Shown: positions 1 through 64,000 of the stretch, piece after piece
Layout: each line of letters begins with the position of its first letter
Position numbering within the stretch: the first letter of the stretch is position 1
Source of the DNA: Candidatus Latescibacterota bacterium
GTDB taxonomy: Bacteria > Latescibacterota > CBDEFO01
Direction: 5' to 3'
Length of the DNA stretch: 64,000 bases
Assembly (NCBI GenBank): GCA_965237525.1
Contig: CBDEFO010000008.1
Span: 1,807,607 to 1,871,606, forward strand
Notes under the pieces: model-generated
Seen by the model: the letters and a program-made list of their open reading frames with translations, nothing else
What the model was told of the DNA's origin: nothing
Database searches by the model: none
Program-made: the position numbers and the translations under genes

Positions 1-1027
1 GCTCTTCGGCGTCTCTGACCAAGAATTCCCCCGTTGCCTGCGTTGCAGCCACAGCCAATATGGGGATCTCATCGATCAGCGTCGGAACAATATCTCCACC
101 TATTTTTGTCTTTTTCAACTCCGAACCTCTCACCACGATGTCTCCTACGAGTTCGCCTCCACTTTGGTACTCATTTTCAACGGATATGCTCGCCCCCATT
201 CTCCTTAAGATGTCCAATATGCCTCGCCTTGTGGGATTCAGTCCCACGTCTTTGATCACAACCTCGGAATTAGGCACAATTGCCGCTGCTACTATGAAAA
301 ACGCCGCCGCCGAAATATCACCCGGAACGATACTATCGATCGCATCTAACTGGGCACCTCCCTCGACCGACACCTCGTATCCCTTTCTATCCTTCAGCCT
401 TACTGTCCCAACGTTCGCTCCTGCAGACCTCAACATCCTTTCTGTATGATCCCTCGTCTTTGCTGTCTCGATGATTGAGGTGCTGCCATCGGTGTATAGT
501 CCTGCCAAGAGGATGCACGACTTGACCTGCGCGCTTAAGACCGGCACCTCGTAGCGTATAGGCTCAAGGTCCCCCCCCGCGATCTTCAAGGGCGGATACT
601 CGTCATCCAGGCCCGAAATCTGGGCACCCATCAACCTCAAGGGCTTCATAATCCTCCCCATCGGACGCCTATTTAATGACTCATCGCCTTTCAGACAGCA
701 CTCAAAGCCCTGACCGGCTAATATCCCGGACAGAAGCCGCATCGTCGTCCCTGAGTTTTCGGCGTCCAGTTCGCCATCGGATCTCTTAAGCCCCCTAAGA
801 CCTGTGCCCTGAACGACTATCCCGTTATCGCTCATATCTACCTTTCCACCCAGTTCTCTTAGGCAGTTGACTGTGCTCTGGCAATCCCTGCCTGAAGGGA
901 AATTCACTATCCTGCTTTTCCCCTTTGCGATGCCTCCAATCATCGCAGCACGATGCGAGATAGACTTATCCCCCGGAACTACAACTTCTCCTTTTAGGAC
1001 TTTAGCCGGAGTTATCGTCCTTTCCAT
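1..1027 (-). CDS. aroA: 3-phosphoshikimate 1-carboxyvinyltransferase (EPSP synthase), N-terminal part; gene continues beyond window start
   Basis: Minus-strand translation from the ATG at about 1025-1027 reads MERTITPAKVLKGEVVVPGDKSISHRAAMIGGIAKGKSRIVNF...LRLMGAQI..., which matches the EPSP synthase family. No stop codon occurs before position 1. Not listed in the ORF track because it is open-ended. Confidence 0.85.
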   Translation of the reverse strand, partial: MERTITPAKVLKGEVVVPGDKSISHRAAMIGGIAKGKSRIVNFPSGRDCQSTVNCLRELGGKVDMSDNGIVVQGTGLRGLKRSDGELDAENSGTTMRLLSGILAGQGFECCLKGDESLNRRPMGRIMKPLRLMGAQISGLDDEYPPLKIAGGDLEPIRYEVPVLSAQVKSCILLAGLYTDGSTSIIETAKTRDHTERMLRSAGANVGTVRLKDRKGYEVSVEGGAQLDAIDSIVPGDISAAAFFIVAAAIVPNSEVVIKDVGLNPTRRGILDILRRMGASISVENEYQSGGELVGDIVVRGSELKKTKIGGDIVPTLIDEIPILAVAATQATGEFLVRDAEE

Positions 1028-1130
1028 AGATGCCCTGTTCTTTCAAATAGCGTTCCATTCGACTCAAAAACTCTTCAGCATGGGCGAGTAGACCTCGCCC
1101 CTACTTCATTCCAGTACGCCCGAATTGCCT

Positions 1131-1556
1131 CTAATTGTTCCTCTTCCATATCCTTTTTCCCTCTACCTGAACGTTGTGTATGAAAGGATAGAAGCTCAAC
1201 TTGTCCTCAGGAATATGTGAAGAGGGTATGATTTGAACGGATATAATGAATCTGAAGTCATACTTATCCTGGAGGTCGTACGCTATATCTCTTAGACTCT
1301 CCAGCAACTCCCGATCCTCAGAGGGAACAGCAACCAGAATATCAATATCCGATTCGGACGTGGAATCTTCTCTTGCCTTGGAGCCGTAGAGCCATATAGA
1401 GTCGATCCTATCTTCAAATTTCCCTACAACTTTCCCCACATATGTATCTATAATTACTCTTTCCTCATTCGACAGGCTCGTTATTGTCTCCAAACTATCT
1501 TTGCGATCTTCTATCATCTCCTCCTCGCCTCGTAGCCATAATTGAGGGGTAGCCAT
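1131..1556 (-). CDS. Minimal nucleotidyltransferase (Pol-beta superfamily, MNT-like)
   Basis: 141-aa ORF with the GSxxxG...SDIDIL nucleotidyltransferase motif (YGSKAREDSTSESDIDILV). It lies between tyrA and aroA. Confidence 0.55.
   Translation of the reverse strand: MATPQLWLRGEEEMIEDRKDSLETITSLSNEERVIIDTYVGKVVGKFEDRIDSIWLYGSKAREDSTSESDIDILVAVPSEDRELLESLRDIAYDLQDKYDFRFIISVQIIPSSHIPEDKLSFYPFIHNVQVEGKRIWKRNN
1462..1537. repeat. About 76-bp direct repeat, copy 1 (partner at 2226-2301, about 6 mismatches)
   Basis: tcctcattcgacaggctcgttattgtctccaaactatctttgcgatcttctatcatctcctcctcgcctcgtagcc matches tcctcatccgacaagcccgttattgtctctaaactatctttgcgatcttctatcatctcctccttgcctcgtaacc. Confidence 0.8.
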
Positions 1557-1593
1557 AAACTAAAGGGTCCCTTATGTAGAAACGGGGACAGAA

Positions 1594-2211
1594 TCATTTC
1601 TTTTGAGCTAGAATCCATAAATGATGTTCTAAATAATGGTGTTCTTCTTCCACATGAAGGAGTCTAAATCCAGCTTCTTGAATTAATTTCTTATTTTCTT
1701 CAATTGAATAAGAACTCCATGCCATCTCTGAACCAATCCACTCTTCAACAGCCATAAGCATTCCGTTCATTCCCATGGTAACAAGAATAGGCCCTTTTTC
1801 TTTGAGAATAATGTAAATTTTTTCAAAAAGATGTTTATGCTCTTCTCTCGGAATATGAAAAATTGCGTATAATGAAACAACAGCATCAAATGATCCTGAT
1901 TCAAAATCAATATTAGACAAATCTCCTTTTATGTATTTTGCCTGAGGGACATTCTTCCTTGCAATGTTGATATGTTTTTGTGAAATGTCTATGCCTGTAA
2001 TCTCGCAGCCAGGTTTAACGAGATATTTATCGTAGGGTATTCCAATACCAGAACCAAGATCAAGGATGTTTGCATTTTTAGGGATTAATTGCAATAATTT
2101 ATCAAGAAATCTTTGTTCCATTTCATTCAGGTTTTTATTTAATCTAAAGAATTTTTGGTAATCTCCCTCATCATATCCTTTTTCAACAATTTTCCGTATA
2201 TCTTTTGCCAT
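1594..2211 (-). CDS. Class I SAM-dependent methyltransferase (AT-rich, probably horizontally acquired)
   Basis: 205-aa ORF with motif I ILDLGSGIGIP. The gene is strongly AT-rich relative to neighbours and is bracketed by the 76-bp direct repeats. Confidence 0.6.
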   Translation of the reverse strand: MAKDIRKIVEKGYDEGDYQKFFRLNKNLNEMEQRFLDKLLQLIPKNANILDLGSGIGIPYDKYLVKPGCEITGIDISQKHINIARKNVPQAKYIKGDLSNIDFESGSFDAVVSLYAIFHIPREEHKHLFEKIYIILKEKGPILVTMGMNGMLMAVEEWIGSEMAWSSYSIEENKKLIQEAGFRLLHVEEEHHYLEHHLWILAQKK

Positions 2212-2225
2212 CTACAATTTCCCTT

Positions 2226-2301
2226 TCCTCATCCGACAAGCCCGTTATTGTCTCTAAACTATCTTTGCGATCTTCTATCATCTCCTCCTTGCCTCGTAAC
2301 C
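2226..2301. repeat. About 76-bp direct repeat, copy 2; overlaps the tyrA stop codon
   Basis: See copy 1. In this copy the repeat supplies the last 7 codons (GYEARRR) and the stop of tyrA in a different frame from the nucleotidyltransferase N-terminus. Confidence 0.8.
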
Positions 2302-3381
2302 TCCCATTGTCAACATTTTCACGGCCTTATCCGCCTCTCTATTTCCCTCGAAGGCCAACCTTAAAGTTCCTCCCTCGCCCTCCCTTACCTTGAGGACCTC
2401 TATGTCGCTGATATTGATGCCCTCATCTGCTAAAATCCCTGAAATCTGCGCGATCGCGCCAGGTCTGTCCTCAGCTACTACTAAGATCTCAGGGTGAGGT
2501 CTCAAGAATCCCTTAGAATCTTTCGGGATGCTCTCGCGCGTTCTGTTTGCTGACCGGAAGGCATCTTCGAGGCCCTTCTGTTTGAGCTTTCTTTTTGTAT
2601 CCTCAAGATAAGATATATACCGGTCTATCGTACCCAAGATACGATCTGTGTTCGTGGCGCAGATGTCCTCCCACATTGTGTAGGGACTCGAGGCTATCCT
2701 GGTCATATCCCTGAATCCCCCTGCGGCTAATTGAAGGAACAGGCCATTTTCCTCGTTCAATCTCCCCACCATCTGTACCAGCGCCACAGCCATCATCTGA
2801 GGGAGATGGCTGATCACGGCGGCTATAGTATCATGCTCGGAAGGAGACATCACCACGACCTTGGCTCCCAAAGATTTCAACAGATCTTCCAGACTGTTCG
2901 ACACTTCATCTGGCACATTCTTCCCCGGAGTCAAGACGTATATCGCATTTTGGAACAGGAATGGATCGGAAGCTCCTACGCCTCTGCTTTCGGACCCCGC
3001 CATAGGATGACCGCCTACGAAATAGGCTCCGCTTTTTAGGACACTTTCCGCCGTCGCGGTGATCTCTTCCTTTGTGCTCCCCACGTCTGTTATTATCGCT
3101 CCATCTTTTACGTATCTCGAGATTTCTCGCAAAAGTTCCTGAATTCTGAGTATAGGTGTGCACAAAAAGACAAGGTCGGCTTCGGCTATGTGTCCTTTCA
3201 TCTCCTCATAGGCGCACCCATCGTCTATCGCGCCTAATTGCAGAGCCTTACGGATCGTAGACTTTCTGCTTATGCCAGAAATCCTCCTATCTGATCCGGT
3301 CCTCTTCAGTGCCAGCCCTAAAGAACCGCCGATCAATCCTACACCCACAATTGCTATACTCTTAAAGTCCAATTCTTCCAT
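2278..3381 (-). CDS. tyrA: Prephenate dehydrogenase with C-terminal ACT domain
   Basis: 367-aa ORF. The N-terminal Rossmann motif is IAIVGVGLIGGSLGLALKR. Length and C-terminal ACT-like region fit. Confidence 0.85.
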   Translation of the reverse strand: MEELDFKSIAIVGVGLIGGSLGLALKRTGSDRRISGISRKSTIRKALQLGAIDDGCAYEEMKGHIAEADLVFLCTPILRIQELLREISRYVKDGAIITDVGSTKEEITATAESVLKSGAYFVGGHPMAGSESRGVGASDPFLFQNAIYVLTPGKNVPDEVSNSLEDLLKSLGAKVVVMSPSEHDTIAAVISHLPQMMAVALVQMVGRLNEENGLFLQLAAGGFRDMTRIASSPYTMWEDICATNTDRILGTIDRYISYLEDTKRKLKQKGLEDAFRSANRTRESIPKDSKGFLRPHPEILVVAEDRPGAIAQISGILADEGINISDIEVLKVREGEGGTLRLAFEGNREADKAVKMLTMGGYEARRR

Positions 3382-3459
3382 TCTAGCGCTCCAGATACAG
3401 CTCTTGTCTTTTCCTGTCTACCCCCCGTTGAATCTATCGGGGACCAGTGTTTACTATAC

Positions 3460-4574
3460 TTACTGCATTTTTTTCTCCACGACTGCTCCTATAGCCCTTA
3501 TCTCCTTCATCAGCACCTCGAACTGATCTGGGAAGAGAGACTGAGCACCGTCGGACAGGGCGTGATCGGGATCGTGGTGAACCTCGATCATCAGGCCGTC
3601 TGCTCCAGCAGCTATCGAGGCCCTTGCCATAGGTACCACCTTGTTCCTTATTCCCGTTCCCTGACTGGGATCGGATATGATCGGAAGGTGGGAGAGCTTC
3701 TTGACCACAGGGATCGCGCTGATATCCAGTGTGTTTCTGGTATATTTTTCAAATGTCCTTATTCCACGCTCGCAGAGGATCACTTTGTGATTTCCTCCCG
3801 AACAGATGTACTCCGCGGACATGAGCCACTCCTCAATCGTCGCGCACATGCCCCGCTTTAAGAGGACAGGCTTGGAGGTCTTCCCCAACTCCCTCAGCAA
3901 AGTAAAGTTAGCCATGTTGCGGGTCCCCACTTGGAAGATGTTGGCGTATTCCTCAATTAGTGCGATCTGGCTTGCATCCATAACCTCAGTCACCACGGGT
4001 ATCGAGAAGCTATCTCCAGCTTCGCGTAGCAGCTTTAAGCCCTCCTCGCCTAGGCCCGGAAGCTGTAGGGAGATGTCCGCGGTTTGAACGCTCCACCTCT
4101 TAGGATGTTTGCGCCGGAGCTTTTGATCCTTTCGGATATGATCCTAAGCTGATCTCTGCTCTCCACAGAACACGGACCAGCCATTACGGCAATCTTGTCC
4201 CCTCCGATCTCCACGCCGTTCACGTCTATGATAGTGTCCTCCGATTTGAAGCCTCTGCTGACCAGCTTGTAGGGTTCACTTATCCTGTGAACCTCGTGCA
4301 CTCCCGGAAGAACCTCAAGGTCTCTTTCGTCCAAATCTGTATTTGTGCCTATAACCCCTATTACTGTCCTTTCTACTCCCCTAGAAATGTGAGCGTCAAA
4401 TCCCAACTCCGAGAGCTTTTCGACAAGATTCTGCACATGTTCCTCTAACGCCGTACCCTCCATAACAATAACCATTCGTTCCTTTGACCTCCTTGAAATT
4501 AGTGGACAGCAAACCCCGATTGAATCTATCCCCGATTGAACCTGTCGGGGACTTGGGGAGGGAGTCAGGGGCAC
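3460..4574 (-). pseudogene. aroF: DAHP synthase (KDO8PS-like type I-beta with N-terminal ferredoxin-like regulatory domain), interrupted by a single-base deletion frameshift near 4046-4052
   Basis: ORF 4050..4574 ends ...IAVMAGPCSVES...LRGGAFKPRTSPYSFRA*. The -1 frame immediately continues GLGEEGLKLLREAGDSFSIPVVTEVMDASQIAL..., which matches the expected SFQGLGEEGL, and runs into ORF 3460..3996. The actual sequence is ttccgggcctagg, where ttccAgggcctagg would restore the frame. Confidence 0.7.
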
Positions 4575-4619
4575 CGCCTCGTTTCCCTGTATGCTGTCTA
4601 CTGCTTGCCGTATGCTTGT

Positions 4620-4880
4620 TTAACTTCCCCTTTGTAGTTTCCTGGACTCCTCGATAATCCTTTCAAATATCCTCCTAATCGCCTCGTCGCAGAGAGGTCC
4701 GTTGTTCAATTTTTGAACCCCATTCAAAATTGCAGTCTCTCTCTCGGGAGAATGGACATCTTGTCCCTTTTCCCCCTTTATTCTCCCTATCTCTAAAGCG
4801 CACTTGGCCCGGCGATTTATAAGCTCTGCCAAACGGGCGTCTATAGAGTCTATCTCCTCACGCCAGTCTGATATATCCAT
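4620..4880 (-). CDS. Chorismate mutase, AroQ class
   Basis: MDISDWREEIDSIDARLAELINRRAKCALEIGRIKGEKG... is a typical AroQ helix-1 motif. The upstream ATG at 4925 is overlapped by a palindromic repeat element, so the internal ATG is the likely start. Confidence 0.75.
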   Translation of the reverse strand: MDISDWREEIDSIDARLAELINRRAKCALEIGRIKGEKGQDVHSPERETAILNGVQKLNNGPLCDEAIRRIFERIIEESRKLQRGS

Positions 4881-4968
4881 AGGCAACTCCCCTTGTAAGT
4901 AGACAGTAGTCCCCGATAGATTCAATCGGGGATAGACAGGGCACGTCCTCCCATCCCGTTTAAACTGC

Positions 4969-5775
4969 TCAAAAACGGGCGGACTTCAAAAGACCTGTTA
5001 ACGTCTCTGTGTAATCACCTATCTTCGATACTAAAGATTCATCTTTCGTCCACTGGCCTATTCTCCTGACGATCGCGCTGCCCACGACCACAGCATCTGC
5101 ACAACTTGCCACCTGGACTACCTGCTCGGGTTTGGAGATTCCGAAGCCTACTGCTACAGGAATGTCCGTATGATCCCTTATCTTACTTACCATCGCCCCT
5201 ATTGAATCTTCAAGTTTATCTCTTTCGCCTGTCACTCCCGTTCTGGAAACGTAATACACAAACCCGGATGCCATCTTTGAGATCAGTGCTATCCTCTCCT
5301 CTGTGCTCGTCGGGGAAAGCAGGAACACGGTCTTGACTCCTCTTTCGTCCATCAACACCTTGTACTCATTCCCTTCTTCAGGCGGAAGGTCTAACAAGAG
5401 CACTCCGTCAATGTCCGCCTCGGCACACCTTTTCACGAACCTATTCACGCCGTATCTATGCACAGGATTAAAGTAAGTAAAGAGTACAATCGGAATCTGC
5501 GAGCTTTCCCTTAATTCCTCCGCCACATCCAGCACATCTTTCAGCGAGACCTTATTTTTCAGCGCCCTTTGCGAGGCTTCCTGAATCACAGGTCCATCTG
5601 CCAGTGGGTCTGAAAACGGAACTCCCAACTCGACAATATCCACACCTCTTTTTTCCAGCTCGATTACCAGGTCTTTGGTAACCTTCAGAGTCGGATCTCC
5701 CGCCGTAATATATGCCACAAACCCTTTCTGATTTTCACTTTTCAACTTCTCAAACTTTCTGTCTATCCTGTTCAT
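4969..5775 (-). CDS. trpA: Tryptophan synthase alpha subunit
   Basis: 268-aa ORF with [18 protein letters not shown] 4-bp overlap with trpB suggests translational coupling. Confidence 0.9.
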
Positions 5776-6965
5776 ACTTTCTGTCCTATATACTTAGCCG
5801 CCTCCTGAACGTCTTTGTCCCCTCGACCTGAAAGGTTAATTATGATAATATCGTCTTTATCACCATCTTTTGCAGCTTTAACCGTGTAGGCAACAGCGTG
5901 GGCGCTTTCAAGGGCGGGAATGATCCCCTCCAGTTCACTTAGCTTAGAGAAGGCCTCGATGGCTTCATCGTCCGTAGCATAAGTGTACTCGACCCTGCCT
6001 TGATCTCTCAAGAAGCTGTGTTCGGGTCCCACGCTCGCATAGTCCAGCCCCGCTGACACAGAATGCGTGGTGCTGATTTGACCGTCATCGTCCTGGAGCA
6101 CGAAGCTCTTTGTCCCTTGCAGAACTCCCAAGCCTCCGGTCTGAAACCTGGATGCGTGCTTTCCCGTCTCTATTCCCATCCCGCCGGCCTCGACGCCCAC
6201 CATCCGTACAGATTTATCTTTCAAAAACTCGTAGAAGAGACCTATCGAGTTGCTTCCGCCTCCTACACAGGCACAGAGAAGATCCGGCAGCCTGCCCTCC
6301 TTTTCCAGAATCTGCTGTCTTGCTTCCAGACCTATAATCTTCTGAAAATTTCTCACAATCAGGGGATAGGGATGGGGACCTAACACCGAGCCTATGATGT
6401 AGTGCGTGGTCTCCACATTCGTCACCCAGTCTCTGATCGCTTCATTTATGGCATCCTTCAGGGTCCTGCTCCCCGAGGCTACAGGTGTCACCTTTGCCCC
6501 CAGGAGCCTCATCCTGAACACGTTTAAGGCCTGCCTTTCCATGTCCTCTGTCCCCATGTAGATCTCGCACTCCATCCCGAAGACTGCCGCCACAGTCGCC
6601 GTTGCCACTCCGTGCTGTCCCGCTCCTGTCTCGGCTATGATCCTCTCTTTGCCCATCCTCCTTGCAAGTAGGATCTGACCCAAGGTATTGTTAATCTTAT
6701 GTGCTCCAGTATGGCACAGGTCCTCCCTTTTTAGGTATATCTTGGCCCCTTTAAGCTCCTCTGTCAGTCTCTCGGCAAAATAGAGCGGGGTTGGCCTCCC
6801 AGCGTACTGGCTTAAATAGTATCCCAATTCCTCCTGAAACCGGGTGTCACCTTTTGCGGTCTCATACTCATTCTCCAACTCCTCTAAAGCCGACATCAGC
6901 GTCTCAGGCACGAACTTCCCACCGTAGATGCCGAAGTGGCCTGTCTTGTCAGGTGCAGTCTGCAT
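5772..6965 (-). CDS. trpB: Tryptophan synthase beta subunit
   Basis: 397-aa ORF with the PLP-site motif [11 protein letters not shown]. Confidence 0.92.
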
Positions 6966-6977
6966 AGTTTCCTTCCT

Positions 6978-7610
6978 CTATTTACCTGTCACGTTGAATA
7001 TGAACCTCTTCAGTTTCTCCCTGTCCTTTTTCCCGGGCTCCTTCTCAACTCCGCTTCCCACATCGACAGCATAGGGGTTTACTATCTCTACAGCCTCATT
7101 TACATTCTCGGGATTTAGTCCCCCCGACAGGATTATCCTGCCGAATTCTTTGGCCCTTAAGGCTACATTCCAGTCGAACGTCCTGCCAGTCCCGCCGTAT
7201 AGACCCTTATCGTAGGTATCGAGCAAGAATCCATCCACGTCGTAATCCTTCAAAGACGACCCCTCGAATTCTTTATCTATTCTTATAGCCTTAATGACAC
7301 CTCTTATAGCCTTAATGACACCTGTGTCAAACGAGGCGCAGAATTCCGGCGATTCATCGCCATGGAGCTGAAGCAGTGTAATACCGGCCTTATCTACGAT
7401 CTCCTCAATTTTCTCCTTCTCCTCGTTCACAAAGACCCCTACGGTAGTCACAAAGGGCGGCAGTCTATCGGTGATCTCCTTTACGGCACCCGTAAGCACG
7501 TAGCGTGGGCTTTTCGGGTAGAAGATAAATCCCAAAGCGTCCGCTCCCAGTTCGGCGGCGTAAAGCGCGTCGTCTATGTTCGTAATTCCGCAGACCTTTA
7601 TCCTTGTCAT
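6978..7610 (-). CDS. trpF: Phosphoribosylanthranilate isomerase; contains an in-frame 21-bp tandem duplication (VIKAIRG x2)
   Basis: The N-terminus is [30 protein letters not shown]. The 21-bp unit cttatagccttaatgacacct is duplicated at about 7282-7323. Confidence 0.85.
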
Positions 7611-8149
7611 TCTTCCAATTTAAATGAGAAAAGCTGTACCACCGGGCGAAATTCCACAACGCCTATCTCTACAATTTGTCCCCGCATCGGCAGCGAGGCT
7701 CGCCCACAGATCTCCACAGCTTTGGGAACCAGATTTGGATCCAGATCCATAGCGAGCGTACAGTGAGGGACCCAGCGCCCCGGAAGATAATTCTCCCACG
7801 AGGGTTCGCTGACGTCCCGGACGAAACGATGAAAGTAAGAGTGGATGTCCAAAAGCTTATGTGTGACCGTCGGCGCGAGGAACACTACTCCCCTTGGAAA
7901 GATACCGACATTTGACAGGGTTACAGCAAAGGGGGATAGCTCCTTTGCAAACGATCTCAGTCTTGCCTCGAATTCTTCGGTATCAAGCTCGTTACAGATA
8001 GCGAGCGTTACATGAGGAGGATCGCCAGAATCAAGCATGTAGGAGGTAACCCCTGCCTCAGCGAGATCCTTCCATATATCTCGTATGGCAGCTTCACTAT
8101 CTGAATCCAGATACATTCCAATCGCAAGTGGCATAACAAAAGACTCCAC
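7607..8149 (-). CDS. 2H phosphoesterase superfamily protein (LigT / 2'-5' RNA ligase-like)
   Basis: Two H-x-T-x motifs (PHVTLA and PHCTLA) sit at a spacing typical of the 2H family. The gene is inserted between trpC and trpF. Confidence 0.6.
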
Positions 8150-8202
8150 CTTGGCTTTGAGGTTCGATATCCAACCAAAGAGTACTGATCAGAGCGCCCG
8201 TA

Positions 8203-9027
8203 TTATCCGAGATTACCCGCCGATGAGCCTGATGGCTTTATAGCTCGGACATATAGATACTCTGCCGCGTGATCCCGCCATCTTTGAAGCCAGGGGTGCT
8301 CTTTACATGCCTCCTTAGATGGGCGCGGTTCTTCGATTTCCTTCAAGGCGAATCCGGCCCCGATCAAAGCGTTGAGATATTCGGAGAGCGTCTTGGGAAA
8401 CCTCGGCACAAGAAACGGTGTAACATCCTCTTTAACGGGAGCCTTTGAGAATCTCCAATGCAACACTACTGGCTTGTCGTTGAAATAATCGGAGACTGTA
8501 AATTTGATGCAATTGCCCTGCTCATCACGTATCCACCCGTGACCTTTGGTCGAGAAACATGGATGAGTTATGCTGAAGATCAACTCGCCACCCGGATGAA
8601 GCACTCCGAAGATCTCTTCTACAGCGCCCTTGAAGTCAGGGCTGTCCATCAGCGCCAGGGATGAAACTACGATATCGAAGGATGCATCGTCGAAGAGGGA
8701 AAGATCGCAAAAGGATGCTACTTCGTAGCAAATCCCAAGGGGCTCCCTCTCTTCTTCCTGTCGAGCAAGTTCGATCATCCTTGGGGAAATATCCACACCG
8801 ATCATTCGCGCGCCGCTTCTGGCTAAAAGCCGCGTGTTGTAGCCCTCTCCACAGCCGGCGTCCAGGACCCTCTTTCCATTGCGGCCGCCGATGAACCTAA
8901 AGAAGGCGGGATTGTTAAAGTGCTCGCGGTAGGCGTCCCAGCCTCTGCGGACATGGTCTGCCCATAAGTCCGCATTGCGATCCCAATGTCGGGCGACTTC
9001 CTCTTCGGATAATTCCGAACGCTTCAT
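8203..9027 (-). CDS. Class I SAM-dependent methyltransferase
   Basis: 274-aa ORF with motif I VLDAGCGEGYNT and a post-I acidic residue (GVDIS). Confidence 0.65.
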   Translation of the reverse strand: MKRSELSEEEVARHWDRNADLWADHVRRGWDAYREHFNNPAFFRFIGGRNGKRVLDAGCGEGYNTRLLARSGARMIGVDISPRMIELARQEEEREPLGICYEVASFCDLSLFDDASFDIVVSSLALMDSPDFKGAVEEIFGVLHPGGELIFSITHPCFSTKGHGWIRDEQGNCIKFTVSDYFNDKPVVLHWRFSKAPVKEDVTPFLVPRFPKTLSEYLNALIGAGFALKEIEEPRPSKEACKEHPWLQRWRDHAAEYLYVRAIKPSGSSAGNLG

Positions 9028-9038
9028 CTCTTTAGCTC

Positions 9039-9830
9039 CTATCGAGCATTCTTACCTAATAATTCCCTTACTTTCTTACCGATGTCCTTCTCCCTTATCA
9101 ATGCCTCGCCCACTAAAATCGCATCGGCGCCGGCGTCCGTGAGCCTTAAAACGTCCTCTCTCGTGTTGATTCCACTTTCGCTAACTATAGTTATATCTTC
9201 TGGAATCTTATCTGTCAAATCGAAAGTGGTCTTCAAATCTGTCGTAAATACTCTCAAGTCCCTGTTATTTATGCCTATGATCCTAGCGTCGGCATCTAAT
9301 GCCCTGTTCAACTCCTCCTCGGTGTGCACCTCCACAAGAGCGGACATCGCCAACCTCTCGGCCAAGCTTGAGTAATCCCTCAACTGACGGTCGCTCAAGA
9401 TCGCCGCGATGAGCAAAATTGCATCCGCCCCCAATATCCTGGCTTCGTATATCTGGTATTCATCTACAATAAAGTCCTTTCTCAAAGCCGGAAGGTTTGA
9501 GACGCTCTTGATCATACCGATGTGCTCAGGTCTCCCACCAAAGTACTTCTCATCCGTCAAAACCGAGATCGCAGTTGCTCCGTTCTCCTCGTAAATTCGC
9601 GCTATCTCTTCGGGATCGAAATCCTCTCTGAAGACGCCTTTGGAGGGCGAGGCCCTTTTCACTTCTGCGATCAGTGAGATGTCCTTGTCCTTGATCAGGG
9701 CCCCGCCAAAATCCCTCGCCGGAGCGACGTCAGCTGCAGTGACCTTTATCTCCTCTATGGGCTGCAGGGATTTTGCATCCTCCACACAGCCTCTCTTGTA
9801 GTCTGCTATTTCGTCTAATATACCGGGCAT
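9039..9830 (-). CDS. trpC: Indole-3-glycerol phosphate synthase
   Basis: 263-aa ORF with the IGPS family motifs (EVKRASPSKG, NNRDL). Confidence 0.88.
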   Translation of the reverse strand: MPGILDEIADYKRGCVEDAKSLQPIEEIKVTAADVAPARDFGGALIKDKDISLIAEVKRASPSKGVFREDFDPEEIARIYEENGATAISVLTDEKYFGGRPEHIGMIKSVSNLPALRKDFIVDEYQIYEARILGADAILLIAAILSDRQLRDYSSLAERLAMSALVEVHTEEELNRALDADARIIGINNRDLRVFTTDLKTTFDLTDKIPEDITIVSESGINTREDVLRLTDAGADAILVGEALIREKDIGKKVRELLGKNAR

Positions 9831-9920
9831 CCAGCTATTATCATCGGTGTGTTTTTGTAGGGGCGAGGTTACCTCGCTCGGTGGGCAGCGAAACCCTGCC
9901 CCTAAATTTATTTTTAACGG

Positions 9921-10931
9921 TTAAGAATTACTGACGCTCGTTAGCTCTTCTAACTTCTCCATCGCCTTTCCAGAATCTATAGCTTCGGCTGCCAGTCTCA
10001 TGCCCTCACCCAGACTATCTGTTAATCCACCTACCAGGATAGCAGCCCCGGCGTTCATTAACACGATGTCTCTTGTCGGCCCCTTTGTCCCGCTCAAAAC
10101 GTCCGTAACTATGCGGGCGTTCTCATGTACTTCGCCGCCCAGAAGGTCTTCCGTCTTAGCCCTCCAAAACCCGAAATCCTCGGGTACGATCTCGTAGCTT
10201 TCCAATGCGCCATCTCTAAACTCGCTCACTTTCGTCCTGTCCGTTATCGTTATCTCATCGAGGCCGTCCATACCGTGAACCACAAGCGCATGCTCCGCGC
10301 CTAAATTTCCCAGAACCTGTGCAATTATGTCAGTCAAATTGCTATCGTAAACACCCACTACCTGCCTTGTCGCCCCAGCAGGATTGGTCAGAGGACCCAG
10401 GATGTTAAAGATGGTCCTTACGCCTATCTCCCTCCTTGGACCTATGGCGTATTTCATAGCTTTGTGCAAGGCGGGGGCAAATAGAAATCCAATGCCCACT
10501 TCATCGAGGCACTCCTCGACCTTCTCTGGCGGAGCCTCTACATTCACTCCCAATTCCTTCAGCACGTCTGCGCTGCCACACTTGGACGACGCTGCCCTGT
10601 TTCCGTGCTTTGCCACACAGAGTCCAGCTCCCGCCGTCACAAAAGCAGCGGTGGTGGATATATTAAATGTCCCCGAACCGTCGCCGCCGGTTCCGCAGGT
10701 ATCCACGACGATTCCGTGCTCAGTCGCTATCTTGATCGCCTTCTCCCTCATAACGGAGGCGCAGCCTGTGATCTCTTCCACAGATTCGCCCTTCAGTCTC
10801 AGTGCCACCAGAAACGCTCCTATCTGAGCGTCGGTCGCCTCCCCCGACATGATCTGATTCATCACGCCACTGGCCTCTTCTCTGGTGAGATCCGCACCGG
10901 CTATAACCTTATTTATGGCATCTCTTATCAA
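9921..10931 (-). CDS. trpD: Anthranilate phosphoribosyltransferase
   Basis: 336-aa ORF with GTGGDGSGTFNISTTAAFV. Confidence 0.9.
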   Translation of the reverse strand: MIRDAINKVIAGADLTREEASGVMNQIMSGEATDAQIGAFLVALRLKGESVEEITGCASVMREKAIKIATEHGIVVDTCGTGGDGSGTFNISTTAAFVTAGAGLCVAKHGNRAASSKCGSADVLKELGVNVEAPPEKVEECLDEVGIGFLFAPALHKAMKYAIGPRREIGVRTIFNILGPLTNPAGATRQVVGVYDSNLTDIIAQVLGNLGAEHALVVHGMDGLDEITITDRTKVSEFRDGALESYEIVPEDFGFWRAKTEDLLGGEVHENARIVTDVLSGTKGPTRDIVLMNAGAAILVGGLTDSLGEGMRLAAEAIDSGKAMEKLEELTSVSNS

Positions 10932-11040
10932 ATCTCCTCCAGTCTACTGAAGAGACAAGAATGTCTGTTCTTCCATCTACTCGGCAAGGCAACCCTTTCG
11001 CAAGAAAGTATGGCGGGTAAGACATTGCTCTTTGACATGG

Positions 11041-11604
11041 CTACGAGCCCAAAAAATTCTTCAACAGTTTTTTCCCCTCTTTGGTCAGGATCGACTCAGG
11101 GTGGAACTGCACTCCTTCCACAGGCATATCCCTGTGTCTTAATCCCATAATCAATCCGTCATCTGTCTCTGCCGACGCCTCCAGACAGTCGGGAAGCGAC
11201 TCCCTTTCGACAATCAGCGAGTGATATCTTGTGGCGGTGAAGGCATTCTCCAAGTCCTTGAATATGGTCTTCCCGTCGTGGTATATCTCGGACGTCTTTC
11301 CGTGCATAAGATAGGGCGCCCTTATCACCTTTCCTCCGAACGCCTGTCCTATAGATTGATGTCCCAGACACACGCCTAAGATCGGCATCTTTCCGCTGAA
11401 GCGTTTGATGAGATCGAGGGATATTCCCGCTTCGTTTGGGGTGCAGGGGCCAGGGGATATGAGTATCTTATTCGGACCCATATTATCTATTTCCTCAAGG
11501 GTGATCTTATCGTTTCTGAAGACCTCAAGTTCCGCCCCTAATTCGCCTAAATACTGAACGAGGTTATATGTAAACGAATCGTAGTTGTCTATCATTAGTA
11601 TCAT
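11041..11604 (-). CDS. trpG: Anthranilate synthase component II (glutamine amidotransferase)
   Basis: 187-aa class I GATase with [15 protein letters not shown] and GVCLGHQ. Confidence 0.88.
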
Positions 11605-11815
11605 AGCTGTTACCCTTGAAGAAAGTAGACAGGTGAGGCTGGATCGTCAGACAAGAATGTCTGACCCACCAGGTTTCACCCACTTGGATTACTGAAGTCC
11701 GAAGCCAAATATCGTCATTGCGACCCCCTGATTGAATCCATCGGGGGCTAAATTGGGGGCAGGAAAGCAATGTCGTAGATAGCAGACAGGGCATTTTCCT
11801 CTCACTGTATGCTGC

Positions 11816-13312
11816 CTAAAGGCCACTGTCGACTGTTATGTCTCCTCTTTCTGCCATCTGGATCGCCTTAATCAGTGCCTTGGCCTTGTTCACTGTCTCG
11901 GCAAATTCATTTTCCGGCATGGAATCTGCCACTATTCCGCCTCCTGCCTGAATGTAGGCATTACCGTCTTTGGCAACAAGGGTTCTTATGGAGATGCAGG
12001 TATCTAAGTTTCCTGAGAAGTCCAAATATCCCACAGCTCCCCCGTAGACGCCTCTCCTTGTCGGCTCCATCTCGTCTATTATCTCCATCGCCCTTATCTT
12101 AGGCGCTCCTGTCAGGGTCCCCGCAGGGAAGCACGCAAAGAGGGCGTCCAACTCATCGAAGCCATCCCTTAATTTCCCCTTCACGTTAGACACGATGTGC
12201 ATAACGTGCGAATATCTCTCCACCCTCATCTGCTCGGTCACTTCGACAGAACTGTACCTGCTGACTCGTCCGATGTCGTTCCTCCCCAGATCGAGCAACA
12301 TAAGGTGCTCTGCCAACTCTTTTTCATCTGACAGGAGTTCTCTTTCGAGCTTTCGATCTTCCTCTTCGTTTTCGCCCCTTTTTCTTGTTCCAGCGATAGG
12401 ACGCGTTGTCACAATGCCGTCCTCCACTCTCACCAGAAGCTCAGGAGATGCCCCCACAATTGCCAGACCATCCATCGAAATGTGGAACATATAAGGAGAC
12501 GGATTGACGATCCTCAGCATCCTGTAAATTTCAAACGGATCAACGGATATCTCAGTCTGAAAGCGTTGAGATATGACTACCTGAACGATGTCTCCGGCCA
12601 AAATGTACTCCTTGCACCTTAATACCCTGTCTTTATAATCCTCCTTTTTAAGGTTGGACACGACTTCACAGTGTCCTTTTCCCGCACGAGGAACGCCATC
12701 CACCGATTTTGACAGCGCATTTTCCAACTTTGCAATCACTTTTATGGCAGCATCGTATTTGTCCCTCAAATCCCCTTCGGAATCCACACGGACATTGGAG
12801 ATCAAGATGATCTTATGAGCGATATTATCGAAAGCAAGGATACTATCGAAAAATAGAAACACTATATCATCCAAATTCAGGTCGTCTATGTTGTCGTCGG
12901 GGATATCCTCCACTAACCTTACCCCATCGTAAGCCACGTATCCCACTGCGCCGCCTGTGAACCTCGGCAGTCCCCTTAGATGAACGCCCCTGTGTCCCTC
13001 AACTAACTTTCTCAACTCTTTGATAGGGTCAGCCCTATACTCCTCCCTCATCCCTGAGGATTGATCTTCTATAACTACCCTTTTGCCCCTTGATCGGAAT
13101 ATCTTAAATGGCCCCACGCCCAAAAAAGAATACCTTGCTATCTTCTCACCGCCCTCCACGCTTTCTAAGAGGAACGAATATTTGCTGTGATGGCGTATCT
13201 TCAAATAGGCCGAAACCGGGGTCTCAGTGTCCGCCAGGATCTCCTTGAACACGGGGACTATATTAGCCTTGGAGGCAAGCCCTTCGAAATCCTCATAACT
13301 TGGTTCTATCAC
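11816..13312 (-). CDS. trpE: Anthranilate synthase component I
   Basis: 498-aa ORF with LLESVEGG and chorismate-binding C-terminal motifs. It has a GTG start with an AAGAAGGAA ribosome-binding site 8 nt upstream. Confidence 0.9.
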   Translation of the reverse strand: MIEPSYEDFEGLASKANIVPVFKEILADTETPVSAYLKIRHHSKYSFLLESVEGGEKIARYSFLGVGPFKIFRSRGKRVVIEDQSSGMREEYRADPIKELRKLVEGHRGVHLRGLPRFTGGAVGYVAYDGVRLVEDIPDDNIDDLNLDDIVFLFFDSILAFDNIAHKIILISNVRVDSEGDLRDKYDAAIKVIAKLENALSKSVDGVPRAGKGHCEVVSNLKKEDYKDRVLRCKEYILAGDIVQVVISQRFQTEISVDPFEIYRMLRIVNPSPYMFHISMDGLAIVGASPELLVRVEDGIVTTRPIAGTRKRGENEEEDRKLERELLSDEKELAEHLMLLDLGRNDIGRVSRYSSVEVTEQMRVERYSHVMHIVSNVKGKLRDGFDELDALFACFPAGTLTGAPKIRAMEIIDEMEPTRRGVYGGAVGYLDFSGNLDTCISIRTLVAKDGNAYIQAGGGIVADSMPENEFAETVNKAKALIKAIQMAERGDITVDSGL

Positions 13313-13473
13313 AGCAAAGTTCCTTCTTTATGAGTGGACAGTAGCATCTCGTAGAGGGCTAGTTATCCTACAAAATCAATGTAGTCCTGGGTTACCCATC
13401 GCTTGGCGCGAGGAAACCTCGCCCCAACAGGCAGGACAGACACTCGGGTCTGCCCCTACTTCTTTATATCAAG

Positions 13474-14847
13474 CTATCTATGCCTGACAGTATACTGCAG
13501 TTTCTCCTCTCCTCCCGCCTTCACAGGAACCTTAAACTCCAGGGTCTGAGCGTCCTTCCTCTTAAAATCGTGAGACTTTTTGGGTATCTCCCAAAAACCC
13601 CATATGTGCTCTACCACTACGACCTCTATGTCTTCGTCCTTATGATTCCTTAAGGTTATCCCCACATCTTCGTCATAAATCCTATCTGTGATCTTCCTTC
13701 TATTTGCGACTATCCTCTCGCCTACAACGTCAAACGCATCGCCTAATATCAGCCGAACCTCTTCATCCAGGGGCGTATGATCTATCTTATCCTCCCCGAT
13801 GAACTCCAGCGCCTCGTCCACATCTTTTTTGTAGACCCTCACTTTGCCGCCCGGAAGCGCCATCCCCAGTCCCGCTTTTTCGCTGTTTTTGAATTCTAAC
13901 TTCACCTTAACCTTTTTATCGTCTCTTGTTCCATCGTAGTAATAGACCTTTCTGGATTCCACCTCTGTGTTGGGAAATAGAGAAAGCTGTTTGATCTGAT
14001 TATCTTTGATAGTGGTCTTCCTGTCCAAAGAGTACAGGTGATACTCGAAAAAGGCCCTCTCCTCGAACTGAGGGACAGCGACCTTTGCCATAACCTCGAA
14101 ACGCCTCCTCCTGAACTCAAGCTTCTCCTTGACCCTGTGTACATCCCCCGCCACAAGCTTGACTTGCGCGTCCTTGTAATCCGTCCCGGAGCGATTGTCT
14201 ATCGTCACCCATCCCCCCAACTCGGTCTTCTTCTCATCTTTTCCCACAACGGCCACGTACTCAGCGTGCCATTCGATTCCCGATGTCAGGTAACTTATCT
14301 CCCCTGAATGTTCGCCGGCCTTATCCGACTCCAAGAGCCACACTAAAGTCGGCTTTGTGATCAGTTCTACACCCTCGATCTGCTGCAATTGGATATTCTC
14401 AATCGTCTCTAATTTAACTATCCTGATCTGGTCTACCCCCATCAACACAATATCCCCGTCCTTGAAGCTGATCAGCGTGCCCTCGTGGAGGTTTTCTCCC
14501 TTTGCTAAAATGCTAACGTTTCTGTCCAGGTACTTCTCCAGGATCTTCATAGGACTAGATAGGTCGTATTCATAATTCTGTTCTAATATAGCCACTCCAT
14601 CGGGATCGGTAAGCGATTTAAAATGCACAGATGTGGGGTCTATGCTCGAAGCTACATCTGAAAACTTTACCAGGTTTGCCCCTTTCTCTAACTCTATCTT
14701 CCTTACCTCTTTGACCAACGCCAAGTCCTGATTGTAAACTGTCAGCGCTGTCGTCTCGTTTTGGGACTCTCCGGTTCCGCAGAAAAAGTGTAGCGATAAG
14801 AGTACCGCTGCAACGCGGAGTGGTCGCACCACTATCAAAGCACTCAT
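13474..14847 (-). CDS. Secreted hypothetical protein, DUF4139/DUF4140-like
   Basis: 457-aa ORF with an N-terminal signal peptide (MSALIVVRPLRVAAVLLSLHFFCGTG). TVYNQDLALVKE resembles the DUF4140 N-terminal region. The family assignment comes from memory and was not computed. Confidence 0.4.
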   Translation of the reverse strand: MSALIVVRPLRVAAVLLSLHFFCGTGESQNETTALTVYNQDLALVKEVRKIELEKGANLVKFSDVASSIDPTSVHFKSLTDPDGVAILEQNYEYDLSSPMKILEKYLDRNVSILAKGENLHEGTLISFKDGDIVLMGVDQIRIVKLETIENIQLQQIEGVELITKPTLVWLLESDKAGEHSGEISYLTSGIEWHAEYVAVVGKDEKKTELGGWVTIDNRSGTDYKDAQVKLVAGDVHRVKEKLEFRRRRFEVMAKVAVPQFEERAFFEYHLYSLDRKTTIKDNQIKQLSLFPNTEVESRKVYYYDGTRDDKKVKVKLEFKNSEKAGLGMALPGGKVRVYKKDVDEALEFIGEDKIDHTPLDEEVRLILGDAFDVVGERIVANRRKITDRIYDEDVGITLRNHKDEDIEVVVVEHIWGFWEIPKKSHDFKRKDAQTLEFKVPVKAGGEEKLQYTVRHR

Positions 14848-14936
14848 AGCTGTATGCCCTCTAAAACGATGTTAGTCGAAGTCTTTTATAAACTTAACAT
14901 AACATTCCTGATACACAGTTGTCAAGGGAAATCAAC

Positions 14937-14977
14937 AAAAAAGCCGCAGGCATTCCAGTTATGCCCACGGCTTTTTA
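14937..14977. terminator. Bidirectional Rho-independent terminator hairpin
   Basis: aaaaaGCCGcAGGCATtccagttATGCCcaCGGCttttt has A- and T-runs on both sides. It lies downstream of the minus-strand gene ending at 15227. Confidence 0.55.
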
Positions 14978-15226
14978 TCTTCTGCTATATATACAGCTAT
15001 CTTAACTTACGAGCCATGGACATATTCCTCCCCAGCTATACCAGCGGCTGTAATAAATTCCGTAGAAAGGGAGTGAAAATGTCATCAGGCTCTCCTTTTT
15101 CTCCAATGCCGTCCAAATTTGCTCTTTGACTGTGTGTTGCACTAGATATATAATAATCAATATCTGCCGCTTTGTCAAGGGGAACAGTATGAAGTTATAT
15201 TCACCATAACCACATCTGATAATTTA

Positions 15227-16585
15227 TTATTTATTTTTATATAAAACTATTACCCTTCTGATATTTTCTAAATTTGTCATAGTTCCAATTAAAATAAGAG
15301 TTAAGAGGGGCTGATTTATTAAGGCACCTACAAAAATAATAAATGTTCTAACATCACGACGTATTCTGAATGAAAAATCTTTTGAACCAATTCTTCTATT
15401 CAGCAGTCTATTCCTCAAACTATAATACTTGTCTGCAGTATAACTGTTCATAAAAGATCCCATTATTGCCAAAAAACCAATCGCAATGTACAAGAAATTA
15501 TTATTCAAGAGATAAACATAATAAGTTAAACTAAATAAAAGAAATCCATCAGCATATCTATCCAATACTGCGTCAAACCATCCACCGAATGTCGTAGCTT
15601 GGAATGTTAGTCTTGCTACTTCACCATCACAGCCATCAACGATTGATGAGATTTGCGCAAGAATTCCGCCAATAACTAAATTAACATACCCACCTAAAAA
15701 GAAGAAATATGCACCCAACATAGAGATGATAAAAGGAAAAAAAGAAATAGAATTTGGACTTATGCTAGTTTTTACAAGATACTTTGAAATAATAATTGAT
15801 ATAGGCCTATTTAAATACCTTGAAACAGGACCATCGGAAGTTTTTTTCAGATTAGTAATAAGCTTGTCGGATGCTTTTTTTAAATCGTCCTGCGTATCTA
15901 TATCTGTCCACCAAAGCTCGATGTTTTTTCTCATCTTTGAGGGGTAACTTTCGATCTTGGTAATATCAAATATCTCAGCGTCTCCATTTTTGGCGGCTTT
16001 TTTGATACTGTCCCTAAGTTCTCCTTTTTTCTCATTTGCCGCCTCTTCTATATAAGAAAATATCTTCGGTGAACATAAAAAGATGCCCGTATCTACGCAG
16101 TTTGACTCCCTTATGTTCTTGCCTATATCGACGATCTTCCCATTTCTTTCCAGGACTTTCGTATCCTCTTTGCACGGCTCTTTTCTATCGACTGCTAAAA
16201 CCACAGAACTTTTCATATCACATTTTACAAGTTCATTTAAGATACGATCATCAAAGATATGGTCTGACATCAACAGGACAAAGTTCTCATTCAACGCCTC
16301 TTTGGCCTTTAAAACGGAGGCTCCATTTTCTTCCTTTTGCCATTCTTTATTCTGAATATAATCTATTTTTACTCCGAGTCTCTCTCCGTCTCCTAACTTT
16401 TCTTTTATTTTGTCCCCACGATAACCGACAACTATCAAAAATTCGTGAATATCCGCTTGTTTTGCAGTTAATACTGTTCTTTCAATCAATGATAAACCTA
16501 AGAGTTGGATTAGCGGTTTTGGTTTATCTGTAGTTAGATCGCCTAATCTACCACCGTCCCCAGCGGCTATTATCAACGCTTCCAT
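15227..16585 (-). CDS. Bifunctional nucleotidyltransferase / CDP-alcohol phosphatidyltransferase (IPCT/DIPPS-like); strongly AT-rich
   Basis: The N-terminus (ALIIAAGDGGRLGDLTTDKPKPL) is a sugar- or inositol-phosphate cytidylyltransferase fold. The C-terminal membrane domain carries the CDP-OH phosphotransferase signature DGcDGevARltfqattfGGwfDavlDryaD. Gene GC is far below that of its neighbours. Confidence 0.55.
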   Translation of the reverse strand: MEALIIAAGDGGRLGDLTTDKPKPLIQLLGLSLIERTVLTAKQADIHEFLIVVGYRGDKIKEKLGDGERLGVKIDYIQNKEWQKEENGASVLKAKEALNENFVLLMSDHIFDDRILNELVKCDMKSSVVLAVDRKEPCKEDTKVLERNGKIVDIGKNIRESNCVDTGIFLCSPKIFSYIEEAANEKKGELRDSIKKAAKNGDAEIFDITKIESYPSKMRKNIELWWTDIDTQDDLKKASDKLITNLKKTSDGPVSRYLNRPISIIISKYLVKTSISPNSISFFPFIISMLGAYFFFLGGYVNLVIGGILAQISSIVDGCDGEVARLTFQATTFGGWFDAVLDRYADGFLLFSLTYYVYLLNNNFLYIAIGFLAIMGSFMNSYTADKYYSLRNRLLNRRIGSKDFSFRIRRDVRTFIIFVGALINQPLLTLILIGTMTNLENIRRVIVLYKNK

Positions 16586-17087
16586 ACTTGTCCTCCTTCA
16601 AGCCTTTCAAAATATTCCTCTGATTCTTATAGGAAGATACGAAATGAGGTGTTTGATGTCAATAGAGACTGGGGGGAATAATCCGTTGGCCAATCTTTTT
16701 TTCTCCTCTCAACGACTACTCATTGTCCTCCCTGACTTCCCATGGAACACTCTCGACGGCGGTTCTCTGAACTCTACAGAGGGTATCCTTGCAGAGTATA
16801 GGGCACTACCCAATCCTCTTCAATCTCCAGGCCGAAATCTCCAGGCCGAATCCCGGTCCGTCAGTTGGGACGATATAGCTGTCTAATGGACTCCGGTAAA
16901 ACTCTCTTCCCAATCCCCACATCTGGTCTTCGACCGTCACCTTCACCCAGACATCTCCGAACTTGGACGTCCAGCTTCGTTGGCGTCTCTTGCACGTGGG
17001 ATACCTCGACAGGGGAGTTGGGACCTCGGAGTCTTCCGCTCAGAACGTACACCTCAGCTATCTCATTGGTCCTTCTCATGGAGAGCC

Positions 17088-18008
17088 TTAACGTTCACTG
17101 TCTCTATCTTCTTGATCTTCCTTATTCTCTCCTTGCCTTGTTAATGTCTGGATGAACCTCTCAGCCGGAACAGTAAGGACTTTTCCCCTTTTATGGATGA
17201 TTCCAAGCGGTCGCTTGAACCTCTTATCTTTGAAATCTATCGCCTTGAGCGTACCGTGCTGGATCTCCTTCTCCACCGTTACCGATGGGACAATGGACAC
17301 TCCTGAGTCAGCTTCAACGGCATGCTTTAGCGTCTCCACATTATCGATCTCCATGGTAATCTCAACTTGAACCTTATGGTCTTTCAGGATCTTGTCCACC
17401 ACCCTCCTTGTGGGAGTGTCCTTCTCGAACGCCACGAATCTCTGTCCCTGCAACATCTCCACGTCTAACTTATCAAATCTTGATAGAGCATGGTCGGGAT
17501 TGGATATGACCACTAACTCATCCTCCTTAAAAGGAATTATCTCGATCCCGCCTTTTCTGACCGGATAGACTACTATCCCCAAATCGATCTTGTTATTTAT
17601 CACGTTTTCGTATATCTGATCTGCCCGGTCGTAATCCAGGATCACGTCTACCTGAGGATACCTCCTGAAAAATGTCTTCAGATACGATGAAAGCTCGTGT
17701 ATCCCAACGCTGTATATAGCCTCCATCTTTATTGTCCCTGTAACCACGCCCGATAGCTCTTGAAGCGCAGCTTCCAGCTCATCGTATCTTTGAACTATAT
17801 CCTTACACCCCTTATAGAAAATCTCCCCCGCAGGAGTCAAATTCAGACCGCGTTTTCCTCTCTCCACAAGCTTATGACCGAACGCCTCCTCAGCCTTCTT
17901 TAACTGCTGACTTACAGCCGACTGGGAGATGAAATTGCTGCTTGCGGCCCTGGAAAAGCTTCCGCTCTCGACCAGATCGCAGAAGATCTTCAGACTCTCT
18001 ATAAGCAT
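17088..18008 (-). CDS. LysR-family transcriptional regulator
   Basis: 306-aa ORF with an N-terminal HTH (LKIFCDLVESGSFSRAASSNFISQSAVSQQLKKAEEAFG) and a C-terminal substrate-binding domain. Confidence 0.85.
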   Translation of the reverse strand: MLIESLKIFCDLVESGSFSRAASSNFISQSAVSQQLKKAEEAFGHKLVERGKRGLNLTPAGEIFYKGCKDIVQRYDELEAALQELSGVVTGTIKMEAIYSVGIHELSSYLKTFFRRYPQVDVILDYDRADQIYENVINNKIDLGIVVYPVRKGGIEIIPFKEDELVVISNPDHALSRFDKLDVEMLQGQRFVAFEKDTPTRRVVDKILKDHKVQVEITMEIDNVETLKHAVEADSGVSIVPSVTVEKEIQHGTLKAIDFKDKRFKRPLGIIHKRGKVLTVPAERFIQTLTRQGENKEDQEDRDSER

Positions 18009-18227
18009 CGTTAAGCACCTATTTCTAAGCGTATTTAAAGCGCGCTATAGCTCTACATTTGGGCTAATAGTGTCAGACTCTAAGGGATCGCCTAATATTA
18101 GTTTACTTAATAATAAGTATTAAATCAATTAATTTGACTTATAATACCAATTATGATAACTTTATTTATAAGCAATACAGAGAGCGGACACTTCAAACCT
18201 TAAATAATATAGAAGAGGTGAAAAACT

Positions 18228-18323
18228 GTGAAATCACACATGCTGATAGAGCATATAAGCCTGGTTGCACTTATATCAGCGTTTGCGCTGTATGCCTTCC
18301 ACAGCGTTGCTGTCTTGTTCTAG
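18228..18323 (+). CDS. Small hydrophobic peptide, paralog A (31 codons from GTG: VKSHMLIEHISLVALISAFALYAFHSVAVLF)
   Basis: A GAGGTG ribosome-binding site sits 7 nt upstream of the GTG. A terminator-like hairpin, GCTCCGgcccttgggtCGGAGC followed by ttttccatttt, follows the gene. Two further paralogs lie downstream. Confidence 0.5.
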   Translation: MKSHMLIEHISLVALISAFALYAFHSVAVLF

Positions 18324-18469
18324 TGCATAAGGCTTCAACGCCAATCTTACAGAAGGTGGGAAGCTCCGGCCCTTGGGTCGGAGCTTTTCCATTTTCTCTC
18401 CCACACCTTCCGTAGAGTATCCTCCTGCTGGTTTCAAGTTCAGAACGTTTTTCCTCTCTACACAGCGTA

Positions 18470-18612
18470 ATACCGAACGCCTTCTGTATATTCTTTATCT
18501 GCTGACTGACAGCCGACTGGGAGACGATATTGCTGGTTGGCGCCCTGGAAAAGCTTCCGCTCTCGACCAGATCGCAGAAGATCGTCAGACTCTCTATAAG
18601 CATCATAAGCAT
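18470..18612 (-). pseudogene. Truncated duplicate of the LysR regulator 5' end (HTH fragment)
   Basis: Encodes MLIESLTIFCDLVESGSFSRAPTSNIVSQSAVSQQIKNIQKAFG and then degenerates. The nucleotide sequence is a diverged copy of 17881-18008. A third, more degraded copy lies at about 19370-19480. Confidence 0.7.
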
Positions 18613-18935
18613 CTTTAGGTGCTAATTCCAATATGAAATGTACAGTGCCGCCATATTTTCATAATGAAATGTTTCTATTGCATTGCGCATCTACAAGCGC
18701 GGTATGACTCGATATTCAGGTGATTACCATAAGTAAACTAAAGGGATGTAACTCTATGTTATTAAACTATTTGCTCTGACGAGATATAAGGAATAGAATA
18801 TGACCTTTTACGATTAGAGGCTGCTGTTCAACCGTCGGCACAAATGTTGCTCAACATAGCTATTACACGGTACAAAAAAGACGGTACAAAACACAGACAA
18901 TTCAAACTTTAAATCATTAAGGGAGGTGAAAGACA

Positions 18936-19031
18936 GTGAAATTACTAATGCTGATAGAAGGTATAAGTCTGATTGTGGCAATAGCAGCGTTTGAGATGTA
19001 TGCCTACGACAGCATCTCTGCCCTGTTCTAA
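18936..19031 (+). CDS. Small hydrophobic peptide, paralog B (VKLLMLIEGISLIVAIAAFEMYAYDSISALF)
   Basis: A GGGAGGTG ribosome-binding site sits 6 nt upstream of the GTG. Upstream the motif cagacaattcaaactttaaatcat is conserved. Confidence 0.5.
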   Translation: MKLLMLIEGISLIVAIAAFEMYAYDSISALF

Positions 19032-19121
19032 CCCATCAGGGTTGTAGATTGCTCTAATATTATTGAGCTGCACGAAGCACAGACAATTCAACTTTAAATC
19101 ATAGAAAGGGGGTGAAAAACT

Positions 19122-19217
19122 GTGAAATCACAGATGCTGATAGAGCATACAAGCCTGGTTGCACTTATATCAGCGTTTGAGATGTATGCCTACAACAGCG
19201 TCGCTGCCTTGTTCTAA
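19122..19217 (+). CDS. Small hydrophobic peptide, paralog C (VKSQMLIEHTSLVALISAFEMYAYNSVAALF)
   Basis: A GGGGGTG ribosome-binding site precedes the GTG. It is followed by the same terminator hairpin as paralog A. Confidence 0.5.
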   Translation: MKSQMLIEHTSLVALISAFEMYAYNSVAALF

Positions 19218-19904
19218 TGCATAAGGCTTCAACTCCAATCTTACAGAAGGTGGTAAGCTGCGGCCCTTGGGTCGGAGCTTTTCCATTTTCTCTCCCACAT
19301 CTTCCGTAGCGTATCCTCCTGCTGGTTTCAAGTTCAGACCGTTTTTCCCCTCTCCACAAGCTTATGGCCTAACGCCTTCTGTATATTCTTTCTCTGCTGA
19401 CTGACAGCCGACTTGGAGACAGAATTGCAGCTTGCTGGCGCGAAGCACTTCCGCTCTTGTAGGTTCATGCTTCCGAGGGATGATTGTAGACGCTTCTTGT
19501 TGTAGTCCTCAATCCATTGGGATATGATATGATCTGTTCGAAGGACTCCAAACGGTTAGACCAAACACACTTTTTATTCAGGTTCCAGAAAAAACGTTTC
19601 CCGTTGCCCACTCATACGCCTGCGACTGGCCGATGCCATTTTCCCGATACATCCGCTCTTTCCAAAAGAGTCAACACGACCTGTGCCTTTCTAAATGCTG
19701 TCCAACTCTAACTATCTTTCGCTACAGGGATTGACATCTTTTTGACCTCCTTTCCCCGATAACCTCACTCGGGGACAAGCCTCAAACCCCAATTTGCATA
19801 ATATCTGTGGATTTGTCAAGAGCAACAGTGTGACACATGCTTTGCTTCTATATTATCTTGACATTCAAAACTATCAGTTGTATTTTGGTTATGCGCCACA
19901 GAAT

Positions 19905-20780
19905 ATGCACTACTCTTATGCTTCCGGGGAAAGGTCGCCTTTGAGAACACTTATCGCGCTCATACAACTTACAAGACCCTTAAACTGTCTGATCTGTTTT
20001 TTCTCCGTGATCGTAGGCGCAGCAGCGTCGGGGACTATAGCTTCGCCTCTTAAAGCTATCGTTGCCGCCTTTTCTGCAACTCTTATCGCCGCGGCTGGCA
20101 ATGGCTTTAACGACCTTTCTGACGTGGAAGCCGACAGGATAGATAAACCCCACCGTCCTATACCGTCCGAGGTAGTAACAAAGCGCACCGCTTCTATTCA
20201 ATCTACGCTGCTCTTCATCGGCGGTATGCTCCTGTCGTTCCTTATAAATAAAGGGGCAGTTGTCGTAGTTTTTGCAACAACTCTTCTTCTGATTCAATAT
20301 AGCATTAGATTAAAATCTATTCCGCTGGTGGGTAATTTTACGGTCAGTTGCGTTGCAGCTTTAGCCTTTGTCTACGGGGGACTTTCTACAGGAAGCATAT
20401 ACGCATCCTTTATACCCGCACTATTTGCCATCCTTTTCCACCTTGGACGGGAGATCATCAAAGACGTAGAAGACATCCAGGGGGACATGCACTCCAATTA
20501 TTCCACTTTCCCCGTTATCAAAGGCAAAAAAGCGGCGTTTGCAGCCGCTACCGCCGTCTACACTATGCTTATGCTTCTGACTCTTGTGCCCTACCCGCTT
20601 CGCATCTACGGTTCGGCCTATCTAGTCATCGTGGTTGTGGGGGTGCATCCTGTGCTCATATATGTTATCAGATCTATGTGGAAGGATGATTCCTCCGCCA
20701 ACCTCAAAAGACTCAGCACTATCCTCAAAGCTGATATGGTCGTCGGTCTTGTTGCTGTCCTTGTTGGAGCTAACGTCTGA
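19905..20780 (+). CDS. UbiA-family membrane prenyltransferase
   Basis: It carries the NGFNDLSDVEADRIDKPHRPIPS (NxxxDxxxD) motif and a second Asp-rich motif (GREIIKDVEDIQGD), with multiple TM helices. The annotated ATG at 19794 probably lies upstream of the true start. Confidence 0.75.
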   Translation: MHYSYASGERSPLRTLIALIQLTRPLNCLICFFSVIVGAAASGTIASPLKAIVAAFSATLIAAAGNGFNDLSDVEADRIDKPHRPIPSEVVTKRTASIQSTLLFIGGMLLSFLINKGAVVVVFATTLLLIQYSIRLKSIPLVGNFTVSCVAALAFVYGGLSTGSIYASFIPALFAILFHLGREIIKDVEDIQGDMHSNYSTFPVIKGKKAAFAAATAVYTMLMLLTLVPYPLRIYGSAYLVIVVVGVHPVLIYVIRSMWKDDSSANLKRLSTILKADMVVGLVAVLVGANV

Positions 20781-20782
20781 AG

Positions 20783-21613
20783 TTGGAGAGCCAGTTGGAG
20801 AAGGTCTCTGGATTCTGGATAGGTCTCATACTTGCTGCTTTAGTAGCCACTCTTTCATACAGAGTCCGATTTCTGACTGTCAGTGGCTCAGTCGGAGCGC
20901 TTGTTTTAGGAACTGTTATCTTCGGATTGGGAGGACTGCCATGGGTTTTTGCTCTTCTTGTCTTTTTCTTGGCATCAAGTCTCCTATCCAAACTCGGCGC
21001 AAAGAGGAAAAAGGATTTCAGGGCTGTCTTTGAAAAGGCATCGACTAGGGATCTTGCCCAGGTTCTGGCCAACGGAGGCGTCCCCGGGGCTATAGTGCTA
21101 GCGAACGCTCTTTTGCCATCTCCGATCTGGTGTACAGCATATTTAGGGGCCCTTGGCACTGCCACAGCAGACACGTGGGGGACAGAGATAGGCATCCTCT
21201 CGGTCTCCCGCCCTCGTCTTATAACTGACCTCAAAACAGTTGATCCCGGAACATCGGGAGCCGTTTCTTTTATTGGACTTACAGGGTCCGTTCTCGGTTC
21301 TCTCCTTATCGCCTCTACGGGATTGGCCTTTTACCCCTATTTGAATGTCCTGAACTTGACAGCTATCTGGCTTGCTGGAATTGCAGGGGCCCTCGCAGAC
21401 AGTCTGTTGGGAGCGACTCTACAGCGGGAATATACATGCCCCAAATGTCTCCAACAGACAGAGCGCCCTTTTCACTGTGAAGAAACGTCCTGTCGTTTAA
21501 CTTCTGGGATAAGCTGGCTTGGAAATGATGCTGTCAATGCCCTATCGTCCCTCTATGGAGCCATCTTTGCCTTGATAGTAGATAGGCTATTAGACCTGTT
21601 TATTTGCCTCTAA
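20783..21613 (+). CDS. DUF92/TMEM19-like integral membrane protein with an inserted CxxC...C..C zinc-ribbon-like segment
   Basis: 276-aa polytopic protein whose glycine-rich TM pattern is typical of DUF92. It contains YTCPKCLQQTERPFHCEETSC. It starts 3 nt after the UbiA stop. Confidence 0.45.
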   Translation: MESQLEKVSGFWIGLILAALVATLSYRVRFLTVSGSVGALVLGTVIFGLGGLPWVFALLVFFLASSLLSKLGAKRKKDFRAVFEKASTRDLAQVLANGGVPGAIVLANALLPSPIWCTAYLGALGTATADTWGTEIGILSVSRPRLITDLKTVDPGTSGAVSFIGLTGSVLGSLLIASTGLAFYPYLNVLNLTAIWLAGIAGALADSLLGATLQREYTCPKCLQQTERPFHCEETSCRLTSGISWLGNDAVNALSSLYGAIFALIVDRLLDLFICL

Positions 21614-21639
21614 AAGTTTGCGAAGACATATCTTTTTAC

Positions 21640-21668
21640 TTGACATAAGTTTCATATTGTATTATGAT
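21640..21668 (+). promoter_or_regulatory. Sigma-70-like promoter (TTGACA, 17-bp spacer, TATGAT) upstream of the HU gene
   Basis: ttgacataagtttcatattgtattatgat lies about 120 nt upstream of the GTG start at 21789. Confidence 0.5.
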
Positions 21669-21788
21669 TATGGAAGCACTGAATAGAGGTTGAAATTAGG
21701 GGTACTGAAGCAGTAGGGATGAAAAATTGAGCAGGTGATAGGAATGTCCGAAAAGTAATGGAGAGGATTAAAAAGAAAGGAACCGCTT

Positions 21789-22082
21789 GTGACAACGACT
21801 AAGAAGGATCTCGCTATAAGAGTCAGCAAGGATACAGGTTGTAAGAAGAGTTTAGCTGCCGATATGGTCCAGAGCTTATTCGATGCAATGAGAGAAAGCC
21901 TTGAAAAAGGAGATAGAATAGAGATCAGAGGCTTCGGAGTCTTTCAGGTTAAGAACACCAGACCCAAGCCTGCTGCAAGGAATCCAAGAACAGGAGAAAG
22001 GATCCGCGTTCCCGCACGTCGCAAGACCCACTTTAAACCCGGCAAGCTTCTCAAAGACACACTCCACCAGTCGATAGAGTAG
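21789..22082 (+). CDS. hup: HU/IHF-family DNA-binding protein
   Basis: 97-aa ORF with a GTG start. The motif GFGVFQVKNTRPKPAARNPRTGERIRVPARRKTHFKPGKLLKD is typical of the HU/IHF beta arm. Confidence 0.85.
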   Translation: MTTTKKDLAIRVSKDTGCKKSLAADMVQSLFDAMRESLEKGDRIEIRGFGVFQVKNTRPKPAARNPRTGERIRVPARRKTHFKPGKLLKDTLHQSIE

Positions 22083-22120
22083 CGGAGAGTCAATGTGTTT
22101 TTTCCCCAGAAAAGGTTCTT

Positions 22121-22141
22121 CCCCGATAGAATCAATCGGGG
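22121..22141. repeat. Palindromic element CCCCGAT-N7-ATCGGGG. Other copies are at about 4514-4551, 4901-4921, 11724-11747, 42549-42571, 51593-51615 and 51774-51796.
   Basis: A perfect 7-bp stem with a 7-nt loop (tgaatct or agattca in either orientation) recurs in intergenic positions, often just 3' of genes. Confidence 0.7.
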
Positions 22142-22245
22142 ATGGCGAGCGCGCCTTCGATCTTTTGGGGTCTCCTTCTCTCCAAAGGAATCTCTCCATG
22201 CACAGTAGGGTGTAATCGCCAGACTCGCTTGAGAGGGAACTGACA

Positions 22246-22485
22246 GTGGACGACCCTGCTGTAATATTACCGCTTTTGGTATTCAGCTTGTTTATTTTGA
22301 TGGTCTTCGGATTTCACACGCTTATAAGTGAATATGTCGAGTGGGCAATTGGAGGTGTCCTGCTTGCTATATTGGCATCCGAAGCGTGGCGTATCTTCAA
22401 GGACAGGCAGTTAAACAAATTGAAAAGTAAAGCAGAGATAGCTGCAGAAAAGAGCGAGTATAATCGGCTTATGGAGGAGTCCTAA
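22246..22485 (+). CDS. Small membrane protein (79 aa); a TPR-like segment follows in frame after its TAA stop
   Basis: It has a hydrophobic N-terminus (ILPLLVFSLFILMVFGF). After the TAA at 22486, the same frame continues TYLDKGRIDEARDLCNRAALLTEDESIIAKRYEETGDVLMLLGEFGKAKECFQKGIRLLDG. Confidence 0.35.
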   Translation: MDDPAVILPLLVFSLFILMVFGFHTLISEYVEWAIGGVLLAILASEAWRIFKDRQLNKLKSKAEIAAEKSEYNRLMEES

Positions 22486-22943
22486 ACCTATCTGGATAAA
22501 GGACGAATAGACGAAGCCCGTGATCTTTGCAACAGAGCCGCCCTACTGACAGAGGACGAATCTATAATTGCAAAAAGATATGAGGAGACGGGAGATGTGC
22601 TTATGCTGTTAGGAGAGTTTGGGAAAGCCAAAGAATGTTTTCAAAAGGGCATTCGTCTTCTCGACGGATAAAATTAAGGTGGAGTAGTACGGCATGGAGA
22701 GCGCTAGTACTCGCGTGGAGAAATCCACACCAATACCGGCAAGTCCTTCTTTACTATCCTCAAGCGGGGAGTAGATGGCACCTTCTATCATGTCTCTAAG
22801 TAACCCGTTCACCGTCATACGGACGACTTCGCGTTCCGGCGGTCTCGCAGAAAGCTGACCGACGGCAAGCGTGCGGTGGAAATCATCCTATGCGCTGGCG
22901 AGAAGCGGCTGGGTAACCGAGAGCCAAAGCTCGGAAACTGTGC

Positions 22944-23819
22944 ATGAACAAGTACGTTCTCTACAACGTTGACGCCTTCGAGTGGTTGTCCGAACAGCCG
23001 GTAGATTCCATACATGCTGTAGTCACTGATCCTCCTTACGGGCTTGTTGAGTACCGCGACCAAGAGTTGGAGAAAATGAAGCGTGGGCGGGGCGGCGTGT
23101 GGCGTATACCTCCTGCGTTTGATGGCGCGAAGCGAAGGCCATTACCCCGTTTCACCGTCCTGAGCGATAGGGATAAGGATAACCTCAACGGGTTTTTCTA
23201 CCGCTTTGCCAAGCTCTTGCTGCCTATCTTGGTTCCTGGGGCTCACGTCTTTGTAGCGACGAACCCGCTTGTGTCCCACCTGGTCTATACACCGTTTGTT
23301 GAGAGGGGATTTGAGCCACGCGGCGAGGTAATCCGACTTGTTCAACGATTGAGGGGTGGCGACCGTCCAAAAAACGCACACAAGGAGTTCCCGGACGTGA
23401 CGGTGCTGCCGAAATCGTGTTGGGAGCCGTGGGGTCTCTTCCGTAAGCCGTGTGAGGGTCGCGTGCAGGACAATCTCCGCAAGTGGAGGACGGGGGGGCT
23501 GAGACGCATTTCGGATAAGGAACCATTCAAAGACTTGATACGGTCGTCCCCCACTAGACGGGATGAGTTCGGCTTGGCTTCTCACCCGTCGCTCAAGCCG
23601 CAACATTTCTTGCGCAAGATCGTAAGGGCGGCGCTCCCGTTCGGAGAGGGGGTCATTCTTGACCCCTTCATGGGATCGGGATCAACCATAGCTGCCGCAG
23701 AGACGCTCGGTCTACGCAGCATTGGCCTTGAGATCAGACGCGAATACTTCCAGATGGCTCTTGAGGCTATACCTAAGCTCGCAGCTTTCAAGGTGCAGGA
23801 TCGGGAGAGCAATGGCTAG
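22944..23819 (+). CDS. DNA methyltransferase, beta-class (N6-adenine or N4-cytosine), type II restriction-modification
   Basis: Motif IV TDPPYG lies near the N-terminus and motif I DPFMGSGST near the C-terminus. The gene is GC-rich relative to its flanks. Confidence 0.75.
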   Translation: MNKYVLYNVDAFEWLSEQPVDSIHAVVTDPPYGLVEYRDQELEKMKRGRGGVWRIPPAFDGAKRRPLPRFTVLSDRDKDNLNGFFYRFAKLLLPILVPGAHVFVATNPLVSHLVYTPFVERGFEPRGEVIRLVQRLRGGDRPKNAHKEFPDVTVLPKSCWEPWGLFRKPCEGRVQDNLRKWRTGGLRRISDKEPFKDLIRSSPTRRDEFGLASHPSLKPQHFLRKIVRAALPFGEGVILDPFMGSGSTIAAAETLGLRSIGLEIRREYFQMALEAIPKLAAFKVQDRESNG

Positions 23820-24417
23820 GCTTCAGGACTTCGATTCTGCCGTTCCGCTGCCGCCCGGTCTTGCAGTACGCGCCATCCGCTCGTCCATCGAGTATATCGA
23901 GCGGGATTTGGATGATCTCCTTGATGTCTACTTTGAGCAAATGAACGTTTTTAGTGCCCTCGTGGGGATGTATGGCACCCGCGCCCTTGACCAGCACAGT
24001 GTCTACGAGAAGGTAAGACACACCGATATTGCTCAGACGCGCTTTCCCGACCTGAGGCGACGGGGAAGCGGTCAGCACCCACCCCCGAATGAGTGCCTCG
24101 AATCCAAAGCGAGCAAGAGGGTATGGGCGCTCCAATCGCATTACGACCATGAAGGATGGTATATCGTCTGGCGTTACATGGTTGATACGACCGCTTCGAT
24201 TGAGCCTGACAAGCATGTTCTTATCTGGCGTGTGGATGTGGTGTACTTGCAGAGCAACGACTGGAAGTACGAGGGGAGCAAGGCCGGTGCCGAAGGAGGT
24301 GGCCGGACTCATACGTTCGGCTTGTGGAAACCGGCCACGAAGCTAAGGGGATGTAGTGTTTACAGGCGGTCGGATATCGCCATCTCAGGAGGTAAGCCGG
24401 TTCCGATCAATGGGTGA
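23812..24417 (+). CDS. Putative restriction endonuclease partner (PD-ExK candidate)
   Basis: The ATG at 23812 overlaps the methyltransferase stop by 8 nt. FPDL ... ECLESK gives a PD-x(n)-E-x-K arrangement. The same GC-rich island. No recognisable family otherwise. Confidence 0.4.
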   Translation: MARLQDFDSAVPLPPGLAVRAIRSSIEYIERDLDDLLDVYFEQMNVFSALVGMYGTRALDQHSVYEKVRHTDIAQTRFPDLRRRGSGQHPPPNECLESKASKRVWALQSHYDHEGWYIVWRYMVDTTASIEPDKHVLIWRVDVVYLQSNDWKYEGSKAGAEGGGRTHTFGLWKPATKLRGCSVYRRSDIAISGGKPVPING

Positions 24418-24730
24418 ACGAGCAGGAACCGGGATGCCAGCCAAGAAACCTGGCCCCAAACCGCTAACGCTCTCCTTATACCCTCTCCCCCCGATGAGGC
24501 GCTGTCCGCGTTCATGGAGGTGGACCCGGGGAGAAGGTGAAGGCGAAAGAGAAGAGGTAGAAGGCCACAAGGCAGTAGACAAAATGTGGGTACTAACCGC
24601 CGTGGACGCTTTGTCAGGGAGTGGAGGCAGCAGCGCACGAAGTGCCGCCCCCTACTCCCTTTTTATTGACGAACAGGAGTCAACTGCTTAGATTTGCATC
24701 GGAGCAAGCTTTGGACAGACTGGAGGAAAT

Positions 24731-25573
24731 ATGCTATTAGGAGCACACACATCGGCTCAAGGAGGATTGGATAAGGCTGTTTTAGTGGCCGAGGAGATAG
24801 GCTGTAACACGGTTCAGATATTTACCAAAAACCCAAACCAGTGGAGGGGTTTCGAGCTTACAGATGAGATCACGGATGTGTTTAAGAAGGTCTGCAGGGA
24901 TACGGGGATATATCCTGTAGTGGCTCACGATTCTTATCTGATTAACCTGGCTTCTCCACAAAAGATAACGTACGGAAGATCAATAGGGGCCTTCCACACG
25001 GAGATGAAAAGGGCGGAAGCCCTAGGCGTTTCATTTCTGGTGACTCATCCAGGGGCTCACAAAGATTCGGGAGAGAATGAGGGGATAAAGCGTCTGTCAG
25101 AGAGTATTAACAACGTGCACCACAAGACTCCTGGATTTCAACTTAAAATCCTGTTAGAGACTACGGCAGGTCAGGGGACGTATTTAGGACACAGATTTGA
25201 GAACCTAACACAGATGATAGAGCTGATTGATGAAGACGAAAGAGTAGGCGTCTGTTTCGATACATGCCACGTGTTTGCGGCCGGATACGATATAAGAACA
25301 AGGGAGGGATATTACAAGACTTTGGAGGAGTTCGATAAGATTGTAGGATTTGATAGGCTTAAGGTAATTCACGCTAACGATTCCAAGAAGGAATTGGGCA
25401 GCAGAGCGGACAGACACGAACATATAGGAGAGGGGCAGATAGGTCTGGAGGCGTTCAGGCTGTTGCTCAACGACGAAAGGTTCAAAGGAATACCGATGAT
25501 AGTAGAGACTCCGGACTCTGAGACCATGCACAAGGTAAATCTGATGAGATTAAGGGACCTTATAGAGCCGTAG
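24731..25573 (+). CDS. nfo: Endonuclease IV (AP endonuclease)
   Basis: 280-aa TIM-barrel AP endonuclease with the motifs MLLGAHTSAQGGL...HDSYLINL...HAND. Confidence 0.85.
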   Translation: MLLGAHTSAQGGLDKAVLVAEEIGCNTVQIFTKNPNQWRGFELTDEITDVFKKVCRDTGIYPVVAHDSYLINLASPQKITYGRSIGAFHTEMKRAEALGVSFLVTHPGAHKDSGENEGIKRLSESINNVHHKTPGFQLKILLETTAGQGTYLGHRFENLTQMIELIDEDERVGVCFDTCHVFAAGYDIRTREGYYKTLEEFDKIVGFDRLKVIHANDSKKELGSRADRHEHIGEGQIGLEAFRLLLNDERFKGIPMIVETPDSETMHKVNLMRLRDLIEP

Positions 25574-25717
25574 AGTTCCGGCAAGAAAAATACTTGACAA
25601 GTTTCGGGTTTGTCACTATACTAATTCCACACAAGTAGATAGAAGTGGTAGATAAAGTGACACCTTGCGCAATTCCAGATATTATGGAGATAAGGGGATC
25701 ATGAAGGCAAGGAGATC

Positions 25718-28700
25718 ATGAAGGCTAAGACTTTGATTTTAATGTCTCTTATGTTTGGATTGTATTCCGATACAGAGGCAGCCTATACCCCTGACATGGA
25801 TTACGATGACCTTTATGAATCTGTGGATGAGGACAGGATAAGAGAAAATGTGGAGTTCCTGTCGTCTTTGGGATCGAGGGTCGTGGGTTATCCAGGTAGC
25901 GATACAGCGGCGGTGTACATACAGCGGCAGTTTGAAAGAATTGGGCTTCAGGATGTAAGGTCGGAGGAGTACACGATGGTTATTCCGGTGGACAAGGGAG
26001 GGAGTCTTAGCATCATAGGCGAAGATAAGAAGATAAGGCTCTACTCGATATGGCCCAATTTAGTTAAGACATCTACGCTGCCTGAGGGTGGAATAAGAGG
26101 GAATTTGATATACGGAGGGTCGGGAGAATTTTCAGCCTTCAACGGGAAGGATGTGGAGGGGAGTATAACTCTTATGGAGTTTAACACGTGGAATAACTGG
26201 CTGAATGCTGCGATGTTAGGGACACAGGCTGTGATTTTCATTGAGCCTGACGAGACGGTGCACCTGGAAGCCGAGCAAAAATTTGTCCAAGTTCCTTTAA
26301 GCGTCGAAAGGTTCTGGATCTCCAAGGAGGAAGGCCGATATCTGTTAGAACGATTGAAAGAGGCGGATATTCAGGTCCACATGGAGGCGAGGATGGACTG
26401 GGAAAGGAGACCGGCGTGGAACATTATGGGAACCATACCTGGGTACGACGCAGTGTTGAAGGATGAGATAATAGCCATTCAGTCCTATTACGATGCGATG
26501 TCGGTAGTTCCTGCACTGGCTCCAGGCGCGGAGATGTCATCTGGCGTTGTTGGACTCTTGGAGCTGGCAAGGTATTTCAGGGAGCATCCTTCCAGAAGGA
26601 CATTGATATTTCTGGCGACTTCGGCTCACCATCTGGGATTAAGAGGCATAAGCGATTTCCTTCAGAGGCACCACAGGAGGGAGGAACATTACGTCAAGAT
26701 GATGGAAGAGCCTATAGACATAAAGCTGTTTATAGGACTGGATCTGTCCTCGCGGACCGATGAGTTGGGGATATGGAACAGCAGTTCGGGCTTTTCTCAC
26801 AAGCGTTTCTTCGCTCCGTTCGGCAGGACCTTTGTGAATCTTGCAGAAAGAGTAGGTAAGGCATTAGGTTTAGATCCGAAAGGCGTTTTGGCAAACGGCA
26901 TCAGTCCCGTGACCGGAATCAGTTGGGAGACGTTTATCCCCGGGGGATCTATAAATGTGGACAGTGAGGTCGTGTTCCGCATGGGGACCCCATCTTTGTC
27001 TTTTGTGACTATCAACGACGGAAGATTTCTGGCGGATACTCCCTTCGATGTGCCGAAGAAGATGAACTTTTCTAACCTTGCGACTCAGATCAGAGTACTG
27101 GCGGGGATGTTCTATATGGCGTTCGACGATCCGCGCCTCTTTCCAGACCTCAAGGAGAGGCAGAAAGATACCCTCAAAGGAGTTTTAGGTCGGGTGGCCA
27201 CGCTTACCAGAGGCAGCGTAACACCGGATCATCCAGTAGCGGGGGCTGTGGCGGTTTTAAGGACGGGAGGAAAGTCGCAAAAAGGTGTCAGGGGCACGCA
27301 CTACGAGATCACAGACGCAGATGGCCTCTTTCAAGTCAATAGCATCTTAGTAAGTAACCTGGCTGTTGAGGCTTACTACATCGATCCTTATACGGGGAAT
27401 ATCACGTACGCACCAAACAAAGGGGGACAGTCTAAGATATATGGTGCTGAGTTCACTGCAGATTGGTGGCAGACAAAGACAGTCACCGAGCTCTTTCAGT
27501 GTGTCTCGACCGACTTTTACGATACTGTGGATCCGAGGTACTTGACCAAGCTTCAGGAAGTGGTGGTTTACGACGAGAGCAATACAGCCCCAAACGACTT
27601 CGGATATTCGATAGGCTATGGGCCGACCGAGCCTATAGGGGTGCTCTTTACACGACCGGGAGAGAAAGTTAAGATCTCTATGAGTGCGGGGATGTTCGGC
27701 GTACGATACCTCTTGACCAATTCTACCAAACAGGTAGAAGATACCTTAACGGTCTCCCTCGATGCCCCGGTCCTCCTGCGCACAGACGACGCGAAGATCG
27801 AAAAAGGTTCCTTTAAGCTTATCGATTCTGGAGGAACGCTCCTTAGGGTTGGAGTTGACTACACGGTAGACTACAAACACGGAACTATAACGGCTCTTTC
27901 TTCCGGTGGGGGACTCGTTGACGGAGTTGACTATAATATCAGCTATCGCATATTCCCACAAAATGAAGAGGAAGCAACGGGGGTGGGGTTTGAGACTTTA
28001 GATCACGGGGCGCTCATCAGGACTTCCTTTTTAGCTGCCAGGGACATGTGGAATCTGGATGAAGCCAGGATCAACGAGCTTAAGAAGTACTCCATAGAGA
28101 ATAAGAGGCTGGATTTACTCCACAATACCGCTGGGATGCAGTTGGATCTGGCGCAGAAGGCTATGGAGGATAAGAGATGGGACGATTTTATTAAGTATAC
28201 CAGAGCTGCGATGGGCATAGAGTCAAGGGCCTATCCTGATGTCAGAGACACTCAAAATGACGTGGTAAGGGGGATAATATTCTCTATGGTTCTGGTGCTC
28301 CCATGCGCCTATTTCCTGGAGAGGCTGCTCTTTTCCTTTGCGACCATTCAGGGCAGAATATTGGGGTTCATCGGAGTATTCATAGTGATATGGTTCTTTA
28401 TGTCTTTAGTTCATCCTGCATTTGAACTATCCAACCCGTTTGTGATACTGTTAGCATTTGTAATTTTGGCTTTGGCGGTATTCGTGATGTCTATGGTATT
28501 TTCCAAATTCGACGTTCAGATGAAAAACTTAAGAAAAGAAGCGGCCATAGTGCACGATACGGACGTTGGCAGGATGTCTGCGTCTATGACCGCTTTTTCT
28601 TTGGGTGTATCCAATATGAGGAGGAGGAAGCTTAGAACAGGGCTGACTTTGGTGACTATCCTGCTTTTGACGTTTACAGTCCTGTCGTTCTCGTCTATAA

Positions 28701-30361
28701 AGACCAAGTTGAGGTTCAACCAGGTTCCGATGGATGATGAGGGGATATACGAGGGTGCTCTTATACGGAACAGGACGTGGGGGGGGCTGGAGCAGTCGGC
28801 ATACGACTATGCAAAGTCCGATTTCGAGGACATGGCTGTAGTGGTTCCCAGGAGTTGGTACACCTTTAGGTCCAAGAATTTCATCAAGGTTAAGTGGGAA
28901 GACAAATCGGTGAACGCCTTCGGGGTCTTAGGCGTAACTGCCGACGAGCAGGAGGTGACGGGATTGGACAGGTGTTTACTAGTTGGGAAATGGTTTGATG
29001 AGGACGACAGATATGTCTGCATCATTCCGACGGACATGGCAAGCAAATTGGAGATAGGCTTTGAGGATGTTGGCACGGCAACGGTCAGGCTCTTCGGGGA
29101 GATGTTCACTGTGGTGGGGATTATAGATTCCAGAAAGGCGGAGCACGTAAAGGACCTAGATGGAGAGGTCCTGACCCCGGCGGACTTCAAGGAGACAGGC
29201 GGACAGATGATTCAGATGACGGCTCAAAGGGAGCAGGAGGAAAGACAGGGTTTGACCGACAGACCGCCTGTGATAGAGGCATTTGAGCATCTGAAGATGG
29301 ATAATGTGCTGATCGTCCCATACAGGACCCTGCGGGAAGTCGGAGGTTCGCTCAGGTCTGTGGCTGTGAAGTTCAACGAGGGGGTGGAAGTAGTAGGCCT
29401 GATAGAAAATTTCATCTCCAGGCTGGCTGTGACCCTTTTTGCCGGGATCAAGAACGAGGAGACGGGGCGAATAGATGTCTCCGTTTACAGTTCTCTGGGA
29501 TTGACTACATTCAGGGGGTTGACCAATCTCTTTATCCCGATGTTGATCGCCGCTTTGATAGTCCTAAATACGATGATGGGGGCCGTCCATGAGCGATTCA
29601 GGGAGATAAGTATATATTCTTCCGTAGGGTTGGCCCCTGTGCACATCTCTTTTCTTTTTATCGCAGAGGCGTGCGTCTATGCGGTCTTAGGGGTGGTATC
29701 CGGGTATCTGGTGGGACAGGGTGTGGCAAAGGTGTTGATATTGGGAGGGTGGCTTTCCGGTTTCACGCTGAACTATTCCTCAATGTCGACCGTTATGTCG
29801 GCACTTTTGGTGATGATCGTGGTCATGCTTTCGACTCTGTATCCTGCAAAGAAGGCCGCAAGTATAGCTGTGCCCGACGTGATGAGGAGGTGGAAGATAC
29901 CCGAGCCAGATGGGGACGACTGGACATTCGATTTTCCGTTTACCGTAGGCGGAGCGGATGTACTGGGAATATGCACCTTCTTGATGGACTATTTCGACGC
30001 CTACAGCGAGGAGTCTGTGGGGATATTCTACACTCAAAATGCGAGGCTCTCAGGTCGTGAGACGCCAAAGGGGACAGGTTACAGCATAGATATGGATATA
30101 TGGCTGGCTCCTTACGATCAGGGGGTAAGTCAACACATAGAGTTCAGCGCGAATCCGACAGGCGCGCATAATGTGTATGATATAGAGTTGTACATAAGGC
30201 GGGTCAGCGGTCAGGATGTGTCTTGGAAGAGGGCAAATCAGAGGCTTATGAACGTGATAAGGAAACAGTTCTTAATCTGGAGGACTATCCCTGCTGATGC
30301 AAAGGACGAATACAGACAGAAGGGAGCAAATCTGCTTGAGGAACAGGCTGTTGTGGCATAA
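25718..30361 (+). CDS. 1547-aa multidomain membrane protein: signal peptide, an M28-peptidase-like domain with substituted metal ligands, a large extracytoplasmic region, and a C-terminal FtsX/MacB-like permease module
   Basis: The N-terminal signal peptide is MKAKTLILMSLMFGLYSDTEA. VVGYPGSDTAAVYIQRQFERIGL and PGAEMSSGVVGLLELAR resemble M28 but have AE in place of the canonical DD/DE. Residues about 960-1460 show FtsX hallmarks (RRRKLRTGLTLVTILLLTF... and ISIYSSVGLAPVHISFLFIAEACVYAVLGVVSGYLVG). No ABC ATPase gene is adjacent. Confidence 0.6.
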   Translation: MKAKTLILMSLMFGLYSDTEAAYTPDMDYDDLYESVDEDRIRENVEFLSSLGSRVVGYPGSDTAAVYIQRQFERIGLQDVRSEEYTMVIPVDKGGSLSIIGEDKKIRLYSIWPNLVKTSTLPEGGIRGNLIYGGSGEFSAFNGKDVEGSITLMEFNTWNNWLNAAMLGTQAVIFIEPDETVHLEAEQKFVQVPLSVERFWISKEEGRYLLERLKEADIQVHMEARMDWERRPAWNIMGTIPGYDAVLKDEIIAIQSYYDAMSVVPALAPGAEMSSGVVGLLELARYFREHPSRRTLIFLATSAHHLGLRGISDFLQRHHRREEHYVKMMEEPIDIKLFIGLDLSSRTDELGIWNSSSGFSHKRFFAPFGRTFVNLAERVGKALGLDPKGVLANGISPVTGISWETFIPGGSINVDSEVVFRMGTPSLSFVTINDGRFLADTPFDVPKKMNFSNLATQIRVLAGMFYMAFDDPRLFPDLKERQKDTLKGVLGRVATLTRGSVTPDHPVAGAVAVLRTGGKSQKGVRGTHYEITDADGLFQVNSILVSNLAVEAYYIDPYTGNITYAPNKGGQSKIYGAEFTADWWQTKTVTELFQCVSTDFYDTVDPRYLTKLQEVVVYDESNTAPNDFGYSIGYGPTEPIGVLFTRPGEKVKISMSAGMFGVRYLLTNSTKQVEDTLTVSLDAPVLLRTDDAKIEKGSFKLIDSGGTLLRVGVDYTVDYKHGTITALSSGGGLVDGVDYNISYRIFPQNEEEATGVGFETLDHGALIRTSFLAARDMWNLDEARINELKKYSIENKRLDLLHNTAGMQLDLAQKAMEDKRWDDFIKYTRAAMGIESRAYPDVRDTQNDVVRGIIFSMVLVLPCAYFLERLLFSFATIQGRILGFIGVFIVIWFFMSLVHPAFELSNPFVILLAFVILALAVFVMSMVFSKFDVQMKNLRKEAAIVHDTDVGRMSASMTAFSLGVSNMRRRKLRTGLTLVTILLLTFTVLSFSSIKTKLRFNQVPMDDEGIYEGALIRNRTWGGLEQSAYDYAKSDFEDMAVVVPRSWYTFRSKNFIKVKWEDKSVNAFGVLGVTADEQEVTGLDRCLLVGKWFDEDDRYVCIIPTDMASKLEIGFEDVGTATVRLFGEMFTVVGIIDSRKAEHVKDLDGEVLTPADFKETGGQMIQMTAQREQEERQGLTDRPPVIEAFEHLKMDNVLIVPYRTLREVGGSLRSVAVKFNEGVEVVGLIENFISRLAVTLFAGIKNEETGRIDVSVYSSLGLTTFRGLTNLFIPMLIAALIVLNTMMGAVHERFREISIYSSVGLAPVHISFLFIAEACVYAVLGVVSGYLVGQGVAKVLILGGWLSGFTLNYSSMSTVMSALLVMIVVMLSTLYPAKKAASIAVPDVMRRWKIPEPDGDDWTFDFPFTVGGADVLGICTFLMDYFDAYSEESVGIFYTQNARLSGRETPKGTGYSIDMDIWLAPYDQGVSQHIEFSANPTGAHNVYDIELYIRRVSGQDVSWKRANQRLMNVIRKQFLIWRTIPADAKDEYRQKGANLLEEQAVVA

Positions 30362-30456
30362 AGCAGACAGGGAAAGACAGTAGACGTATGTAGGGGCGAA
30401 CCGGTGCGGCAGTGCGCAGAGAGTGATATGGCAACAAGCCCAAAAGTGGTTCGCCC

Positions 30457-30480
30457 AGATTGTCAGGGCAGACCCGCAGG
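30457..30480 (+). terminator. GC-rich hairpin GGGCAGACC-cgca-GGTCTGCCC followed by a U-rich tract
   Basis: It lies about 100 nt after the stop of the 1547-aa gene. Confidence 0.45.
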
Positions 30481-30649
30481 TCTGCCCCAGTACTTTCTGT
30501 CGCTGGATTTGGGTGACATTTCTTGAAATGGCAGCTATACTTTTCTGCATGGTGGTTCTAACATTCCTGTCTGACATTAGATCAGTCAGAACAGAGGTAC
30601 ATGTCTGTTGGCCCGCTATTTGTGAGGCCAAAATGGAAGGGGCAATTCT

Positions 30650-33301
30650 TTGTTAGGGCGCAAGGGCGGCTCTCAATATGAGGAGATCGAAGAGTACAGG
30701 GATCTTCTGCACCCTCCCGAGCAGTTCGAGGAGGGATTCACCATAAGGACTATTATAGGGGCGCTGTTCATCTCTGTAATTATGGTCCCCGGCAATATGT
30801 ATTTGGACTTGATGATCGGAGGAGGAATAGGTGCTGCGGCTCAGTGGGTGACGATCATCCTCTTTATGGAGATCGCTAAGAGGTCGTTTGTGACGATGAA
30901 AAAGCAGGAGATTTACCTGCTTTTATATGTGTCCAGCGCTTTAGTGGCGGCGGAGACAGGGATGTTTGAAGGTCTTATATGGAGCCAGTATTTCGTGCAA
31001 TCTCCTGCGGCACAACAGTTCGGCATAGCCAAACTTATCCCCCATTGGGTGTCTCCTCAACCTGAATCTGAGGCGATAATAAACAGGACGTTTCTCCATA
31101 AGGATTGGCTGTATGCTATTCTACTTTTGGTTTTAGGTACTGTGTTTGGAAAGTTAGCGTGGTTTACGGGGGGCTATGTGCTCTTTAGAGTTACGTCCGA
31201 TTACGAAAGATTACCCTATCCCTTCGCTCCGATTGCAGCCCACGGGGCGATGGCTCTGGCGGAGGAGAGCAGCGGCCAGGAGACCTGGAGATGGAGACTC
31301 TTTTCGGTCGGAGCCGTAATAGGGATGGTATGGGGCGTCTTATATGTAGGGGTTCCCACTATCACGGGCGCACTGGCGGCCGAGCCTATTCAGCTGATTC
31401 CGATTCCGTTCTGGGATGTCACACAGTACACGGGATATTTTCTCCCTGCGGCGCCTATGGGAATTACGCTCCATCTGGGGCCTATCTTCGCGGGATTGGT
31501 GGCTCCTTACTGGGGTATAATAGGATCGGTCATAGGGGCGGTATTTTATACAGTGGCGAACCCTATTTTGTATCACAACGGCCTTCTGCCAAGCTGGTTT
31601 TTAGGGATGGATACGATCCAGACCCAGATGGTTATTACGATAGATTTTTGGATGAGCTTTTCTATCGGAATAACCTTCACACTTGCGGTTATAGGCTTCT
31701 ACCAGCTATTTGTAGGTGTAAAGGCGAAAAAAGAGGAGGAAGCCGAGTCTCCAAAGCCTAAAAGGACCATAGCGCCGCCCCCGGGGAGAGGAGATTTCAG
31801 GATTTGGGTATGCCTCTTGGTCTTCGGGATAGCCAGCCTTTACGGGATTGTCCTTGCCAAGGTCTTATTTCCGGATCTGGTCAGCGGGTCGCTCCTTATG
31901 TTCTTGATCTTCTTCGGTTTCGTCTATACTCCGGTGATGTCGTGGATAAACGCTCGCCTGATCGGCATGGTGGGCCAGACTGTGTCCTTGCCTTACGTGA
32001 AGGAGACGACCATATTTTTGAGCGGCTTCAGGGGCATAGATATATGGTTCGTGCCATTTCCACTGGGAGATTACGGAGCTCAGGCTAGCAAGTTCAGGGA
32101 GATCGAACTTACGGGATTGAAATTTACAAGCATAGTAAAGGCTGAGATTTTTATGGTGCCTCTTGTGTTCATCATGAGCTTTCTGTACTGGTCTTATATA
32201 TGGAAGTTATCCCCGATCCCCTCAGCGACGTATCCTTACGCTCAGAAGATGTGGCCCTTGAGGGCATTTCAGTCGTGCATATTTCTTACGAGCACTATAA
32301 GGGGTGAAGCTAACGTCAAAGAGGACCAGAAGGACAAGGGTTCGTGGAGCACTCCCAATCTGATTGACGGCTATTGGTGGTTCTGGAGAGTCAGGGCAAC
32401 GTACGACGTGGATGTTGAGGATCCTGACCAAAGAAGATATGGGGAGTGGTCAGAAATTGGCCATTTCTACACGGATTTCGAAGGCCTGGGTCTGCCGTCT
32501 ATTCCGCTTCCGAGGATTCCGGAGAAAGTTCGCGGTGAGGAACCAGAAGAAGGAACGCCTCCTGCGCCTGTGATAGTAAGTCCCCAAGACGGTGTGATGG
32601 TGAACTCGCCGACGGTCAATTTGAACATTCTTCCACCAGAAGGTTATGAAGGAGAGGTGACCTACGACGTTGAAGATTTCGGTCCAGGAATTTCATCCAA
32701 GTTAAAGGGGGTTTTGAAAGGCCGGAACCTGGTGATGGTCTTTGCTTCTTCAGATCCAGAAGAGGAAACTCCTTCAGTTGAATCAGAAGAGCCGCACGAG
32801 AAAGTTCCTCTTGATATACCAGATATGGAGGATCTTATAGCTCAGATGGATGTGGAGTCAAAAGAGCCATTAGTGGTAGAGGGCGGACGACTTATAGCTT
32901 ACCTCCAGTTTGAGGTGGACCAGGTACCGACATTCGATGGCACTGACCATCAGACTTCGGACGACAAACCCCTCTTTTTCAAAGCGATAAAGCCAGAGGT
33001 GATAGGAGTCGGGTTTTTAACCTCGCTATTATCCTTTGTCACACTGTCCGTCTTTGGCCTTCCGATCCTTCTGATCTTCGGCTTTGTGCATGGTATGATT
33101 TCTCTTCCGCATTTCATACTACCGTCAATAATCGGAGCGTTGCTGGCGAAGTACTATTTCTGGCCGAAGTATGGGAAAAAGCAGTGGAGGCTATACGCCA
33201 CTGTGCTGACTGTGGGTTTCGGCGTGGGGATGTCTTTGATGGGTATGGCGTCGGTGGCGATTTCGATAATTCAAAAGTCCGTCACGACGATACTCTTCTA
33301 A
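30650..33301 (+). CDS. 883-aa polytopic membrane protein with a central acidic extracytoplasmic segment (hypothetical)
   Basis: There are at least 12 predicted TM helices. It has a TTG start with a GGAAGGGG ribosome-binding site about 11 nt upstream, and an acidic PEEGTPPAP...EEPHEKVPLD region. Confidence 0.5.
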   Translation: MLGRKGGSQYEEIEEYRDLLHPPEQFEEGFTIRTIIGALFISVIMVPGNMYLDLMIGGGIGAAAQWVTIILFMEIAKRSFVTMKKQEIYLLLYVSSALVAAETGMFEGLIWSQYFVQSPAAQQFGIAKLIPHWVSPQPESEAIINRTFLHKDWLYAILLLVLGTVFGKLAWFTGGYVLFRVTSDYERLPYPFAPIAAHGAMALAEESSGQETWRWRLFSVGAVIGMVWGVLYVGVPTITGALAAEPIQLIPIPFWDVTQYTGYFLPAAPMGITLHLGPIFAGLVAPYWGIIGSVIGAVFYTVANPILYHNGLLPSWFLGMDTIQTQMVITIDFWMSFSIGITFTLAVIGFYQLFVGVKAKKEEEAESPKPKRTIAPPPGRGDFRIWVCLLVFGIASLYGIVLAKVLFPDLVSGSLLMFLIFFGFVYTPVMSWINARLIGMVGQTVSLPYVKETTIFLSGFRGIDIWFVPFPLGDYGAQASKFREIELTGLKFTSIVKAEIFMVPLVFIMSFLYWSYIWKLSPIPSATYPYAQKMWPLRAFQSCIFLTSTIRGEANVKEDQKDKGSWSTPNLIDGYWWFWRVRATYDVDVEDPDQRRYGEWSEIGHFYTDFEGLGLPSIPLPRIPEKVRGEEPEEGTPPAPVIVSPQDGVMVNSPTVNLNILPPEGYEGEVTYDVEDFGPGISSKLKGVLKGRNLVMVFASSDPEEETPSVESEEPHEKVPLDIPDMEDLIAQMDVESKEPLVVEGGRLIAYLQFEVDQVPTFDGTDHQTSDDKPLFFKAIKPEVIGVGFLTSLLSFVTLSVFGLPILLIFGFVHGMISLPHFILPSIIGALLAKYYFWPKYGKKQWRLYATVLTVGFGVGMSLMGMASVAISIIQKSVTTILF

Positions 33302-33316
33302 TACAGCAAAAGGCAG

Positions 33317-33342
33317 TAGGGGCGAGGTTAGCTCGCCCCTAC
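33317..33342 (+). terminator. Intrinsic terminator hairpin GGGGCGAGG-tta-gCTCGCCCC followed by tacattctatttgtt
   Basis: It lies immediately after the stop at 33301. Related hairpins occur at about 9856-9878, 13395-13415 and 1086-1102. Confidence 0.55.
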
Positions 33343-33759
33343 ATTCTATTTGTTGAACATCCAGATGCTCGCCTAACAGCCGGATTTGCGCTCTCCTTTC
33401 GAACTTCAAAGATACTTGCAAAGCCCACTTGCATCTGCGTTTGACGTCCTCTCTGAAGTCCTCATAAGGTCTTACCGGAAGTATTTCTTCGAATTCGACA
33501 TACTGCGCGTGAGGCAATCCTGCCATAAGTACCTGATCCAATTCGTGTGAGAATCTGCGTTTACGACGGTGCTGACGACCCTCTGTCATTAAACCTTGTC
33601 GAGGCCGACTACCTTGCCCGCTCCTTTCGCCTCTGGCATCGCATTAGAACGGACCTTTGAGAATGTGAGCATAATCTTTGTATCTTGTCCAGTAACATCG
33701 TGCTCATCAGGTTTTCAGTCTTTTCCACCAACAATAAACCGGAGCATCATCGTTCACAT

Positions 33760-35040
33760 ATGGATTTAAGGAGAATAATAATAGTTCTGGGTGTTCTGAT
33801 GCAGCTCGGCTTCTCCTATATCGCTCTTGCAGGAGATCTCAGGACTAATATACCCAATTTCTGGGCCGCTATTTTCCCCCTATTTATCGTCTATCTTATC
33901 GCTATATGGGTTGTCAAGCGCAGTGAACATGAGGAGAAAGCTCTCTTTTCTATAGTGATCTTTGCCGTGATTTTCAGACTTACTTTGATCTTTACGACTC
34001 CGTCGCTGTCGGACGATATATACCGATATTTGTGGGACGGAAGGACTCAACTAAACGGGATAAATCCTTATAAATATCCGCCAAGCGCTCAAGAAGTGGC
34101 TCATCTAAGAGATGAGTACTATCCCTATATCAATCAAAAGCATATCTCCACAATATATCCCCCCCTTTCACAGGCACTCTTCCTGCTGTCATATTTTGTA
34201 AGTCCTACGATAACGGGGATGAAGTTTGTATTTGTCCTCTTCGATCTTTTGACAATAGGGATTCTTCTGCTTTTGCTAAGAAGACTCGGACTTAATCTCA
34301 ACTACTCTATCGTCTATGCGTGGAGCCCACTTGTGATAGTGGAGACGGCGTCGAGCGGGCACAATGAGGCATTGGCAGTATTTCTTTTACTTCTTGCTAT
34401 CTATCTTATAGACAAAAAGAGTGATATGTGGTCATTTGGAGTTTTGTCTTTATCCTTTCTGTCCAAGTTTTTAGCTTTCATATTGTTGCCGTTTTTTGTA
34501 GTCAAGGCTAGGAAGAAATGGGCTCTCTTTCTTTTCCCTCTGATGGCTGTGATAGGATATTTGCCTTACGCAGATGCGGGAAAGCGGCTCCTTTACGGAC
34601 TCGGCGTCTACACTTTAAAGTGGAGGTTTAACGATTCCCTCTTTTCGCTCATATATCATTACGCAGGTTCCTTAGATCTGTCGAAACGAATCGCAGCTGG
34701 GGTCTTCATAGTGTACATGGCATATCTGGTGCTAAGGCAGGTCGATCCTATAAAGGCTGGGTTTCATCTTGTGGGGCTCACTCTGGTGTTGACGACTACT
34801 CTTCATCCCTGGTATTTGATCTGGATGGTGCCGTTCTTGTGTTTCTATCACAGCGGGGCGTGGATACTCCTTTCAGGTAGTATTCTTCTATCGTACCAGG
34901 TTCATACTAATTATGCAAACAGGGGCGTCTGGGATACTTCCGACTGGGTCGTATGGGCTGAGTACGTTCCGTTCTACAGTCTGCTTGTATCTTCTATAAT
35001 TAACTCGATATACACAAGATATAAGTACAAGCTAAGGTAA
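33760..35040 (+). CDS. DUF2029-like integral membrane glycosyltransferase (GT87 / mannosyltransferase-like)
   Basis: About 427-aa polytopic protein whose DDIYRYLWDGR loop after TM1-2 is typical of DUF2029/PIG-M-like enzymes. Start assigned at the internal ATG (MDLRRIIIVLG). Confidence 0.45.
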   Translation: MDLRRIIIVLGVLMQLGFSYIALAGDLRTNIPNFWAAIFPLFIVYLIAIWVVKRSEHEEKALFSIVIFAVIFRLTLIFTTPSLSDDIYRYLWDGRTQLNGINPYKYPPSAQEVAHLRDEYYPYINQKHISTIYPPLSQALFLLSYFVSPTITGMKFVFVLFDLLTIGILLLLLRRLGLNLNYSIVYAWSPLVIVETASSGHNEALAVFLLLLAIYLIDKKSDMWSFGVLSLSFLSKFLAFILLPFFVVKARKKWALFLFPLMAVIGYLPYADAGKRLLYGLGVYTLKWRFNDSLFSLIYHYAGSLDLSKRIAAGVFIVYMAYLVLRQVDPIKAGFHLVGLTLVLTTTLHPWYLIWMVPFLCFYHSGAWILLSGSILLSYQVHTNYANRGVWDTSDWVVWAEYVPFYSLLVSSIINSIYTRYKYKLR

Positions 35041-35083
35041 GTGCCTATAGACTGCTATCTGTGAACATAATCTTTTTGTGAAA

Positions 35084-36424
35084 CTAATCTTTTCCTGCTG
35101 CTGAACGAAACCTACCCCAAGCCCAGCTTGGTCGCTTACAGATACCATTCTTAAGCCAATTCCCTGAACAGCTCTTTAAATGATCCATAAAATGTCTCAC
35201 CTCTCCATTATTGTCCGGCCACAAGGGAGTGCGGGGGAAAGACATCAGCAGTTCTGGGCCGTCCTCGGTCACATGACACACATCTCCGAGCGGAACGAAC
35301 ATCTTGCCCGAGTCGGGCAAGGAGAAGATGGCGTGAACGACGGCGGTTGCACCAGCCATGAGGACTGTCTGGTTACCTTCAGTCATGTTCGGAAGTTCAC
35401 TGTAGTCCAATCCGATGCCGTGTCCTATGCGACCTCCTTGGATTTCCCAACCATGTTCTGCCGCCTTTTCTCTGGTCGCCGTGGCGATGTGACCCACCGG
35501 ACAACCAGGTTTCATTACTGCCAGACCTGCTTCCTGGGCCTCTCGCGTAATCTTGCAGATGTGTTCTAACTCTGTACAGGGCCTCTGAAGCGCCCCCGTG
35601 CGTTGGCCGTGACACCAATAGCCCTTGTAAACGACGTAGGAACAGGCCGCCATCAGGTCTCCTTCCTCCAACACGCGCATATGGGGTTTCACTTCAAGCT
35701 TTACATTCGACCAGGCGGGTGGTGGACCTGAAGCCAACCAATACTTGGCGTGATCGGCACCCTCTCTCCGGATTACTCTTTCCATTTCTGCAACTATCTC
35801 AATGCCTCGAAGACCCGGCTCGGCTATCTTGAGCATCGTCTCGAAACCCAGGTCGCTCAGACGTGCTGCATGCCGCATCATTTCGACTTCATCGGGGCTC
35901 TTGGCGTATCGCAGTTCCGCAACAATATCCTTTACGGATTTGAACCTTTCGCCCAGACCTTCGCATAGGTTTTGGTGGAAAAAGAAGGACATGTTTTCAA
36001 TACCAACGACCCCAACATCCCTTCCTCTAAGTCCACAATCTTGAAGAATTGCCAGTGCTTCCTCGGCAAAACTGCCAAGAGCGTCGCCTTTTTTCGGATC
36101 AACAGCGACGGCACTGGGGTCAACAGCTCTCACCAAGCGCACATCGTCGAGCGGCGAGACCTCCAAGGCTAATTCGCGCATGTAGGGCATCCCTGCAAAA
36201 AGCAGGGCTGGAGCACCCTGGAGGGGGACGACAACCGCCGAATCCACAATGCGGTCATGATCCGCCCATCCGGAAAGATAAGACACATGGCCTGTCTGGC
36301 CCCACTTGTGCTCGATTGGCGGAGAATAGACAAATAGAGCACCTATATCTTCTTCCTCTAAGAATTCTTGAATCTTCTGGAATCGAAGTTCATAAGTCTC
36401 ATTTGAAATTATATCAGTCGTCAT
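35084..36424 (-). CDS. M24-family metallopeptidase (Xaa-Pro aminopeptidase / creatinase-like)
   Basis: 446-aa ORF with a creatinase-like N-terminal domain and M24 metal-ligand regions (HGIGL, and an E...E pattern around GRIGHGIGLDYSE). Confidence 0.65.
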   Translation of the reverse strand: MTTDIISNETYELRFQKIQEFLEEEDIGALFVYSPPIEHKWGQTGHVSYLSGWADHDRIVDSAVVVPLQGAPALLFAGMPYMRELALEVSPLDDVRLVRAVDPSAVAVDPKKGDALGSFAEEALAILQDCGLRGRDVGVVGIENMSFFFHQNLCEGLGERFKSVKDIVAELRYAKSPDEVEMMRHAARLSDLGFETMLKIAEPGLRGIEIVAEMERVIRREGADHAKYWLASGPPPAWSNVKLEVKPHMRVLEEGDLMAACSYVVYKGYWCHGQRTGALQRPCTELEHICKITREAQEAGLAVMKPGCPVGHIATATREKAAEHGWEIQGGRIGHGIGLDYSELPNMTEGNQTVLMAGATAVVHAIFSLPDSGKMFVPLGDVCHVTEDGPELLMSFPRTPLWPDNNGEVRHFMDHLKSCSGNWLKNGICKRPSWAWGRFRSAAGKD

Positions 36425-36709
36425 GAAACCTCCTCCTGGCTATTAGTACGTGTTATGTCCCTTTGGCGTCAAATCAAATCTATTCGTTGTGGTCAGGTCA
36501 AACCGTTTTCAGCCAGGTTGTGGCATTTCCCATAATGTGCTCACCGCTTGGAGTTGGATCTTGTCAACTGTCAATCCTTCAAAGTTGATCTTGAGCCGCT
36601 GGTTCTTATGAGCCGTTGCAAGGTGGGTTGTTGGGCATTATAGAGGCCTTTCTCTACTCTACGAACTACCGAAGCCGCAAGCCGGGTATTGGTTAGCGTG
36701 GGGGAGCAA

Positions 36710-37429
36710 TTATTCTTCGAGAATTTCTGAAAGGTTTCTGATGATTCGGTCAGGATGCACTTGGGTCGCATCAGGCAAACCTTTACCCGCAAAGTCCACC
36801 CAAATAGCGAAAATCCCCAGGCGCTGGGGACCCTTCACATCCCAGTCCAGATTATCCCCGATCATCCACGTATCCTCTGGCTCTACGTTGAGTCGATCCA
36901 GACTATGCACGTAAACCCGTTCATCGGGTTTGCCGACACCAAATTCATCTTCGACAAGGATGTAATCGAAGAGATTGGCCAGTCCGAACTTCTCTATCTT
37001 TCTCCGCTGTTCATCGGCGTTTCCATTTGTGATAAGCGCCAAGCGGATACCTTTTTCCCGGAGTCGGTGCAGGGCTTCGATGGCTCCGGGAAATGGCTGG
37101 ACGGTTTCCTCTCTTTTGGAGGTGTACGAGTCTGCTATTTCGTTAGCCAAAGTTCCGTCATTTATCTTCAAACGATGAAAGGCACCAGCGACGATTTCTC
37201 GCCGCGCCATTCCTAAGTTCAGGCGCCCCCTACGATGACGTTCGGGATTCTGCCAGAACCAGGTACGGCTTTGCCTGATGGCTTCGAATAGAGCTTCGGT
37301 CTTAAGTCCTTCTACTCTAAACGCAAATTTCTCACAGATTCTTCGCCAAGTCGGCTCTGCGCACTCGGAGAACGCCAGAATTGTATCGTCCAGATCAAAT
37401 AGAATGGCTTTTGGTAGACTATTTTTCAC
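36710..37429 (-). CDS. HAD-superfamily hydrolase (subfamily IA)
   Basis: Motif I DLDDT is in AILFDLDDTILAF. Motif IV is WMIGDNLDWDVKG. Confidence 0.75.
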   Translation of the reverse strand: MKNSLPKAILFDLDDTILAFSECAEPTWRRICEKFAFRVEGLKTEALFEAIRQSRTWFWQNPERHRRGRLNLGMARREIVAGAFHRLKINDGTLANEIADSYTSKREETVQPFPGAIEALHRLREKGIRLALITNGNADEQRRKIEKFGLANLFDYILVEDEFGVGKPDERVYVHSLDRLNVEPEDTWMIGDNLDWDVKGPQRLGIFAIWVDFAGKGLPDATQVHPDRIIRNLSEILEE

Positions 37430-37713
37430 TTATTATCTCGACTTCAAAGAAATGTCCGAAGGATATCCTGGCTCCACCCATTATATCTAACGTCTTAGTA
37501 TGTGCTAACCCAGTGCTGACTATTGGGCTTAGGAAGGCACGCGCCGTGTTTTTTGTAATCAGAGCAGCCAAATGGGAGCGGACACAGGCCTTTCTGTTCT
37601 TGTGATTGCCTCCATCCCCAAGAAGAAGACAGCTATCCAGATCCCAAAGACTCCATTCCGTTCGAGCCATTCGCGATCTAATGAGTCATTTATATCCCCT
37701 AAACTGGATGATG

Positions 37714-38457
37714 CTATGAGCTTTTATTATTCTTCTCGGCGGCGTATGCATGTCCGGCGAAGATCGCTTTGATCTCTGCCGCCGTTTTAGCATTTTTCAA
37801 TGCATTAATTCGGGGTTCTTCTTCTTCTTTCAGCGCTCGAACATTGGTAAGAACAGCCTCGAGCTTGTCGGCTGGAAACTTGCAGGCGCCATTTTCGTCC
37901 ATGTGGATAATTTCACCGGGAGCAACATCCATGCCTGCCACTGTGACTGGAACATTTACCGCATGGAGGTCCATGTCCCCGTGTCCTGCCGTGACACCGC
38001 TTAGCATATACTGAAACTTCATGGGACGTATTTCATCTATGTCCCTTGAAGGACCGTTGGATATGGCACCAACACAGCCTATGGCTTTCAACGCAGCCGT
38101 CATATTCCCACCAGACAGTCCCACCTTATCTGCGATCTCCGGTGGAAACTTCTGCTGAAAGACCAGAATGGATGGTCTCTTTGATCCTTCCAATGCGTCG
38201 ATCACATCCATAAAGGACAGGCGTGAGTAATTTGGATCGGGCAATCCATTTACACATGTTACGGCATATCCAACTGTTCTACCTAATTCGGGATAAATAC
38301 AGCGGATGGATTGGTCAGTGTACCAGTTCTCGGTCCAGGGATTGTAAAGTCCAAGACAAAGAGGGTTATGGGGATAGGTGGCGACGACGTTGGTTATTGA
38401 CGGTGTATCGTGGTCTCGCAATTCCTCTAACATTTCCTGTTCGGTTAGTTTTGCCAT
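37714..38457 (-). CDS. RraA-like / 4-hydroxy-4-methyl-2-oxoglutarate aldolase family protein
   Basis: It has the RraA family pattern (TAALKAIGCVGAISNGPSRDIDEI ... VAPGEIIHMDENGACKFP). Start taken at MAKLTEQEM. Confidence 0.6.
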   Translation of the reverse strand: MAKLTEQEMLEELRDHDTPSITNVVATYPHNPLCLGLYNPWTENWYTDQSIRCIYPELGRTVGYAVTCVNGLPDPNYSRLSFMDVIDALEGSKRPSILVFQQKFPPEIADKVGLSGGNMTAALKAIGCVGAISNGPSRDIDEIRPMKFQYMLSGVTAGHGDMDLHAVNVPVTVAGMDVAPGEIIHMDENGACKFPADKLEAVLTNVRALKEEEEPRINALKNAKTAAEIKAIFAGHAYAAEKNNKSS

Positions 38458-39023
38458 TGGTCTCCTCCTTATAAGATTGCAGAATAAGATTGCAGAATCA
38501 AAGCCATGTCCTACCCAATGGGTACAGAAATAAGGTGGATGAGCCAAGTTGCTTCCATGGTCCCCTTTGTTTTCTCTGTTTGCCAATTCCCCGTTCACTG
38601 CCCGCCATCTGTCCTACTCCTTCGACAGGGAGAGCAGGTCCCCTCATTTTTCAGGAGGACCAGTCTCCTTTCTGCTGCCCTGGGGCGACTGCTGTATCTT
38701 CACAGCACGCAGCAGGCTAAGATATGAAAGGAAATAGTGGATGTCAATAGGAATTATGGCTGACTGCAAAAAGCTCAGAATTCAGATGCGTCTGACGTTA
38801 GTTATCTTTATTCCATGTGCGTCTGAGGAACTTCTTACACATAATTGTCCTTCTCTTAAGGGCACTTCGTGTTCATATTAAAAGAGACAGGGGGAGAAAG
38901 TCTGTTCTGCATTAGATATCTCTATAGGTGAGCTGTTTGATACGATAAAGGCAGAATAGATCAGGGGAGAATACGAGGGTATGGAGGCGATTCGGAAGGT
39001 TTCGGAGAGTTCACCATATCCTC

Positions 39024-39890
39024 TTATACTTTTTCGGCCATCATCCATTGCATGGCGCGACGTGGCACGATTCGCTTGAAGGGGAGCTTGCCCGGTTCTG
39101 TCAAATAGCAGACTATCTCACCCGAAGTTGATGGCCGCATCATCGTCAGGTGAAGACCGTCATTCCAGGTAAATGGCCACTTGGGTGCCCCCACCAGTAC
39201 CAGGTCGCAATTAGATAGGACGTGGCCTTGCTGGATGATCGGCTGCATCGTCGTCAAAAAAGATATGTGATTTGGACCCAGGGCATGGTCGTCTGCCAGA
39301 CCGAAAAGTTGTCTGATGCCGACCCGAATAGTGCGTCCCTGCCTCACAAGTTCTTTGAGTGCCTCCAGGTCTCCGAAAATGGGCTGGCCCTCGGCATCGT
39401 TTTCGTAAACCAGACTGAAGTGATCACAGACCAACAACCGATAGATGCCGTAGGGATAGGTATTGCTTTCATCAAGTACCTTATTACCGAGCATCCACTT
39501 GACATGTGAAAAGGTTCCCGAGCTGTCGTACTTGAACAGACTGATATAGGGCTATTGCGCAATCTCGCCTCGGTGGGTGTAGGAGTGGTGATGACTCATC
39601 AGGCCGGCAAAGTCATCGCCCTCTCCGGCATAGGTCTGTTGAAAATACAGCGTCTCCTCGTAAGTTTCTGTCGTCCATGTAGAGACGGAGGTCAGAGCCA
39701 CGCCGTCCGGCGCTGGCGACTTCTATGGTACTCCCACGAGTAACAGAGAGGTCGGTCTGCTGTTCCAGTGCAAGAATCCAATCATTTCCCATTATGCCTC
39801 TCCAGAATATGTAGATAGCAGTGGTATCTCTTGAGGTTGCTTCTGCACGCCGTGGGCGTTTTCCTGTGGAGTGGAAGTAGCAGCGCACAA
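39024..39890 (-). pseudogene. Degraded hypothetical gene (one frameshift and an in-frame TAG at about 39552-39554)
   Basis: The minus-strand frames join as ...IMGNDWILALEQQTDLSVTRGSTIEV / ...GVALTSVSTWTTETYEETLYFQQTYAGEGDDFAGLMSHHHSYTHRGEIAQ * PYISLFKYDSSGTFSHVKWMLGNKVLDES... No family recognised. Confidence 0.4.
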
Positions 39891-40220
39891 AGTGTCAGCT
39901 TTAGTGAGGTGGCAGCAGGCCACAAAGTGGGCGAAGTAATCTCACTTAAACTTTCCCATCTACTATTTGCTGTCCACTATTTTGGATCTCTATAGTTACC
40001 TCCAGACTATTTCGACCTGATATTTGACTACCTTTGGACAAAATCACTTGCCTTATTATCTTTCCTTTTGTATATTGATCTTGACAAAAGTCCAACCACT
40101 TCGCGGTTTCTTGCCGAAGCCGGGCCATTCCGCCCCTGAAGGCCGGTAGTGAACAACTTTAGAGGTTTGTTTATTGTCTGTCTGGATGCAGAATTATCTT
40201 TTTAGTTTTAGGAGAACAAA

Positions 40221-40839
40221 ATGAAGACCAACCACTCCGTGGTCTCTTGCCGACGCCCTGCCCATTTTCCCACGCTCTTTTTCGTAGCTATCCTGCTTAT
40301 CGCGCCATGCTTAGTCCGTGCGTCCTACGGATTTGATGATAAGGCATTGCAAGAAGCGGACGGTAGTATCCTCAGGTACAGCTCCGCCTGGCTCTCGTCC
40401 TTTTCTCAGTGGCCTGGTTCCATTAACAAAATAGGGGAAATGGGGAGCCTACGCGCTTCTCCTTTTCATCCTTATCGTCACAAGGCAGGATTCGGGTTGC
40501 ACTTGCTCAGAATGAGGCGACTTCTGTGTTTACACCAGAAATAGAACTGAACCCCGATGAAAAGATCACAGACTACACAATTATTCAGGGGGAAGGAGAA
40601 TCCGTTATCAGACCCTCCGAAGACATGAAGTTGGTGGCCAAATTCACTCCTAGAACTGAGGGCAATATAGAAGATAGATTGGTGATCCTGTCCAACGACC
40701 CGAAGCGAGAATCGATCCAGATCACACTCATAGGCAAAGGCTTGAATCTTGAAAGACAACGGGCAACCTATCTTGGCGACTATGGGTTAAAGACCGATCG
40801 CTATAGACCCAATTACGGTGACCACTACTGGCAGTCTAA
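40221..40839 (+). pseudogene. Secreted ASH/HYDIN-like beta-sandwich domain protein; frameshifted near 40526-40544 and 3'-truncated by IS insertion (original C-terminus at 42363-42443)
   Basis: It has a signal peptide (MKTNHSVVSCRRPAHFPTLFFVAILLIAPCLVRASYG) and then, in a second frame, VIRPSEDMKLVAKFTPRTEGNIEDRLVILSNDPKRESIQITLIGKG, which matches the ASH/choice-of-anchor-D domain pattern. The reading frame resumes after the IS as QSKKEIVFKAIFVTVSTAAVASAIALIAQ*. Confidence 0.5.
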
Positions 40840-42358
40840 AAGCCTTGTGAAATAGTTATGTCCCAGGCAGCGTCTGAAGCGCCGATTATGGGTCAAAGAG
40901 TAGCATATCGTATCGTTTTGCTGTGGAATAAGCAAAATAGTCTTATCAGAGTTCTGGTCAGCAAGGAACAGGAGCTGTTTGAAGAACAGGATGCACTGTC
41001 TTTGACAGACAGGGCACACATAGACGCTTTCCCCCTTCTTATGAAAGATACAAGCCTCTTGAGATTCTGTACTGTTGCAACAAGATTCAACTGTTCATTC
41101 AGTGAGGCTGGTCCTCTATAACGGGCTCGTCCCATACCGTGTTGTTGCCTGGCTTCAGCAAAGATATGTTCACTGCGTTTACGGAGTCTCCGGGAGAGTT
41201 TGTAGTCAGCTGTTAATGAGATAGACCGTGCATGATTTCTGGCTTTCGCCTCTCGCACTTTTCTATCCCGTTCGGCCTGAATATGTGCTGGATTTGTCTT
41301 GTTTTTCCATGTAGGAATCGGTTCAATCTTCTCATCGGCTCGCAGAGGAATATGGGGTATGATTCCCCGGTCAAGTACATCAGCGATAAAATTACCAGAA
41401 CCGTAACCGGTATCGGCACTAAGTGTCTGAATGTCTTTGGGCATGGTGTATGTTTCAAGGTCATCTACCATCTTAAGGGCACTTTCGGGCTCTGCTGTCC
41501 CTGTCGCCTGCGTGCCCTGAGTCTCAAGGATTACTCTGCTTTTTGTGTCGATCAGATCATGGCCCATAAACGAGAGAAAAGCCCCTTTGCCCTTCGATTT
41601 GCTGTATAAGCGCGCGTCGGGGTCTGTAGTCGAACGGTGTGTTTGGTTCGTCCACTTTTCACCATGAAAGTCTTTATCCTGAGGATGCCCGGACCTACCC
41701 TTTGTCTTATCACCTTCAAAACCGATTCCCTTGAGATAATCATCAAGAGAAAAAGGGGGTTCTATCGGCTCAATACTTTTCACTGAAGCATCAGCTTGTA
41801 TCTGAGTGCCGTCGACACTAAGGTGTTTACCGCTCACAAGACCGACATCTATGCAACACTGGACTACCTGACGCATTATCCGTTCAAACAACCCACTGGA
41901 TGCCCACTTGTGATTGCGAAGCTTGTTGATCGTGCTCCTATCCGGAACCGCATCATCAAATGTCTGATGACAAAACAACCGATATGCCGCATGCATCCCC
42001 ACTTCCTGACAGAGCCGATTCTCACTCAAATTATACAGATAGCCAATAAGGATCATTCGAACAACTAATTCAGGATCAATACCGGGTCTGCCATTGTCAG
42101 GGCAATAACAATCTGATACAACGTCTCGTACAAATGAAAAATCAACTGCCTCATCAATCTGACGAAGGATATGATCCTCGGGAACTAAATCCTCCATCTG
42201 AAAATAGTGAAACATCGGATTTGTCTGTTCCTGCTTTTGTGGGGTCATTGTTTCCTCCATGTATAATATTATCAATAACATAATATAATACATCGGAGCT
42301 GCTTTATCAATGCTTGTTCTATACTACTTTCTGAATCTAAGGGTTTTTCACAAGGCTT
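40840..42358 (-). mobile_element. IS5-family insertion sequence, copy 1 (1519 bp) with a 4-bp target duplication CTAA (40836-40839 and 42359-42362)
   Basis: Terminal inverted repeats are AAGCCTTGTGAAA...TTTCACAAGGCTT. It is about 99% identical to the copy at 61816-63338. The transposase is intact. Confidence 0.85.
40893..42248 (-). CDS. IS5-family (InsH/DUF772-like N-terminus, DDE) transposase
   Basis: About 451 aa from MTPQKQEQTN. The regions LVVRMILIGYLYNLSENRLCQE...AVPDRSTINKLRN, LSVDGTQIQADAS, LSADTGYGSG and NHARSISLTADYKLSRRLRKRSEHIFAEARQ parallel IS5 InsH regions. Confidence 0.8.
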   Translation of the reverse strand: MTPQKQEQTNPMFHYFQMEDLVPEDHILRQIDEAVDFSFVRDVVSDCYCPDNGRPGIDPELVVRMILIGYLYNLSENRLCQEVGMHAAYRLFCHQTFDDAVPDRSTINKLRNHKWASSGLFERIMRQVVQCCIDVGLVSGKHLSVDGTQIQADASVKSIEPIEPPFSLDDYLKGIGFEGDKTKGRSGHPQDKDFHGEKWTNQTHRSTTDPDARLYSKSKGKGAFLSFMGHDLIDTKSRVILETQGTQATGTAEPESALKMVDDLETYTMPKDIQTLSADTGYGSGNFIADVLDRGIIPHIPLRADEKIEPIPTWKNKTNPAHIQAERDRKVREAKARNHARSISLTADYKLSRRLRKRSEHIFAEARQQHGMGRARYRGPASLNEQLNLVATVQNLKRLVSFIRRGKASMCALSVKDSASCSSNSSCSLLTRTLIRLFCLFHSKTIRYATL

Positions 42359-42603
42359 CTAAGAAGGAGATAGTCTTTAAGGCGATCTTTGTCACAGTAA
42401 GCACAGCCGCGGTAGCTTCAGCTATAGCCTTGATCGCGCAGTAATTATGAATTGTCTCTAAGGTTGCACTAAGAACTCGCTATGGGCAGCGTGGCCACTG
42501 CGTGCGCTGTGGCTACCCGTTTTTCCAGGGGGCACGAATGGCAGCAAGCCCCCGATAGATTCACTCGGGGGCTTGCCACGAAGTGTTCTGTGGTGGACGA
42601 TAC

Positions 42604-43968
42604 TTAGATTTCTGTGTGCTCCTCCGGGTCTTCTGAAGCAGTTGTTCCCTCCTTAATCTTATCTTTGTCGATTTTAGTGATTTTCACTTTCGATATTCTT
42701 TGACCTTCCAACTCCTCGATCCACATTTTGAGCCCGTTAAACTCGAAACTTTCACTTTCATCGGGGATATGTCCAAGATAATCGTAGATGAACCCTCCCA
42801 GTGTCCCAAAGCTGTCTGACGGTATCTCAGAGTTTAAAGTCTCATTCAGGTTGTGTATGTTTATCTTAGCATCCACTATCCAGGACGATCTTTTCTCATC
42901 CCAAAAAATTAAGCCCTTCTCCTCATCGTATTCGTCCTCTATCTCCCCAACTATCTCCTCCAGGAGGTCCTCGAGAGTCACCAATCCCGCCACACCGCCG
43001 TACTCGTCCACTACGATAGCCATATGCCTCTTTTCCCGCTTGAAATCTCTCAAAAGCTCATCTATCTTCTTATTTTCTGGTACATAATAGGCCTCCCGGA
43101 TCAAACTGCTCTCTCCCTTCTCCTTAATGAACTCTTCTAAAGTGTCATCAGTACTCCAATCCTTCGAACTTCCCAAAGCGTACAAGAGGTCCTTAGCGTA
43201 CACCACTCCTTCTACATTATCCACCTTCTCTCTGTAGACAGGAACTCTGGAATGTCCACCCTGCTTGATCATCACCAATAACTCTCCCAAGCTTAAAGAG
43301 CACTCCGCAGCGACCATATCTACCCTCGGCACCATTACCCCCTTGACCGTAGTGTCGTAGAACTCAAATATGCCCTCAATCATCTCCTTTTCATCCTCCT
43401 CGATCACACCCTCTTCACTTTCTGTCTCCACTATAGTCCTTAACTCTTCCTCCTTTGCGGCCTTATAGTCCACTTCATCCGACAGCAAACCTAACAACCT
43501 GCTCAGAGCACGCGCGAAAGGGGCAAAGGCAAAGTGAAATAGATAAAAATAGAACCGAAACTTGGGAGCATCTCGGTTTTCGTTATCGTCCTTCCTGAGG
43601 CGATAGGGGATGTTCTCACACAGGACCAGAAAAAGTCCCGCCAGAACTATTCCCCATATAATACCGTAATTTCCGGAAAAATCCATAGCCAGAAGGACTG
43701 TTGAAGTCACAGCCACAGTACCGAGCAAAGTCCGGGCTATCCTTACTGTAAGTCCGAGCTTGTCCCTTGGCTGATAAACTCTTAACATCCTTCGAGCTCC
43801 CACCAAGCCTTCCTCATCCATCCTTAACAAGGAAGACCGCGAAACAGAAGAAATCGCGGCTTCCATCTTAGATAACAGTATGGTCATCAGAAACGAAATG
43901 ACCGCCACAATCGCTTTTAATACGATCCATCCCTGTGTGTTGTTTACTCCAAACGACGACTCGTCCAA
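42604..43968 (-). CDS. corC: CNNM/CorC/HlyC-family transporter (DUF21 + CBS pair + CorC_HlyC)
   Basis: 454-aa ORF with an N-terminal 4-TM DUF21, a tandem CBS pair (GVMVPRVDMVAA...) and a C-terminal transporter-associated domain. Confidence 0.8.
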   Translation of the reverse strand: MDESSFGVNNTQGWIVLKAIVAVISFLMTILLSKMEAAISSVSRSSLLRMDEEGLVGARRMLRVYQPRDKLGLTVRIARTLLGTVAVTSTVLLAMDFSGNYGIIWGIVLAGLFLVLCENIPYRLRKDDNENRDAPKFRFYFYLFHFAFAPFARALSRLLGLLSDEVDYKAAKEEELRTIVETESEEGVIEEDEKEMIEGIFEFYDTTVKGVMVPRVDMVAAECSLSLGELLVMIKQGGHSRVPVYREKVDNVEGVVYAKDLLYALGSSKDWSTDDTLEEFIKEKGESSLIREAYYVPENKKIDELLRDFKREKRHMAIVVDEYGGVAGLVTLEDLLEEIVGEIEDEYDEEKGLIFWDEKRSSWIVDAKINIHNLNETLNSEIPSDSFGTLGGFIYDYLGHIPDESESFEFNGLKMWIEELEGQRISKVKITKIDKDKIKEGTTASEDPEEHTEI

Positions 43969-44033
43969 AGATAAAAACCCCTTTCGAGTTTAAAGGAAAA
44001 AGATCAGATCTCCTGATTCCTTATTTTCTGATC

Positions 44034-44504
44034 TTAACTACTTACCTTCCGGGAACTTGACAAAGATGAAAATTGCTTTAGGTACCTTTCCACGCTCTCC
44101 GTCATCATCATCTTCTCCGCCTCGTCTTTGTGATCCATTCCTGTAAGGTGCAAAATGCCGTGAGCCAAGAGTCGCACCACCTCCTCCTCTAAAGGTACTC
44201 CGGCCTTGAAAGCTTGTTCCTTTGCTCTTTCTATCGATATGTAGACCTCCCCTTGGACATCGTCGGAAAAATCCGAGGCGTCGAAGTCATCTTCGAGGTG
44301 GAAGGACAATACATCAGTCGGGGAATCTATCGAGCGATACCGACGATTTAAGTGGTGAATAAACTTATCGTTGGAGATCACGACACTGATTGTCCCCTTT
44401 TCTTTGCCTTTGTCCTTTATGATCCGCTCCGAAAGTAGCTTGAACTTATACTCATCCCACCATGTGGGTCTGTCTGTTTCTTCAAAAAAAAACTTCACAC
44501 TCAT
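44034..44504 (-). CDS. ybeY: rRNA maturation endoribonuclease YbeY
   Basis: The zinc motif is HGILHLTGMDH. Confidence 0.88.
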   Translation of the reverse strand: MSVKFFFEETDRPTWWDEYKFKLLSERIIKDKGKEKGTISVVISNDKFIHHLNRRYRSIDSPTDVLSFHLEDDFDASDFSDDVQGEVYISIERAKEQAFKAGVPLEEEVVRLLAHGILHLTGMDHKDEAEKMMMTESVERYLKQFSSLSSSRKVSS

Positions 44505-44517
44505 CTCTTAGACCCTC

Positions 44518-46770
44518 TCAGGCACTAGCTTTCTTGGGATACTCGATCCGCTCATGCAGGGCTCCTGCAAGGATGTGCATAAAGCCTCCCTCTATCGCCG
44601 TTAGATCTTTTAGCGTCAGATCGCACTCATCCAATTCGGATTCTGAGAATCTCTCCTTTATAGTATCTCTGACCACTCCCTTGACTCTGCCCGGCGCTTT
44701 GTCCTTTAATACCCTTGTAGTCGCCTCGATTGCATCTGCCAACATGATGATACCCGCCACTTTTGTCTGCGGTCTTGGTCCTTCGTACCTGAAATCCTGG
44801 GCACTTACGTCATCTTTGCCTTCTCTTTGGATCGCCCGGTCGTAAAAATAAACCGCAAGGGTCATCCCGTGATGCTGTAGGATTATGTCTATTATGGCTT
44901 TGGGGAGGCCATTCTCCTCGGCCATCTCCTGACCGTCCTTCACGTGAGAGACTATGATAAGAGCGCTCATCGAAGGAGACAGCTTATCGTGAGGATTCCT
45001 CATTCCCACCTGATTTTCTATAAAGTACTCAGAGTTCTTCATTTTCCCTATATCGTGGTAGTAACAACCTACCCTGGCCAGTAGAGGATTTTCCCCAATT
45101 GCCTCCGACGCTGCCTCGGAGAGATTGGCCATAATTACGCTGTGAGTGTACGTCCCCGGAGCCCTCAACGCCAACTCTCTTAGAAGGGGTCGGTTCAGAT
45201 CCGAAAGTTCCAAAAGCGTAATATCCGTCGTTATGTTGAATATGCTCTCAAAGATAGGCAGTAGACCCATAGCCAAGACAGGTGAAAAGAACCCCACCAG
45301 TGCCCCCGGCAGAATATCTTCTAAGATCCTCTCTGAGGGCCCAAACCTTAAAACATCCGTTGCGGCTATCGTCGCCCCATAGATCAGCACCAGATAGATT
45401 ATAGACCGATAGAAACTCTGCCTGTGTCTGACGTTCCTCACCGAATAGGCAGCTACTCCCCCAGAAAGCGCAAATACGAACGTTGCCTGAAGATCGTAAT
45501 TTAAAATGATCCCCGATAGAAGAGAGATCGCAAACGTAAAGACCAGTCCCACTTCCGCATCGAACAAAATAGTGGCCAGCATAGCAGAAAGAGCCACTGG
45601 CACTAAAAACTGCGCATTTATCTGAATTGGGCCATAAAACGGCAAACTCCATGTAATTTCTGGAGTCGACGCTGCCCACGAAGCTATAAGCACCGGAAAC
45701 ACAAGCACTATGGTCAAAAGGAGAAGATGCGAGACTTTATCGTATATAGACCTTCTGAACATGTAAAGATAGATCAAAAACAAAAATATAATGAGCGAGC
45801 ATACTATCCCTTTTGCTCCGATTGTGAGCGTCCTTTTCCAGGGGTACTCCGCCTGCGTCAGTGATAGCTTCTTTTGCATGGAGTTCAAAACGTCCACGTG
45901 ATCAGATGTAACTTTTTCGTTGGCATCTATTATCACCTGTTTTTTTATGTACTGATCCTTTACGGGAGCCACACCACCCGCAGCTTCGTTTCTCCTTCTT
46001 TCTGTTTCATCTTTGTTGAACTTAATATTTTCAGTAATCAATGAGCTTGTCAGTGCCACACACATATTTGCTGTTTCCTTATTTTCTATCCTGTTTTCCA
46101 CGATCTCCTTTATGTCCTCTCGCACCTTTGTTATATCCTTAAGCTCATCGGCCGGAAGCATCTGCTCTTTACCGCCCTTGAAGAGAGAAATCCTCCTTTT
46201 TGACTCGGGGAAGACCTGACTTTCCACAACTTTCTTATCGCGCACAATGCCCACACTGTAGTTGTCCTTTAAGACCTCCCTGCACACCTTTTTAATCGCA
46301 TCCGTCTCTCTTGAGCTTAACAAAAAGCCTATCACATCCTTCGGAATTATCGGATGTTTGTTCCAGAGCTGATCTATCTTCTCTGCGAAAATAGTCTCTT
46401 CTTCTTTTATCCTTTGCACATCTTTAAACAGAGAATCCAAAGCCCCGATTTGCCTTTTTCCCATCTCCTCATCAAAATAGAAGACAGGGGCCACAGCCCT
46501 TTGCTCCTTTCTTTTGTCCTCCTCGTATTCCTTATCGTTCTTAAACACGCGAAAATCGAAGGGAGCTACGATCTTTTCCGCAGCTATCCTCCCCTCCTCC
46601 AACTCGTGAGTCTTCCTCTGAGGAAAGGAGGCCGTCAAAACCACGATCTGAGCCCCTATCAAAAGCCATCTCAAGATCCTGCTTCTGGCTTTGTGTTCCC
46701 TGCTCTGATGCCTCAACACACCCGAAGGACTTTTCCGAAATATCCTTGAGAGTCTTCTTGTGAGGTCCAC
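44518..46770 (-). CDS. 7TM receptor with intracellular HD/HDIG hydrolase domain (YqfF/PgpH-like)
   Basis: 750-aa ORF with an extracellular N-domain, 7 TM helices, and HDIGK in CYYHDIGKMKNSEYF. Confidence 0.8.
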   Translation of the reverse strand: MDLTRRLSRIFRKSPSGVLRHQSREHKARSRILRWLLIGAQIVVLTASFPQRKTHELEEGRIAAEKIVAPFDFRVFKNDKEYEEDKRKEQRAVAPVFYFDEEMGKRQIGALDSLFKDVQRIKEEETIFAEKIDQLWNKHPIIPKDVIGFLLSSRETDAIKKVCREVLKDNYSVGIVRDKKVVESQVFPESKRRISLFKGGKEQMLPADELKDITKVREDIKEIVENRIENKETANMCVALTSSLITENIKFNKDETERRRNEAAGGVAPVKDQYIKKQVIIDANEKVTSDHVDVLNSMQKKLSLTQAEYPWKRTLTIGAKGIVCSLIIFLFLIYLYMFRRSIYDKVSHLLLLTIVLVFPVLIASWAASTPEITWSLPFYGPIQINAQFLVPVALSAMLATILFDAEVGLVFTFAISLLSGIILNYDLQATFVFALSGGVAAYSVRNVRHRQSFYRSIIYLVLIYGATIAATDVLRFGPSERILEDILPGALVGFFSPVLAMGLLPIFESIFNITTDITLLELSDLNRPLLRELALRAPGTYTHSVIMANLSEAASEAIGENPLLARVGCYYHDIGKMKNSEYFIENQVGMRNPHDKLSPSMSALIIVSHVKDGQEMAEENGLPKAIIDIILQHHGMTLAVYFYDRAIQREGKDDVSAQDFRYEGPRPQTKVAGIIMLADAIEATTRVLKDKAPGRVKGVVRDTIKERFSESELDECDLTLKDLTAIEGGFMHILAGALHERIEYPKKASA

Positions 46771-46776
46771 GTCTTT

Positions 46777-47742
46777 TTATTCCCCGTTTTCTCGCTCGTA
46801 AAGATCGTATGCCTTTATTATTTCCCCAACCAGGCGATGCCGCACAACGTCCCTTTCTGTCAGGAACACGAACTTGATCCGCTCTATGCCCTTGAGGACA
46901 TCTCTTGTCTGCACAAGTCCCGAAGTGCTCTCAAAAGGCAGATCCACCTGAGTTATATCTCCTGTTACCACAGCTTTGGAATTTACGCCCAATCTGGTCA
47001 GAAACATCTTCATCTGCAAAGGTGTGGTGTTTTGAGCCTCGTCCAGGATTACATAGGCTCCGCTTAGAGTCCTTCCCCTCATATAAGCAAGTGGGACTAT
47101 CTCTATTATTCTCGTATCCTGAAGTCGTTTGAGCTTATCAGGTTCTATCATATCGTGAAGAGCGTCATAAAGGGGCCTTAAAAAAGGGTCTACCTTCTCC
47201 TGCATATCCCCGGGAAGAAAACCCAGCCTTTCTCCAGCTTCGACTGCGGGTCTAGCCAGTATAATCCGTGAGACATCTTTCCTTTTGAAAGCGGCAACGG
47301 CCATAGCGACTGCAAGATATGTCTTTCCCGTTCCCGCAGGTCCAATCCCGAACACTATGTCGTACTCCTCAATAGCTGACACGTAAAGATACTGTCCCAA
47401 AGTCTTAGGACGGACCTGGACCCTCTTAGCTGAGAGAATCACCTTCTGTGACAGAACGTCAGAGACGTCCTTTCCCTTATCCTTTATCTGGTCCAATACC
47501 TCCACCAATGGCCTTCCCCTGTCGTCACTTCCGGCTCTTACAAGTTCAGCCAGATCTCTCAAGAGCCGAACCGCACCCTTAACGTCTTCTTCGTCCCCCT
47601 GAATCGTAACGTCTTGGCCCCTTGCCACTATCTTGACGTTGTATTTACTCTCTATAGAAAAGAGATTCGAATCGTTGTGACCGTAAAAAAGGAGAGGGTC
47701 CACGCCTTCCACTGATATTTTCTTTGAAACGCTGTCGCTCAA
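46777..47742 (-). CDS. phoH: PhoH-like ATPase (YbeZ)
   Basis: The Walker A motif is GPAGTGKTYLA. It is the first gene of the conserved phoH / 7TM-HD / ybeY / corC operon. Confidence 0.88.
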   Translation of the reverse strand: MSDSVSKKISVEGVDPLLFYGHNDSNLFSIESKYNVKIVARGQDVTIQGDEEDVKGAVRLLRDLAELVRAGSDDRGRPLVEVLDQIKDKGKDVSDVLSQKVILSAKRVQVRPKTLGQYLYVSAIEEYDIVFGIGPAGTGKTYLAVAMAVAAFKRKDVSRIILARPAVEAGERLGFLPGDMQEKVDPFLRPLYDALHDMIEPDKLKRLQDTRIIEIVPLAYMRGRTLSGAYVILDEAQNTTPLQMKMFLTRLGVNSKAVVTGDITQVDLPFESTSGLVQTRDVLKGIERIKFVFLTERDVVRHRLVGEIIKAYDLYERENGE

Positions 47743-48049
47743 TCTTTAGAACCTCCCTCCATCAAACAAGAAAAGCCCCCACTTTCGGGCAGTAGCCGGA
47801 GACGAGAGCTTTTTAGCAACCAAACTGTTCAGATCCGAAAAATTTTAATCTTGTCGAGGAAACGGATATCGTTCATCCAGGGACGAAAGCAAAGATTTAA
47901 AGATAAACGTAAGATAAAATCACGCCGTCCTTTAAAATTAAAAAACAATCCATAGTTTCAGGCATAATATTAACATATATATAAGGCAATGTCAAGAGAA
48001 AAATAGACTAAGCTGTGTGATAGGGCGTACTGGCGAGCTTTTCGGGGTA

Positions 48050-48670
48050 AAATCGTCCGCATCACCGATTTAGGTAATCTCATACCGCTCCCATGTCACC
48101 GTCAGCGGATTCATCCCCGTCCATCTATCCTACGACCCATGCGTCTTGGGGCTCACCCGCTAAGAGGCGAACAATGTTCAGGCTGTGACAGCCGCCTCCC
48201 GATATTTGGTTGGTCATATGATAATTGCTAGTGGTCAGATTCTTTCGGAATTTCCCATCATCTATCATTTCCCTTGCCTTCCACATGTAAGGAAGATCCT
48301 CACGTAGTCTTCCTAAGTCCAAACCTTTGCTGGTCAAAATTGTGTTGACTTATGCACGATTTTAAGGTAATCTCATACCGCTCCCATGTCACCGTCAGCG
48401 GATTCATCCCCGTCCATCTACCCTACGACCCATGCGTCTTGGGGCTCACCCGCTAAGAGGCGAACAATGTTCAGGCTGTGACAGCCGCCTCCCGATATTT
48501 GGTTGGTCATATGATAATTGCTAGTGGTCAGATTCTTTCCGAATTTCCCATCATCTATCATTTCCCTTGCCTTCCACATGTAAGGAAGATGCTCACACAG
48601 CTTCTCCAAGTCAGTACATTACTGGTCAAAATTATGTTGACTTGTGCACGATCTTAGGGTAATTTGAATC
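48050..48670 (+). repeat. Tandem duplication with an about 293-bp period (two full units and the start of a third), each preceded by a TTGACT...TAAGGTAAT promoter-like sequence
   Basis: Units start at about 48073, 48366 and 48658 (ggtaatctcataccgctcccatgtcaccgtcagcgg...). They are about 97% identical and contain several internal hairpins (ggctgtgacagcc, cttccacatgtaaggaag). The third copy runs into the leader of the gene at 48764. Confidence 0.8.
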
Positions 48671-48763
48671 CTTGCGCGGCACAGCTCATCTCTATGTTTT
48701 AGTAGGCAGGAATTCGGTTATGATGCCTAAAAAGGTATGATGCCTAAAAGGACAGATAAAGAC

Positions 48764-49120
48764 ATGGGACGTTTCTTTCTGAGGATCCTCCTCGTTCTAC
48801 TTGCGGTGAACGCTGGTTGCTCAAAGGGTGAGGATGGACGAGCAGGAGAGCACATCGGCGAAGAGGAGCTTGCCGACATAATCGTGGACATGGCGAAAGC
48901 TAAAGACGAATATCGCTCAGATGAGGAGGCTCTCACAAAGAGAGAAGAAGCTCTCAAAAAGAGACTGGAGGCTATACTAAGGGAACGAAGTATTTCTTGG
49001 GCTGACATAGAAAAGATCATGGGGGATTTGAGGAAGGATCCTAAAAGATGGGAAAGGGTCCTGACAACTGTCCAGACAAAATTGCAGATGGAGTCTAAAA
49101 CAGTGAACAGCAAACAGTAG
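48764..49120 (+). CDS. Small secreted protein, probably a lipoprotein (hypothetical)
   Basis: It has a signal peptide (MGRFFLRILLVLLAVNAGCS) with a lipobox-like cysteine, then a charged helical region. The C-terminal codons VNSKQ* overlap a CAGTAGACAG repeat element. Confidence 0.5.
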   Translation: MGRFFLRILLVLLAVNAGCSKGEDGRAGEHIGEEELADIIVDMAKAKDEYRSDEEALTKREEALKKRLEAILRERSISWADIEKIMGDLRKDPKRWERVLTTVQTKLQMESKTVNSKQ

Positions 49121-49332
49121 ACAGTAGACGGCGAAAGGCAATTGCAAGTAGATAGCATACGGAAGAGGTGTCAGACAAACGTATTGGCCTCAAGATTACG
49201 TGCCATAGTTTTTCTCTTGCTCTAAGTAGAGGCATCGGATATATTAGTTATAAGGTTTGGCTGGGGACAAAGTTCAAAGATCGCGAGCTGAATTCCTTCG
49301 AGATAAGCTGCAAAATTAAGAAAGTTTTGAGA

Positions 49333-50084
49333 GGGGACTACTGGGGCTGAAGAAAGAGAAACTCGTCATTTAAATATCGGCGCCACCGAGCGCGTCCGCC
49401 GATATAAGGAATTTTACGGAGGCTGTGTCTCAGACGCGCTTTCACGCTGTGGCGTGCCGGATACTGTGCTGTCACCGAAGTTTTATGCGTTGCGAGAGGA
49501 CATGATCCTTGCGGGCGAGGCTCTAACCGTCAAGCTCCATTCCCACCTTGGAGAGATCATGACGGGTGAGGAGAAGAAGGCTCGCGATGAGGAGTGGGGA
49601 CGGATCGGTTCACCCCAAAAACGTATGATGAGGTCGGTCTATGCGGGCGCTGTCATCTGCTTCGACACCGGTAGCGACTTTCAGCTAGCGCACTTTGGAG
49701 AGATGAGTTGCATGCTGGCCCAGGCACACGGTTGTACAGGGATGCTAATTGTCGGCAACATCCGGGATACTCGATACGTTTTGAAGATGGAGGATTTTCC
49801 TGTATATACTAATGGGCACGCGGCCAAACGCCTTTGGCGGGTGGGGGGTTACGCACATCCAGCAGCCGATATTTCTCCCCGGGCACCTTACGCACTACGT
49901 CCGGGTGAATCCCGGAGATTTCATCTTTGGGGACACAGACGGTGTCCAGATCATCCCTGTGGAGTTCACAGATGAGGTTATGCTGATCTGCGAGGAAATA
50001 GTTGAAAAGGAGAATGAGGAGCGCCGCCTCATCAGGGAAGGTATGCCCATAGATGAGGTGTATGTCCCCTATGGAGACCTATAG
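49333..50084 (+). pseudogene. Second RraA-like / HMG-CHA-aldolase family gene, frameshifted (extra G in the aatggg run near 49814-49818); no canonical start codon at the N-terminus
   Basis: Frame 1 reads ...EFYGGCVSDALSRCGVPDTV...MLIVGNIRDTRYVLKMEDFPVYTNG and frame 2 continues TRPNAFGGWGVTHIQQPIFLPGHLTHYVRVNPGDFIFGDTDGVQIIPVE. Joined, they reproduce the RraA family pattern. Confidence 0.6.
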
Positions 50085-50086
50085 GG

Positions 50087-50791
50087 GTGCATGCCAAGTT
50101 CTCTGTGAAAGGAAGTGCAATCGTGGTTCTTATCTTGGTAGCTATTCTAACAATGGCAAGCTCTCAAGATACTTGGGGGCAACTGGCCGAGCCGTCGGCT
50201 AAGTTCACTATAGCTCGGTTGAAATACGAGGGCGGAGGGGATTGGTACAACGATCCTGATATAATTGGGAATCTCTTGAGATTCATCGGAGAAAATACGA
50301 ACATCAAAACGGTAAACGATGAGGCGAGGGTCGAGATAGGGGACGAAGAGTTCTTTTCCTATCCGTTCCTGTTTATGACAGGGCACGGGAATATACTTCT
50401 GACACAGGAGGAGATACCGAGGCTCAGGGAATATCTGGAAAGAGGGGGATTCTTATATGCGGACGATGACTACGGGATGGATGAGTCGTTTCGAAGGGAG
50501 ATAAAACGTGCACTCCCGGATAAGGAGCTTGTAGAGCTTCCGCCGTCATACGGACTCTTTGAATGTCACTTCAGCTTTCCGGGGGGACTGCCTAAAATAC
50601 ACGAACATGACGGAAAGCGTCCCCAGGCGTTCGGAATATTTCATGAAGACAGGTTAGTTGTTCTCTACACTTACGAGACGAACATCAGCGACGGATGGGC
50701 GTCTCCTGATGTACACAAAGATTCTGAAGCAAAGCGGAACGCGGCTTTGAAAATGGGAACTAATATAGTAGTATGGGCGCTCACACATTAA
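50087..50791 (+). CDS. DUF4159-domain secreted protein
   Basis: It has a signal peptide, then FTIARLKYEGGGDWYNDPD...FLFMTGHGNILLTQEEIPRLREYLERGGFLYADDDYG, which matches the DUF4159 pattern (family recalled from memory). Confidence 0.55.
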   Translation: MHAKFSVKGSAIVVLILVAILTMASSQDTWGQLAEPSAKFTIARLKYEGGGDWYNDPDIIGNLLRFIGENTNIKTVNDEARVEIGDEEFFSYPFLFMTGHGNILLTQEEIPRLREYLERGGFLYADDDYGMDESFRREIKRALPDKELVELPPSYGLFECHFSFPGGLPKIHEHDGKRPQAFGIFHEDRLVVLYTYETNISDGWASPDVHKDSEAKRNAALKMGTNIVVWALTH

Positions 50792-50847
50792 AGAATGTAG
50801 ATAGTAGCCAGGGGCACCGCCTCTCCTCCTTGAGATTGCTTTGGGCG

Positions 50848-51566
50848 AATGCCCCTCGCAATGACCGAAGGACATATTGCTTCGGGCGAGTGTCCCTTGC
50901 AATGACCGAAGGACATATTGCTTCGGGCGAGTGTCCCTTGCAATGACCGAAGGACATATTGCTTCGGGCGAGTGTCCCTTGCAATGACCGAAGGACATAT
51001 TGCTTCGGGCGAGTGTCCCTTGCAATGACCGAAGGACATATTGCTTCGGGCGAGTGTCCCTTGCAATGACCGAAGGACATATTGCTTCGGGCGAGTGTCC
51101 CTTGCAATGACCGAAGGACATATTGCTTCGGGCGAGTGTCCCTTGCAATGACCGAAGGACATATTGCTTCGGGCGAGTGTCCCTTGCAATGACCGAAGGA
51201 CATATTGCTTCGGGCGAGTGTCCCTTGCAATGACCGAAGGACATATTGCTTCGGGCGAGTGTCCCTTGCAATGACCGAAGGACATATTGCTTCGGGCGAG
51301 TGTCCCTTGCAATGACCGAAGGACATATTGCTTCGGGCGAGTGTCCCTTGCAATGACCGAAGGACATATTGCTTCGGGCGAGTGTCCCTTGCAATGACCG
51401 AAGGACATATTGCTTCGGGCGAGTGTCCCTTGCAATGACCGAAGGACATATTGCTTCGGGCTCCCTTGCAATGACCGAAGGACATATTGCTTCGGGCGAG
51501 TGTCCCTTGCAATGACCGAAGGACATATTGCTTCGGGCGAGTGTCCCTTGCAATGACCGAAGGACA
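50848..51566. repeat. 41-bp perfect tandem repeat array of about 17.5 units (unit GTGTCCCTTGCAATGACCGAAGGACATATTGCTTCGGGCGA). A second, 2.6-unit block lies at about 51648-51755, inside an about 190-bp segmental duplication.
   Basis: This is a direct head-to-tail repeat with no unique spacers. One unit has a 6-bp deletion, near 51440. Each unit contains the hairpin CCGAAG-N9-CTTCGG. It lies in the 1.08-kb intergenic space between the DUF4159 gene and the gene starting at 51873. Confidence 0.9.
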
Positions 51567-51872
51567 TAATGTCATTAGCGAGCGCCCCCGATTGAATCTA
51601 TCGGGGGGAAGCAATCTCGTAGACAGTGTAGTCAAGAAGGAGCAGAGTGTCCCTTGCAATGACCGAAGGACATATTGCTTCGGGCGAGTGTCCCTTGCAA
51701 TGACCGAAGGACATATTGCTTCGGGCGAGTGTCCCTTGCAATGACCGAAGGACATAATGTCATTAGCGAGCGCCCCCGATTGAATCTATCGGGGGGAAGC
51801 AATCTCGTAGACAGTGTAGTCAAGAAGGAGCAGAGGGAATCCATGTATGCTGTCTACTAATATAGGGGATCC

Positions 51873-54647
51873 ATGATGTCCTTCAAGCATCTTTTATTCT
51901 TTTTCCTTTCTCTTTTGCTTGCGGGCAATACGCAGGCACAGACTCAGCTCACTTTAGATCGCGACCGGCTTGAAGTCATAGAGGAACAGACGGAGTCACT
52001 TGCGAACCGCCTTCTGGAACTGTCCATAGCGACTCGCCAAAAAGATCTCGATCAGATCGCAGATTTCTTTGCAGATTCGTTATTAGCGATCCCCCTTCCG
52101 ACCGAACCCGAGGATCTTGTGCATCAAGTCAAGTGGATCTACAAGCACGGCTGGAAGATTCAAAAGGAGGCTTTGAGGTTGTCTTTGAGCGCTTTTTTGA
52201 AGGATTGGGGGGTGTTTTTGAACCACTTCTCTGAGATTGATGACGCTCGATTCAAGGTCAAGAAGGCTACGTTTGACGACAGGGGCGCTCAGGCCAACGT
52301 CTATTTCTATCTGGTCGGCAGGGACGCTGAGGGCCTGAGAGAGTGGGCAAGGGGATATGCCTCTGTACATGCTCAGGCTTCGGAGGAGGGCAACTGGAAA
52401 ATCAGCCAGTTCGTACTCGAGAGTCTTGAATCCCTGGTGTCCACCATTGAGCTCTTTTCCGAAGTGGGTGGTCCGGCAGGTGTTGCGGCCTTCTTCCCGG
52501 TCTATGGATCGAGCCAAAACCGGGGTTTCGTCTGGCACGGGGCAGCGGCAGCGGACGTGGACCTGGATGGGTTGATGGACATCTTTGCGACCGGTATCTT
52601 CGAGAACTATCTCTATTTAAACGAGGGCAACGGGCGCTTCCGCGACGCTTCTGCTCAAACGCAGACCAAGATTTTGCCCAAAGCCACGACCCCGCTCTTT
52701 TTGGATTATGACAACGATGGGGATCAGGACCTGTTCCTCTCCTCGCCACAAAATCAGATGTTGCTTGAAAACCGGCTCATACCGGAAGGGAAGCTCGAAT
52801 TTTTCGACGTGTCGTTGCAGTCGGGGATCGGGCTTGTTCCGGCAATAGGGTTCAGCGCCATCGCCGGTGACGTCAATGGGGACGGTCGGCCGGACATCTA
52901 CGTTTCGTCTTACAACAGGTACGGTCAGGTGATGCCGAATTCGTGGCATCGCGCCACCAACGGGACTCCAAATCTGTTGTTCATAAATAAGGGCAACGGC
53001 GAATTTGTGGAGTCCGCAAAGGAATGGGGTGTAGATGACGGCCGTTGGAGTTACGCCGCTGGATTTGTGGATATAGACGAAGACGGGGATATGGACATCT
53101 ACGTTGCCAACGATTTCGGCGAAAATGGTCTCTACTTAAACCACGGTGATCGCTTTGTCGATGTGGCGGTTTCTTGGGGAGTGCTGGACCCAGGAAACGG
53201 CATGGGGGTCTCTTTCGGTGACTACGACAACGATGGGGATCAGGACCTCCACGTGACCAATATGTCCTCGACGGCGGGAAATCGGATTCTCGGGAGACTC
53301 TTTCCCAGTGTGAGCCGGGAGACTGGCGTCCTGGTTAAGCTGGCTTCGGGAAACAGCCTCTATGAAAATCTGGGGAACGGCCAGTTCAAGGACGTTACAT
53401 CGGCTGTTGGGGGCTTTTCATCGGGCTGGGCGTGGGGCGGTGGATTCATCGACTTCGACAACGACGGCTGGGAGGACATCTACACCCCCAACGGGTTCAT
53501 TTCGGGAAAGTCAATGAAGGATACGTGAAGTCTCTTCTGGCGCCACGTGGTGGCGTCTAAGGCAGGAGTCGAGCAGGCGGGCAGCAACACTTTCACAGAG
53601 CGGCAAAACAAATTGTTCGGACAGGGGTTTTCGTTCAGCGGCTTCGAGAGAGATGCACTCTACCTCAACCTGGGCAGCAAGAAATACTTGAATATCTCCG
53701 GTGTCTCAGGTATAGATTCGATTACTGATGGAAGGGGAGCTGTCTTCGCCGATTTCGACAACGATGGCGACACAGACATCTTTTTGACCACTATCCAGGG
53801 AGAGGCTCACCTGCTCTTTAGAAATAATCTTTCCGAAGATGACTCCTTCATTCGTGTCACCTTGGAGGGCGTAGAGAGCGGGAAAGACGCCTTCGGAACC
53901 CTGGTGAGAGTCAAGACCTCCGCCGGCGTCCTCACCAAAGTCAAATCGGGAGGGGCCGGATACCTCTCCCAGAGCGACCCGCGACTTACCTTCGGTCTCG
54001 GCTCAGATGCGAAAGCCGAGTGGGTCGAGGTTGTGTGGGGTTCGGGCCTGGTGCAGAAATTTGAGAATATCCCACAAGGCTCTTCCATGAAGATTACCGA
54101 AGGAGATGAGCAGGTGCGATGGATTGAGGAGAAACGATTCCAGCTGCCCGAGCCTATCAGGCCACAGGAGACCCGCCTGATGTCCTTGAGGATCAAAAAG
54201 GGGGGACAGTTTCCGAATCTTGCGCTGTCTTTATTGGACGGCGAAAGGACTTCCCTGCAAAGTTCTTCGATACTTTTGGGTGATCCCATACCGGGACGAA
54301 AATACCTTGTGAATCTGTGGGCAACGTGGTGCCTGCCATGCGCCAAAGAGATGCCGGAGTTGCAAAAACTCTATGCTCGCAACATCGATAATCTTGAGAT
54401 TATGGGTATCAGCCTGGACCACGAACCGGCACAAGACAAGGTCAAGAGCTTTTTGAGCGATCACGGTATCCAATACCCGATCTATTTAAGCGATGAGAAC
54501 ATAATCGAGCAAATCTATGCCACAGACGAGGTCTTCATTCCCCTATCTTTTCTGCTTGACGAGAGCGGCAAAGTAATGGAGATCTTCTCCGGATGGTCTG
54601 AGGAGGTCAGGGAGAGATTGATTGAACAAGTAGACAGCAAACAGTAG
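51873..54647 (+). CDS. CRTAC1/ASPIC-UnbV-family FG-GAP repeat protein with a C-terminal TlpA-like thioredoxin domain; the reading frame is interrupted by a single in-frame TGA at 53526-53528
   Basis: It has a signal peptide and repeated D-x-D-x-DG motifs (DVDLDGLMDIF, LDYDNDGDQDLF, GDVNGDGRPDIYV, VDIDEDGDMDIYV, GDYDNDGDQDLHV, IDFDNDGWEDIYT). After the TGA, the same frame continues SLFWRHVVASKAG...GGAGYLSQSDPRLTFGLG (ASPIC/UnbV signature) ...WATWCLPCAKEMPEL (CxxC). Confidence 0.6.
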
Positions 54648-54737
54648 ACAGGGGCACCCATCTCCCCTCCCTATGTGCTGTTTATTGAGGTAGGTAGGTA
54701 TACCCTGTATCCTGTCTACTGTTTTGAGGTGTCGGCA

Positions 54738-57700
54738 ATGTCAGATTCGGCGGAAAAGACATATCGGGAGCTTTTGGAGAGGCTCAGGAGGTTAAGAATC
54801 AGGGAGATGAGTCTCGGGGCCTCCTTCGGGACAGCTTTGTGTCTTCTGGTTGGCCTTTGCATCGGGTCGCTCTGGATGGCCGTAGAGATCTTGTTCTATC
54901 TGCATCCAGTGGCAAAGATGCTTATGCTGTCTCTTACTGCCGCGACTGCGGGCTCTGCCTTTGTGTACTTCTCCATCTTCCACGCCTTCAGGAAGAAGTC
55001 GCCGCAGGACATGGCTCTGAAGGTGGAATCTGTGTTCCCGGAGTTCAAGCAGACCTTGATAGGTGCACTTCAACTCTGGGACAAAAAGATGGAGAATCCA
55101 GAGGGCTATTCACTGGATATGATCGACCGGACTGTGATAAAGGCGGGAGACTTATCAAAGGATGTGGAATTTGAGAGCATCGCAAGTGCCGCAAAGATAA
55201 GGAAGACAGTTGTGATCCTATCTGCGCTCATGGGTTTGGTCGCCCTCTTTGTATTTCTGTTTCCGTCTCAGTTTAAGGGAGCGCTGTACAGGACTTTTCA
55301 CATCACCACCGCCTTTGCAAAGCCTCCAGAGACGTTTCTGCACGTGGAACCCGGAGATATGGAGGTTGTGAAGGGTGCGGACGCCTCTATACTCATACAG
55401 TTGGAAGGGAAACTTCCCGACCAGATCAGCGTGCTCTCCAAAGAGCCCCTGGCAAAGAGATGGAAAGAGGCAGACGTAGAGATTTCGATGGCGGATAGCT
55501 TCTTCCAGTTGCAGCTGAAGCTCGGCTTTGTCTATGCTTTTAAGGAAGTAAGCCGGACTATCGACTACTATGTCAAAGCCGGCGACGGAAAGAGTCATAG
55601 TTTTCGAATCAATGTGATCGACCGTCCGATGGTCAACAAGATCACGGCGCAATACGAGTATCCCGCATATACGGGTCTTCCCGCCAAAGTGGCAGAGGGT
55701 GGGGATCTATCGGCACTTATCGGGACTGAAGTTGAGCTTTCTATCTGGGCGAGCAAACCCTTAAGGGGGGCCTTCCTGATCTTGGGAGATGGAACAAAGA
55801 TCAAGGCTACCCTGGAAAACAGGACCGCGAGACTGGGCTTCGAGATAAAAAAGGACGACACTTATCACATTCGGTTGTTGGATTTGGAGGGTCTTGAAAA
55901 CTCTGAGCCCATAGAATACAGTATATACGCCCTGAAGGACGAATCGCCCGTAGTCAGAGTCGCCTATCCAGGGAGCGATACTGACCTTGGAGATAATATG
56001 GTACAGCCGCTTACAATAGAGGCGTCCGACGACTTCGGGATATCGAAGATGAATATCATCTGGAGACTGAACGAGGATCCGAGGCTAAGACGTCGGGAAG
56101 TACCTCTGCTCTCTGGAGGAAGGAAAGAGGTTAAAGAAGACTATCTGTGGGATCTATCGGATATGAATCTGCTGCCTGAAGATAGGATATACTACCGCGT
56201 TGAGGTCTATGACAACGATGAAGTCTCAGGGCCCAAAAGAGCCCAAAGCGAAGAGTTTGTCGTGAGACTTCCCTCTGTCCATGAGATATTGGAGGAGGTC
56301 GAAAGGACGCAGGAAGAGCAGACAATGCAGATGGAGGGGATAGCAAAGGAAAGCCGTGCGATCAAGGAGAAGTTAGAGGAGATAAAACGTGAGCTTTTGA
56401 AGGGTGTGCAGTTAGATTGGGAGGAAAGGAAGGATATCGAGTCTCTTGTGAATAGACAGATGAGAATGGCTGAGGAGATGAACAAGCTTTCCGAGAAGAT
56501 GGACGAAGTGACGGAGCAATTAGAAAAGAGCGGGTTATCTGCGGCGGAGACTCTGCAGAAGATGGCTCAAATAAGGAAGCTTATGTCGGATGTAGCGACC
56601 CCTGAACTAATAGAGGCTATGGAGAATTTGAGGGAGTCTCTGAAAGACCTGGATCAACGGCAGATAGAGCAGGCCATGAAGGATTTTTCGATTACACAGG
56701 AGGAATTTGGCAGGAGGCTCGACCGCACTATCGCTATCTTGAAGAGACTTCAGGTGGAGCAGAAGATAGATGCCGCTATCAAGGCTGCAGAGGAGCTGAC
56801 AGAAAGACAGGAAGGGATAAACGAGCAGATCAAAGATAACAAAAAAGAAGAGTTGGCAAAGGAGGAGGAAGCGATATCCCAAGATACGCAAAAGCTCCAG
56901 AAGGACATAGAAGATCTGGCGGATGCCATAAGGGAAATCTCCGAGCAAAGTCAGGTCGCAAGTTTGGCTGATTCGATTTCTAAAGGGATGGCAAGGCAGA
57001 AAATACCCTCTCATATGCTCCAGATGGCAGAGTCTTTAAGGTCGAGTGATGGCAAGTCGGCTGAATTGCAGGGAGAAAGGATAGTTCAAAACCTGGAGGA
57101 TCTATCCTTTGGCCTAAGAAAAATGCAGGAGTCCTTTCTGAAAAGCCAGAAAGCCGAGCTTTTCAGCGAGATCAGGAAGTCCATGCGGGACCTTCTGTAT
57201 CTATCTTATCGTCAGGAGGACGTGATTGCAGACGGCAAAGATAGCAGGGATTACGCCAAAGATACAAAGATACAGCGAGAGCTTGCAGAGGTTCAGCAGT
57301 CCCTCTTTTCGGGGACTTCCAAAATCGCTGACAGGCTCTTTGAAACATCTCAAAAGACGTTCTTCATCACCCCTTCTATAGGAAGAGCTTTAGGAGAATC
57401 TCTGGAAAGGATGAAAGAGGCCACCTCCTTGCTTGAAAGAGGAAACGGAAGATTGGCGTCGAGCCATCAAAGGAAGGCCATGTCCTCCTTAAATGAGACG
57501 GTTAATCTCCTCAGAGGGGCTATGGGGGACATATCGTCGTCTGAATCGGGAACGGGGTTTCAGGAGATGTTAGAGCAGATGAAGGCGTTGTCGCAACAAC
57601 AGCAGGGCGTAAACCAGGGGACAGAGAGCCTGTTCGGTGGGGGACAGATGGGACTTTCTCCAGAGCAGCAAGCGGCCAACAATGCTACCATGATGGCTCA

Positions 57701-58130
57701 ACTTCTGGCGCAGCAGGAGGATATAAGAAGGGCAATCGAGGGACTTCAAAGGGCGATGGAGCAGAAAAGGGGTCTCCTGGGAAGACTCGACAAAATAGGC
57801 ACGGAGATCGAGGAGGTCACCAGAGACCTTGCAAGCGGAAGGATAAGCAGAAGGACCATCGAAAGGCAAAGAGACATACTCTCCAGGATGCTGGACGCCC
57901 AAAGGTCGATATACGAGAGGAGCTACAGCAGGAAGAGACAATCTAAAGAAGGAAAGGACACAGATTATCAGGGCTCTGGCAGTCTGCCGGAGGATCTGGG
58001 ACAGAGGAGAAATCTTTTGAGAGAATATCTCCTCAAGGCCTTAAAGGAGGGCTATTCTCAAGAGTATATCAATTTAATACGAAAGTATTTTGAGTCACTA
58101 TCTATAGATCAAGTAGACAGTATACAGTAG
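54738..58130 (+). CDS. Large membrane-anchored coiled-coil protein (about 1130 aa; hypothetical, possibly DUF4175-like)
   Basis: It has two N-terminal TM helices, a beta-rich middle region and a long Glu/Lys/Gln-rich coiled-coil C-terminal half. The terminal codons QVDSIQ* overlap a CAGTAGACAG repeat element. Confidence 0.5.
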   Translation: MSDSAEKTYRELLERLRRLRIREMSLGASFGTALCLLVGLCIGSLWMAVEILFYLHPVAKMLMLSLTAATAGSAFVYFSIFHAFRKKSPQDMALKVESVFPEFKQTLIGALQLWDKKMENPEGYSLDMIDRTVIKAGDLSKDVEFESIASAAKIRKTVVILSALMGLVALFVFLFPSQFKGALYRTFHITTAFAKPPETFLHVEPGDMEVVKGADASILIQLEGKLPDQISVLSKEPLAKRWKEADVEISMADSFFQLQLKLGFVYAFKEVSRTIDYYVKAGDGKSHSFRINVIDRPMVNKITAQYEYPAYTGLPAKVAEGGDLSALIGTEVELSIWASKPLRGAFLILGDGTKIKATLENRTARLGFEIKKDDTYHIRLLDLEGLENSEPIEYSIYALKDESPVVRVAYPGSDTDLGDNMVQPLTIEASDDFGISKMNIIWRLNEDPRLRRREVPLLSGGRKEVKEDYLWDLSDMNLLPEDRIYYRVEVYDNDEVSGPKRAQSEEFVVRLPSVHEILEEVERTQEEQTMQMEGIAKESRAIKEKLEEIKRELLKGVQLDWEERKDIESLVNRQMRMAEEMNKLSEKMDEVTEQLEKSGLSAAETLQKMAQIRKLMSDVATPELIEAMENLRESLKDLDQRQIEQAMKDFSITQEEFGRRLDRTIAILKRLQVEQKIDAAIKAAEELTERQEGINEQIKDNKKEELAKEEEAISQDTQKLQKDIEDLADAIREISEQSQVASLADSISKGMARQKIPSHMLQMAESLRSSDGKSAELQGERIVQNLEDLSFGLRKMQESFLKSQKAELFSEIRKSMRDLLYLSYRQEDVIADGKDSRDYAKDTKIQRELAEVQQSLFSGTSKIADRLFETSQKTFFITPSIGRALGESLERMKEATSLLERGNGRLASSHQRKAMSSLNETVNLLRGAMGDISSSESGTGFQEMLEQMKALSQQQQGVNQGTESLFGGGQMGLSPEQQAANNATMMAQLLAQQEDIRRAIEGLQRAMEQKRGLLGRLDKIGTEIEEVTRDLASGRISRRTIERQRDILSRMLDAQRSIYERSYSRKRQSKEGKDTDYQGSGSLPEDLGQRRNLLREYLLKALKEGYSQEYINLIRKYFESLSIDQVDSIQ

Positions 58131-58380
58131 ACAGGGCAACCCTGCCCTTCCCTGTTTACGAGATTGCTTGGCTTCGACCCTTAGTCATTGCGAGGGGCCA
58201 AACCCCGACCCCGTCAGGAGTTGCGAAGCAGAACTAACTCAAAGGTTGGGAGGTGGTGCCCCCTATCCACTACCTACTTAAAACTGATGTTTCCGGCGTT
58301 TTGACGTTTTTCCAAGGTGTATGTCCTTTTTTTCTCTCCCTATACTTTTTATCTCAAAAATTGCAAAGGAAAGTGGAAAA

Positions 58381-60156
<1,776 letters not shown>

Positions 60157-60253
60157 TAGATAAGTAGATAGTAGGTAGGGGTATATCCTCTTCTCCCTGT
60201 CTGCTCTCTATTTGTTTGGGACAAAAGATTTTGTTTAGGACAAAAAATATAGT

Positions 60254-61600
60254 GTGGGAAAGAGGGTATACGCCTTGAAAAGAAAATCAGAAACACCAGT
60301 ATCAAGTAGGCAGTATCAACTACGTAGGGGGTACCTCCTGCCTGTCTACTGTCTACTGTCTACTGTCTACTTGTTTATGGCTTCAGAGGTCTGGGCTCAA
60401 AAGATGCTGATATACATGGATCTGAATCAGACCGATCATCTCAAGGCGTATGGTGTCGCGTACCGGGCTTTAGAGCAGGGGATAGATGTGGAGTGGCTGT
60501 TGAACTACCGGGGAGGATCATTTATGATAGACAGTGTATATGAGTTGATAGCAGAGGCGAGGATAAGAGGGGTCTCCTTTTCTATGATAGGCGGAGCCGA
60601 AGCTGCCCTTGTATACGCTCAGATCGAAAGGGAGAACATGGACGTAGTGCACCTTACAAAGACTCCCAGAATAGCGGTCTATACTCCCCCCAACACTCAG
60701 CCCTGGGACGACGCTGTGACCCTGGCTCTCACCTACGCACAGATACCGTACGATAGGGTCTGGGACGCGGAGGTGCTTGCTGGAGAGCTTGAGAAATACG
60801 ACTGGCTGCACCTTCACCACGAGGATTTTACAGGACAATATGGCAAGTTCTACAGCACGTACGGGAATCAGCCGTGGTACAGACAACAGCAGATCCAATA
60901 CGAGGCTGTGGCCCGCCGTCTGGGATTTAGCAAGGTCTCCGAGGAAAAAAAGACTGTGGCAGGGGCGATCAAAAATTACGTCATAAATGGAGGTTTCCTC
61001 TTTGCAATGTGCTCGGCGACAGATACGTTTGACATAGCTTTAGCCGCTCAAAATGCCGACATCGCCGTGGCTGTGTTCGACGGCGACCCGGCCGATCCCA
61101 ACGCCCAGGAGAAGCTCGACTACTCCAGGACGGTGGCGTTTGAGAACTTCAAATTAGAGATGAATCCCTTAGTATACGAGTTCTCGGATATAGACACCAC
61201 GCCCAAAAGGATGTCACAGATACGGGGCGCCGAGGCAGATTATTTCACTCTGTTTGAGTTTTCTGCCAAATACGATCCTGTCCCCACTATGCTGACTCAA
61301 AATCACACACCTGTTGTGGACGGCTTTCTGGGACAGACTACCGCGTTTAGAAAGTCCCTCGTAAAGGATTCTGTCGTGATATTGGGGGAATCTGCAGCAA
61401 CAGATGAGGCTAAATATATACACGGAAATGTGGGGAAAGGGACAGTTACTTTCTACGGGGGGCATGATCCGGAGGACTATCAGCACCTGGTCTATGATCC
61501 GCCCACTCAGTTGTCCTTGCACAAGAATTCTCCCGGATACCGGTTGATCTTAAACAACGTACTCTTCCCGGCAGCCAAGAAGAAGGAGAGGAAGACTTAA
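60254..61600 (+). CDS. Hypothetical secreted protein (start uncertain; a (CTGTCTA)x4 tract lies in the N-terminal coding region)
   Basis: 448-aa ORF. The N-terminal region LLPVYCLLSTVYLFMASEVWA-QK is signal-peptide-like. No family recognised. Confidence 0.45.
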   Translation: MGKRVYALKRKSETPVSSRQYQLRRGYLLPVYCLLSTVYLFMASEVWAQKMLIYMDLNQTDHLKAYGVAYRALEQGIDVEWLLNYRGGSFMIDSVYELIAEARIRGVSFSMIGGAEAALVYAQIERENMDVVHLTKTPRIAVYTPPNTQPWDDAVTLALTYAQIPYDRVWDAEVLAGELEKYDWLHLHHEDFTGQYGKFYSTYGNQPWYRQQQIQYEAVARRLGFSKVSEEKKTVAGAIKNYVINGGFLFAMCSATDTFDIALAAQNADIAVAVFDGDPADPNAQEKLDYSRTVAFENFKLEMNPLVYEFSDIDTTPKRMSQIRGAEADYFTLFEFSAKYDPVPTMLTQNHTPVVDGFLGQTTAFRKSLVKDSVVILGESAATDEAKYIHGNVGKGTVTFYGGHDPEDYQHLVYDPPTQLSLHKNSPGYRLILNNVLFPAAKKKERKT

Positions 61601-61703
61601 GCCCAAAGTCCAAAGGAGCTATCGCTACGTTCAAAGGTCTGACACTTTCTACACCTCCCGTAAATTTATATGTTCTAATAGTTTCAGAAAGAAGGTGAAA
61701 GGT

Positions 61704-61826
61704 ATGGCAAACAAGGGCAATGTGGTGAATGCTGTTGTTAGCGAAGCTGGAATCTCAAAAAAAGAGGCCGGGGCAGTAGTTAATGCTTTAATCAATACTA
61801 TTACTGATGCCTTAAAAGCCTTGTGA
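61704..61826 (+). pseudogene. 5' fragment of an HU-family gene disrupted by IS insertion
   Basis: There is a GAAGGTGAAAGG ribosome-binding site. The fragment encodes MANKGNVVNAVVSEAGISKKEAGAVVNALINTITDAL and then runs into the IS inverted repeat. The reading frame resumes at 63343. Confidence 0.75.
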
Positions 61827-63338
61827 AATAGTTATGTCCTAAGGCAGCGTCTGAAGCGCCGATTATGGGTCAAAGAGTAGCATATCGTATCGTTTTGCTG
61901 TGGAATAAGCAAAGTAGTCTTATCAGAGTTCTGGTCAGCAAGGAACAGGAGCTGTTTGAAGAACAGGATGCACTGTCTTTGACAGACAGGGCACACATAG
62001 ACGCTTTCCCCCTTCTTATGAAAGATACAAGCCTCTTGAGATTCTGTACTGTTGCAACAAGATTCAACTGTTCATTCAGTGAGGCTGGTCCTCTATAACG
62101 GGCTCGTCCCATACCGTGTTGTTGCCTGGCTTCAGCAAAGATATGTTCACTGCGTTTACGGAGTCTCCCGGGAGAGTTTGTAGTCAGCTGTTAATGAGAT
62201 AGACCGTGCATGATTTCTGGCTTTCGCCTCTCGCACTTTTCTATCCCGTTCGGCCTGAATATGTGCTGAATTTGTCTTGTTTTTCCATGTAGGAATCGGT
62301 TCAATCCTCTCATCGGCTCGCAGAGGAATATGGGGTATGATTCCCCGGTCAAGTACATCAGCGATAAAATTACCAGAACCGTAACCGGTATCGGCACTAA
62401 GTGTCTGAATGTCTTTGGGCATGGTGTATGTTTCAAGGTCATCTACCATCTTAAGGGCACTTTCGGGCTCTGCTGTCCCTGTCGCCTGCGTGCCCTGAGT
62501 CTCAAGGATTACTCTGCTTTTTGTGTCGATCAGATCATGGCCCATAAACGAGAGAAAAGCCCCTTTGCCCTTCGATTTGCTGTATAAGCGCGCGTCGGGG
62601 TCTGTAGTCGAACGGTGTGTTTGGTTCGTCCACTTTTCACCATGAAAGTCTTTATCCTGAGGATGCCCGGACCTACCCTTTGTCTTATCACCTTCAAAAC
62701 CGATTCCCTTGAGATAATCATCAAGAGAAACAGGGGGTTCTATCGGCTCAATACTTTTCACTGAAGCATCAGCTTGTATCTGAGTGCCGTCGACACTAAG
62801 GTGTTTACCGCTCACAAGACCGACATCTATGCAACACTGGACTACCTGACGCATTATCCGTTCAAACAACCCACTGGATGCCCACTTGTGATTGCGAAGC
62901 TTGTTGATCGTGCTCCTATCCGGAACCGCATCATCAAATGTCTGATGACAAAACAACCGATATGCCGCATGCATCCCCACTTCCTGACAGAGCCGATTCT
63001 CACTCAAATTATACAGATAGCCAATAAGGATCATTCGAACAACTAATTCAGGATCAATACCGGGTCTGCCATTGTCAGGGCAATAACAATCTGATACAAC
63101 GTCTCGTACAAATGAAAAATCAACTGCCTCATCAATCTGACGAAGGATATGATCCTCGGGAACTAAATCCTCCATCTGAAAATAGTGAAACATCGGATTT
63201 GTCTGTTCCTGCTTTTGTGGGGTCATTGCTTTTCCTCCATGTATAATATTATCAATAACATAATATAATACATCGGAGCTGCTTTATCAATGCTTGTTCT
63301 ATACTACTTTCTGAATCTAAGGGTTTTTCACAAGGCTT
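61816..63338 (-). mobile_element. IS5-family insertion sequence, copy 2 (1523 bp) with target duplication TTAA (61812-61815 and 63339-63342); its transposase is frameshifted
   Basis: It has the same inverted repeats as copy 1. An extra C in a CCC run near 62168-62172 splits the transposase into ORFs 62156..63226 and 61870..62112. Confidence 0.85.
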
Positions 63339-63342
63339 TTAA

Positions 63343-63833
63343 AGAGGGGGGATAAAGTAAGCATGCAAGGATTCGGGACGTTTTCTGTGACCGAAAGGGC
63401 TGCAAGGAGCGGACGGGATCCCAGAACAGGAAACCCAATTCAGATTGCTGCCAGAAAGTTGCCAAGGTTCAACGCAGGGAGGGCACTAGTAGAGGAAATA
63501 ATCCGTAAATTCGAAGTCAAGACATCTGACGACAAAGATTTCGGTATGACTGAACAGAGATTTCCTCTCAGCCCTATAAGGGAAAAGGAAGAAATCTTGA
63601 AAAGAGCCAAAGAAAAGATAAAGAAGATTAACGAAGATGTGCTCAATTCTGAAGGATTGGATGAGGAGGAGATAAAAGCGTCCGTGGAAGAAGGAATTAT
63701 AGACGCTGATCAGGCGTATTTCTGGAGCAAAGAGCACCAGAAGCATCACAGAGAGGCAGAGAAAGATATTAAGAACGGTAAGGTCAAGATATTTGACGAT
63801 GTTGAGGATTTAATCAAAGATCTCAATAGCTAA
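63343..63833 (+). pseudogene. 3' part of the IS-disrupted HU-family gene, carrying an about 110-aa Lys/Glu-rich C-terminal extension (possibly an antitoxin-like module; an internal ATG lies at 63546)
   Basis: [53 protein letters not shown] completes the HU fold. No stop follows, and the frame continues to ...[41 protein letters not shown]. Confidence 0.55.
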
Positions 63834-63843
63834 TTATTGTAGC

Positions 63844-64000
63844 ATGTACAAATTTCAGCGCACTGATAAATTCAAGCGTCAATACTCTGATCTATCTCGG
63901 GAAATAGAGAGAAAAGCTGAAAAGGCGTTTCGGCTACCTGCGAGCGATTTTAGACATCCACCTTGCAAACTAAGAGAATTAAAGGTAAGGAACATGTGTG
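63844..64000 (+). CDS. RelE/ParE-family type II toxin, N-terminal part (runs off the window)
   Basis: MYKFQRTDKFKRQYSDLSREIERKAEKAFRLPASDFRHPPCKLRELK parallels RelE/ParE N-termini (F..T.KF.K....L...i.......L..nP..pg.kkL.g). Confidence 0.55.
   Translation, partial: MYKFQRTDKFKRQYSDLSREIERKAEKAFRLPASDFRHPPCKLRELKVRNMC

What the first reader, a model, noticed from the sequence alone, without database searches (positions are those of the whole stretch)
15227..16585. Strongly AT-rich bifunctional cytidylyltransferase / CDP-alcohol phosphotransferase gene (IPCT/DIPPS-like) embedded in a roughly 50% GC chromosome
It fuses an N-terminal NTP-transferase domain to a C-terminal membrane CDP-OH phosphotransferase domain carrying the full D-G-x2-A-R...G-x3-D-x3-D signature. 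This is the architecture of the CTP:inositol-1-phosphate cytidylyltransferase / di-myo-inositol-phosphate phosphate synthase used to make a compatible solute. Related fusions make other polyol-phosphodiesters. 

Its base composition is very different from the flanking genes, and it has its own bidirectional terminator. This suggests lateral acquisition of an osmo- or thermo-protectant pathway gene.
Basis: partly seen in the sequence, partly recalled or inferred. Interest (0 to 1): 0.55.

Follow-up and report, generated by a model that had tools for sequence, protein, structure and literature searches.

The report
Acquired inositol-solute synthase gene, without partners
A Latescibacterota-type bacterial chromosome carries an intact, strongly AT-rich gene, probably acquired from another organism, for a two-domain membrane enzyme built like the one hyperthermophiles use to make the protective solute di-myo-inositol phosphate. 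It belongs to an untested sister branch of that enzyme family and lacks the partner genes that usually flank it.

Summary
ORF 15227-16585 (- strand, 452 aa) fuses an NTP-transferase domain to a six-helix CDP-alcohol phosphotransferase domain with the complete Dx2DGx2AR...Gx3Dx3D motif. Its GC is 0.349 and GC3 0.313, against 0.496 and 0.552 for 42 other ORFs (z = -4.7 and -4.4).

The best sequence and fold matches are A. fulgidus IPCT/DIPPS (4MND) and AF2299. However, the gene is not in the characterised Archaeoglobales/Thermococcales clade. It scores 278 bits on NCBIfam NF041135 (cutoff 580; AF0263 scores 628), and identity between the two clades is about 33%.

It belongs to a large, uncharacterised sister clade that is interleaved between many bacterial and archaeal phyla. 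In 41 of 58 informative loci that clade sits next to an inositol-1-phosphate synthase or a TM0415-like inositol kinase. In 36 of 58 it is followed by a DUF4202/HD protein.

Fifty-seven positions are conserved identically in both clades, including both catalytic motifs. Inositol-phosphate chemistry, and probably DIP synthesis, is therefore the best reading.

Here the gene stands alone: the 64-kb window has no MIPS, kinase, DUF4202 or IMPase. It is syntenic, intact and under purifying selection (dN/dS 0.36) in a 96%-identical relative. Lateral acquisition is well supported, but the donor and the product are unproven. Interest is moderate.

The parts
15227..16585 (-). Complete CDS, 452 aa: bifunctional NTP-transferase / CDP-alcohol phosphotransferase (IPCT/DIPPS-like, sister clade)
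   Evidence: ORF list; Pfam; NCBIfam; PDB sequence hits 4mnd and 4o6m; AlphaFold2 model with pLDDT 88 and pTM 0.83; fold search
15848..16585 (-). N-terminal cytoplasmic nucleotidyltransferase domain (residues 1-246), predicted CTP:inositol-1-phosphate cytidylyltransferase
   Evidence: PF00483 at residues 3-242. Best PDB hit for this domain is the A. fulgidus IPCT domain 2xme, 78.5 bits. G9, R13, K23, D108, H109, D133, D165-G167, W226, D228 and D230 are conserved identically in both the characterised clade and this clade
16517..16561 (-). Nucleotide-binding signature G9-x-G11-x-R13 ... K23 of the NTP-transferase domain
   Evidence: Translation; invariant columns in A1; shared with the classical clade
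15227..15829 (-). C-terminal membrane CDP-alcohol phosphotransferase domain (residues 253-452 plus stop): juxtamembrane helix and six transmembrane helices
   Evidence: PF01066; helices 253-271, 277-297, 300-327, 332-361, 364-395 and 410-451 in the model; 41.5% identical to the AF2299 TM domain and 35.8% to that of AF0263
15560..15637 (-). Catalytic CDP-alcohol phosphotransferase motif D317x2D320G321x2A324R325x8G334x3D338x3D342
   Evidence: Translation; all eight residues invariant in the family and in the classical clade
16592..16596 (-). Shine-Dalgarno GGAGG, 6 nt upstream of the ATG
   Evidence: Sequence read directly
16634..16662 (-). Sigma-70-like promoter match (TTGACA-17-TATCTT) about 50 nt upstream of the start, inside the AT-rich stretch
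   Evidence: Consensus scan only; not evidence of function
14938..14976 (-). Intrinsic-terminator-type hairpin (16 bp stem, A-tract 5' and U-tract 3'), 250 nt downstream of the stop codon and upstream of the DUF4139 gene
   Evidence: Terminator scan; fold -23.6 kcal/mol, z = -3.9
15100..16700 (.). AT-rich stretch (100-bp windows with GC 0.21-0.46) containing the gene, its 5' leader and part of the 3' untranslated region
   Evidence: Composition profiles

Best explanation
The gene encodes an intact bifunctional enzyme of the IPCT/DIPPS type.

Its cytoplasmic N-terminal domain would activate L-myo-inositol-1-phosphate with CTP to give CDP-inositol. Its six-helix membrane domain would transfer the phospho-inositol group to a second soluble inositol-1-phosphate, giving di-myo-inositol-phosphate phosphate. 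A phosphatase would then convert that to the compatible solute DIP.

The gene was acquired laterally by an ancestor of this Latescibacterota lineage from an AT-rich donor. It arrived as a single gene, without the inositol-1-phosphate synthase and DUF4202/HD genes that usually flank it. It has since been kept under purifying selection.

Shown: the domain architecture, motifs and fold; the clade membership; the compositional anomaly; synteny and selection against a close relative; and the inositol-gene neighbourhood of relatives.

Inferred: the substrates, the product, the direction and donor of the transfer, and the physiological role (osmo-, piezo- or stress protection).
For: Architecture and motifs.

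Matches to known enzymes. The full-length best PDB sequence hit is A. fulgidus IPCT/DIPPS 4MND (E 1.8e-48). The best NCBIfam model is IPCT/DIPPS, covering residues 1-450 against model positions 1-418 of 419 (E 1e-82). The high-confidence model (pLDDT 88) matches the 4MND fold best, then AF2299.

Conserved residues. Fifty-seven positions are at least 93% conserved with the same residue in both the characterised clade and this clade. They include both catalytic motifs, the N259-R260 juxtamembrane pair and R410-D411-x-R413. Only 9 positions are conserved but differ between the clades, and most of those changes are conservative.

Neighbourhoods of relatives (58 genome loci with enough flank):
- 32 have MIPS within 5 kb.
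- 11 have a PfkB kinase whose best PDB match is TM0415, the PPi-dependent myo-inositol 1-kinase (E 1e-48 to 1e-49).
- 41 have one or the other.
- 36 have a DUF4202/HD gene directly downstream. In some proteins DUF4202 is fused to the enzyme (P0029, P0030, P0037, P0081).

Six TM helices with no extra C-terminal helices is the layout reported for CDP-alcohol phosphotransferases that use soluble acceptors (PMC4634129).

A stand-alone gene has a precedent in the characterised clade: the Archaeoglobales locus L089 has no adjacent MIPS.

Lateral transfer:
- GC z = -4.7 and GC3 z = -4.4.
- This gene has the largest GC deficit, -0.137, of 76 family loci; the median is -0.033.
- The family tree interleaves archaea and bacteria.
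- The relatives at 61-64% identity sit in contigs of about 32% GC. Two of these contigs carry archaeal marker genes, and there the gene matches its flanks in GC.

Retention: the gene is syntenic in L001 (96% aa identity), with dN/dS 0.36 and dS 0.047, within the range of its neighbours.
Against: The protein fails the NCBIfam equivalog cutoff: 278.5 bits against a cutoff of 580. A truncated copy of the characterised A. fulgidus enzyme scores 627.7.

Identity between the clades is only 29-39%.

The N-terminal domain alone scores almost the same on an archaeal sugar-1-phosphate nucleotidyltransferase model (115 bits) as on the IPCT part of the IPCT/DIPPS model (126 bits).

The membrane domain is closer to AF2299 (41.5% identity) than to the DIPPS domain (35.8%). 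The natural substrates of AF2299 are unknown, and it was crystallised with CDP-glycerol.

No member of this sister clade has been assayed, as far as the papers I could search show.

In this genome no MIPS, inositol kinase, DUF4202, GH130, GT4 or IMPase gene occurs in the 64-kb window, and no remnants flank the gene.

The donor is unresolved, because bootstrap support is below 30% beyond the WINDOW+L001+P0002 group.
Confidence: 0.6

Rival explanations
1. The enzyme has the same architecture but a different soluble product. It would make another polyol phosphodiester, for example glycero-phospho-inositol or diglycerol phosphate, using CDP-glycerol as donor or glycerol phosphate as acceptor, or an as yet unknown inositol phosphodiester. 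On this reading the sister clade is not isofunctional with DIPPS.
For: The membrane domain is nearer to AF2299 than to DIPPS: the family is on average 43% identical to AF2299, against 34% for the characterised clade. AF2299 binds CDP-glycerol in crystals (PMC4634129). The equivalog cutoff is failed. The N-domain is not clearly closer to IPCT than to sugar-1-phosphate nucleotidyltransferases. Non-conservative clade-specific differences occur at W82/P, N380/V and E440/R.
Against: The tight linkage to MIPS or an inositol kinase means that at least one substrate is inositol phosphate. No glycerol-phosphate cytidylyltransferase or glycerol-phosphate dehydrogenase recurs among the neighbour clusters. 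Nearly all residues conserved in the characterised clade are also conserved here (57 against 9).
Confidence: 0.17
2. The enzyme makes a lipid head group. It would make CDP-inositol and transfer phospho-inositol onto a membrane alcohol (diacylglycerol, ceramide or an ether lipid), as proposed for the alternative Bacteroides vulgatus cluster. This might connect with the DGGGP-synthase-like UbiA gene 3 kb away.
For: An NTP-transferase plus CDP-alcohol phosphotransferase route to inositol lipids has been proposed for Bacteroidetes (PMC9246714). The family occurs in several Bacteroidota loci. The window encodes a UbiA protein that best matches prenyltransferase and geranylgeranylglycerol-phosphate geranylgeranyltransferase models, plus a DUF92 protein, at 19794-21613. 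The 72%-identical relative P0002 also has a UbiA fragment nearby.
Against: There are six TM helices and no extra C-terminal helices, which is the layout reported for soluble-acceptor enzymes. The nearest structural relatives, 4MND and AF2299, do not process lipids. The conserved downstream partner is a soluble HD-type protein, which fits a phosphorylated soluble intermediate. UbiA and DUF92 have host-like GC, lie on the opposite strand and are separated from the gene by LysR and repeats. No UbiA cluster recurs near the family in the 80 loci.
Confidence: 0.08
3. The gene is an orphan passenger. It was captured without its pathway partners and has no substrate supply in this host, so it is functionally idle or on its way to decay.
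For: No MIPS, inositol kinase, DUF4202 or IMPase lies in 64 kb, and there are no remnants next to the gene. Its composition remains strongly foreign, with little shift towards that of the host.
Against: The reading frame is intact, every catalytic residue is present, and there is a good Shine-Dalgarno. The gene is present at the same site in a relative whose flanks have diverged by 3-6%. Its dN/dS of 0.36 and 18 mostly conservative replacements are comparable with neighbouring housekeeping genes. Characterised Archaeoglobales enzymes also sit apart from MIPS.
Confidence: 0.08
4. The gene is not a lateral acquisition. The low GC would reflect the intrinsic composition of a membrane-protein gene of this family, or local mutational bias, and the gene would be ancestral in Latescibacterota.
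For: Family genes are on average slightly AT-richer than their flanks (median -0.033). No integrase, tRNA, flanking direct repeat or transposase lies next to the gene. An empty-site comparison could not be made.
Against: The deficit is concentrated at synonymous third positions (GC3 z = -4.4) and not at second positions (z = -1.2). Other membrane proteins in the window have normal GC: UbiA 0.467 and DUF92 0.501. The deficit is the most extreme of 76 loci. The gene's closest relatives outside its own lineage are not FCB-group bacteria.
Confidence: 0.07

Closest known systems
Bifunctional IPCT/DIPPS of hyperthermophiles (A. fulgidus AF0263, PDB 4MND; Thermococcales enzymes; NCBIfam NF041135)
   Same: Both have the same two-domain order, the same fold (Foldseek E 2.7e-27) and the same six-TM membrane domain. 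Both catalytic motifs are present, along with 57 positions conserved identically in both clades. Relatives of the query are linked to MIPS, as Thermococcus is.
   Different: Identity is about 33% (27% to 4MND in the structural alignment). The NF041135 score is 278 bits, against a cutoff of 580 and 628 for AF0263. The gene order in relatives is MIPS-enzyme-DUF4202, whereas Thermococcus has enzyme-MIPS and no DUF4202. The hosts are mostly uncultured lineages known only from metagenome assemblies, many from marine sediment, rather than cultured hyperthermophiles. There are no biochemical data.
AF2299 of A. fulgidus (PDB 4O6M/4O6N/4Q7C), a CDP-alcohol phosphotransferase of unknown physiological substrate
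   Same: It is the closest solved membrane domain: 162 bits over residues 211-448 and 41.5% identity. It shares the DG-x-(I/V)-(S/A)-R-x-(I/L)-N-R juxtamembrane motif and the RDxR motif.
   Different: AF2299 has only a truncated cytidylyltransferase-like N-domain, whereas the query has a complete NTP-transferase with all catalytic residues. AF2299 was crystallised with CDP-glycerol. No gene-context evidence is available for AF2299 here.
'IPCT-DIPPS' genes annotated in MAGs of non-thermophiles (Atribacteria from methane-hydrate sediment; deep-sea and hadal Thaumarchaeota)
   Same: Atribacterota loci L010, L017, L041, L045 and L048 belong to the same clade as the query, at 53-55% identity. The literature already infers DIP synthesis in such organisms as an osmotic or pressure adaptation.
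   Different: Those reports rest on annotation only. Atribacterota loci carry the TM0415-like kinase next to the gene, while the Latescibacterota copy has no partner gene nearby. I did not test whether the Thaumarchaeota genes belong to this clade.
Archaetidylinositol-phosphate and phosphatidylinositol-phosphate synthases (NF040950, NF045883; PDB 5D92, 6WM5)
   Same: They share the CDP-alcohol phosphotransferase fold and motif, a six-TM layout and an inositol-phosphate acceptor.
   Different: They have no nucleotidyltransferase domain, and their donor is a lipid (CDP-archaeol or CDP-DAG). Scores are far below cutoffs: 84 against 180 bits and 56 against 170 bits.
[quoted passage not shown]
   Same: The logic is the same: MIPS, then CDP-inositol formation, then a CDP-alcohol transferase (PMC9246714).
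   Different: The proteins there are separate, the partner is a HAD hydrolase rather than an HD/DUF4202 protein, and the proposed acceptor is a lipid. The proposal is unconfirmed. I did not test sequence relatedness to the query.

Membership tests
[quoted passage not shown] | N-terminal NTP-transferase domain with GxGxR...K and acidic catalytic residues | tested here: met
   PF00483 at residues 3-242, E 3e-19. G9, G11, R13, K23, D108, D133, D165, D228 and D230 are invariant in the family. All of these except G11 are also among the positions conserved with the same residue in the characterised clade.
[quoted passage not shown] | C-terminal CDP-alcohol phosphotransferase domain with Dx2DGx2AR...Gx3Dx3D | tested here: met
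   D317, D320, G321, A324, R325, G334, D338 and D342 are all present and invariant.
[quoted passage not shown] | Overall fold: cytoplasmic domain, juxtamembrane helix and six TM helices, as in 4MND | tested here: met
   Model with pLDDT 88 and pTM 0.83. The top Foldseek hit is 4MND, E 2.7e-27, TM 0.67/0.73.
[quoted passage not shown] | Sequence membership in the characterised orthologous group (NCBIfam NF041135 equivalog cutoff of 580 bits) | tested here: not met
   The query scores 278.5 bits, while a fragment of A. fulgidus AF0263 scores 627.7. Identity between the clades is 29-39%, against 45-95% within the query's clade and at least 48% within the characterised clade. The query sits in a sister clade.
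[quoted passage not shown] | Association with a supply of inositol-1-phosphate (MIPS or inositol kinase) in the same genome | tested here: inconclusive
   Relatives: 41 of 58 loci have MIPS or a TM0415-like kinase within 5 kb. This genome: none in the 64-kb window.
[quoted passage not shown] | Catalysis of CDP-inositol and DIPP formation | not testable with these tools
   This needs an enzyme assay with 31P-NMR. I found no assay of any member of this sister clade in the searchable literature.
AF2299-type CDP-alcohol phosphotransferases | Membrane domain most similar to AF2299 | tested here: met
   162 bits over residues 211-448. Identity is 41.5% to AF2299, against 35.8% to AF0263. The family mean is 43%, against 34% for the characterised clade.
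AF2299-type CDP-alcohol phosphotransferases | Truncated, non-catalytic cytidylyltransferase-like N-domain | tested here: not met
   The query has a full-length NTP-transferase domain (residues 1-246) with its catalytic residues. The AF2299 alignment begins only at query residue 211.
Archaetidylinositol-phosphate / phosphatidylinositol-phosphate synthases | Stand-alone CDP-alcohol phosphotransferase that passes the family cutoffs | tested here: not met
   NF040950 scores 84.4 bits (cutoff 180) and NF045883 scores 56.1 bits (cutoff 170). The query also has an extra N-terminal enzyme domain.
   No PgsA model appears among the 25 NCBIfam models listed (33 matched) or among the 31 PDB matches. The best matches are IPCT/DIPPS and AF2299.
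Laterally acquired gene or genomic islet | Composition and codon third positions deviate from the host | tested here: met
   GC z = -4.7 and GC3 z = -4.4 against 42 ORFs. This is the largest deficit among 76 family loci.
Laterally acquired gene or genomic islet | Phylogeny incongruent with organismal relationships | tested here: met
   The NJ tree interleaves archaeal and bacterial phyla. The nearest relative is P0002 at 72%, followed by proteins at 61-64% from AT-rich contigs, two of which carry archaeal marker genes. The donor is not resolved.
Laterally acquired gene or genomic islet | Mobility hallmarks (integrase, tRNA target, flanking repeats) or an empty site in relatives | tested here: not met
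   There is no tRNA in the window. No repeats flank the gene. The transposase ORFs identified (40893-42293, 62156-63226) lie at least 24 kb away. An empty-site test was impossible because the nearest non-identical DUF4139 relatives are at most 60% identical and not syntenic.

The most novel reading that the evidence does not exclude
The gene represents a large, biochemically untested sister clade of IPCT/DIPPS. This clade, rather than the hyperthermophile clade, would be the main vehicle of inositol-phosphodiester solute synthesis in nature. It has spread by transfer through many bacterial and archaeal phyla known mostly from metagenome assemblies, many from marine sediment. It normally travels as a MIPS (or PPi-inositol-kinase)-enzyme-DUF4202 cassette, in which the uncharacterised HD-type DUF4202 protein would be a dedicated phosphatase for the phosphorylated intermediate. 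The Latescibacterota copy would then show that the central enzyme alone can be captured and kept, working with host-supplied inositol phosphate and a generic phosphatase, or making a product other than DIP.
Probability: 0.3. Interest if true: 0.55.

Novelty: new member of a known kind. Interest (0 to 1): 0.38.

Why it matters
DIP was long treated as a marker of life above about 55 °C. Genome surveys have begun to report IPCT/DIPPS-like genes in cold, deep or high-pressure sediment organisms.

This locus adds a Latescibacterota lineage to that list. More usefully, it shows that these non-thermophile genes form a separate clade, about 33% identical to every enzyme that has been assayed, with a partner gene (DUF4202/HD) that the two characterised-clade loci examined lack. 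If the clade does make DIP, the solute's ecological meaning shifts from heat protection to general osmotic, pressure or starvation protection, and DUF4202 becomes a testable candidate for the pathway's phosphatase. If it does not, many MAG annotations of 'DIP synthesis' are wrong.

For this genome the practical point is modest. It holds one well-preserved, clearly foreign gene whose function depends on an inositol-phosphate supply that has not been located.

Tried and rejected
- **Exact look-up of the protein's contig.** It was not on record, so the source genome beyond the window could not be read.
- **Organism identification.** It was only inferred from a 96%-identical homologue in a Candidatus Latescibacterota chromosome (L001).
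- **Partner genes in the window.** tblastn of all neighbour families (MIPS, TM0415-like PfkB, DUF4202, GH130, GT4) against the whole window gave one chance hit only. A relaxed search of the two flanking intergenic regions found no pseudogene remnants of MIPS or DUF4202.
- **Pfam scan of 30 further window ORFs.** It found no IMPase or MIPS. A HAD hydrolase (36710-37429) and a 7TM-HD protein (44518-46770) are present but about 20 kb or more away, and no evidence links them to the gene.
- **Empty-site test for the insertion.** Homologues of the flanking DUF4139 gene drop from 100% straight to 60% identity, and the two contigs inspected are not syntenic, so the test is uninformative.
- **Donor identification by NJ tree with bootstrap.** Only the WINDOW+L001+P0002 group is supported (100%). 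Deeper nodes have less than 30% support.
- **Rfam scan of 14000-20000.** It was run for a riboswitch or leader upstream of the gene and to explain the repeats beyond LysR; it gave no match.
- **DUF4202 partner.** There was no PDB sequence match, no NCBIfam model and no paper mentioning it.
- **'The C-terminal domain is really an AF2299 orthologue, so this is not DIPPS.'** I considered and rejected this as a decisive argument. The preference is modest (41.5% against 35.8%), and the catalytic and pocket residues are shared by all three groups.
- **A MIPS search for the host genome through the protein database.** I did not attempt it. Only 120 hits are listed per search, so a host MIPS was unlikely to appear among them.
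Full report
**What is there**

An ORF of 452 codons lies exactly at 15227-16585 on the minus strand. It has an ATG start and a GGAGG Shine-Dalgarno 6 nt upstream. Pfam places an NTP_transferase domain at residues 3-242 and a CDP-OH_P_transf domain at 276-383. The eight-residue CDP-alcohol phosphotransferase signature is complete (D317, D320, G321, A324, R325, G334, D338, D342), as is the nucleotidyltransferase G-x-G-x-R...K signature. All of these residues are invariant in an alignment with 27 relatives.

An AlphaFold2 model built on that alignment is confident (pLDDT 88, pTM 0.83). It shows a cytoplasmic α/β domain, a juxtamembrane helix and six transmembrane helices, with no additional C-terminal helices.

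**Composition**

The gene has GC 0.349 and GC3 0.313. Forty-two other ORFs of at least 150 aa in the window average 0.496 and 0.552, giving z = -4.7 and -4.4. GC2 is barely shifted (z = -1.2), so the anomaly is synonymous and not a consequence of membrane-protein amino-acid content. Other membrane proteins nearby (UbiA, DUF92) have normal GC. The AT-rich stretch spans roughly 15100-16700.

A strong hairpin with an A-tract and a T-tract lies at 14938-14976 (-23.6 kcal/mol, z = -3.9), 250 nt beyond the stop codon. It sits in DNA of normal GC, and both neighbours are on the same strand. Whether it came in with the gene is therefore open.

**Host and locus**

A scan of one genome per species returned a 96%-identical protein at a syntenic site in a Candidatus Latescibacterota chromosome (L001). 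The shared order is trpG-trpE-DUF4139-[gene]-LysR-UbiA-DUF92.

The two genomes are 94-97% identical in nucleotides across the region. The gene shows 18 amino-acid replacements, dS 0.047 and dN/dS 0.36, inside the range of its neighbours (dS 0.035-0.46, dN/dS 0.11-0.59). It was therefore present before these two lineages split and has been maintained by selection.

**Which family**

The best solved-structure sequence hit is A. fulgidus IPCT/DIPPS (4MND) over the full length, at E 1.8e-48. AF2299 matches the C-terminal half almost as strongly on its own, at E 1.4e-46. The best fold matches are 4MND and then AF2299. The best NCBIfam model is the IPCT/DIPPS equivalog NF041135, aligned end to end, but at 278.5 bits against a cutoff of 580.

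As a control, a 387-residue fragment of the characterised A. fulgidus enzyme, rebuilt from the printed alignment, scores 627.7 bits on the same model. The query's C-domain and AF2299's C-domain score 167 and 157 bits. The query's N-domain scores 126 bits on NF041135 and 115 bits on an archaeal sugar-1-phosphate nucleotidyltransferase model.

A database search seeded with the A. fulgidus enzyme returns 720 proteins. The named hits are from Archaeoglobales and Thermococcales, and the listed hits are at least 53% identical to it. The query's own search returns more than 3,700 proteins at up to 72% identity outside its own 90% cluster.

In a joint alignment, mean identity is 65% within the query's clade, 57% within the characterised clade and 33% between them (range 29-39%). 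AF2299's membrane domain is 43% identical to the query clade and 34% to the characterised clade. The gene is thus a member of a distinct sister clade, not of the assayed orthologous group.

**What argues that the chemistry is nevertheless the same**

1. Fifty-seven alignment positions are at least 93% conserved with the same residue in both clades. They cover both catalytic motifs, the D251-G252...N259-R260...S263 juxtamembrane segment and R410-D411-x-R413. Only nine positions are conserved but different, and six of those changes are conservative.

2. Gene neighbourhood. I called ORFs in 80 genome loci carrying a relative and clustered the neighbours. The recurrent neighbours are:
   - a 369-aa protein with the Inos-1-P_synth domain, scoring 460 bits on the inositol-3-phosphate synthase model;
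   - a 297-aa PfkB kinase whose best PDB matches are TM0415 (E 1e-48 to 1e-49), the pyrophosphate-dependent myo-inositol 1-kinase (PMC5931981);
   - a 189-aa DUF4202/HD protein.

   Among the 58 loci with enough flanking sequence, 32 have MIPS, 11 have the kinase, 41 have either, and 36 have DUF4202 directly downstream. In several database proteins DUF4202 is fused to the C-terminus of the enzyme.

   ANME-1/Methanophagales loci add a GT4 glycosyltransferase and a GH130 protein that best matches β-mannobiose phosphorylase models, including a β-1,2-specific one. From my own knowledge, β-1,2-mannosylated DIP is known from Thermotoga. That makes a soluble DIP-type product attractive, but this is only a lead.

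3. The six-TM layout is the one reported for CDP-alcohol phosphotransferases with soluble acceptors (PMC4634129).

**This genome's copy stands alone**

None of the partner families is detectable by tblastn anywhere in the 64 kb. No remnants flank the gene. Pfam scans of 30 other ORFs show a trp operon, DUF4139, LysR, UbiA, DUF92, transposases and others, but no MIPS or IMPase.

The nearest relative outside the lineage (P0002, 72%) still has DUF4202 downstream. Of four relatives at 59-64% identity that I looked up, three have MIPS directly upstream and two have DUF4202 downstream. The one locus with neither adjacent carries archaeal marker genes (TBP, LSM, proteasome).

Standing apart from MIPS is not disqualifying. 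An Archaeoglobales locus of the characterised clade has no adjacent MIPS, whereas Thermococcus has MIPS immediately downstream. Whether this genome has an inositol-phosphate source could not be determined with the tools and caps available.

**Lateral transfer**

- The GC deficit relative to flanks (-0.137) is the largest among 76 family loci; the median is -0.033.
- A bootstrapped NJ tree rooted on AF0263 shows archaeal and bacterial phyla thoroughly interleaved. Only the WINDOW+L001+P0002 group is supported around the query.
- Relatives at 61-64% identity sit in contigs of about 32% GC. Two of these carry archaeal marker genes (TBP, LSM and proteasome; prefoldin and L37ae), and in them the gene's GC equals that of the flanks. 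This is consistent with an AT-rich donor, possibly archaeal, but does not prove it.
- No mobility hallmarks adjoin the gene.
- An empty-site comparison failed for lack of close relatives.

**Comparison with the literature**

MAG studies already annotate IPCT-DIPPS with MIPS in Atribacteria from hydrate sediments and in deep-sea Thaumarchaeota, and remark that DIP genes were previously known only from organisms growing above 55 °C. Atribacterota loci fall within the query's clade.

The occurrence of such a gene in a sediment-type bacterium is therefore not new in kind. What the analysis adds is threefold: the non-thermophile genes form a separate, unassayed clade; that clade has a conserved DUF4202/HD partner; and the Latescibacterota copy has neither of its usual partners nearby. 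An alternative lipid route through CDP-inositol proposed for Bacteroides (PMC9246714) is kept as a minor rival.

**Verdict**

Membership in the characterised orthologous group was tested and not met. 'Works like IPCT/DIPPS' is the best-supported mechanism (about 0.6), on the grounds of conserved catalytic and pocket residues and the inositol-gene neighbourhood of relatives. Interest is moderate: this is a clean example of a single-gene acquisition and a pointer to an untested enzyme clade, but not a new kind of system.

Noticed in passing
window 17853-19435: There is a tandem duplication with a period of about 894 bp between LysR and UbiA. Degenerate copies of the LysR 5' end (72-88% identical) lie at 18448-18604 and 19343-19435, and 269-nt units lie at 18196-18464 and 19090-19358 (91% identical). 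The window holds one more unit than the relative L001. Rfam has no match there.
   Followed up: partly
window 22664-24568: This segment of about 1.9 kb is absent from the otherwise collinear relative L001, which has about 52 bp at that point. Its GC is higher (0.56), and it contains an ORF with a DNA methylase N6_N4_Mtase domain (22944-23819). It is a second, independent indel or islet.
   Followed up: partly
window 1594-2211 (- strand): This is the only other strongly AT-rich ORF in the window (GC 0.325, GC3 0.248), and it is even more extreme than the target gene. It encodes a SAM-dependent methyltransferase with weak matches to BioC and BchM-type models, all below cutoffs. It may be another foreign gene.
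   Followed up: partly
window 19794-21613 (+ strand): A UbiA-family prenyltransferase here best matches a generic 'prenyltransferase' model (NF009523, 205 bits), closely followed by an archaeal-type geranylgeranylglycerol-phosphate geranylgeranyltransferase (DGGGP synthase) model (197 bits); both are below cutoffs. It is followed by a DUF92/TIGR00297 membrane protein; from memory, that is the family of the plant phytyl-phosphate kinase VTE6. This could be an archaeal-like ether-lipid or prenyl-salvage pair in a Latescibacterota genome. Both genes have host-like GC.
   Followed up: partly
window 40893-42293 and 62156-63226 (- strand): Two ORFs carry DUF772 plus DDE_Tnp_1 transposase domains.
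   Followed up: no
related loci L003-L080, L081, L082, L084; proteins P0029, P0030, P0037, P0081: A conserved cassette, MIPS (or TM0415-like PPi-inositol kinase)-enzyme-DUF4202/HD, recurs in these loci. DUF4202 is sometimes fused to the enzyme. DUF4202 has no PDB, NCBIfam or literature match. It is a candidate phosphatase for the phosphorylated product.
   Followed up: partly
loci L006, L009, L011, L015, L019 (ANME-1/Methanophagales/Methanosarcinales), L032: These loci carry an extended cassette, MIPS-GT4 glycosyltransferase-GH130-enzyme-DUF4202. The GH130 protein best matches β-mannobiose phosphorylase models, including a β-1,2-specific one. This hints at a mannosylated inositol phosphodiester.
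   Followed up: partly
locus L060 (Planctomycetota): Two tandem paralogues of the enzyme (463 and 460 aa) lie between MIPS and DUF4202. One of them sits on a very long branch in the tree.
   Followed up: no
locus L081 9282-9977: A stand-alone 231-aa CDP-alcohol phosphotransferase sits between MIPS and the bifunctional enzyme. It is presumably an inositol-phospholipid synthase sharing the same inositol-phosphate supply.
   Followed up: no
window about 20000-21000: Cumulative GC skew reaches its minimum here. The point coincides with the switch from minus-strand to plus-strand genes. I did not examine whether it reflects replication or only transcription-strand bias.
   Followed up: no

What the first reader, a model, noticed from the sequence alone, without database searches (positions are those of the whole stretch)
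18009..19480. Three tandem paralogous 31-codon hydrophobic-peptide genes interleaved with duplicated LysR 5' fragments
Three small plus-strand ORFs encode VKSHMLIEHISLVALISAFALYAFHSVAVLF, VKLLMLIEGISLIVAIAAFEMYAYDSISALF and VKSQMLIEHTSLVALISAFEMYAYNSVAALF. 
- Each has a strong GGAGGTG-type ribosome-binding site 6-7 nt before a GTG start.
- Upstream of each is the conserved motif cagacaattcaaactttaaatcat.
- Copies A and C end with an identical Rho-independent terminator (GCTCCGgcccttgggtCGGAGCttttccatttt).
- Between the copies lie two progressively degraded duplicates of the 5' end of the adjacent LysR regulator gene.
The ancestral state was therefore probably a LysR gene divergently transcribed from one peptide gene, and the LysR-5'-plus-peptide module was then amplified in tandem. 

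The whole block is lower in GC than the trp genes. A UbiA prenyltransferase and a DUF92 gene follow in the same orientation. 

The peptides look like single-TM micro-proteins. Candidates are a type I toxin-like family (which are often multicopy), a small accessory subunit, or a regulated signalling or pore peptide. The minus-strand ORFs 18271..18612 and 19165..19359 are mostly antisense artefacts of these genes.
Basis: seen in the sequence. Interest (0 to 1): 0.8.

Follow-up and report, generated by a model that had tools for sequence, protein, structure and literature searches.

The report
Orphan 31-codon membrane-peptide genes beside LysR
Three copies of a tiny gene for a 31-residue membrane helix sit next to a LysR regulator in an uncultured Latescibacterota bacterium; they come from an old, still-rearranging tandem duplication, have no relatives outside this one lineage, are probably translated, and have no demonstrated function.

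Summary
Three GTG-started 31-codon ORFs (18228-18323, 18936-19031, 19122-19217) each have a strong Shine-Dalgarno site 7 nt upstream. A and C end in a long intrinsic terminator. Two decayed lysR 5' fragments lie between and after the copies.

The array is a tandem duplication with a period of about 595 nt, running from lysR codon ~62 to the terminator. It is in flux. One relative (94-96% nt) has a single copy, produced by A/C recombination. Another (99.5%) has an extra broken copy next to a transposase remnant.

No homolog turned up in any library or collection searched; the 31-aa query was too short for the 5.8-billion-cluster homolog search.

Three other signals do point to a functional, translated unit:
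- SD+ORF+3'UTR+terminator is 1.3% diverged between genomes, against 12.6% for the adjoining spacer.
- Hydrophobicity is retained or gained beyond a spectrum-matched null.
- Invariant residues fall on one helical face (P=0.005).

Type I toxin, sRNA and relic readings remain open. This is an ordinary-to-moderately interesting orphan microprotein family, not a new kind of system.

The parts
17088..18008 (-). Full-length LysR-type regulator gene (306 aa).
   Evidence: HTH_1 and LysR_substrate domains. Below the cutoff of every specific NCBIfam model. Closest relatives are 92% identical, then there is a drop to ~54%.
18009..18227 (.). Divergent spacer between lysR and peptide A. It contains a 38-nt block that is identical in L001 (18119-18156, with TTGACT/TATAAT and an ATTAA-N5-TTAAT dyad) and the conserved proximal block 18188-18227.
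   Evidence: Overall divergence from L001 is 12.6% plus a 10-nt indel.
18204..18232 (-). Sigma-70-like promoter on the minus strand (TTCACA-17-TATTAT, 10 of 12 matches). Its -35 overlaps the GTG of peptide A and its spacer covers the SD. It is a candidate lysR promoter or antisense promoter.
   Evidence: The homologous site at copy C is 19098-19126 (TTCACA-17-TATGAT).
18228..18323 (+). Peptide gene A (VKSHMLIEHISLVALISAFALYAFHSVAVLF).
   Evidence: SD AGAGGTG lies 7 nt upstream. The ortholog in L001 differs by 2 nt.
18358..18399 (+). Intrinsic terminator of unit A (14-pair stem plus T tract).
   Evidence: One loop substitution relative to L001.
18424..18612 (-). lysR 5' fragment 1. It is a pseudogene: the start and ~45 codons are intact, followed by three 1-nt deletions. 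It lies within the spurious 113-aa ORF 18271-18612.
18613..18935 (.). Second spacer, a strongly diverged and expanded copy of 18009-18227. Only the lysR-proximal block and the 45 nt next to the ORF are recognisably conserved.
18936..19031 (+). Peptide gene B (VKLLMLIEGISLIVAIAAFEMYAYDSISALF). It has no terminator of its own.
19122..19217 (+). Peptide gene C (VKSQMLIEHTSLVALISAFEMYAYNSVAALF).
   Evidence: 91% nt identity to unit A over 269 nt.
19252..19293 (+). Intrinsic terminator of unit C, with one stem mismatch relative to A.
19318..19468 (-). lysR 5' fragment 2. It lacks the N-terminus, shares two deletions with fragment 1, and is cut off by the IS remnant.
19465..19700 (-). Degenerate IS3-family transposase (OrfB C-terminus) remnant that bounds the array.
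   Evidence: Translation gives ...DHIISQWIEDYNKKRLQSSLG... with broken frames upstream. The family was assigned from the motif by my own knowledge, not by a profile search.

Best explanation
Each unit is a short, self-contained transcription unit: SD, GTG, 31 codons and, in A and C, an intrinsic terminator. It encodes a leaderless single-helix membrane microprotein.

Shown:
- The anatomy of the unit.
- The ancestral arrangement was lysR divergently transcribed from one such gene.
- A segment of about 595 nt, from lysR codon ~62 to just past the terminator, duplicated in tandem before the sampled genomes split.
- One unit then gained an extra local ORF copy (B/C).
- The array has since been trimmed or extended by homologous recombination, gene conversion and IS activity.

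Inferred:
- The LysR protein binds the shared spacer and controls the peptide promoter, as LysR-type regulators usually do for the divergent gene.
- The peptide inserts with its Lys2 end in the cytoplasm.
- It acts through its one conserved helical face (M5, E8, L12, I16, F19, Y22/A23, S26, L30), by packing against itself or against a larger membrane protein.
- The opposite face is free to vary.
- Copy A is the maintained copy. B and C are dispensable paralogs.
For: - Anatomy. Strong SD at fixed 7-nt spacing, GTG start, identical 31-codon length and a plus-strand-only terminator in diverged paralogs.
- Constraint between genomes. SD+ORF+3'UTR+terminator (18209-18431) has 3 mismatches in 223 nt against L001. 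The adjoining spacer has 24 in 190 plus a 10-nt indel (Fisher P=3e-6). The local background is 4.6%.
- Protein-level signal 1. With the observed mutation spectrum re-dealt over the ORF, lineage B keeps the frame open and gains as much hydrophobicity in only 0.25% of simulations. For lineage A the figure is 7%.
- Protein-level signal 2. The 16 invariant residues cluster on one face at exactly 100 degrees per residue (R=0.40, permutation P=0.005).
- AlphaFold2 gives one helix, residues 2-30, pLDDT 92.6.
- History. Repeat period, deletions shared by the lysR fragments, a single-copy relative whose crossover lies between 18416 and 18445, and an extra partial copy in L008.
Against: - dN/dS among paralogs is 0.56-2.1. 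Differences are spread evenly over codon positions, and the peptide frame is no better than the other five frames.
- Keeping the ORF open and a BLOSUM score at least as high as observed has a joint P of only 0.06-0.08.
- A 6-nt SD plus start plus ORF of at least 25 codons occurs 29 times in the window, mostly spuriously.
- The two positive protein-level tests were chosen after the fact, among about five tried.
- Only three genomes of one species-level lineage carry the family, so there is almost no independent evolutionary sampling.
- The promoter-like block of spacer A is not conserved upstream of B.
- There are no expression data.
- LysR control is inferred from position only. LysR relatives at ~53% identity have other neighbours and no such ORF.
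Confidence: 0.5

Rival explanations
1. Type I toxin-antitoxin-like modules. The peptide is a membrane-damaging toxin. Its mRNA is kept silent by structure and by an antisense RNA made from the minus-strand promoter that overlaps the start codon. That RNA would be the lysR or lysR' leader, which would explain why each unit kept a lysR 5' fragment.
For: - A short hydrophobic single-helix peptide present in several copies. [quoted passage not shown]
- Promoter-like sites matching 10 of 12 positions on the minus strand, over the start codons of A and C.
- The MFE folds pair the SD with CGCCAAUCUU or CUCCAAUCUU just 5' of the terminator. Fold z-scores are -6.1 and -5.3.
- Fast, mostly non-synonymous divergence between paralogs.
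Against: - SD occlusion is not stronger than in tail-shuffled controls (10% and 44% of shuffles do as well), and there is no covariation.
- No terminator was found for a short antisense RNA in 17800-20000.
- The peptides are net neutral to acidic and lack the charged tail common in known toxins (own knowledge).
- No match to PADLOC, Pfam or NCBIfam models.
- B and C were lost in L001 and a copy is broken in L008, with no sign of addiction.
Confidence: 0.15
2. A non-coding small RNA divergently transcribed from, and controlled by, the LysR gene, in the manner of oxyR-oxyS or gcvA-gcvB. The 31-codon ORF would be incidental, or the RNA would be dual-function.
For: - A short unit ending in a strong intrinsic terminator, divergent from an LTTR gene.
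- The untranslated 3' part is as conserved as the ORF between genomes: 1 change in ~108 nt.
- There is no coding signature in dN/dS.
- The fold is stable.
Against: - No Rfam match.
- No compensatory pairs, and several substitutions in C break pairs of the A structure.
- SD, start codon and ORF length are kept in all paralogs.
- Substitutions follow an alpha-helical period and preserve hydrophobicity, which an RNA-only function does not predict.
- B keeps the ORF but not the 3' UTR or terminator.
Confidence: 0.15
3. Non-functional relic. The ORF is a chance reading frame inside a duplicated promoter and leader region that is decaying along with the lysR fragments and IS remnants.
For: - Substitution pattern among paralogs looks neutral.
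- The locus is full of pseudogenes and transposase remnants.
- Copy number is unstable.
- No homolog was found anywhere.
- The chance rate of SD plus ORF in the window is high.
Against: - Unit A is about ten times more conserved between genomes than the adjoining spacer.
- An intact, strong, plus-strand-only terminator follows the ORF in A, C and L001.
- Hydrophobicity and helical-face signals are present.
Confidence: 0.15
4. A leader peptide of a transcription attenuator, or a RiPP precursor tied to the downstream UbiA prenyltransferase.
For: The ORF is followed about 35 nt later by a terminator. A prenyltransferase gene lies downstream in the same orientation.
Against: - What follows each terminator is an antisense lysR pseudogene, not a structural gene.
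- There is no run of regulatory codons in the ORF.
- UbiA is separated by an IS remnant, has its own promoter-like site, and resembles membrane lipid prenyltransferases.
- No maturase or exporter gene was seen among the five flanking ORFs (13474-21613) that were profiled; the rest of the window was listed by coordinates only and not annotated.
Confidence: 0.03

Closest known systems
Small single-pass bacterial membrane proteins (for example KdpF, AcrZ, MgrB, MgtS); named from own knowledge
   Same: Length class, a single hydrophobic helix, no signal peptide, and one helical face conserved as expected for helix-helix packing.
   Different: No sequence or profile similarity to any of them. Not encoded in an operon with a partner protein. 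Present in several tandem copies. Restricted to one lineage.
Type I toxin families in tandem arrays (Ldr/Rdl, Ibs/Sib, Zor/Orz) and divergent pairs (TisB/IstR-1); PMC4147584
   Same: A peptide of about 30 aa that is hydrophobic and multicopy in tandem. Predicted structured mRNA. A promoter-like element on the opposite strand at the 5' end.
   Different: No demonstrated antisense RNA. SD sequestration is not above the control. The peptide is acidic or neutral. No homology. Copies have been lost without an obvious consequence. The divergent partner is a LysR gene or pseudogene rather than an sRNA gene.
LysR regulator with a divergently transcribed small gene: oxyR-oxyS, gcvA-gcvB (sRNAs), aaeR-aaeX (small membrane protein), leuO-leuL (leader peptide); own knowledge
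   Same: A small terminator-ended gene placed head-to-head with an LTTR gene, sharing a spacer of about 220 nt.
   Different: Here the small gene has a strong SD and a conserved ORF, unlike OxyS and GcvB. No downstream operon follows, unlike aaeXAB and leuLABCD. The regulator's 5' end was co-amplified with the small gene.

Membership tests
Type I toxin-antitoxin system | Toxin is a small (<60 aa) hydrophobic membrane peptide. | tested here: met
   31 aa. Single helix, residues 2-30, pLDDT 92.6. Mean Kyte-Doolittle hydropathy 0.8-1.5.
Type I toxin-antitoxin system | A cis- or divergently encoded antisense RNA complementary to the toxin mRNA. | tested here: inconclusive
   Minus-strand promoter-like sites (10 of 12 matches) overlap the start codons of A and C, but no matching terminator was found, and at copy A the transcript would simply be the lysR leader.
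Type I toxin-antitoxin system | Toxin SD sequestered by mRNA structure. | tested here: inconclusive
   The SD is paired in the MFE and in the ensemble (P unpaired 0.08-0.19). However, 10% (A) and 44% (C) of tail-shuffled controls do as well, and there is no covariation.
Type I toxin-antitoxin system | Toxicity on over-expression that is relieved by the antitoxin RNA. | not testable with these tools
   This needs an experiment.
Type I toxin-antitoxin system | Sequence or profile similarity to a described toxin family. | tested here: not met
   No hit in Pfam, NCBIfam, PADLOC or PHROGs at permissive E-value limits (up to 1 for Pfam/NCBIfam, up to 10 for PADLOC/PHROGs). The profile search of 1.84 billion proteins gave only two spurious repeat proteins.
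LysR-divergent regulatory sRNA (OxyS/GcvB type) | A short gene head-to-head with an LTTR gene, ending in an intrinsic terminator. | tested here: met
LysR-divergent regulatory sRNA (OxyS/GcvB type) | A conserved RNA structure, or membership of a described RNA family. | tested here: not met
   Rfam gave only two sub-threshold microRNA matches. None of the 65 predicted pairs shows a compensatory change.
Transcription-attenuation leader peptide | Leader ORF plus terminator placed upstream of co-oriented structural genes, with regulatory codon runs. | tested here: not met
   Each terminator is followed by an antisense lysR pseudogene. There are no codon runs in the ORF.
KdpF and other catalogued small membrane subunits | A match to the family profile. 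| tested here: not met
   No Pfam or NCBIfam hit at E-values up to 1.
LysR-type transcriptional regulator (for gene 17088-18008) | An N-terminal HTH_1 domain plus a LysR_substrate domain. | tested here: met
   PF00126 at 4.4e-20 and PF03466 at 6.9e-43. No specific NCBIfam subfamily cutoff is reached.

The most novel reading that the evidence does not exclude
The lysR 5' fragments are not passive debris. Each peptide gene may be kept silent by the 5' leader of the divergent lysR or lysR' transcript. That transcript would start at the minus-strand promoter that overlaps the peptide start codon, so it would be antisense to the peptide mRNA's 5' UTR. This would be a new type I-like toxin-antitoxin family, restricted to this lineage, in which a regulator's mRNA leader doubles as the antitoxin. 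It would also explain why the leader was co-amplified with every toxin copy.
Probability: 0.06. Interest if true: 0.65.

Novelty: new member of a known kind. Interest (0 to 1): 0.3.

Why it matters
If the peptide is real, this is a new, lineage-restricted membrane microprotein family in a phylum with no cultured model. It has a clear candidate regulator (LysR). It also comes with a natural copy-number series: 1 copy, 3 copies, and 3 copies plus a broken one. That series could be used to ask what the peptide does.

The case is also a methodological caution. For very short hydrophobic ORFs, Ka/Ks can look neutral while hydrophobicity retention and helical periodicity of conservation still carry a coding signal. 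The case does not open a long-standing question, and the family is too narrowly distributed to be of general importance.

Tried and rejected
- The homolog search of the 5.8-billion-cluster collection refuses queries under 40 aa. The exact peptide sequences are not among the 15 billion proteins.
- The profile search of 1.84 billion representatives returned two repeat-rich false positives.
- Pattern plus tblastn scans: GTDB genomes gave one locus, L001. JGI metagenomes and IMG/VR gave none. The plasmid and phage collections gave none.
- A search with the antisense 64-aa ORF, meant to catch mis-called genes in other genomes, found nothing.
- Loci of LysR relatives at ~53% identity (L003-L007) carry no related ORF. 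The peptide does not resemble the N-terminus of their divergent MFS gene, so 'truncated transporter stub' was rejected.
- Rfam gave nothing. RNAalifold showed no covariation.
- SD occlusion is not above the shuffled controls.
- A functional HTH-only mini-LysR encoded by fragment 1 was rejected because of three 1-nt deletions after codon ~46.
- Leader-peptide/attenuator and RiPP/UbiA readings were rejected on anatomy.
- Relatives of the flanking IPCT/DIPPS gene gave no genomes of intermediate distance (nearest 72%, on a 4-kb contig), so the insertion history could not be traced.
Full report
OBSERVATION.

Three plus-strand, GTG-initiated, 31-codon ORFs lie at 18228-18323 (A), 18936-19031 (B) and 19122-19217 (C). 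Peptides A and B are 77% and 65% identical to C, and 16 of 31 columns are invariant.

Each ORF has a purine-rich Shine-Dalgarno site 7 nt before the GTG: AGAGGTG, GGAGGTG and GGGGGTG. Many genes in the window have an SD-like motif upstream of the start, and these three are among the strongest.

A and C are followed about 35 nt after the stop by a long GC-rich hairpin and a T tract. The two hairpins differ by one stem base. B has no terminator and is followed 90 nt later by C.

The full lysR gene is 17088-18008 on the minus strand (HTH_1 plus LysR_substrate). Its 5' end recurs at 18424-18604 and at 19318-19468. The upstream motif matches twice within 3 mismatches, against 0 in 100 shuffles.

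ARCHITECTURE AND HISTORY.

The lysR-derived repeats are spaced 595-597 nt apart (D3-D5). The duplicated unit therefore ran from about lysR codon 62 (17827), through the spacer and the peptide ORF, to just past the terminator (~18421).
- Unit 1 (18422-19315) is 894 nt long. Its spacer has expanded and diverged, and it carries a local duplication of about 186 nt that yields B and C.
- Unit 2 is cut at 19468 by a degenerate IS3-type transposase C-terminus.

Fragment 1 keeps the start and about 45 codons, then has three separate 1-nt deletions. Fragment 2 and the L001 fragment share two of those deletions, so the fragments are pseudogenes with a common origin.

Only two other genomes carry the family:
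- L001 is a Candidatus Latescibacterota chromosome, 94-96% identical in nucleotides. It has one copy. Its sequence is A-like through 18416 and C-like from 18445. It also keeps the same lysR'/IS junction. It is therefore a deletion derivative produced by A/C recombination. Its lysR fragment carries bases specific to its own lysR, which indicates gene conversion.
- L008 is 99.5% identical. It has A, B and C with identical peptides. It also has an extra 370-nt copy of the second spacer with a frameshifted 5' stub of B, next to ~930 nt of an IS1380-like transposase remnant.

Because B and its spacer are far more diverged than the genomes are from each other, the array predates the split of these genomes. 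B and C are dispensable.

IS IT A GENE?

Searches. The peptides hit nothing in Pfam, NCBIfam, PADLOC or PHROGs. A profile search of 1.84 billion proteins gave only two false positives. JGI metagenomes, IMG/VR, plasmids and phages gave nothing.

The Ka/Ks test. NG86 dN/dS is 2.1 (A-C, 7 non-synonymous to 1 synonymous), 0.72 (A-B) and 0.56 (B-C). Differences fall 9/8/6 over the three codon positions. The peptide frame scores no better than the other five frames. Keeping the frame open together with the observed BLOSUM score has a joint P of only 0.06-0.08 for B. A 6-nt SD plus start plus ORF of at least 25 codons occurs 29 times in the window.

Evidence for function. Three results point the other way.
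1. Between the window and L001, the stretch 18209-18431 (SD, ORF, 3' UTR, terminator) has 3 mismatches in 223 nt. The adjoining spacer has 24 in 190 plus a 10-nt indel, and the local background is 4.6% (Fisher P=3e-6, Poisson P=0.009).
2. The observed substitutions of each lineage were re-dealt over sites with the same starting base. Lineage B then keeps the frame open and gains as much hydrophobicity in only 0.25% of trials, and lineage A in 7%.
3. The invariant residues lie on one face of an alpha-helix. The resultant is 0.40, peaking at exactly 100 degrees per residue (permutation P=0.005). AlphaFold2 predicts a single helix, residues 2-30, pLDDT 92.6.

Results 2 and 3 are specific to a translated helix, but they were chosen post hoc among about five tests. 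I put the probability that the ORF is translated at roughly 0.65. That figure sums the best explanation (0.5) and the type I toxin reading (0.15).

RNA-LEVEL AND ANTISENSE FEATURES.

Units A and C fold stably (z = -6.1 and -5.3). The SD pairs with CGCCAAUCUU or CUCCAAUCUU just upstream of the terminator. This occlusion is not beyond tail-shuffled controls (10% and 44% do as well), and no pair covaries. Rfam gave nothing.

At copy A this is most simply a lysR promoter. It could also give an RNA antisense to the peptide 5' UTR. No plus-strand promoter passed the scan between 18009 and 18227. A 38-nt block (18119-18156, containing TTGACT/TATAAT and an ATTAA-N5-TTAAT dyad) is identical in L001 inside an otherwise 12.6% diverged spacer, but it is not conserved upstream of B.

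MECHANISM.

Best-supported reading (confidence 0.5): a LysR-coupled small transcription unit encoding a leaderless single-pass membrane microprotein. The peptide works through one conserved helical face, and the gene was amplified by tandem duplication and is now partly decaying.

What is shown: the anatomy, the duplication history, the conservation of unit A, and the helical and hydrophobic substitution pattern.

What is inferred: LysR control, membrane insertion and partner binding.

Rivals:
- Type I toxin-antitoxin-like (0.15).
- sRNA of the OxyS/GcvB type with an incidental ORF (0.15).
- Non-functional relic (0.15).
- Attenuator leader or RiPP precursor (0.03).

COMPARISON AND VERDICT.

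The unit works like known small bacterial membrane proteins or type I toxins, and it is placed like the small genes divergent from oxyR, gcvA, aaeR or leuO (own knowledge; type I features from PMC4147584). It is a member of none of those families by any test available here. It is a new orphan member of a known kind, confined to one species-level lineage of Latescibacterota. UbiA and DUF92 are neighbours by accident of an IS-bounded rearrangement. Interest is modest (0.3).

Noticed in passing
window 15227-16585 (-), with 19905-20780 (+) and 20783-21613 (+): A bifunctional IPCT/DIPPS-like gene has very low GC (0.29-0.39, against ~0.5 nearby). Its nearest non-self relatives are only 72% and then ~62% identical, and include a Methanobacteriales archaeon. 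It lies near a DGGGPS-like UbiA gene and a DUF92 gene. These are archaeal-type lipid or inositol-phosphate genes in a Latescibacterota genome, so horizontal acquisition is possible.
   Followed up: partly
window 19465-19700 (-): A degenerate IS3-family transposase C-terminus (...QWIEDYNKKRLQSSLG...) with broken frames cuts off lysR fragment 2. The same junction is present in L001.
   Followed up: partly
L008 4112-5415 (reverse of window orientation): An extra 370-nt duplicate of the second spacer carries a frameshifted stub of peptide B. It adjoins ~930 nt of an IS1380-like transposase pseudogene. This is absent from the window.
   Followed up: yes
L001 6190-6340: The lysR pseudogene fragment in L001 carries substitutions specific to L001's own lysR gene. 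This indicates gene conversion between the gene and its fragment.
   Followed up: partly
window 16586-17087: The stretch between the IPCT gene and the lysR stop is 8-13% diverged with indels relative to L001, much more than the flanking genes. L008's annotation places a 161-aa ORF with no Pfam hit there, overlapping the lysR 3' end.
   Followed up: no
window 22944-24417 (+): ORF 22944-23819 has a DPPY DNA-methyltransferase motif and GC of 0.55-0.58, higher than its surroundings. It is followed by an overlapping 231-aa ORF. This may be a restriction-modification island.
   Followed up: no
L003-L007, downstream of the LysR relatives: LysR relatives at ~53% identity, in two distinct neighbourhoods (one with a divergent MFS gene, one with a GH42 gene), are each followed in the same orientation by a 1250-1313 aa protein with no Pfam hit.
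   Followed up: no

What the first reader, a model, noticed from the sequence alone, without database searches (positions are those of the whole stretch)
50795..51860. An about 18-unit perfect 41-bp tandem array, plus a 2.6-unit satellite block, in a 1.1-kb intergenic region
The unit GTGTCCCTTGCAATGACCGAAGGACATATTGCTTCGGGCGA is repeated head-to-tail with near-perfect identity. There is one 35-bp unit. A 190-bp segment containing a CCCCGAT-N7-ATCGGGG hairpin is duplicated. 

Each unit can form a CCGAAG-N9-CTTCGG hairpin. The array is bracketed by the inverted arms of the GTAGACAG intergenic element, with gtagatagtagccaggggcacc at about 50800 and ccatgtatgctgtctactaa at about 51840. 

There are no spacers, so it is not a CRISPR array. 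Such high identity implies recent expansion or active homogenisation. 

The array could be a copy-number-variable regulatory spacer between the DUF4159 gene and the CRTAC1-like gene, an array of protein-binding sites, or a structured RNA repeat.
Basis: seen in the sequence. Interest (0 to 1): 0.6.

Follow-up and report, generated by a model that had tools for sequence, protein, structure and literature searches.

The report
Variable 41-bp repeat inside REP-like element
This is a real tandem repeat whose copy number differs (0, 4, 17 or 21 units) between closely related uncultured Latescibacterota bacteria; it grew out of one of the genome's many hairpin-forming intergenic repeats, which is a known kind of bacterial repeat instability with no sign of a dedicated function.

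Summary
Window 50835-51568 carries 18 head-to-tail units of 41 bp. Fourteen consecutive units are identical, and one unit is 36 bp (not 35). A perfect duplication with a 188-bp period adds about 2.6 more units.

The same site, between the DUF4159 gene and an FG-GAP gene, was recovered from three other public assemblies:
- a 99.6%-identical strain has 4 units, two of them variants;
- a 99.9%-identical strain has 17 units;
- a ~96%-identical sister genome (Candidatus Latescibacterota, OZ252149.1) has none, only a 54-nt palindrome.

The unit is not a free-standing motif. It is the 5' part of a multi-hairpin intergenic palindrome: a closing stem, a small hairpin, and the 5' arm and loop of a second hairpin. 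The last unit plus the tail rebuilds the whole element, which is predicted to fold as a four-way junction. Paralogues with the same architecture, and a 21-nt hairpin with at least 45 exact copies, are scattered through the sister genome in both orientations.

Best reading: a lineage-specific minisatellite (VNTR) created by slippage inside a REP/BIME-like repeat. The closest analogues are E. coli BIME-2 arrays, Pseudomonas REP arrays and mycobacterial MIRUs. It is not a CRISPR array, an Rfam RNA, a coding repeat or plasmid iterons. A regulatory effect is possible but unsupported.

The parts
50087..50791 (+). Upstream gene for a DUF4159 protein. Its stop codon lies 5 nt before the element.
   Evidence: Pfam PF13709, E=1e-62. 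An identical protein is on record in two other assemblies.
50797..50831 (.). Left outer arm of the intergenic element: GTAGATAGTAGCCAGGGGCACCGCCTCTCCTCCTT. It starts with heptamer-type GTAGAYA repeats.
   Evidence: The same arm type (GTAGACAGGGGCACC...) occurs at window 54630, 58113 and 4566, and in many sister-genome loci.
50832..50841 (+). 5' strand of the closing stem P1 (GAGATTGCTT). It is complementary to AAGCAATCTC at 51609-51618 and 51797-51806.
   Evidence: Inverted repeats I6 and I7, 10 nt, 100% complementary. The same stem closes the array-free element in L003.
50835..50875 (+). First, ancestral-type unit: ATTGCTTTGGGCGAATGCCCCTCGCAATGACCGAAGGACAT. It comprises part of the P1 5' strand, hairpin C (GGGC-GAAT-GCCC), and the 5' arm and loop of hairpin A.
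   Evidence: Its first 21 nt align with the L003 palindrome. GCCCCTCGCAATGAC recurs at window 58184-58198.
50876..51449 (+). Fourteen consecutive identical 41-bp units: ATTGCTTCGGGCGAGTGTCCCTTGCAATGACCGAAGGACAT.
51450..51485 (+). Short 36-bp unit (5-nt deletion), directly at the left edge of the duplication with a 188-bp period.
51486..51567 (+). Two further exact units. The last one, together with the tail, forms a complete element.
51568..51588 (+). Tail segment X' (AATGTCATTAGCGAGCGCCCC). It holds the 3' arm of hairpin A (GTCATTAGCGAG, 51571-51582). It ends in GCGAGCGCCCC, an imperfect direct repeat of GCGAATGCCCC in unit 1; in the reconstructed one-unit element the two lie 41 nt apart.
   Evidence: The direct-repeat reasoning comes from comparing.
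51585..51608 (.). Hairpin B (CCCCCGATTGAATCTATCGGGGGG), one copy of a dispersed 21-nt palindromic repeat.
   Evidence: eight sites in the window, 0 expected by chance; at least 45 exact copies in OZ252149.1.
51609..51626 (+). 3' strand of P1 (AAGCAATCTC) followed by GTAGACAG.
51462..51835 (+). Perfect duplication with a 188-bp period: about 2.6 units, tail, hairpin B, P1 3' strand, GTAGACAG and linker. It is present only in the window's allele. The second copy holds units at 51674-51755, hairpin B at 51773-51796 and the P1 3' strand at 51797-51806.
   Evidence: TRF: period 188, 2.0 copies, 100% match. The duplication is absent from L001, L002 and L003.
51823..51857 (.). Right outer arm: AGAAGGAGCAGAGGGAATCCATGTATGCTGTCTAC. 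It is an imperfect inverted copy of the left arm and ends 15 nt before the start codon.
51873..53528 (+). Downstream gene for an FG-GAP repeat protein. It is followed by ASPIC/UnbV-redoxin (53547-54647) and DUF4175 (54675-58130) genes on the same strand.
   Evidence: Pfam. Gene order in other assemblies.

Best explanation
The array is a lineage-specific, hypervariable minisatellite (VNTR). It arose by tandem amplification of a 41-bp piece of a REP/BIME-like intergenic palindrome in an uncultured Latescibacterota bacterium.

The parent element sits between the DUF4159 and FG-GAP genes. It consists of a closing stem P1 (GAGATTGCTT / AAGCAATCTC) around three hairpins (C, A and B), all inside longer inverted arms capped by GTAGACA / TGTCTAC heptamers. 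The repeat unit is the P1 5' strand, hairpin C, and the 5' arm and loop of hairpin A.

In the one-unit form, two imperfect 11-nt direct repeats (GCGAATGCCCC and GCGAGCGCCCC) lie exactly 41 nt apart. I infer that slipped-strand mispairing between them produced the first duplication. The same misalignment in the opposite sense would produce the 41-nt-shorter allele seen in the sister genome.

Once two identical units existed, replication slippage or unequal sister-strand exchange expanded the array to 4, 17 and 18 units. The units' ability to pair with each other as single strands would help this. A later microhomology-type duplication of about 188 bp added about 2.6 more units.

The array probably has no selected function of its own. 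Its likely side effect is to lengthen the untranslated spacer between two co-oriented genes from about 160 to 1,081 nt, which may weaken coupling of the downstream genes to upstream transcription.

Shown: the existence, structure, polymorphism and origin of the array. Inferred: the slippage mechanism and any expression effect.
For: - The array exists and is far beyond chance.
- Four alleles were found at the same site:
  - the window has 18+3 units;
  - L002 has 17 units, with flanks 99.9% identical;
  - L001 has 4 units, two of which carry two substitutions, with flanks 99.6% identical;
  - L003 (OZ252149.1) has 0 units, with flanks ~96% identical.
- In L003 the site is a plain 54-nt palindrome, GAGATTGCTTCGGGCGAATGCCCCCGATCGAATCTATCGGGCGGAAGCAATCTC. 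The first 21 nt of the repeat unit align to its left arm.
- The one-unit reconstruction folds into a four-way junction at -47.4 kcal/mol (z = -6.4). The L003 allele gives z = -4.0, and a paralogue in L047 with the same architecture gives z = -6.2. A single repeat unit gives only z about -1.
- Six paralogues share the P1-C-A-B architecture.
- The module ATTGCTTC-[small hairpin]-TCGCAATGAC recurs about 17-20 times in about 0.45 Mb of the sister genome, with different small hairpins inserted.
- Hairpin B occurs at eight sites in the window (0 expected) and in at least 45 exact copies in OZ252149.1.
- The modules lie in both orientations relative to neighbouring genes: 5 sense, 4 antisense, 2 convergent and 5 divergent. 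This indicates a DNA-level repeat.
- The 20-mer specific to the unit is absent from 185,579 species-representative genomes and from the JGI metagenome contigs. No other family-derived array was found in the sampled loci. The array is therefore young and local.
- Two units folded as single-stranded DNA pair across the unit boundary (z = -3.1).
- Precedent from the literature: the number of tandem BIME copies at a locus varies between E. coli strains (PMC3333891), and tandem REP/REPIN arrays occur in P. fluorescens SBW25 (PMC3116915).
Against: - No read-level data were available. The exact copy numbers, the 36-bp unit and the 188-bp duplication rest on consensus assemblies. These show homopolymer-type errors (for example, split genes in L002 and L003).
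- The direction of change at the first step is not resolved: hairpin A may have been gained in the window lineage or lost in L003.
- Slippage is inferred from the anatomy. An enzyme-mediated route (strand transfer by a REP-associated transposase) would give the same product.
- The absence of a function is not demonstrated. The array lies inside a co-oriented gene cluster where its length could matter.
- GAAGGACAT in every unit is complementary to the start-codon region of the downstream gene.
Confidence: 0.78

Rival explanations
1. Copy-number-dependent regulator (a contingency or rheostat locus). Array length would tune expression of the downstream FG-GAP / ASPIC-redoxin / DUF4175 genes, either through polarity across a long untranslated spacer or through pairing of GAAGGACAU in each unit with the AUGUCCUUC start region.
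For: - The array lies between co-oriented genes, with no convincing sigma-70-type promoter on the + strand between the array and the ATG.
- Copy number differs between near-identical strains.
- Each unit has 9 nt complementary to the start-codon region, and the last unit has 12 of 13.
Against: - There are no expression data.
- Five of the nine complementary bases belong to the family consensus (GACCGAAGG also occurs in L047), so the match is plausibly chance.
- The promoter scan covers only sigma-70-type sites, and the counts equal those in shuffled sequence.
- The sister genome functions with no units at all.
Confidence: 0.12
2. The nature of the array is the same, but the amplification mechanism differs. 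A REP-associated HUH/Y1 transposase (RAYT/TnpA-REP-like) would cut and rejoin the hairpin element and build tandem copies by strand transfer, rather than replication slippage.
For: - TnpA-REP strand transfer in vitro can assemble tandem BIME copies resembling in vivo amplification (PMC3333891).
- The parent family is hairpin-rich, highly dispersed and even found inside ORFs, which suggests active mobilisation.
- The outer arms begin with GTAG and end with CTAC, like REP heads.
Against: - No such transposase gene was seen. It could not be searched genome-wide, and a crude HUH-motif screen of about 0.5 Mb found none.
- GTAG lies next to hairpin B in only 7 of 57 copies.
- The amplified unit contains neither hairpin B nor a GTAG head.
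- The 11-nt direct repeats 41 nt apart are sufficient for slippage.
Confidence: 0.15
3. A functional array of protein-binding sites or structured RNA modules, for example sites for a nucleoid protein or an RNA sponge.
For: - Each unit contains several short inverted repeats: ATTGC/GCAAT, CCGAAG/CTTCGG and GTCCCTT/AAGGAC.
- REP/BIME elements in E. coli bind IHF, gyrase and Pol I (PMC3333891).
Against: - Folding of a single unit is indistinguishable from shuffled sequence.
- There is no Rfam match even at E<=1.
- The parent modules show no strand bias.
- The array is absent from the sister genome and is only 4 units long in a 99.6% identical strain.
- The unit occurs nowhere else.
Confidence: 0.05
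4. Assembly artefact: a spurious expansion or collapse of a short repeat by a long-read assembler.
For: - The assemblies carry indel errors (a 42-bp unit in the 4x-coverage contig L002, split genes).
- The 36-bp unit abuts the edge of the 188-bp duplication.
Against: - Three independent assemblies place an array at exactly the same site.
- Two of them agree on 17-18 units.
- The 4-unit allele has its own variant units, which cannot come from collapsing the long allele.
- A 0.7-1 kb array is easily spanned by long reads.
Confidence: 0.03
5. A repeat protein encoded on the minus strand. All three minus-strand frames are open through the array, and a gene caller annotated a 250-aa ORF there in L002.
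For: - Open frames of 259-324 codons exist on the minus strand.
- A 250-aa gene was called in L002.
- Pfam gives summed scores to GxGYxYP_N.
Against: - The period of 41 is not a multiple of 3.
- The ORF does not exist in the 0- and 4-unit alleles.
- A 41-nt sequence free of stops on one strand is expected about 14% of the time.
- The Pfam scores come from adding up identical 19-aa fragments, with no single stretch passing.
Confidence: 0.01

Closest known systems
BIME-2 / atypical BIME tandem arrays of E. coli (REP-BIME system)
   Same: - Both are intergenic.
- Both are built from short imperfect palindromes combined in a mosaic with linkers.
- Tandem copies at one locus are nearly identical.
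- The number of tandem copies at a locus differs between strains (PMC3333891).
- Here the alleles are 0, 4, 17 and 21 units, and the family is a mosaic of modules.
   Different: - A BIME-2 unit is a REP plus an inverted REP with linkers. Here the unit is a 41-bp internal fragment (half of the closing stem, one small hairpin and half of another hairpin). All copies are in direct orientation, with no GTAG-headed REP inside.
- The sequences are unrelated and the phylum is different.
- A cognate RAYT has not been shown.
Tandem REP/REPIN clusters of Pseudomonas fluorescens SBW25
   Same: Both are highly ordered tandem arrays of nearly identical repeat units derived from a dispersed hairpin family. 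In SBW25 they reach 12 REPs or more than 700 bp (PMC3116915).
   Different: - The SBW25 arrays contain whole REPs or REPINs plus flanks, and some lie next to RAYT genes.
- Here only part of an element is amplified, and no RAYT is known.
MIRU-type minisatellites (VNTRs) of Mycobacterium tuberculosis
   Same: - Both are 40-100-bp head-to-tail repeats.
- Both lie in intergenic spacers between co-oriented genes.
- Copy number varies between strains (PMC3635867). General properties of MIRUs are from my own knowledge.
   Different: - MIRUs occur at about 40 loci per genome, and some carry small ORFs overlapping the ends of neighbouring genes.
- This 41-bp unit occurs at a single locus.
- Its length is not a multiple of 3, and the + strand has a stop in every frame.
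CRISPR arrays
   Same: Both consist of direct repeats of a partly palindromic sequence of about 40 bp in an intergenic region.
   Different: - There are no spacers; units abut.
- None of the eight neighbouring ORFs scanned against Pfam is a cas gene.
- The repeat derives from a dispersed palindrome family.
Rickettsia palindromic elements (RPEs) and MITEs. This comparison applies to the parent family, not to the array.
   Same: - Hairpin B is found in frame inside long ORFs. One example is a 7-residue excess in a MeaB-like GTPase exactly at the hairpin.
- A ~290-bp element with terminal inverted repeats carries the same modules. MITE review: PMC10969869.
   Different: - RPEs are 100-150 bp; hairpin B is 21 nt.
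- Target-site duplications and mobility were not examined.

Membership tests
Bacterial minisatellite / VNTR | Head-to-tail direct repeats with a unit of about 10-100 bp | tested here: met
   Period 41, 18.0 copies, 97% matches. Fourteen consecutive exact units.
Bacterial minisatellite / VNTR | Copy number differs between closely related strains at the same locus | tested here: met
   There are 0, 4, 17 and 18+3 units in four assemblies, with flanks 96-99.9% identical.
MIRU-like interspersed minisatellite | The same unit is present at many loci in the genome | tested here: not met
   - The unit occurs only at this locus in the window.
- Its specific 20-mer is absent from the GTDB representative genomes, which include the sister genome, and from JGI metagenomes.
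- No family-derived array was found in about 0.45 Mb of sister-genome loci.
REP / BIME (parent element) | A short (20-40 nt) imperfect palindrome present in high copy number, mostly extragenic | tested here: met
   - Hairpin B (21-24 nt) occurs at eight sites in 64 kb, with 0 expected.
- 41 of 53 exact copies lie outside long open frames.
REP / BIME (parent element) | Mosaic organisation: palindromes in alternating orientation combined with conserved linker motifs, sometimes repeated in tandem | tested here: met
   Composite P1-C-A-B elements and variants, with modules swapped or inverted. The tandem amplification is at this locus.
REP / BIME (parent element) | A conserved GTAG tetranucleotide 5' of the foot of the palindrome | tested here: inconclusive
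   - The outer arms start with GTAG(ACA) and end with (TGT)CTAC.
- GTAG or CTAC lies within 9 nt of hairpin B in only 7 of 57 copies, against a background of about 2% per side.
REP / REPIN-RAYT system | A cognate REP-associated tyrosine (Y1/HUH) transposase gene in the genome, flanked by the repeats | not testable with these tools
A crude HUH...Y motif screen of ORFs in about 0.5 Mb of held sequence found none. That screen is not a valid test for a single-copy gene.
CRISPR array | Repeats separated by unique spacers of similar length | tested here: not met
   Units are contiguous, with a spacing of exactly 41 bp.
Known structured RNA family (Rfam 15) | A covariance-model match | tested here: not met
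   No match at gathering thresholds in the whole window. No match at E<=1 in 50700-51950.
Plasmid-type iteron array / replication origin | Short direct repeats next to a replication initiator gene, with similarity to plasmid or phage DNA | tested here: not met
   The neighbours are DUF4159, FG-GAP, RraA-like and PhoH genes. There are no blastn matches in 72,556 plasmids or 50,697 phages.
Protein-coding tandem repeat | A period that is a multiple of 3, and an ORF conserved in relatives | tested here: not met
   The period is 41. The ORF is absent in the 0- and 4-unit alleles. The Pfam scores are artefacts of summing over repeats.

The most novel reading that the evidence does not exclude
The array may be a visible by-product of an undescribed, currently active REP/BIME-like system in Latescibacterota. 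In this reading:
- multi-hairpin elements capped by variable (GTAGACA)n / (TGTCTAC)n heptamer runs fill the spacers of co-oriented gene clusters, from stop codon to ribosome-binding site;
- their 21-nt core hairpin also invades protein-coding genes in frame and is shared word-for-word with unrelated phyla;
- a hairpin-specific HUH-type enzyme both spreads the elements and builds tandem arrays;
- array length then acts as a heritable, rapidly mutable dial on the coupling of the downstream FG-GAP/ASPIC/DUF4175 genes to upstream transcription.
Probability: 0.12. Interest if true: 0.6.

Novelty: new member of a known kind. Interest (0 to 1): 0.35.

Why it matters
The array itself is an ordinary phenomenon: tandem amplification and strain-to-strain copy-number change of a REP/BIME-type repeat. 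Here it is documented in an uncultured phylum where such repeats have not, to my knowledge, been described.

It has three practical uses:
- It is a clean natural series (0, 4, 17 and 21 units) that shows how a minisatellite is born from two short direct repeats inside a palindromic element.
- It is a strain marker for these Latescibacterota populations.
- It warns that gene callers annotate spurious ORFs across it, such as the 250-aa ORF in L002.

The parent family is the more interesting lead. Its features are heptamer-capped inverted arms, a four-way-junction core, a 21-nt hairpin inserted in frame into genes, and the same 21-mer in distant phyla.

Tried and rejected
- **CRISPR:** rejected, because there are no spacers.
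- **Known RNA family:** no Rfam match at gathering thresholds or at E<=1.
- **Structured RNA unit:** the unit folded in two registers and on both strands gives z between -0.9 and -1.3.
- **Footprint of the IS element in the window (61813-63342):** its 17-bp terminal repeats (TTAAAAGCCTTGTGAAA) are unrelated to the unit.
- **Other copies of the unit:** none elsewhere in the window, in the GTDB representative genomes or in the JGI metagenomes.
- **More alleles:** exact look-ups of three further neighbouring proteins either failed or returned the same contigs.
- **Plasmid or phage origin:** no hits.
- **Minus-strand repeat protein:** rejected.
- **Sigma-70 promoters and intrinsic terminators:** counts equal those in shuffled sequence. 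None lies on the + strand between the array and the ATG.
- **Sigma-54-type spacing in the unit:** checked by eye; it is off by 2 nt.
- **GTAG head next to hairpin B:** present in only 7 of 57 copies.
- **RAYT search by an HUH...Y regular expression in held sequence:** nothing found, but this is not a valid genome-wide test.
- **Covariation in the four-way junction:** six paralogues keep the structure, but with almost no compensatory changes (2 of 27 pairs). The alignment cannot separate RNA-level from DNA-level selection.
- **Complementarity of GAAGGACAT to the downstream start codon:** noted, but judged probably chance because most of it is family consensus.
Full report
**1. The observation**

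The sequence at 50795-51860 is as described.
- Tandem Repeats Finder reports a 41-bp period from 50835 to 51568 with 18.0 copies, 97% matches and score 1405. It reports a second block at 51645-51756 with 2.7 copies, and a 188-bp period at 51462-51835 with 100% identity.
- The 41-mer matches 19 times at <=3 mismatches; no shuffle of the window gave any match.
- In the register starting ATTGC, the layout is as follows:
  - a degenerate first unit (50835-50875);
  - 14 consecutive exact units (50876-51449);
  - one 36-bp unit (51450-51485);
  - two exact units (51486-51567);
  - a tail;
  - a partial unit and two exact units in the duplicated block (51674-51755).
- The array fills a 1,081-bp gap between a DUF4159 gene (50087-50791) and an FG-GAP repeat gene (51873-53528). 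ASPIC/UnbV-redoxin and DUF4175 genes follow on the same strand.

**2. Is the array real, and is its length variable?**

The DUF4159 protein is on record with an identical sequence in other public long-read assemblies. A version at least 90% identical lies on a 4.54-Mb chromosome. Reading the same intergenic site in each gave four alleles.

| Locus | Source | Flank identity to window | Units |
|---|---|---|---|
| window | (source not given) | - | 18 + 3 |
| L002 | ERZ26167216, 32-kb contig at 4x | 99.9% | 17, no 188-bp duplication |
| L001 | ERZ25067264, 1.95-Mb contig | 99.6% | 4, two carrying the same two substitutions |
| L003 | OZ252149.1, Candidatus Latescibacterota MAG | ~96% | 0 |

The 4-unit allele has its own variant units, so it cannot be a collapsed version of the long one. 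Two independent assemblies agree on 17-18 units. The array is therefore real, young and hypervariable.

**3. Where the unit comes from**

In L003 the site holds a 54-nt imperfect palindrome, GAGATTGCTTCGGGCGAATGCCCCCGATCGAATCTATCGGGCGGAAGCAATCTC.
- The first 21 nt of the repeat unit (ATTGCTTCGGGCGAGTGTCCC) align to the left arm of this palindrome.
- The array-bearing alleles have the structure (X Y)n X', followed by the hairpin CCCCCGATTGAATCTATCGGGGGG and the closing strand AAGCAATCTC:
  - X is the 21-nt arm;
  - Y is T(C/T)GCAATGACCGAAGGACAT;
  - X' is AATGTCATTAGCGAGCGCCCC.
- Reduced to one unit, the element folds into a four-way junction (-47.4 kcal/mol, z = -6.4). It has a closing stem P1, hairpin C (GGGC-GAAT-GCCC), hairpin A (CTCGCAATGAC...GTCATTAGCGAG) and hairpin B.
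- The L003 allele lacks only hairpin A (z = -4.0).
- A single repeat unit folds no better than shuffled sequence, with z about -1 in either register and on either strand.

**4. The parent element belongs to a dispersed family**

- Hairpin B occurs at eight sites in the window, against 0 expected.
- Many copies sit in composites with the same P1-C-A-B order, for example in L047, L054, L050, L061 and L026. Six of these share one consensus structure with little covariation, as expected for young paralogues.
- The core of the repeat unit, ATTGCTTC-[small hairpin]-TCGCAATGAC, recurs about 17-20 times in the sampled 0.45 Mb. The inserted hairpins differ: GGGGTTTGGCCCC, GGGGCGAAAGCCCC, GGTGGATTTTATCCACC, GCCTTCGGC, or hairpin B itself.
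- Part of Y (GACCGAAGG) is also family sequence (L047).
- The whole elements lie inside longer inverted arms, (GTAGACA)n-GGGGCACCGCCTCTCCTCC ... GGAGGAGAGGCGGTGCCCC-(TGTCTAC)n. These arms bracket several other intergenic spacers of the window (54629-54720, 58112-58470, 60152-60371, about 4566-4940).
- Relative to crude ORF calls, the module lies 5 times sense, 4 times antisense, 2 times in convergent spacers and 5 times in divergent spacers. This argues for a DNA-level repeat rather than a strand-specific RNA.

**5. Mechanism**

In the one-unit form, two imperfect 11-nt direct repeats lie exactly 41 nt apart: GCGAATGCCCC at the end of X and GCGAGCGCCCC at the end of X'.
- Misalignment between them during replication gives either a 41-nt deletion, which matches the L003 allele, or a 41-nt duplication. 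This is my inference.
- Two perfect units then make further slippage or unequal exchange easy.
- Two units folded as single-stranded DNA pair across the unit boundary (z = -3.1), which would stabilise slipped intermediates.
- The ~188-bp duplication joins ...GCAGAG to TGTCCC at a GAG microhomology. It is unique to the window's allele.
- An enzymatic alternative cannot be excluded. E. coli TnpA-REP can assemble tandem BIMEs by strand transfer (PMC3333891). No such gene could be searched for genome-wide.

**6. Function**

Nothing found here indicates a dedicated function.
- The unit occurs nowhere else: not in the rest of the window, not in 185,579 representative genomes and not in JGI metagenomes.
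- It has no Rfam match and no plasmid or phage similarity.
- It is dispensable in the sister genome.
- The minus-strand ORFs are artefacts. The period is not a multiple of 3, the ORFs are absent from the short alleles, and the Pfam scores are sums of identical 19-residue fragments with no single stretch passing.
- The most likely consequence is passive. The untranslated spacer between two co-oriented genes grows from about 160 to 1,081 nt, which could reduce read-through into the FG-GAP/ASPIC/DUF4175 genes.
- No sigma-70-type promoter was found on the + strand between the array and the ATG, but the scan is weak evidence because its counts equal those in shuffled sequence.
- The 9-nt complementarity of each unit to the downstream start region is probably chance, because five of the nine bases are family consensus.

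**7. Comparison with known systems**

- The closest analogues are E. coli BIME-2 and atypical BIME arrays. They have nearly identical tandem copies at a locus, and the copy number varies between strains (PMC3333891).
- The next closest are the ordered tandem REP/REPIN arrays of P. fluorescens SBW25 (PMC3116915), and MIRU minisatellites in operon spacers (PMC3635867).
- Differences from these:
  - the amplified unit is an internal fragment of an element, not a REP/iREP pair;
  - all copies are direct;
  - the unit is at a single locus;
  - a cognate transposase is unknown.
- The REP hallmark of a GTAG head is present on the outer arms, but it is next to hairpin B in only 7 of 57 copies.
- I file the array as a VNTR derived from a REP/BIME-like family. 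Membership of the family in the RAYT-associated REP class is left open.

**8. Verdict**

The RNA and binding-site ideas have no support. The array is a new member of a known kind, so its interest is modest. The parent repeat family is the more promising follow-up.

Noticed in passing
L035 6685-6705; L042 3224-3244; L031 3368-3388; L038 2680-2700; L023 866-886; L052 4570-4590 (all in OZ252149.1): The 21-nt hairpin B (CCCCGATTGAATCTATCGGGG) lies inside long open reading frames, in different frames and orientations (read as PRLNLSG, SPI[DE]SIG or PDRFNRG). Twelve of 53 exact copies lie at least 60 nt inside a frame of 250 codons or more. In a MeaB/ArgK-like GTPase, the alignment to PDB 8dpb_A shows a 7-residue excess exactly at the hairpin. 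This looks like in-frame invasion of genes by a tiny palindrome, reminiscent of Rickettsia RPEs.
   Followed up: partly
L005, L006, L009, L012, L015, L032, L033, L037, L041, L046, L057, L058: The same exact 21-mer occurs in unrelated MAGs: 'Deltaproteobacteria' GWF2_42_12, RIFCSPHIGHO2_02_FULL_43_33, NC_groundwater bins, a Thermodesulfobacteriota bin and one Nanoarchaeia contig. Some sit next to similar CCCGA...TCGGG hairpins. About 0.3 chance matches were expected in the whole collection (my own estimate from collection size and 21-mer length). The sharing across phyla is unexplained.
   Followed up: no
window 54629-54651, 54712-54720, 58112-58134, 58440-58470, 60152-60178, 60342-60371, 49116-49129, 4594-4602, 4898-4906: Heptamer runs occur in variable number: (GTAGACA)n directly after, or overlapping, stop codons, and (TGTCTAC)n about 15-25 nt before start codons. 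They form the ends of long inverted arms (GTAGACAGGGGCACC...GGTGCCCCTGTCTAC) that bracket whole intergenic spacers in a co-oriented gene cluster. They could pair to loop out each spacer. Their role is unknown.
   Followed up: partly
L013 ~1520-1810, L014 ~3980-4240, L044 1-220, L050 (minus strand) and L059 (minus strand): A ~260-290-bp MITE-like element with terminal inverted repeats (TAACCCGATTAATTCA...TGAATTATTCGGGTTA) is present in at least five copies at 90-93% identity. It carries the same modules: the hairpin A arm, hairpin B, both P1 strands, and ATTGCTTCGCCTTCGGCTCGCAATGACACCGAAGG.
   Followed up: partly
window 61813-63342: An IS element (DDE_Tnp_1 transposase on the minus strand, 17-bp terminal inverted repeats TTAAAAGCCTTGTGAAA, TTAA at both ends) interrupts an HU-like DNA-binding protein gene (start about 61706, continuation after 63342). 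A 98.4% identical copy lies at a different site in L001 (751-2276).
   Followed up: partly
window ~48060-48340 and ~48360-48640: Two direct copies of a ~280-300-bp segment (...ggtaatctcataccgctcccatgtcaccgtcagcggattcatccccgtcc...) lie in the 1-kb non-coding region between the PhoH gene and the next ORFs. They were not analysed.
   Followed up: no
window 51559-51571 versus 51872-51884: GAAGGACAT in every unit (GAAGGACATAATG in the last unit, 12 of 13) is complementary to CATGATGTCCTTC, which spans the start codon of the downstream FG-GAP gene. The match is probably chance, because GACCGAAGG is family consensus.
   Followed up: partly
window 53528-53547; L002 and L003 gene calls: The FG-GAP (551 aa) and ASPIC/UnbV-redoxin (366 aa) ORFs are separated by only 18 nt and together resemble one CRTAC1-like protein. 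In L002 and L003 the FG-GAP and DUF4175 genes are called in two pieces, apparently at homopolymer runs (GGGGG versus GGGGGG). This suggests long-read consensus errors rather than real frameshifts.
   Followed up: no
L008 4314-4416; L017 2041-2253; L020 7226-7318: The sister genome has other near-perfect short-period tandem arrays unrelated to this family: 25 bp x 4.1, 18 bp x 11.8 and 15 bp x 6.2.
   Followed up: no
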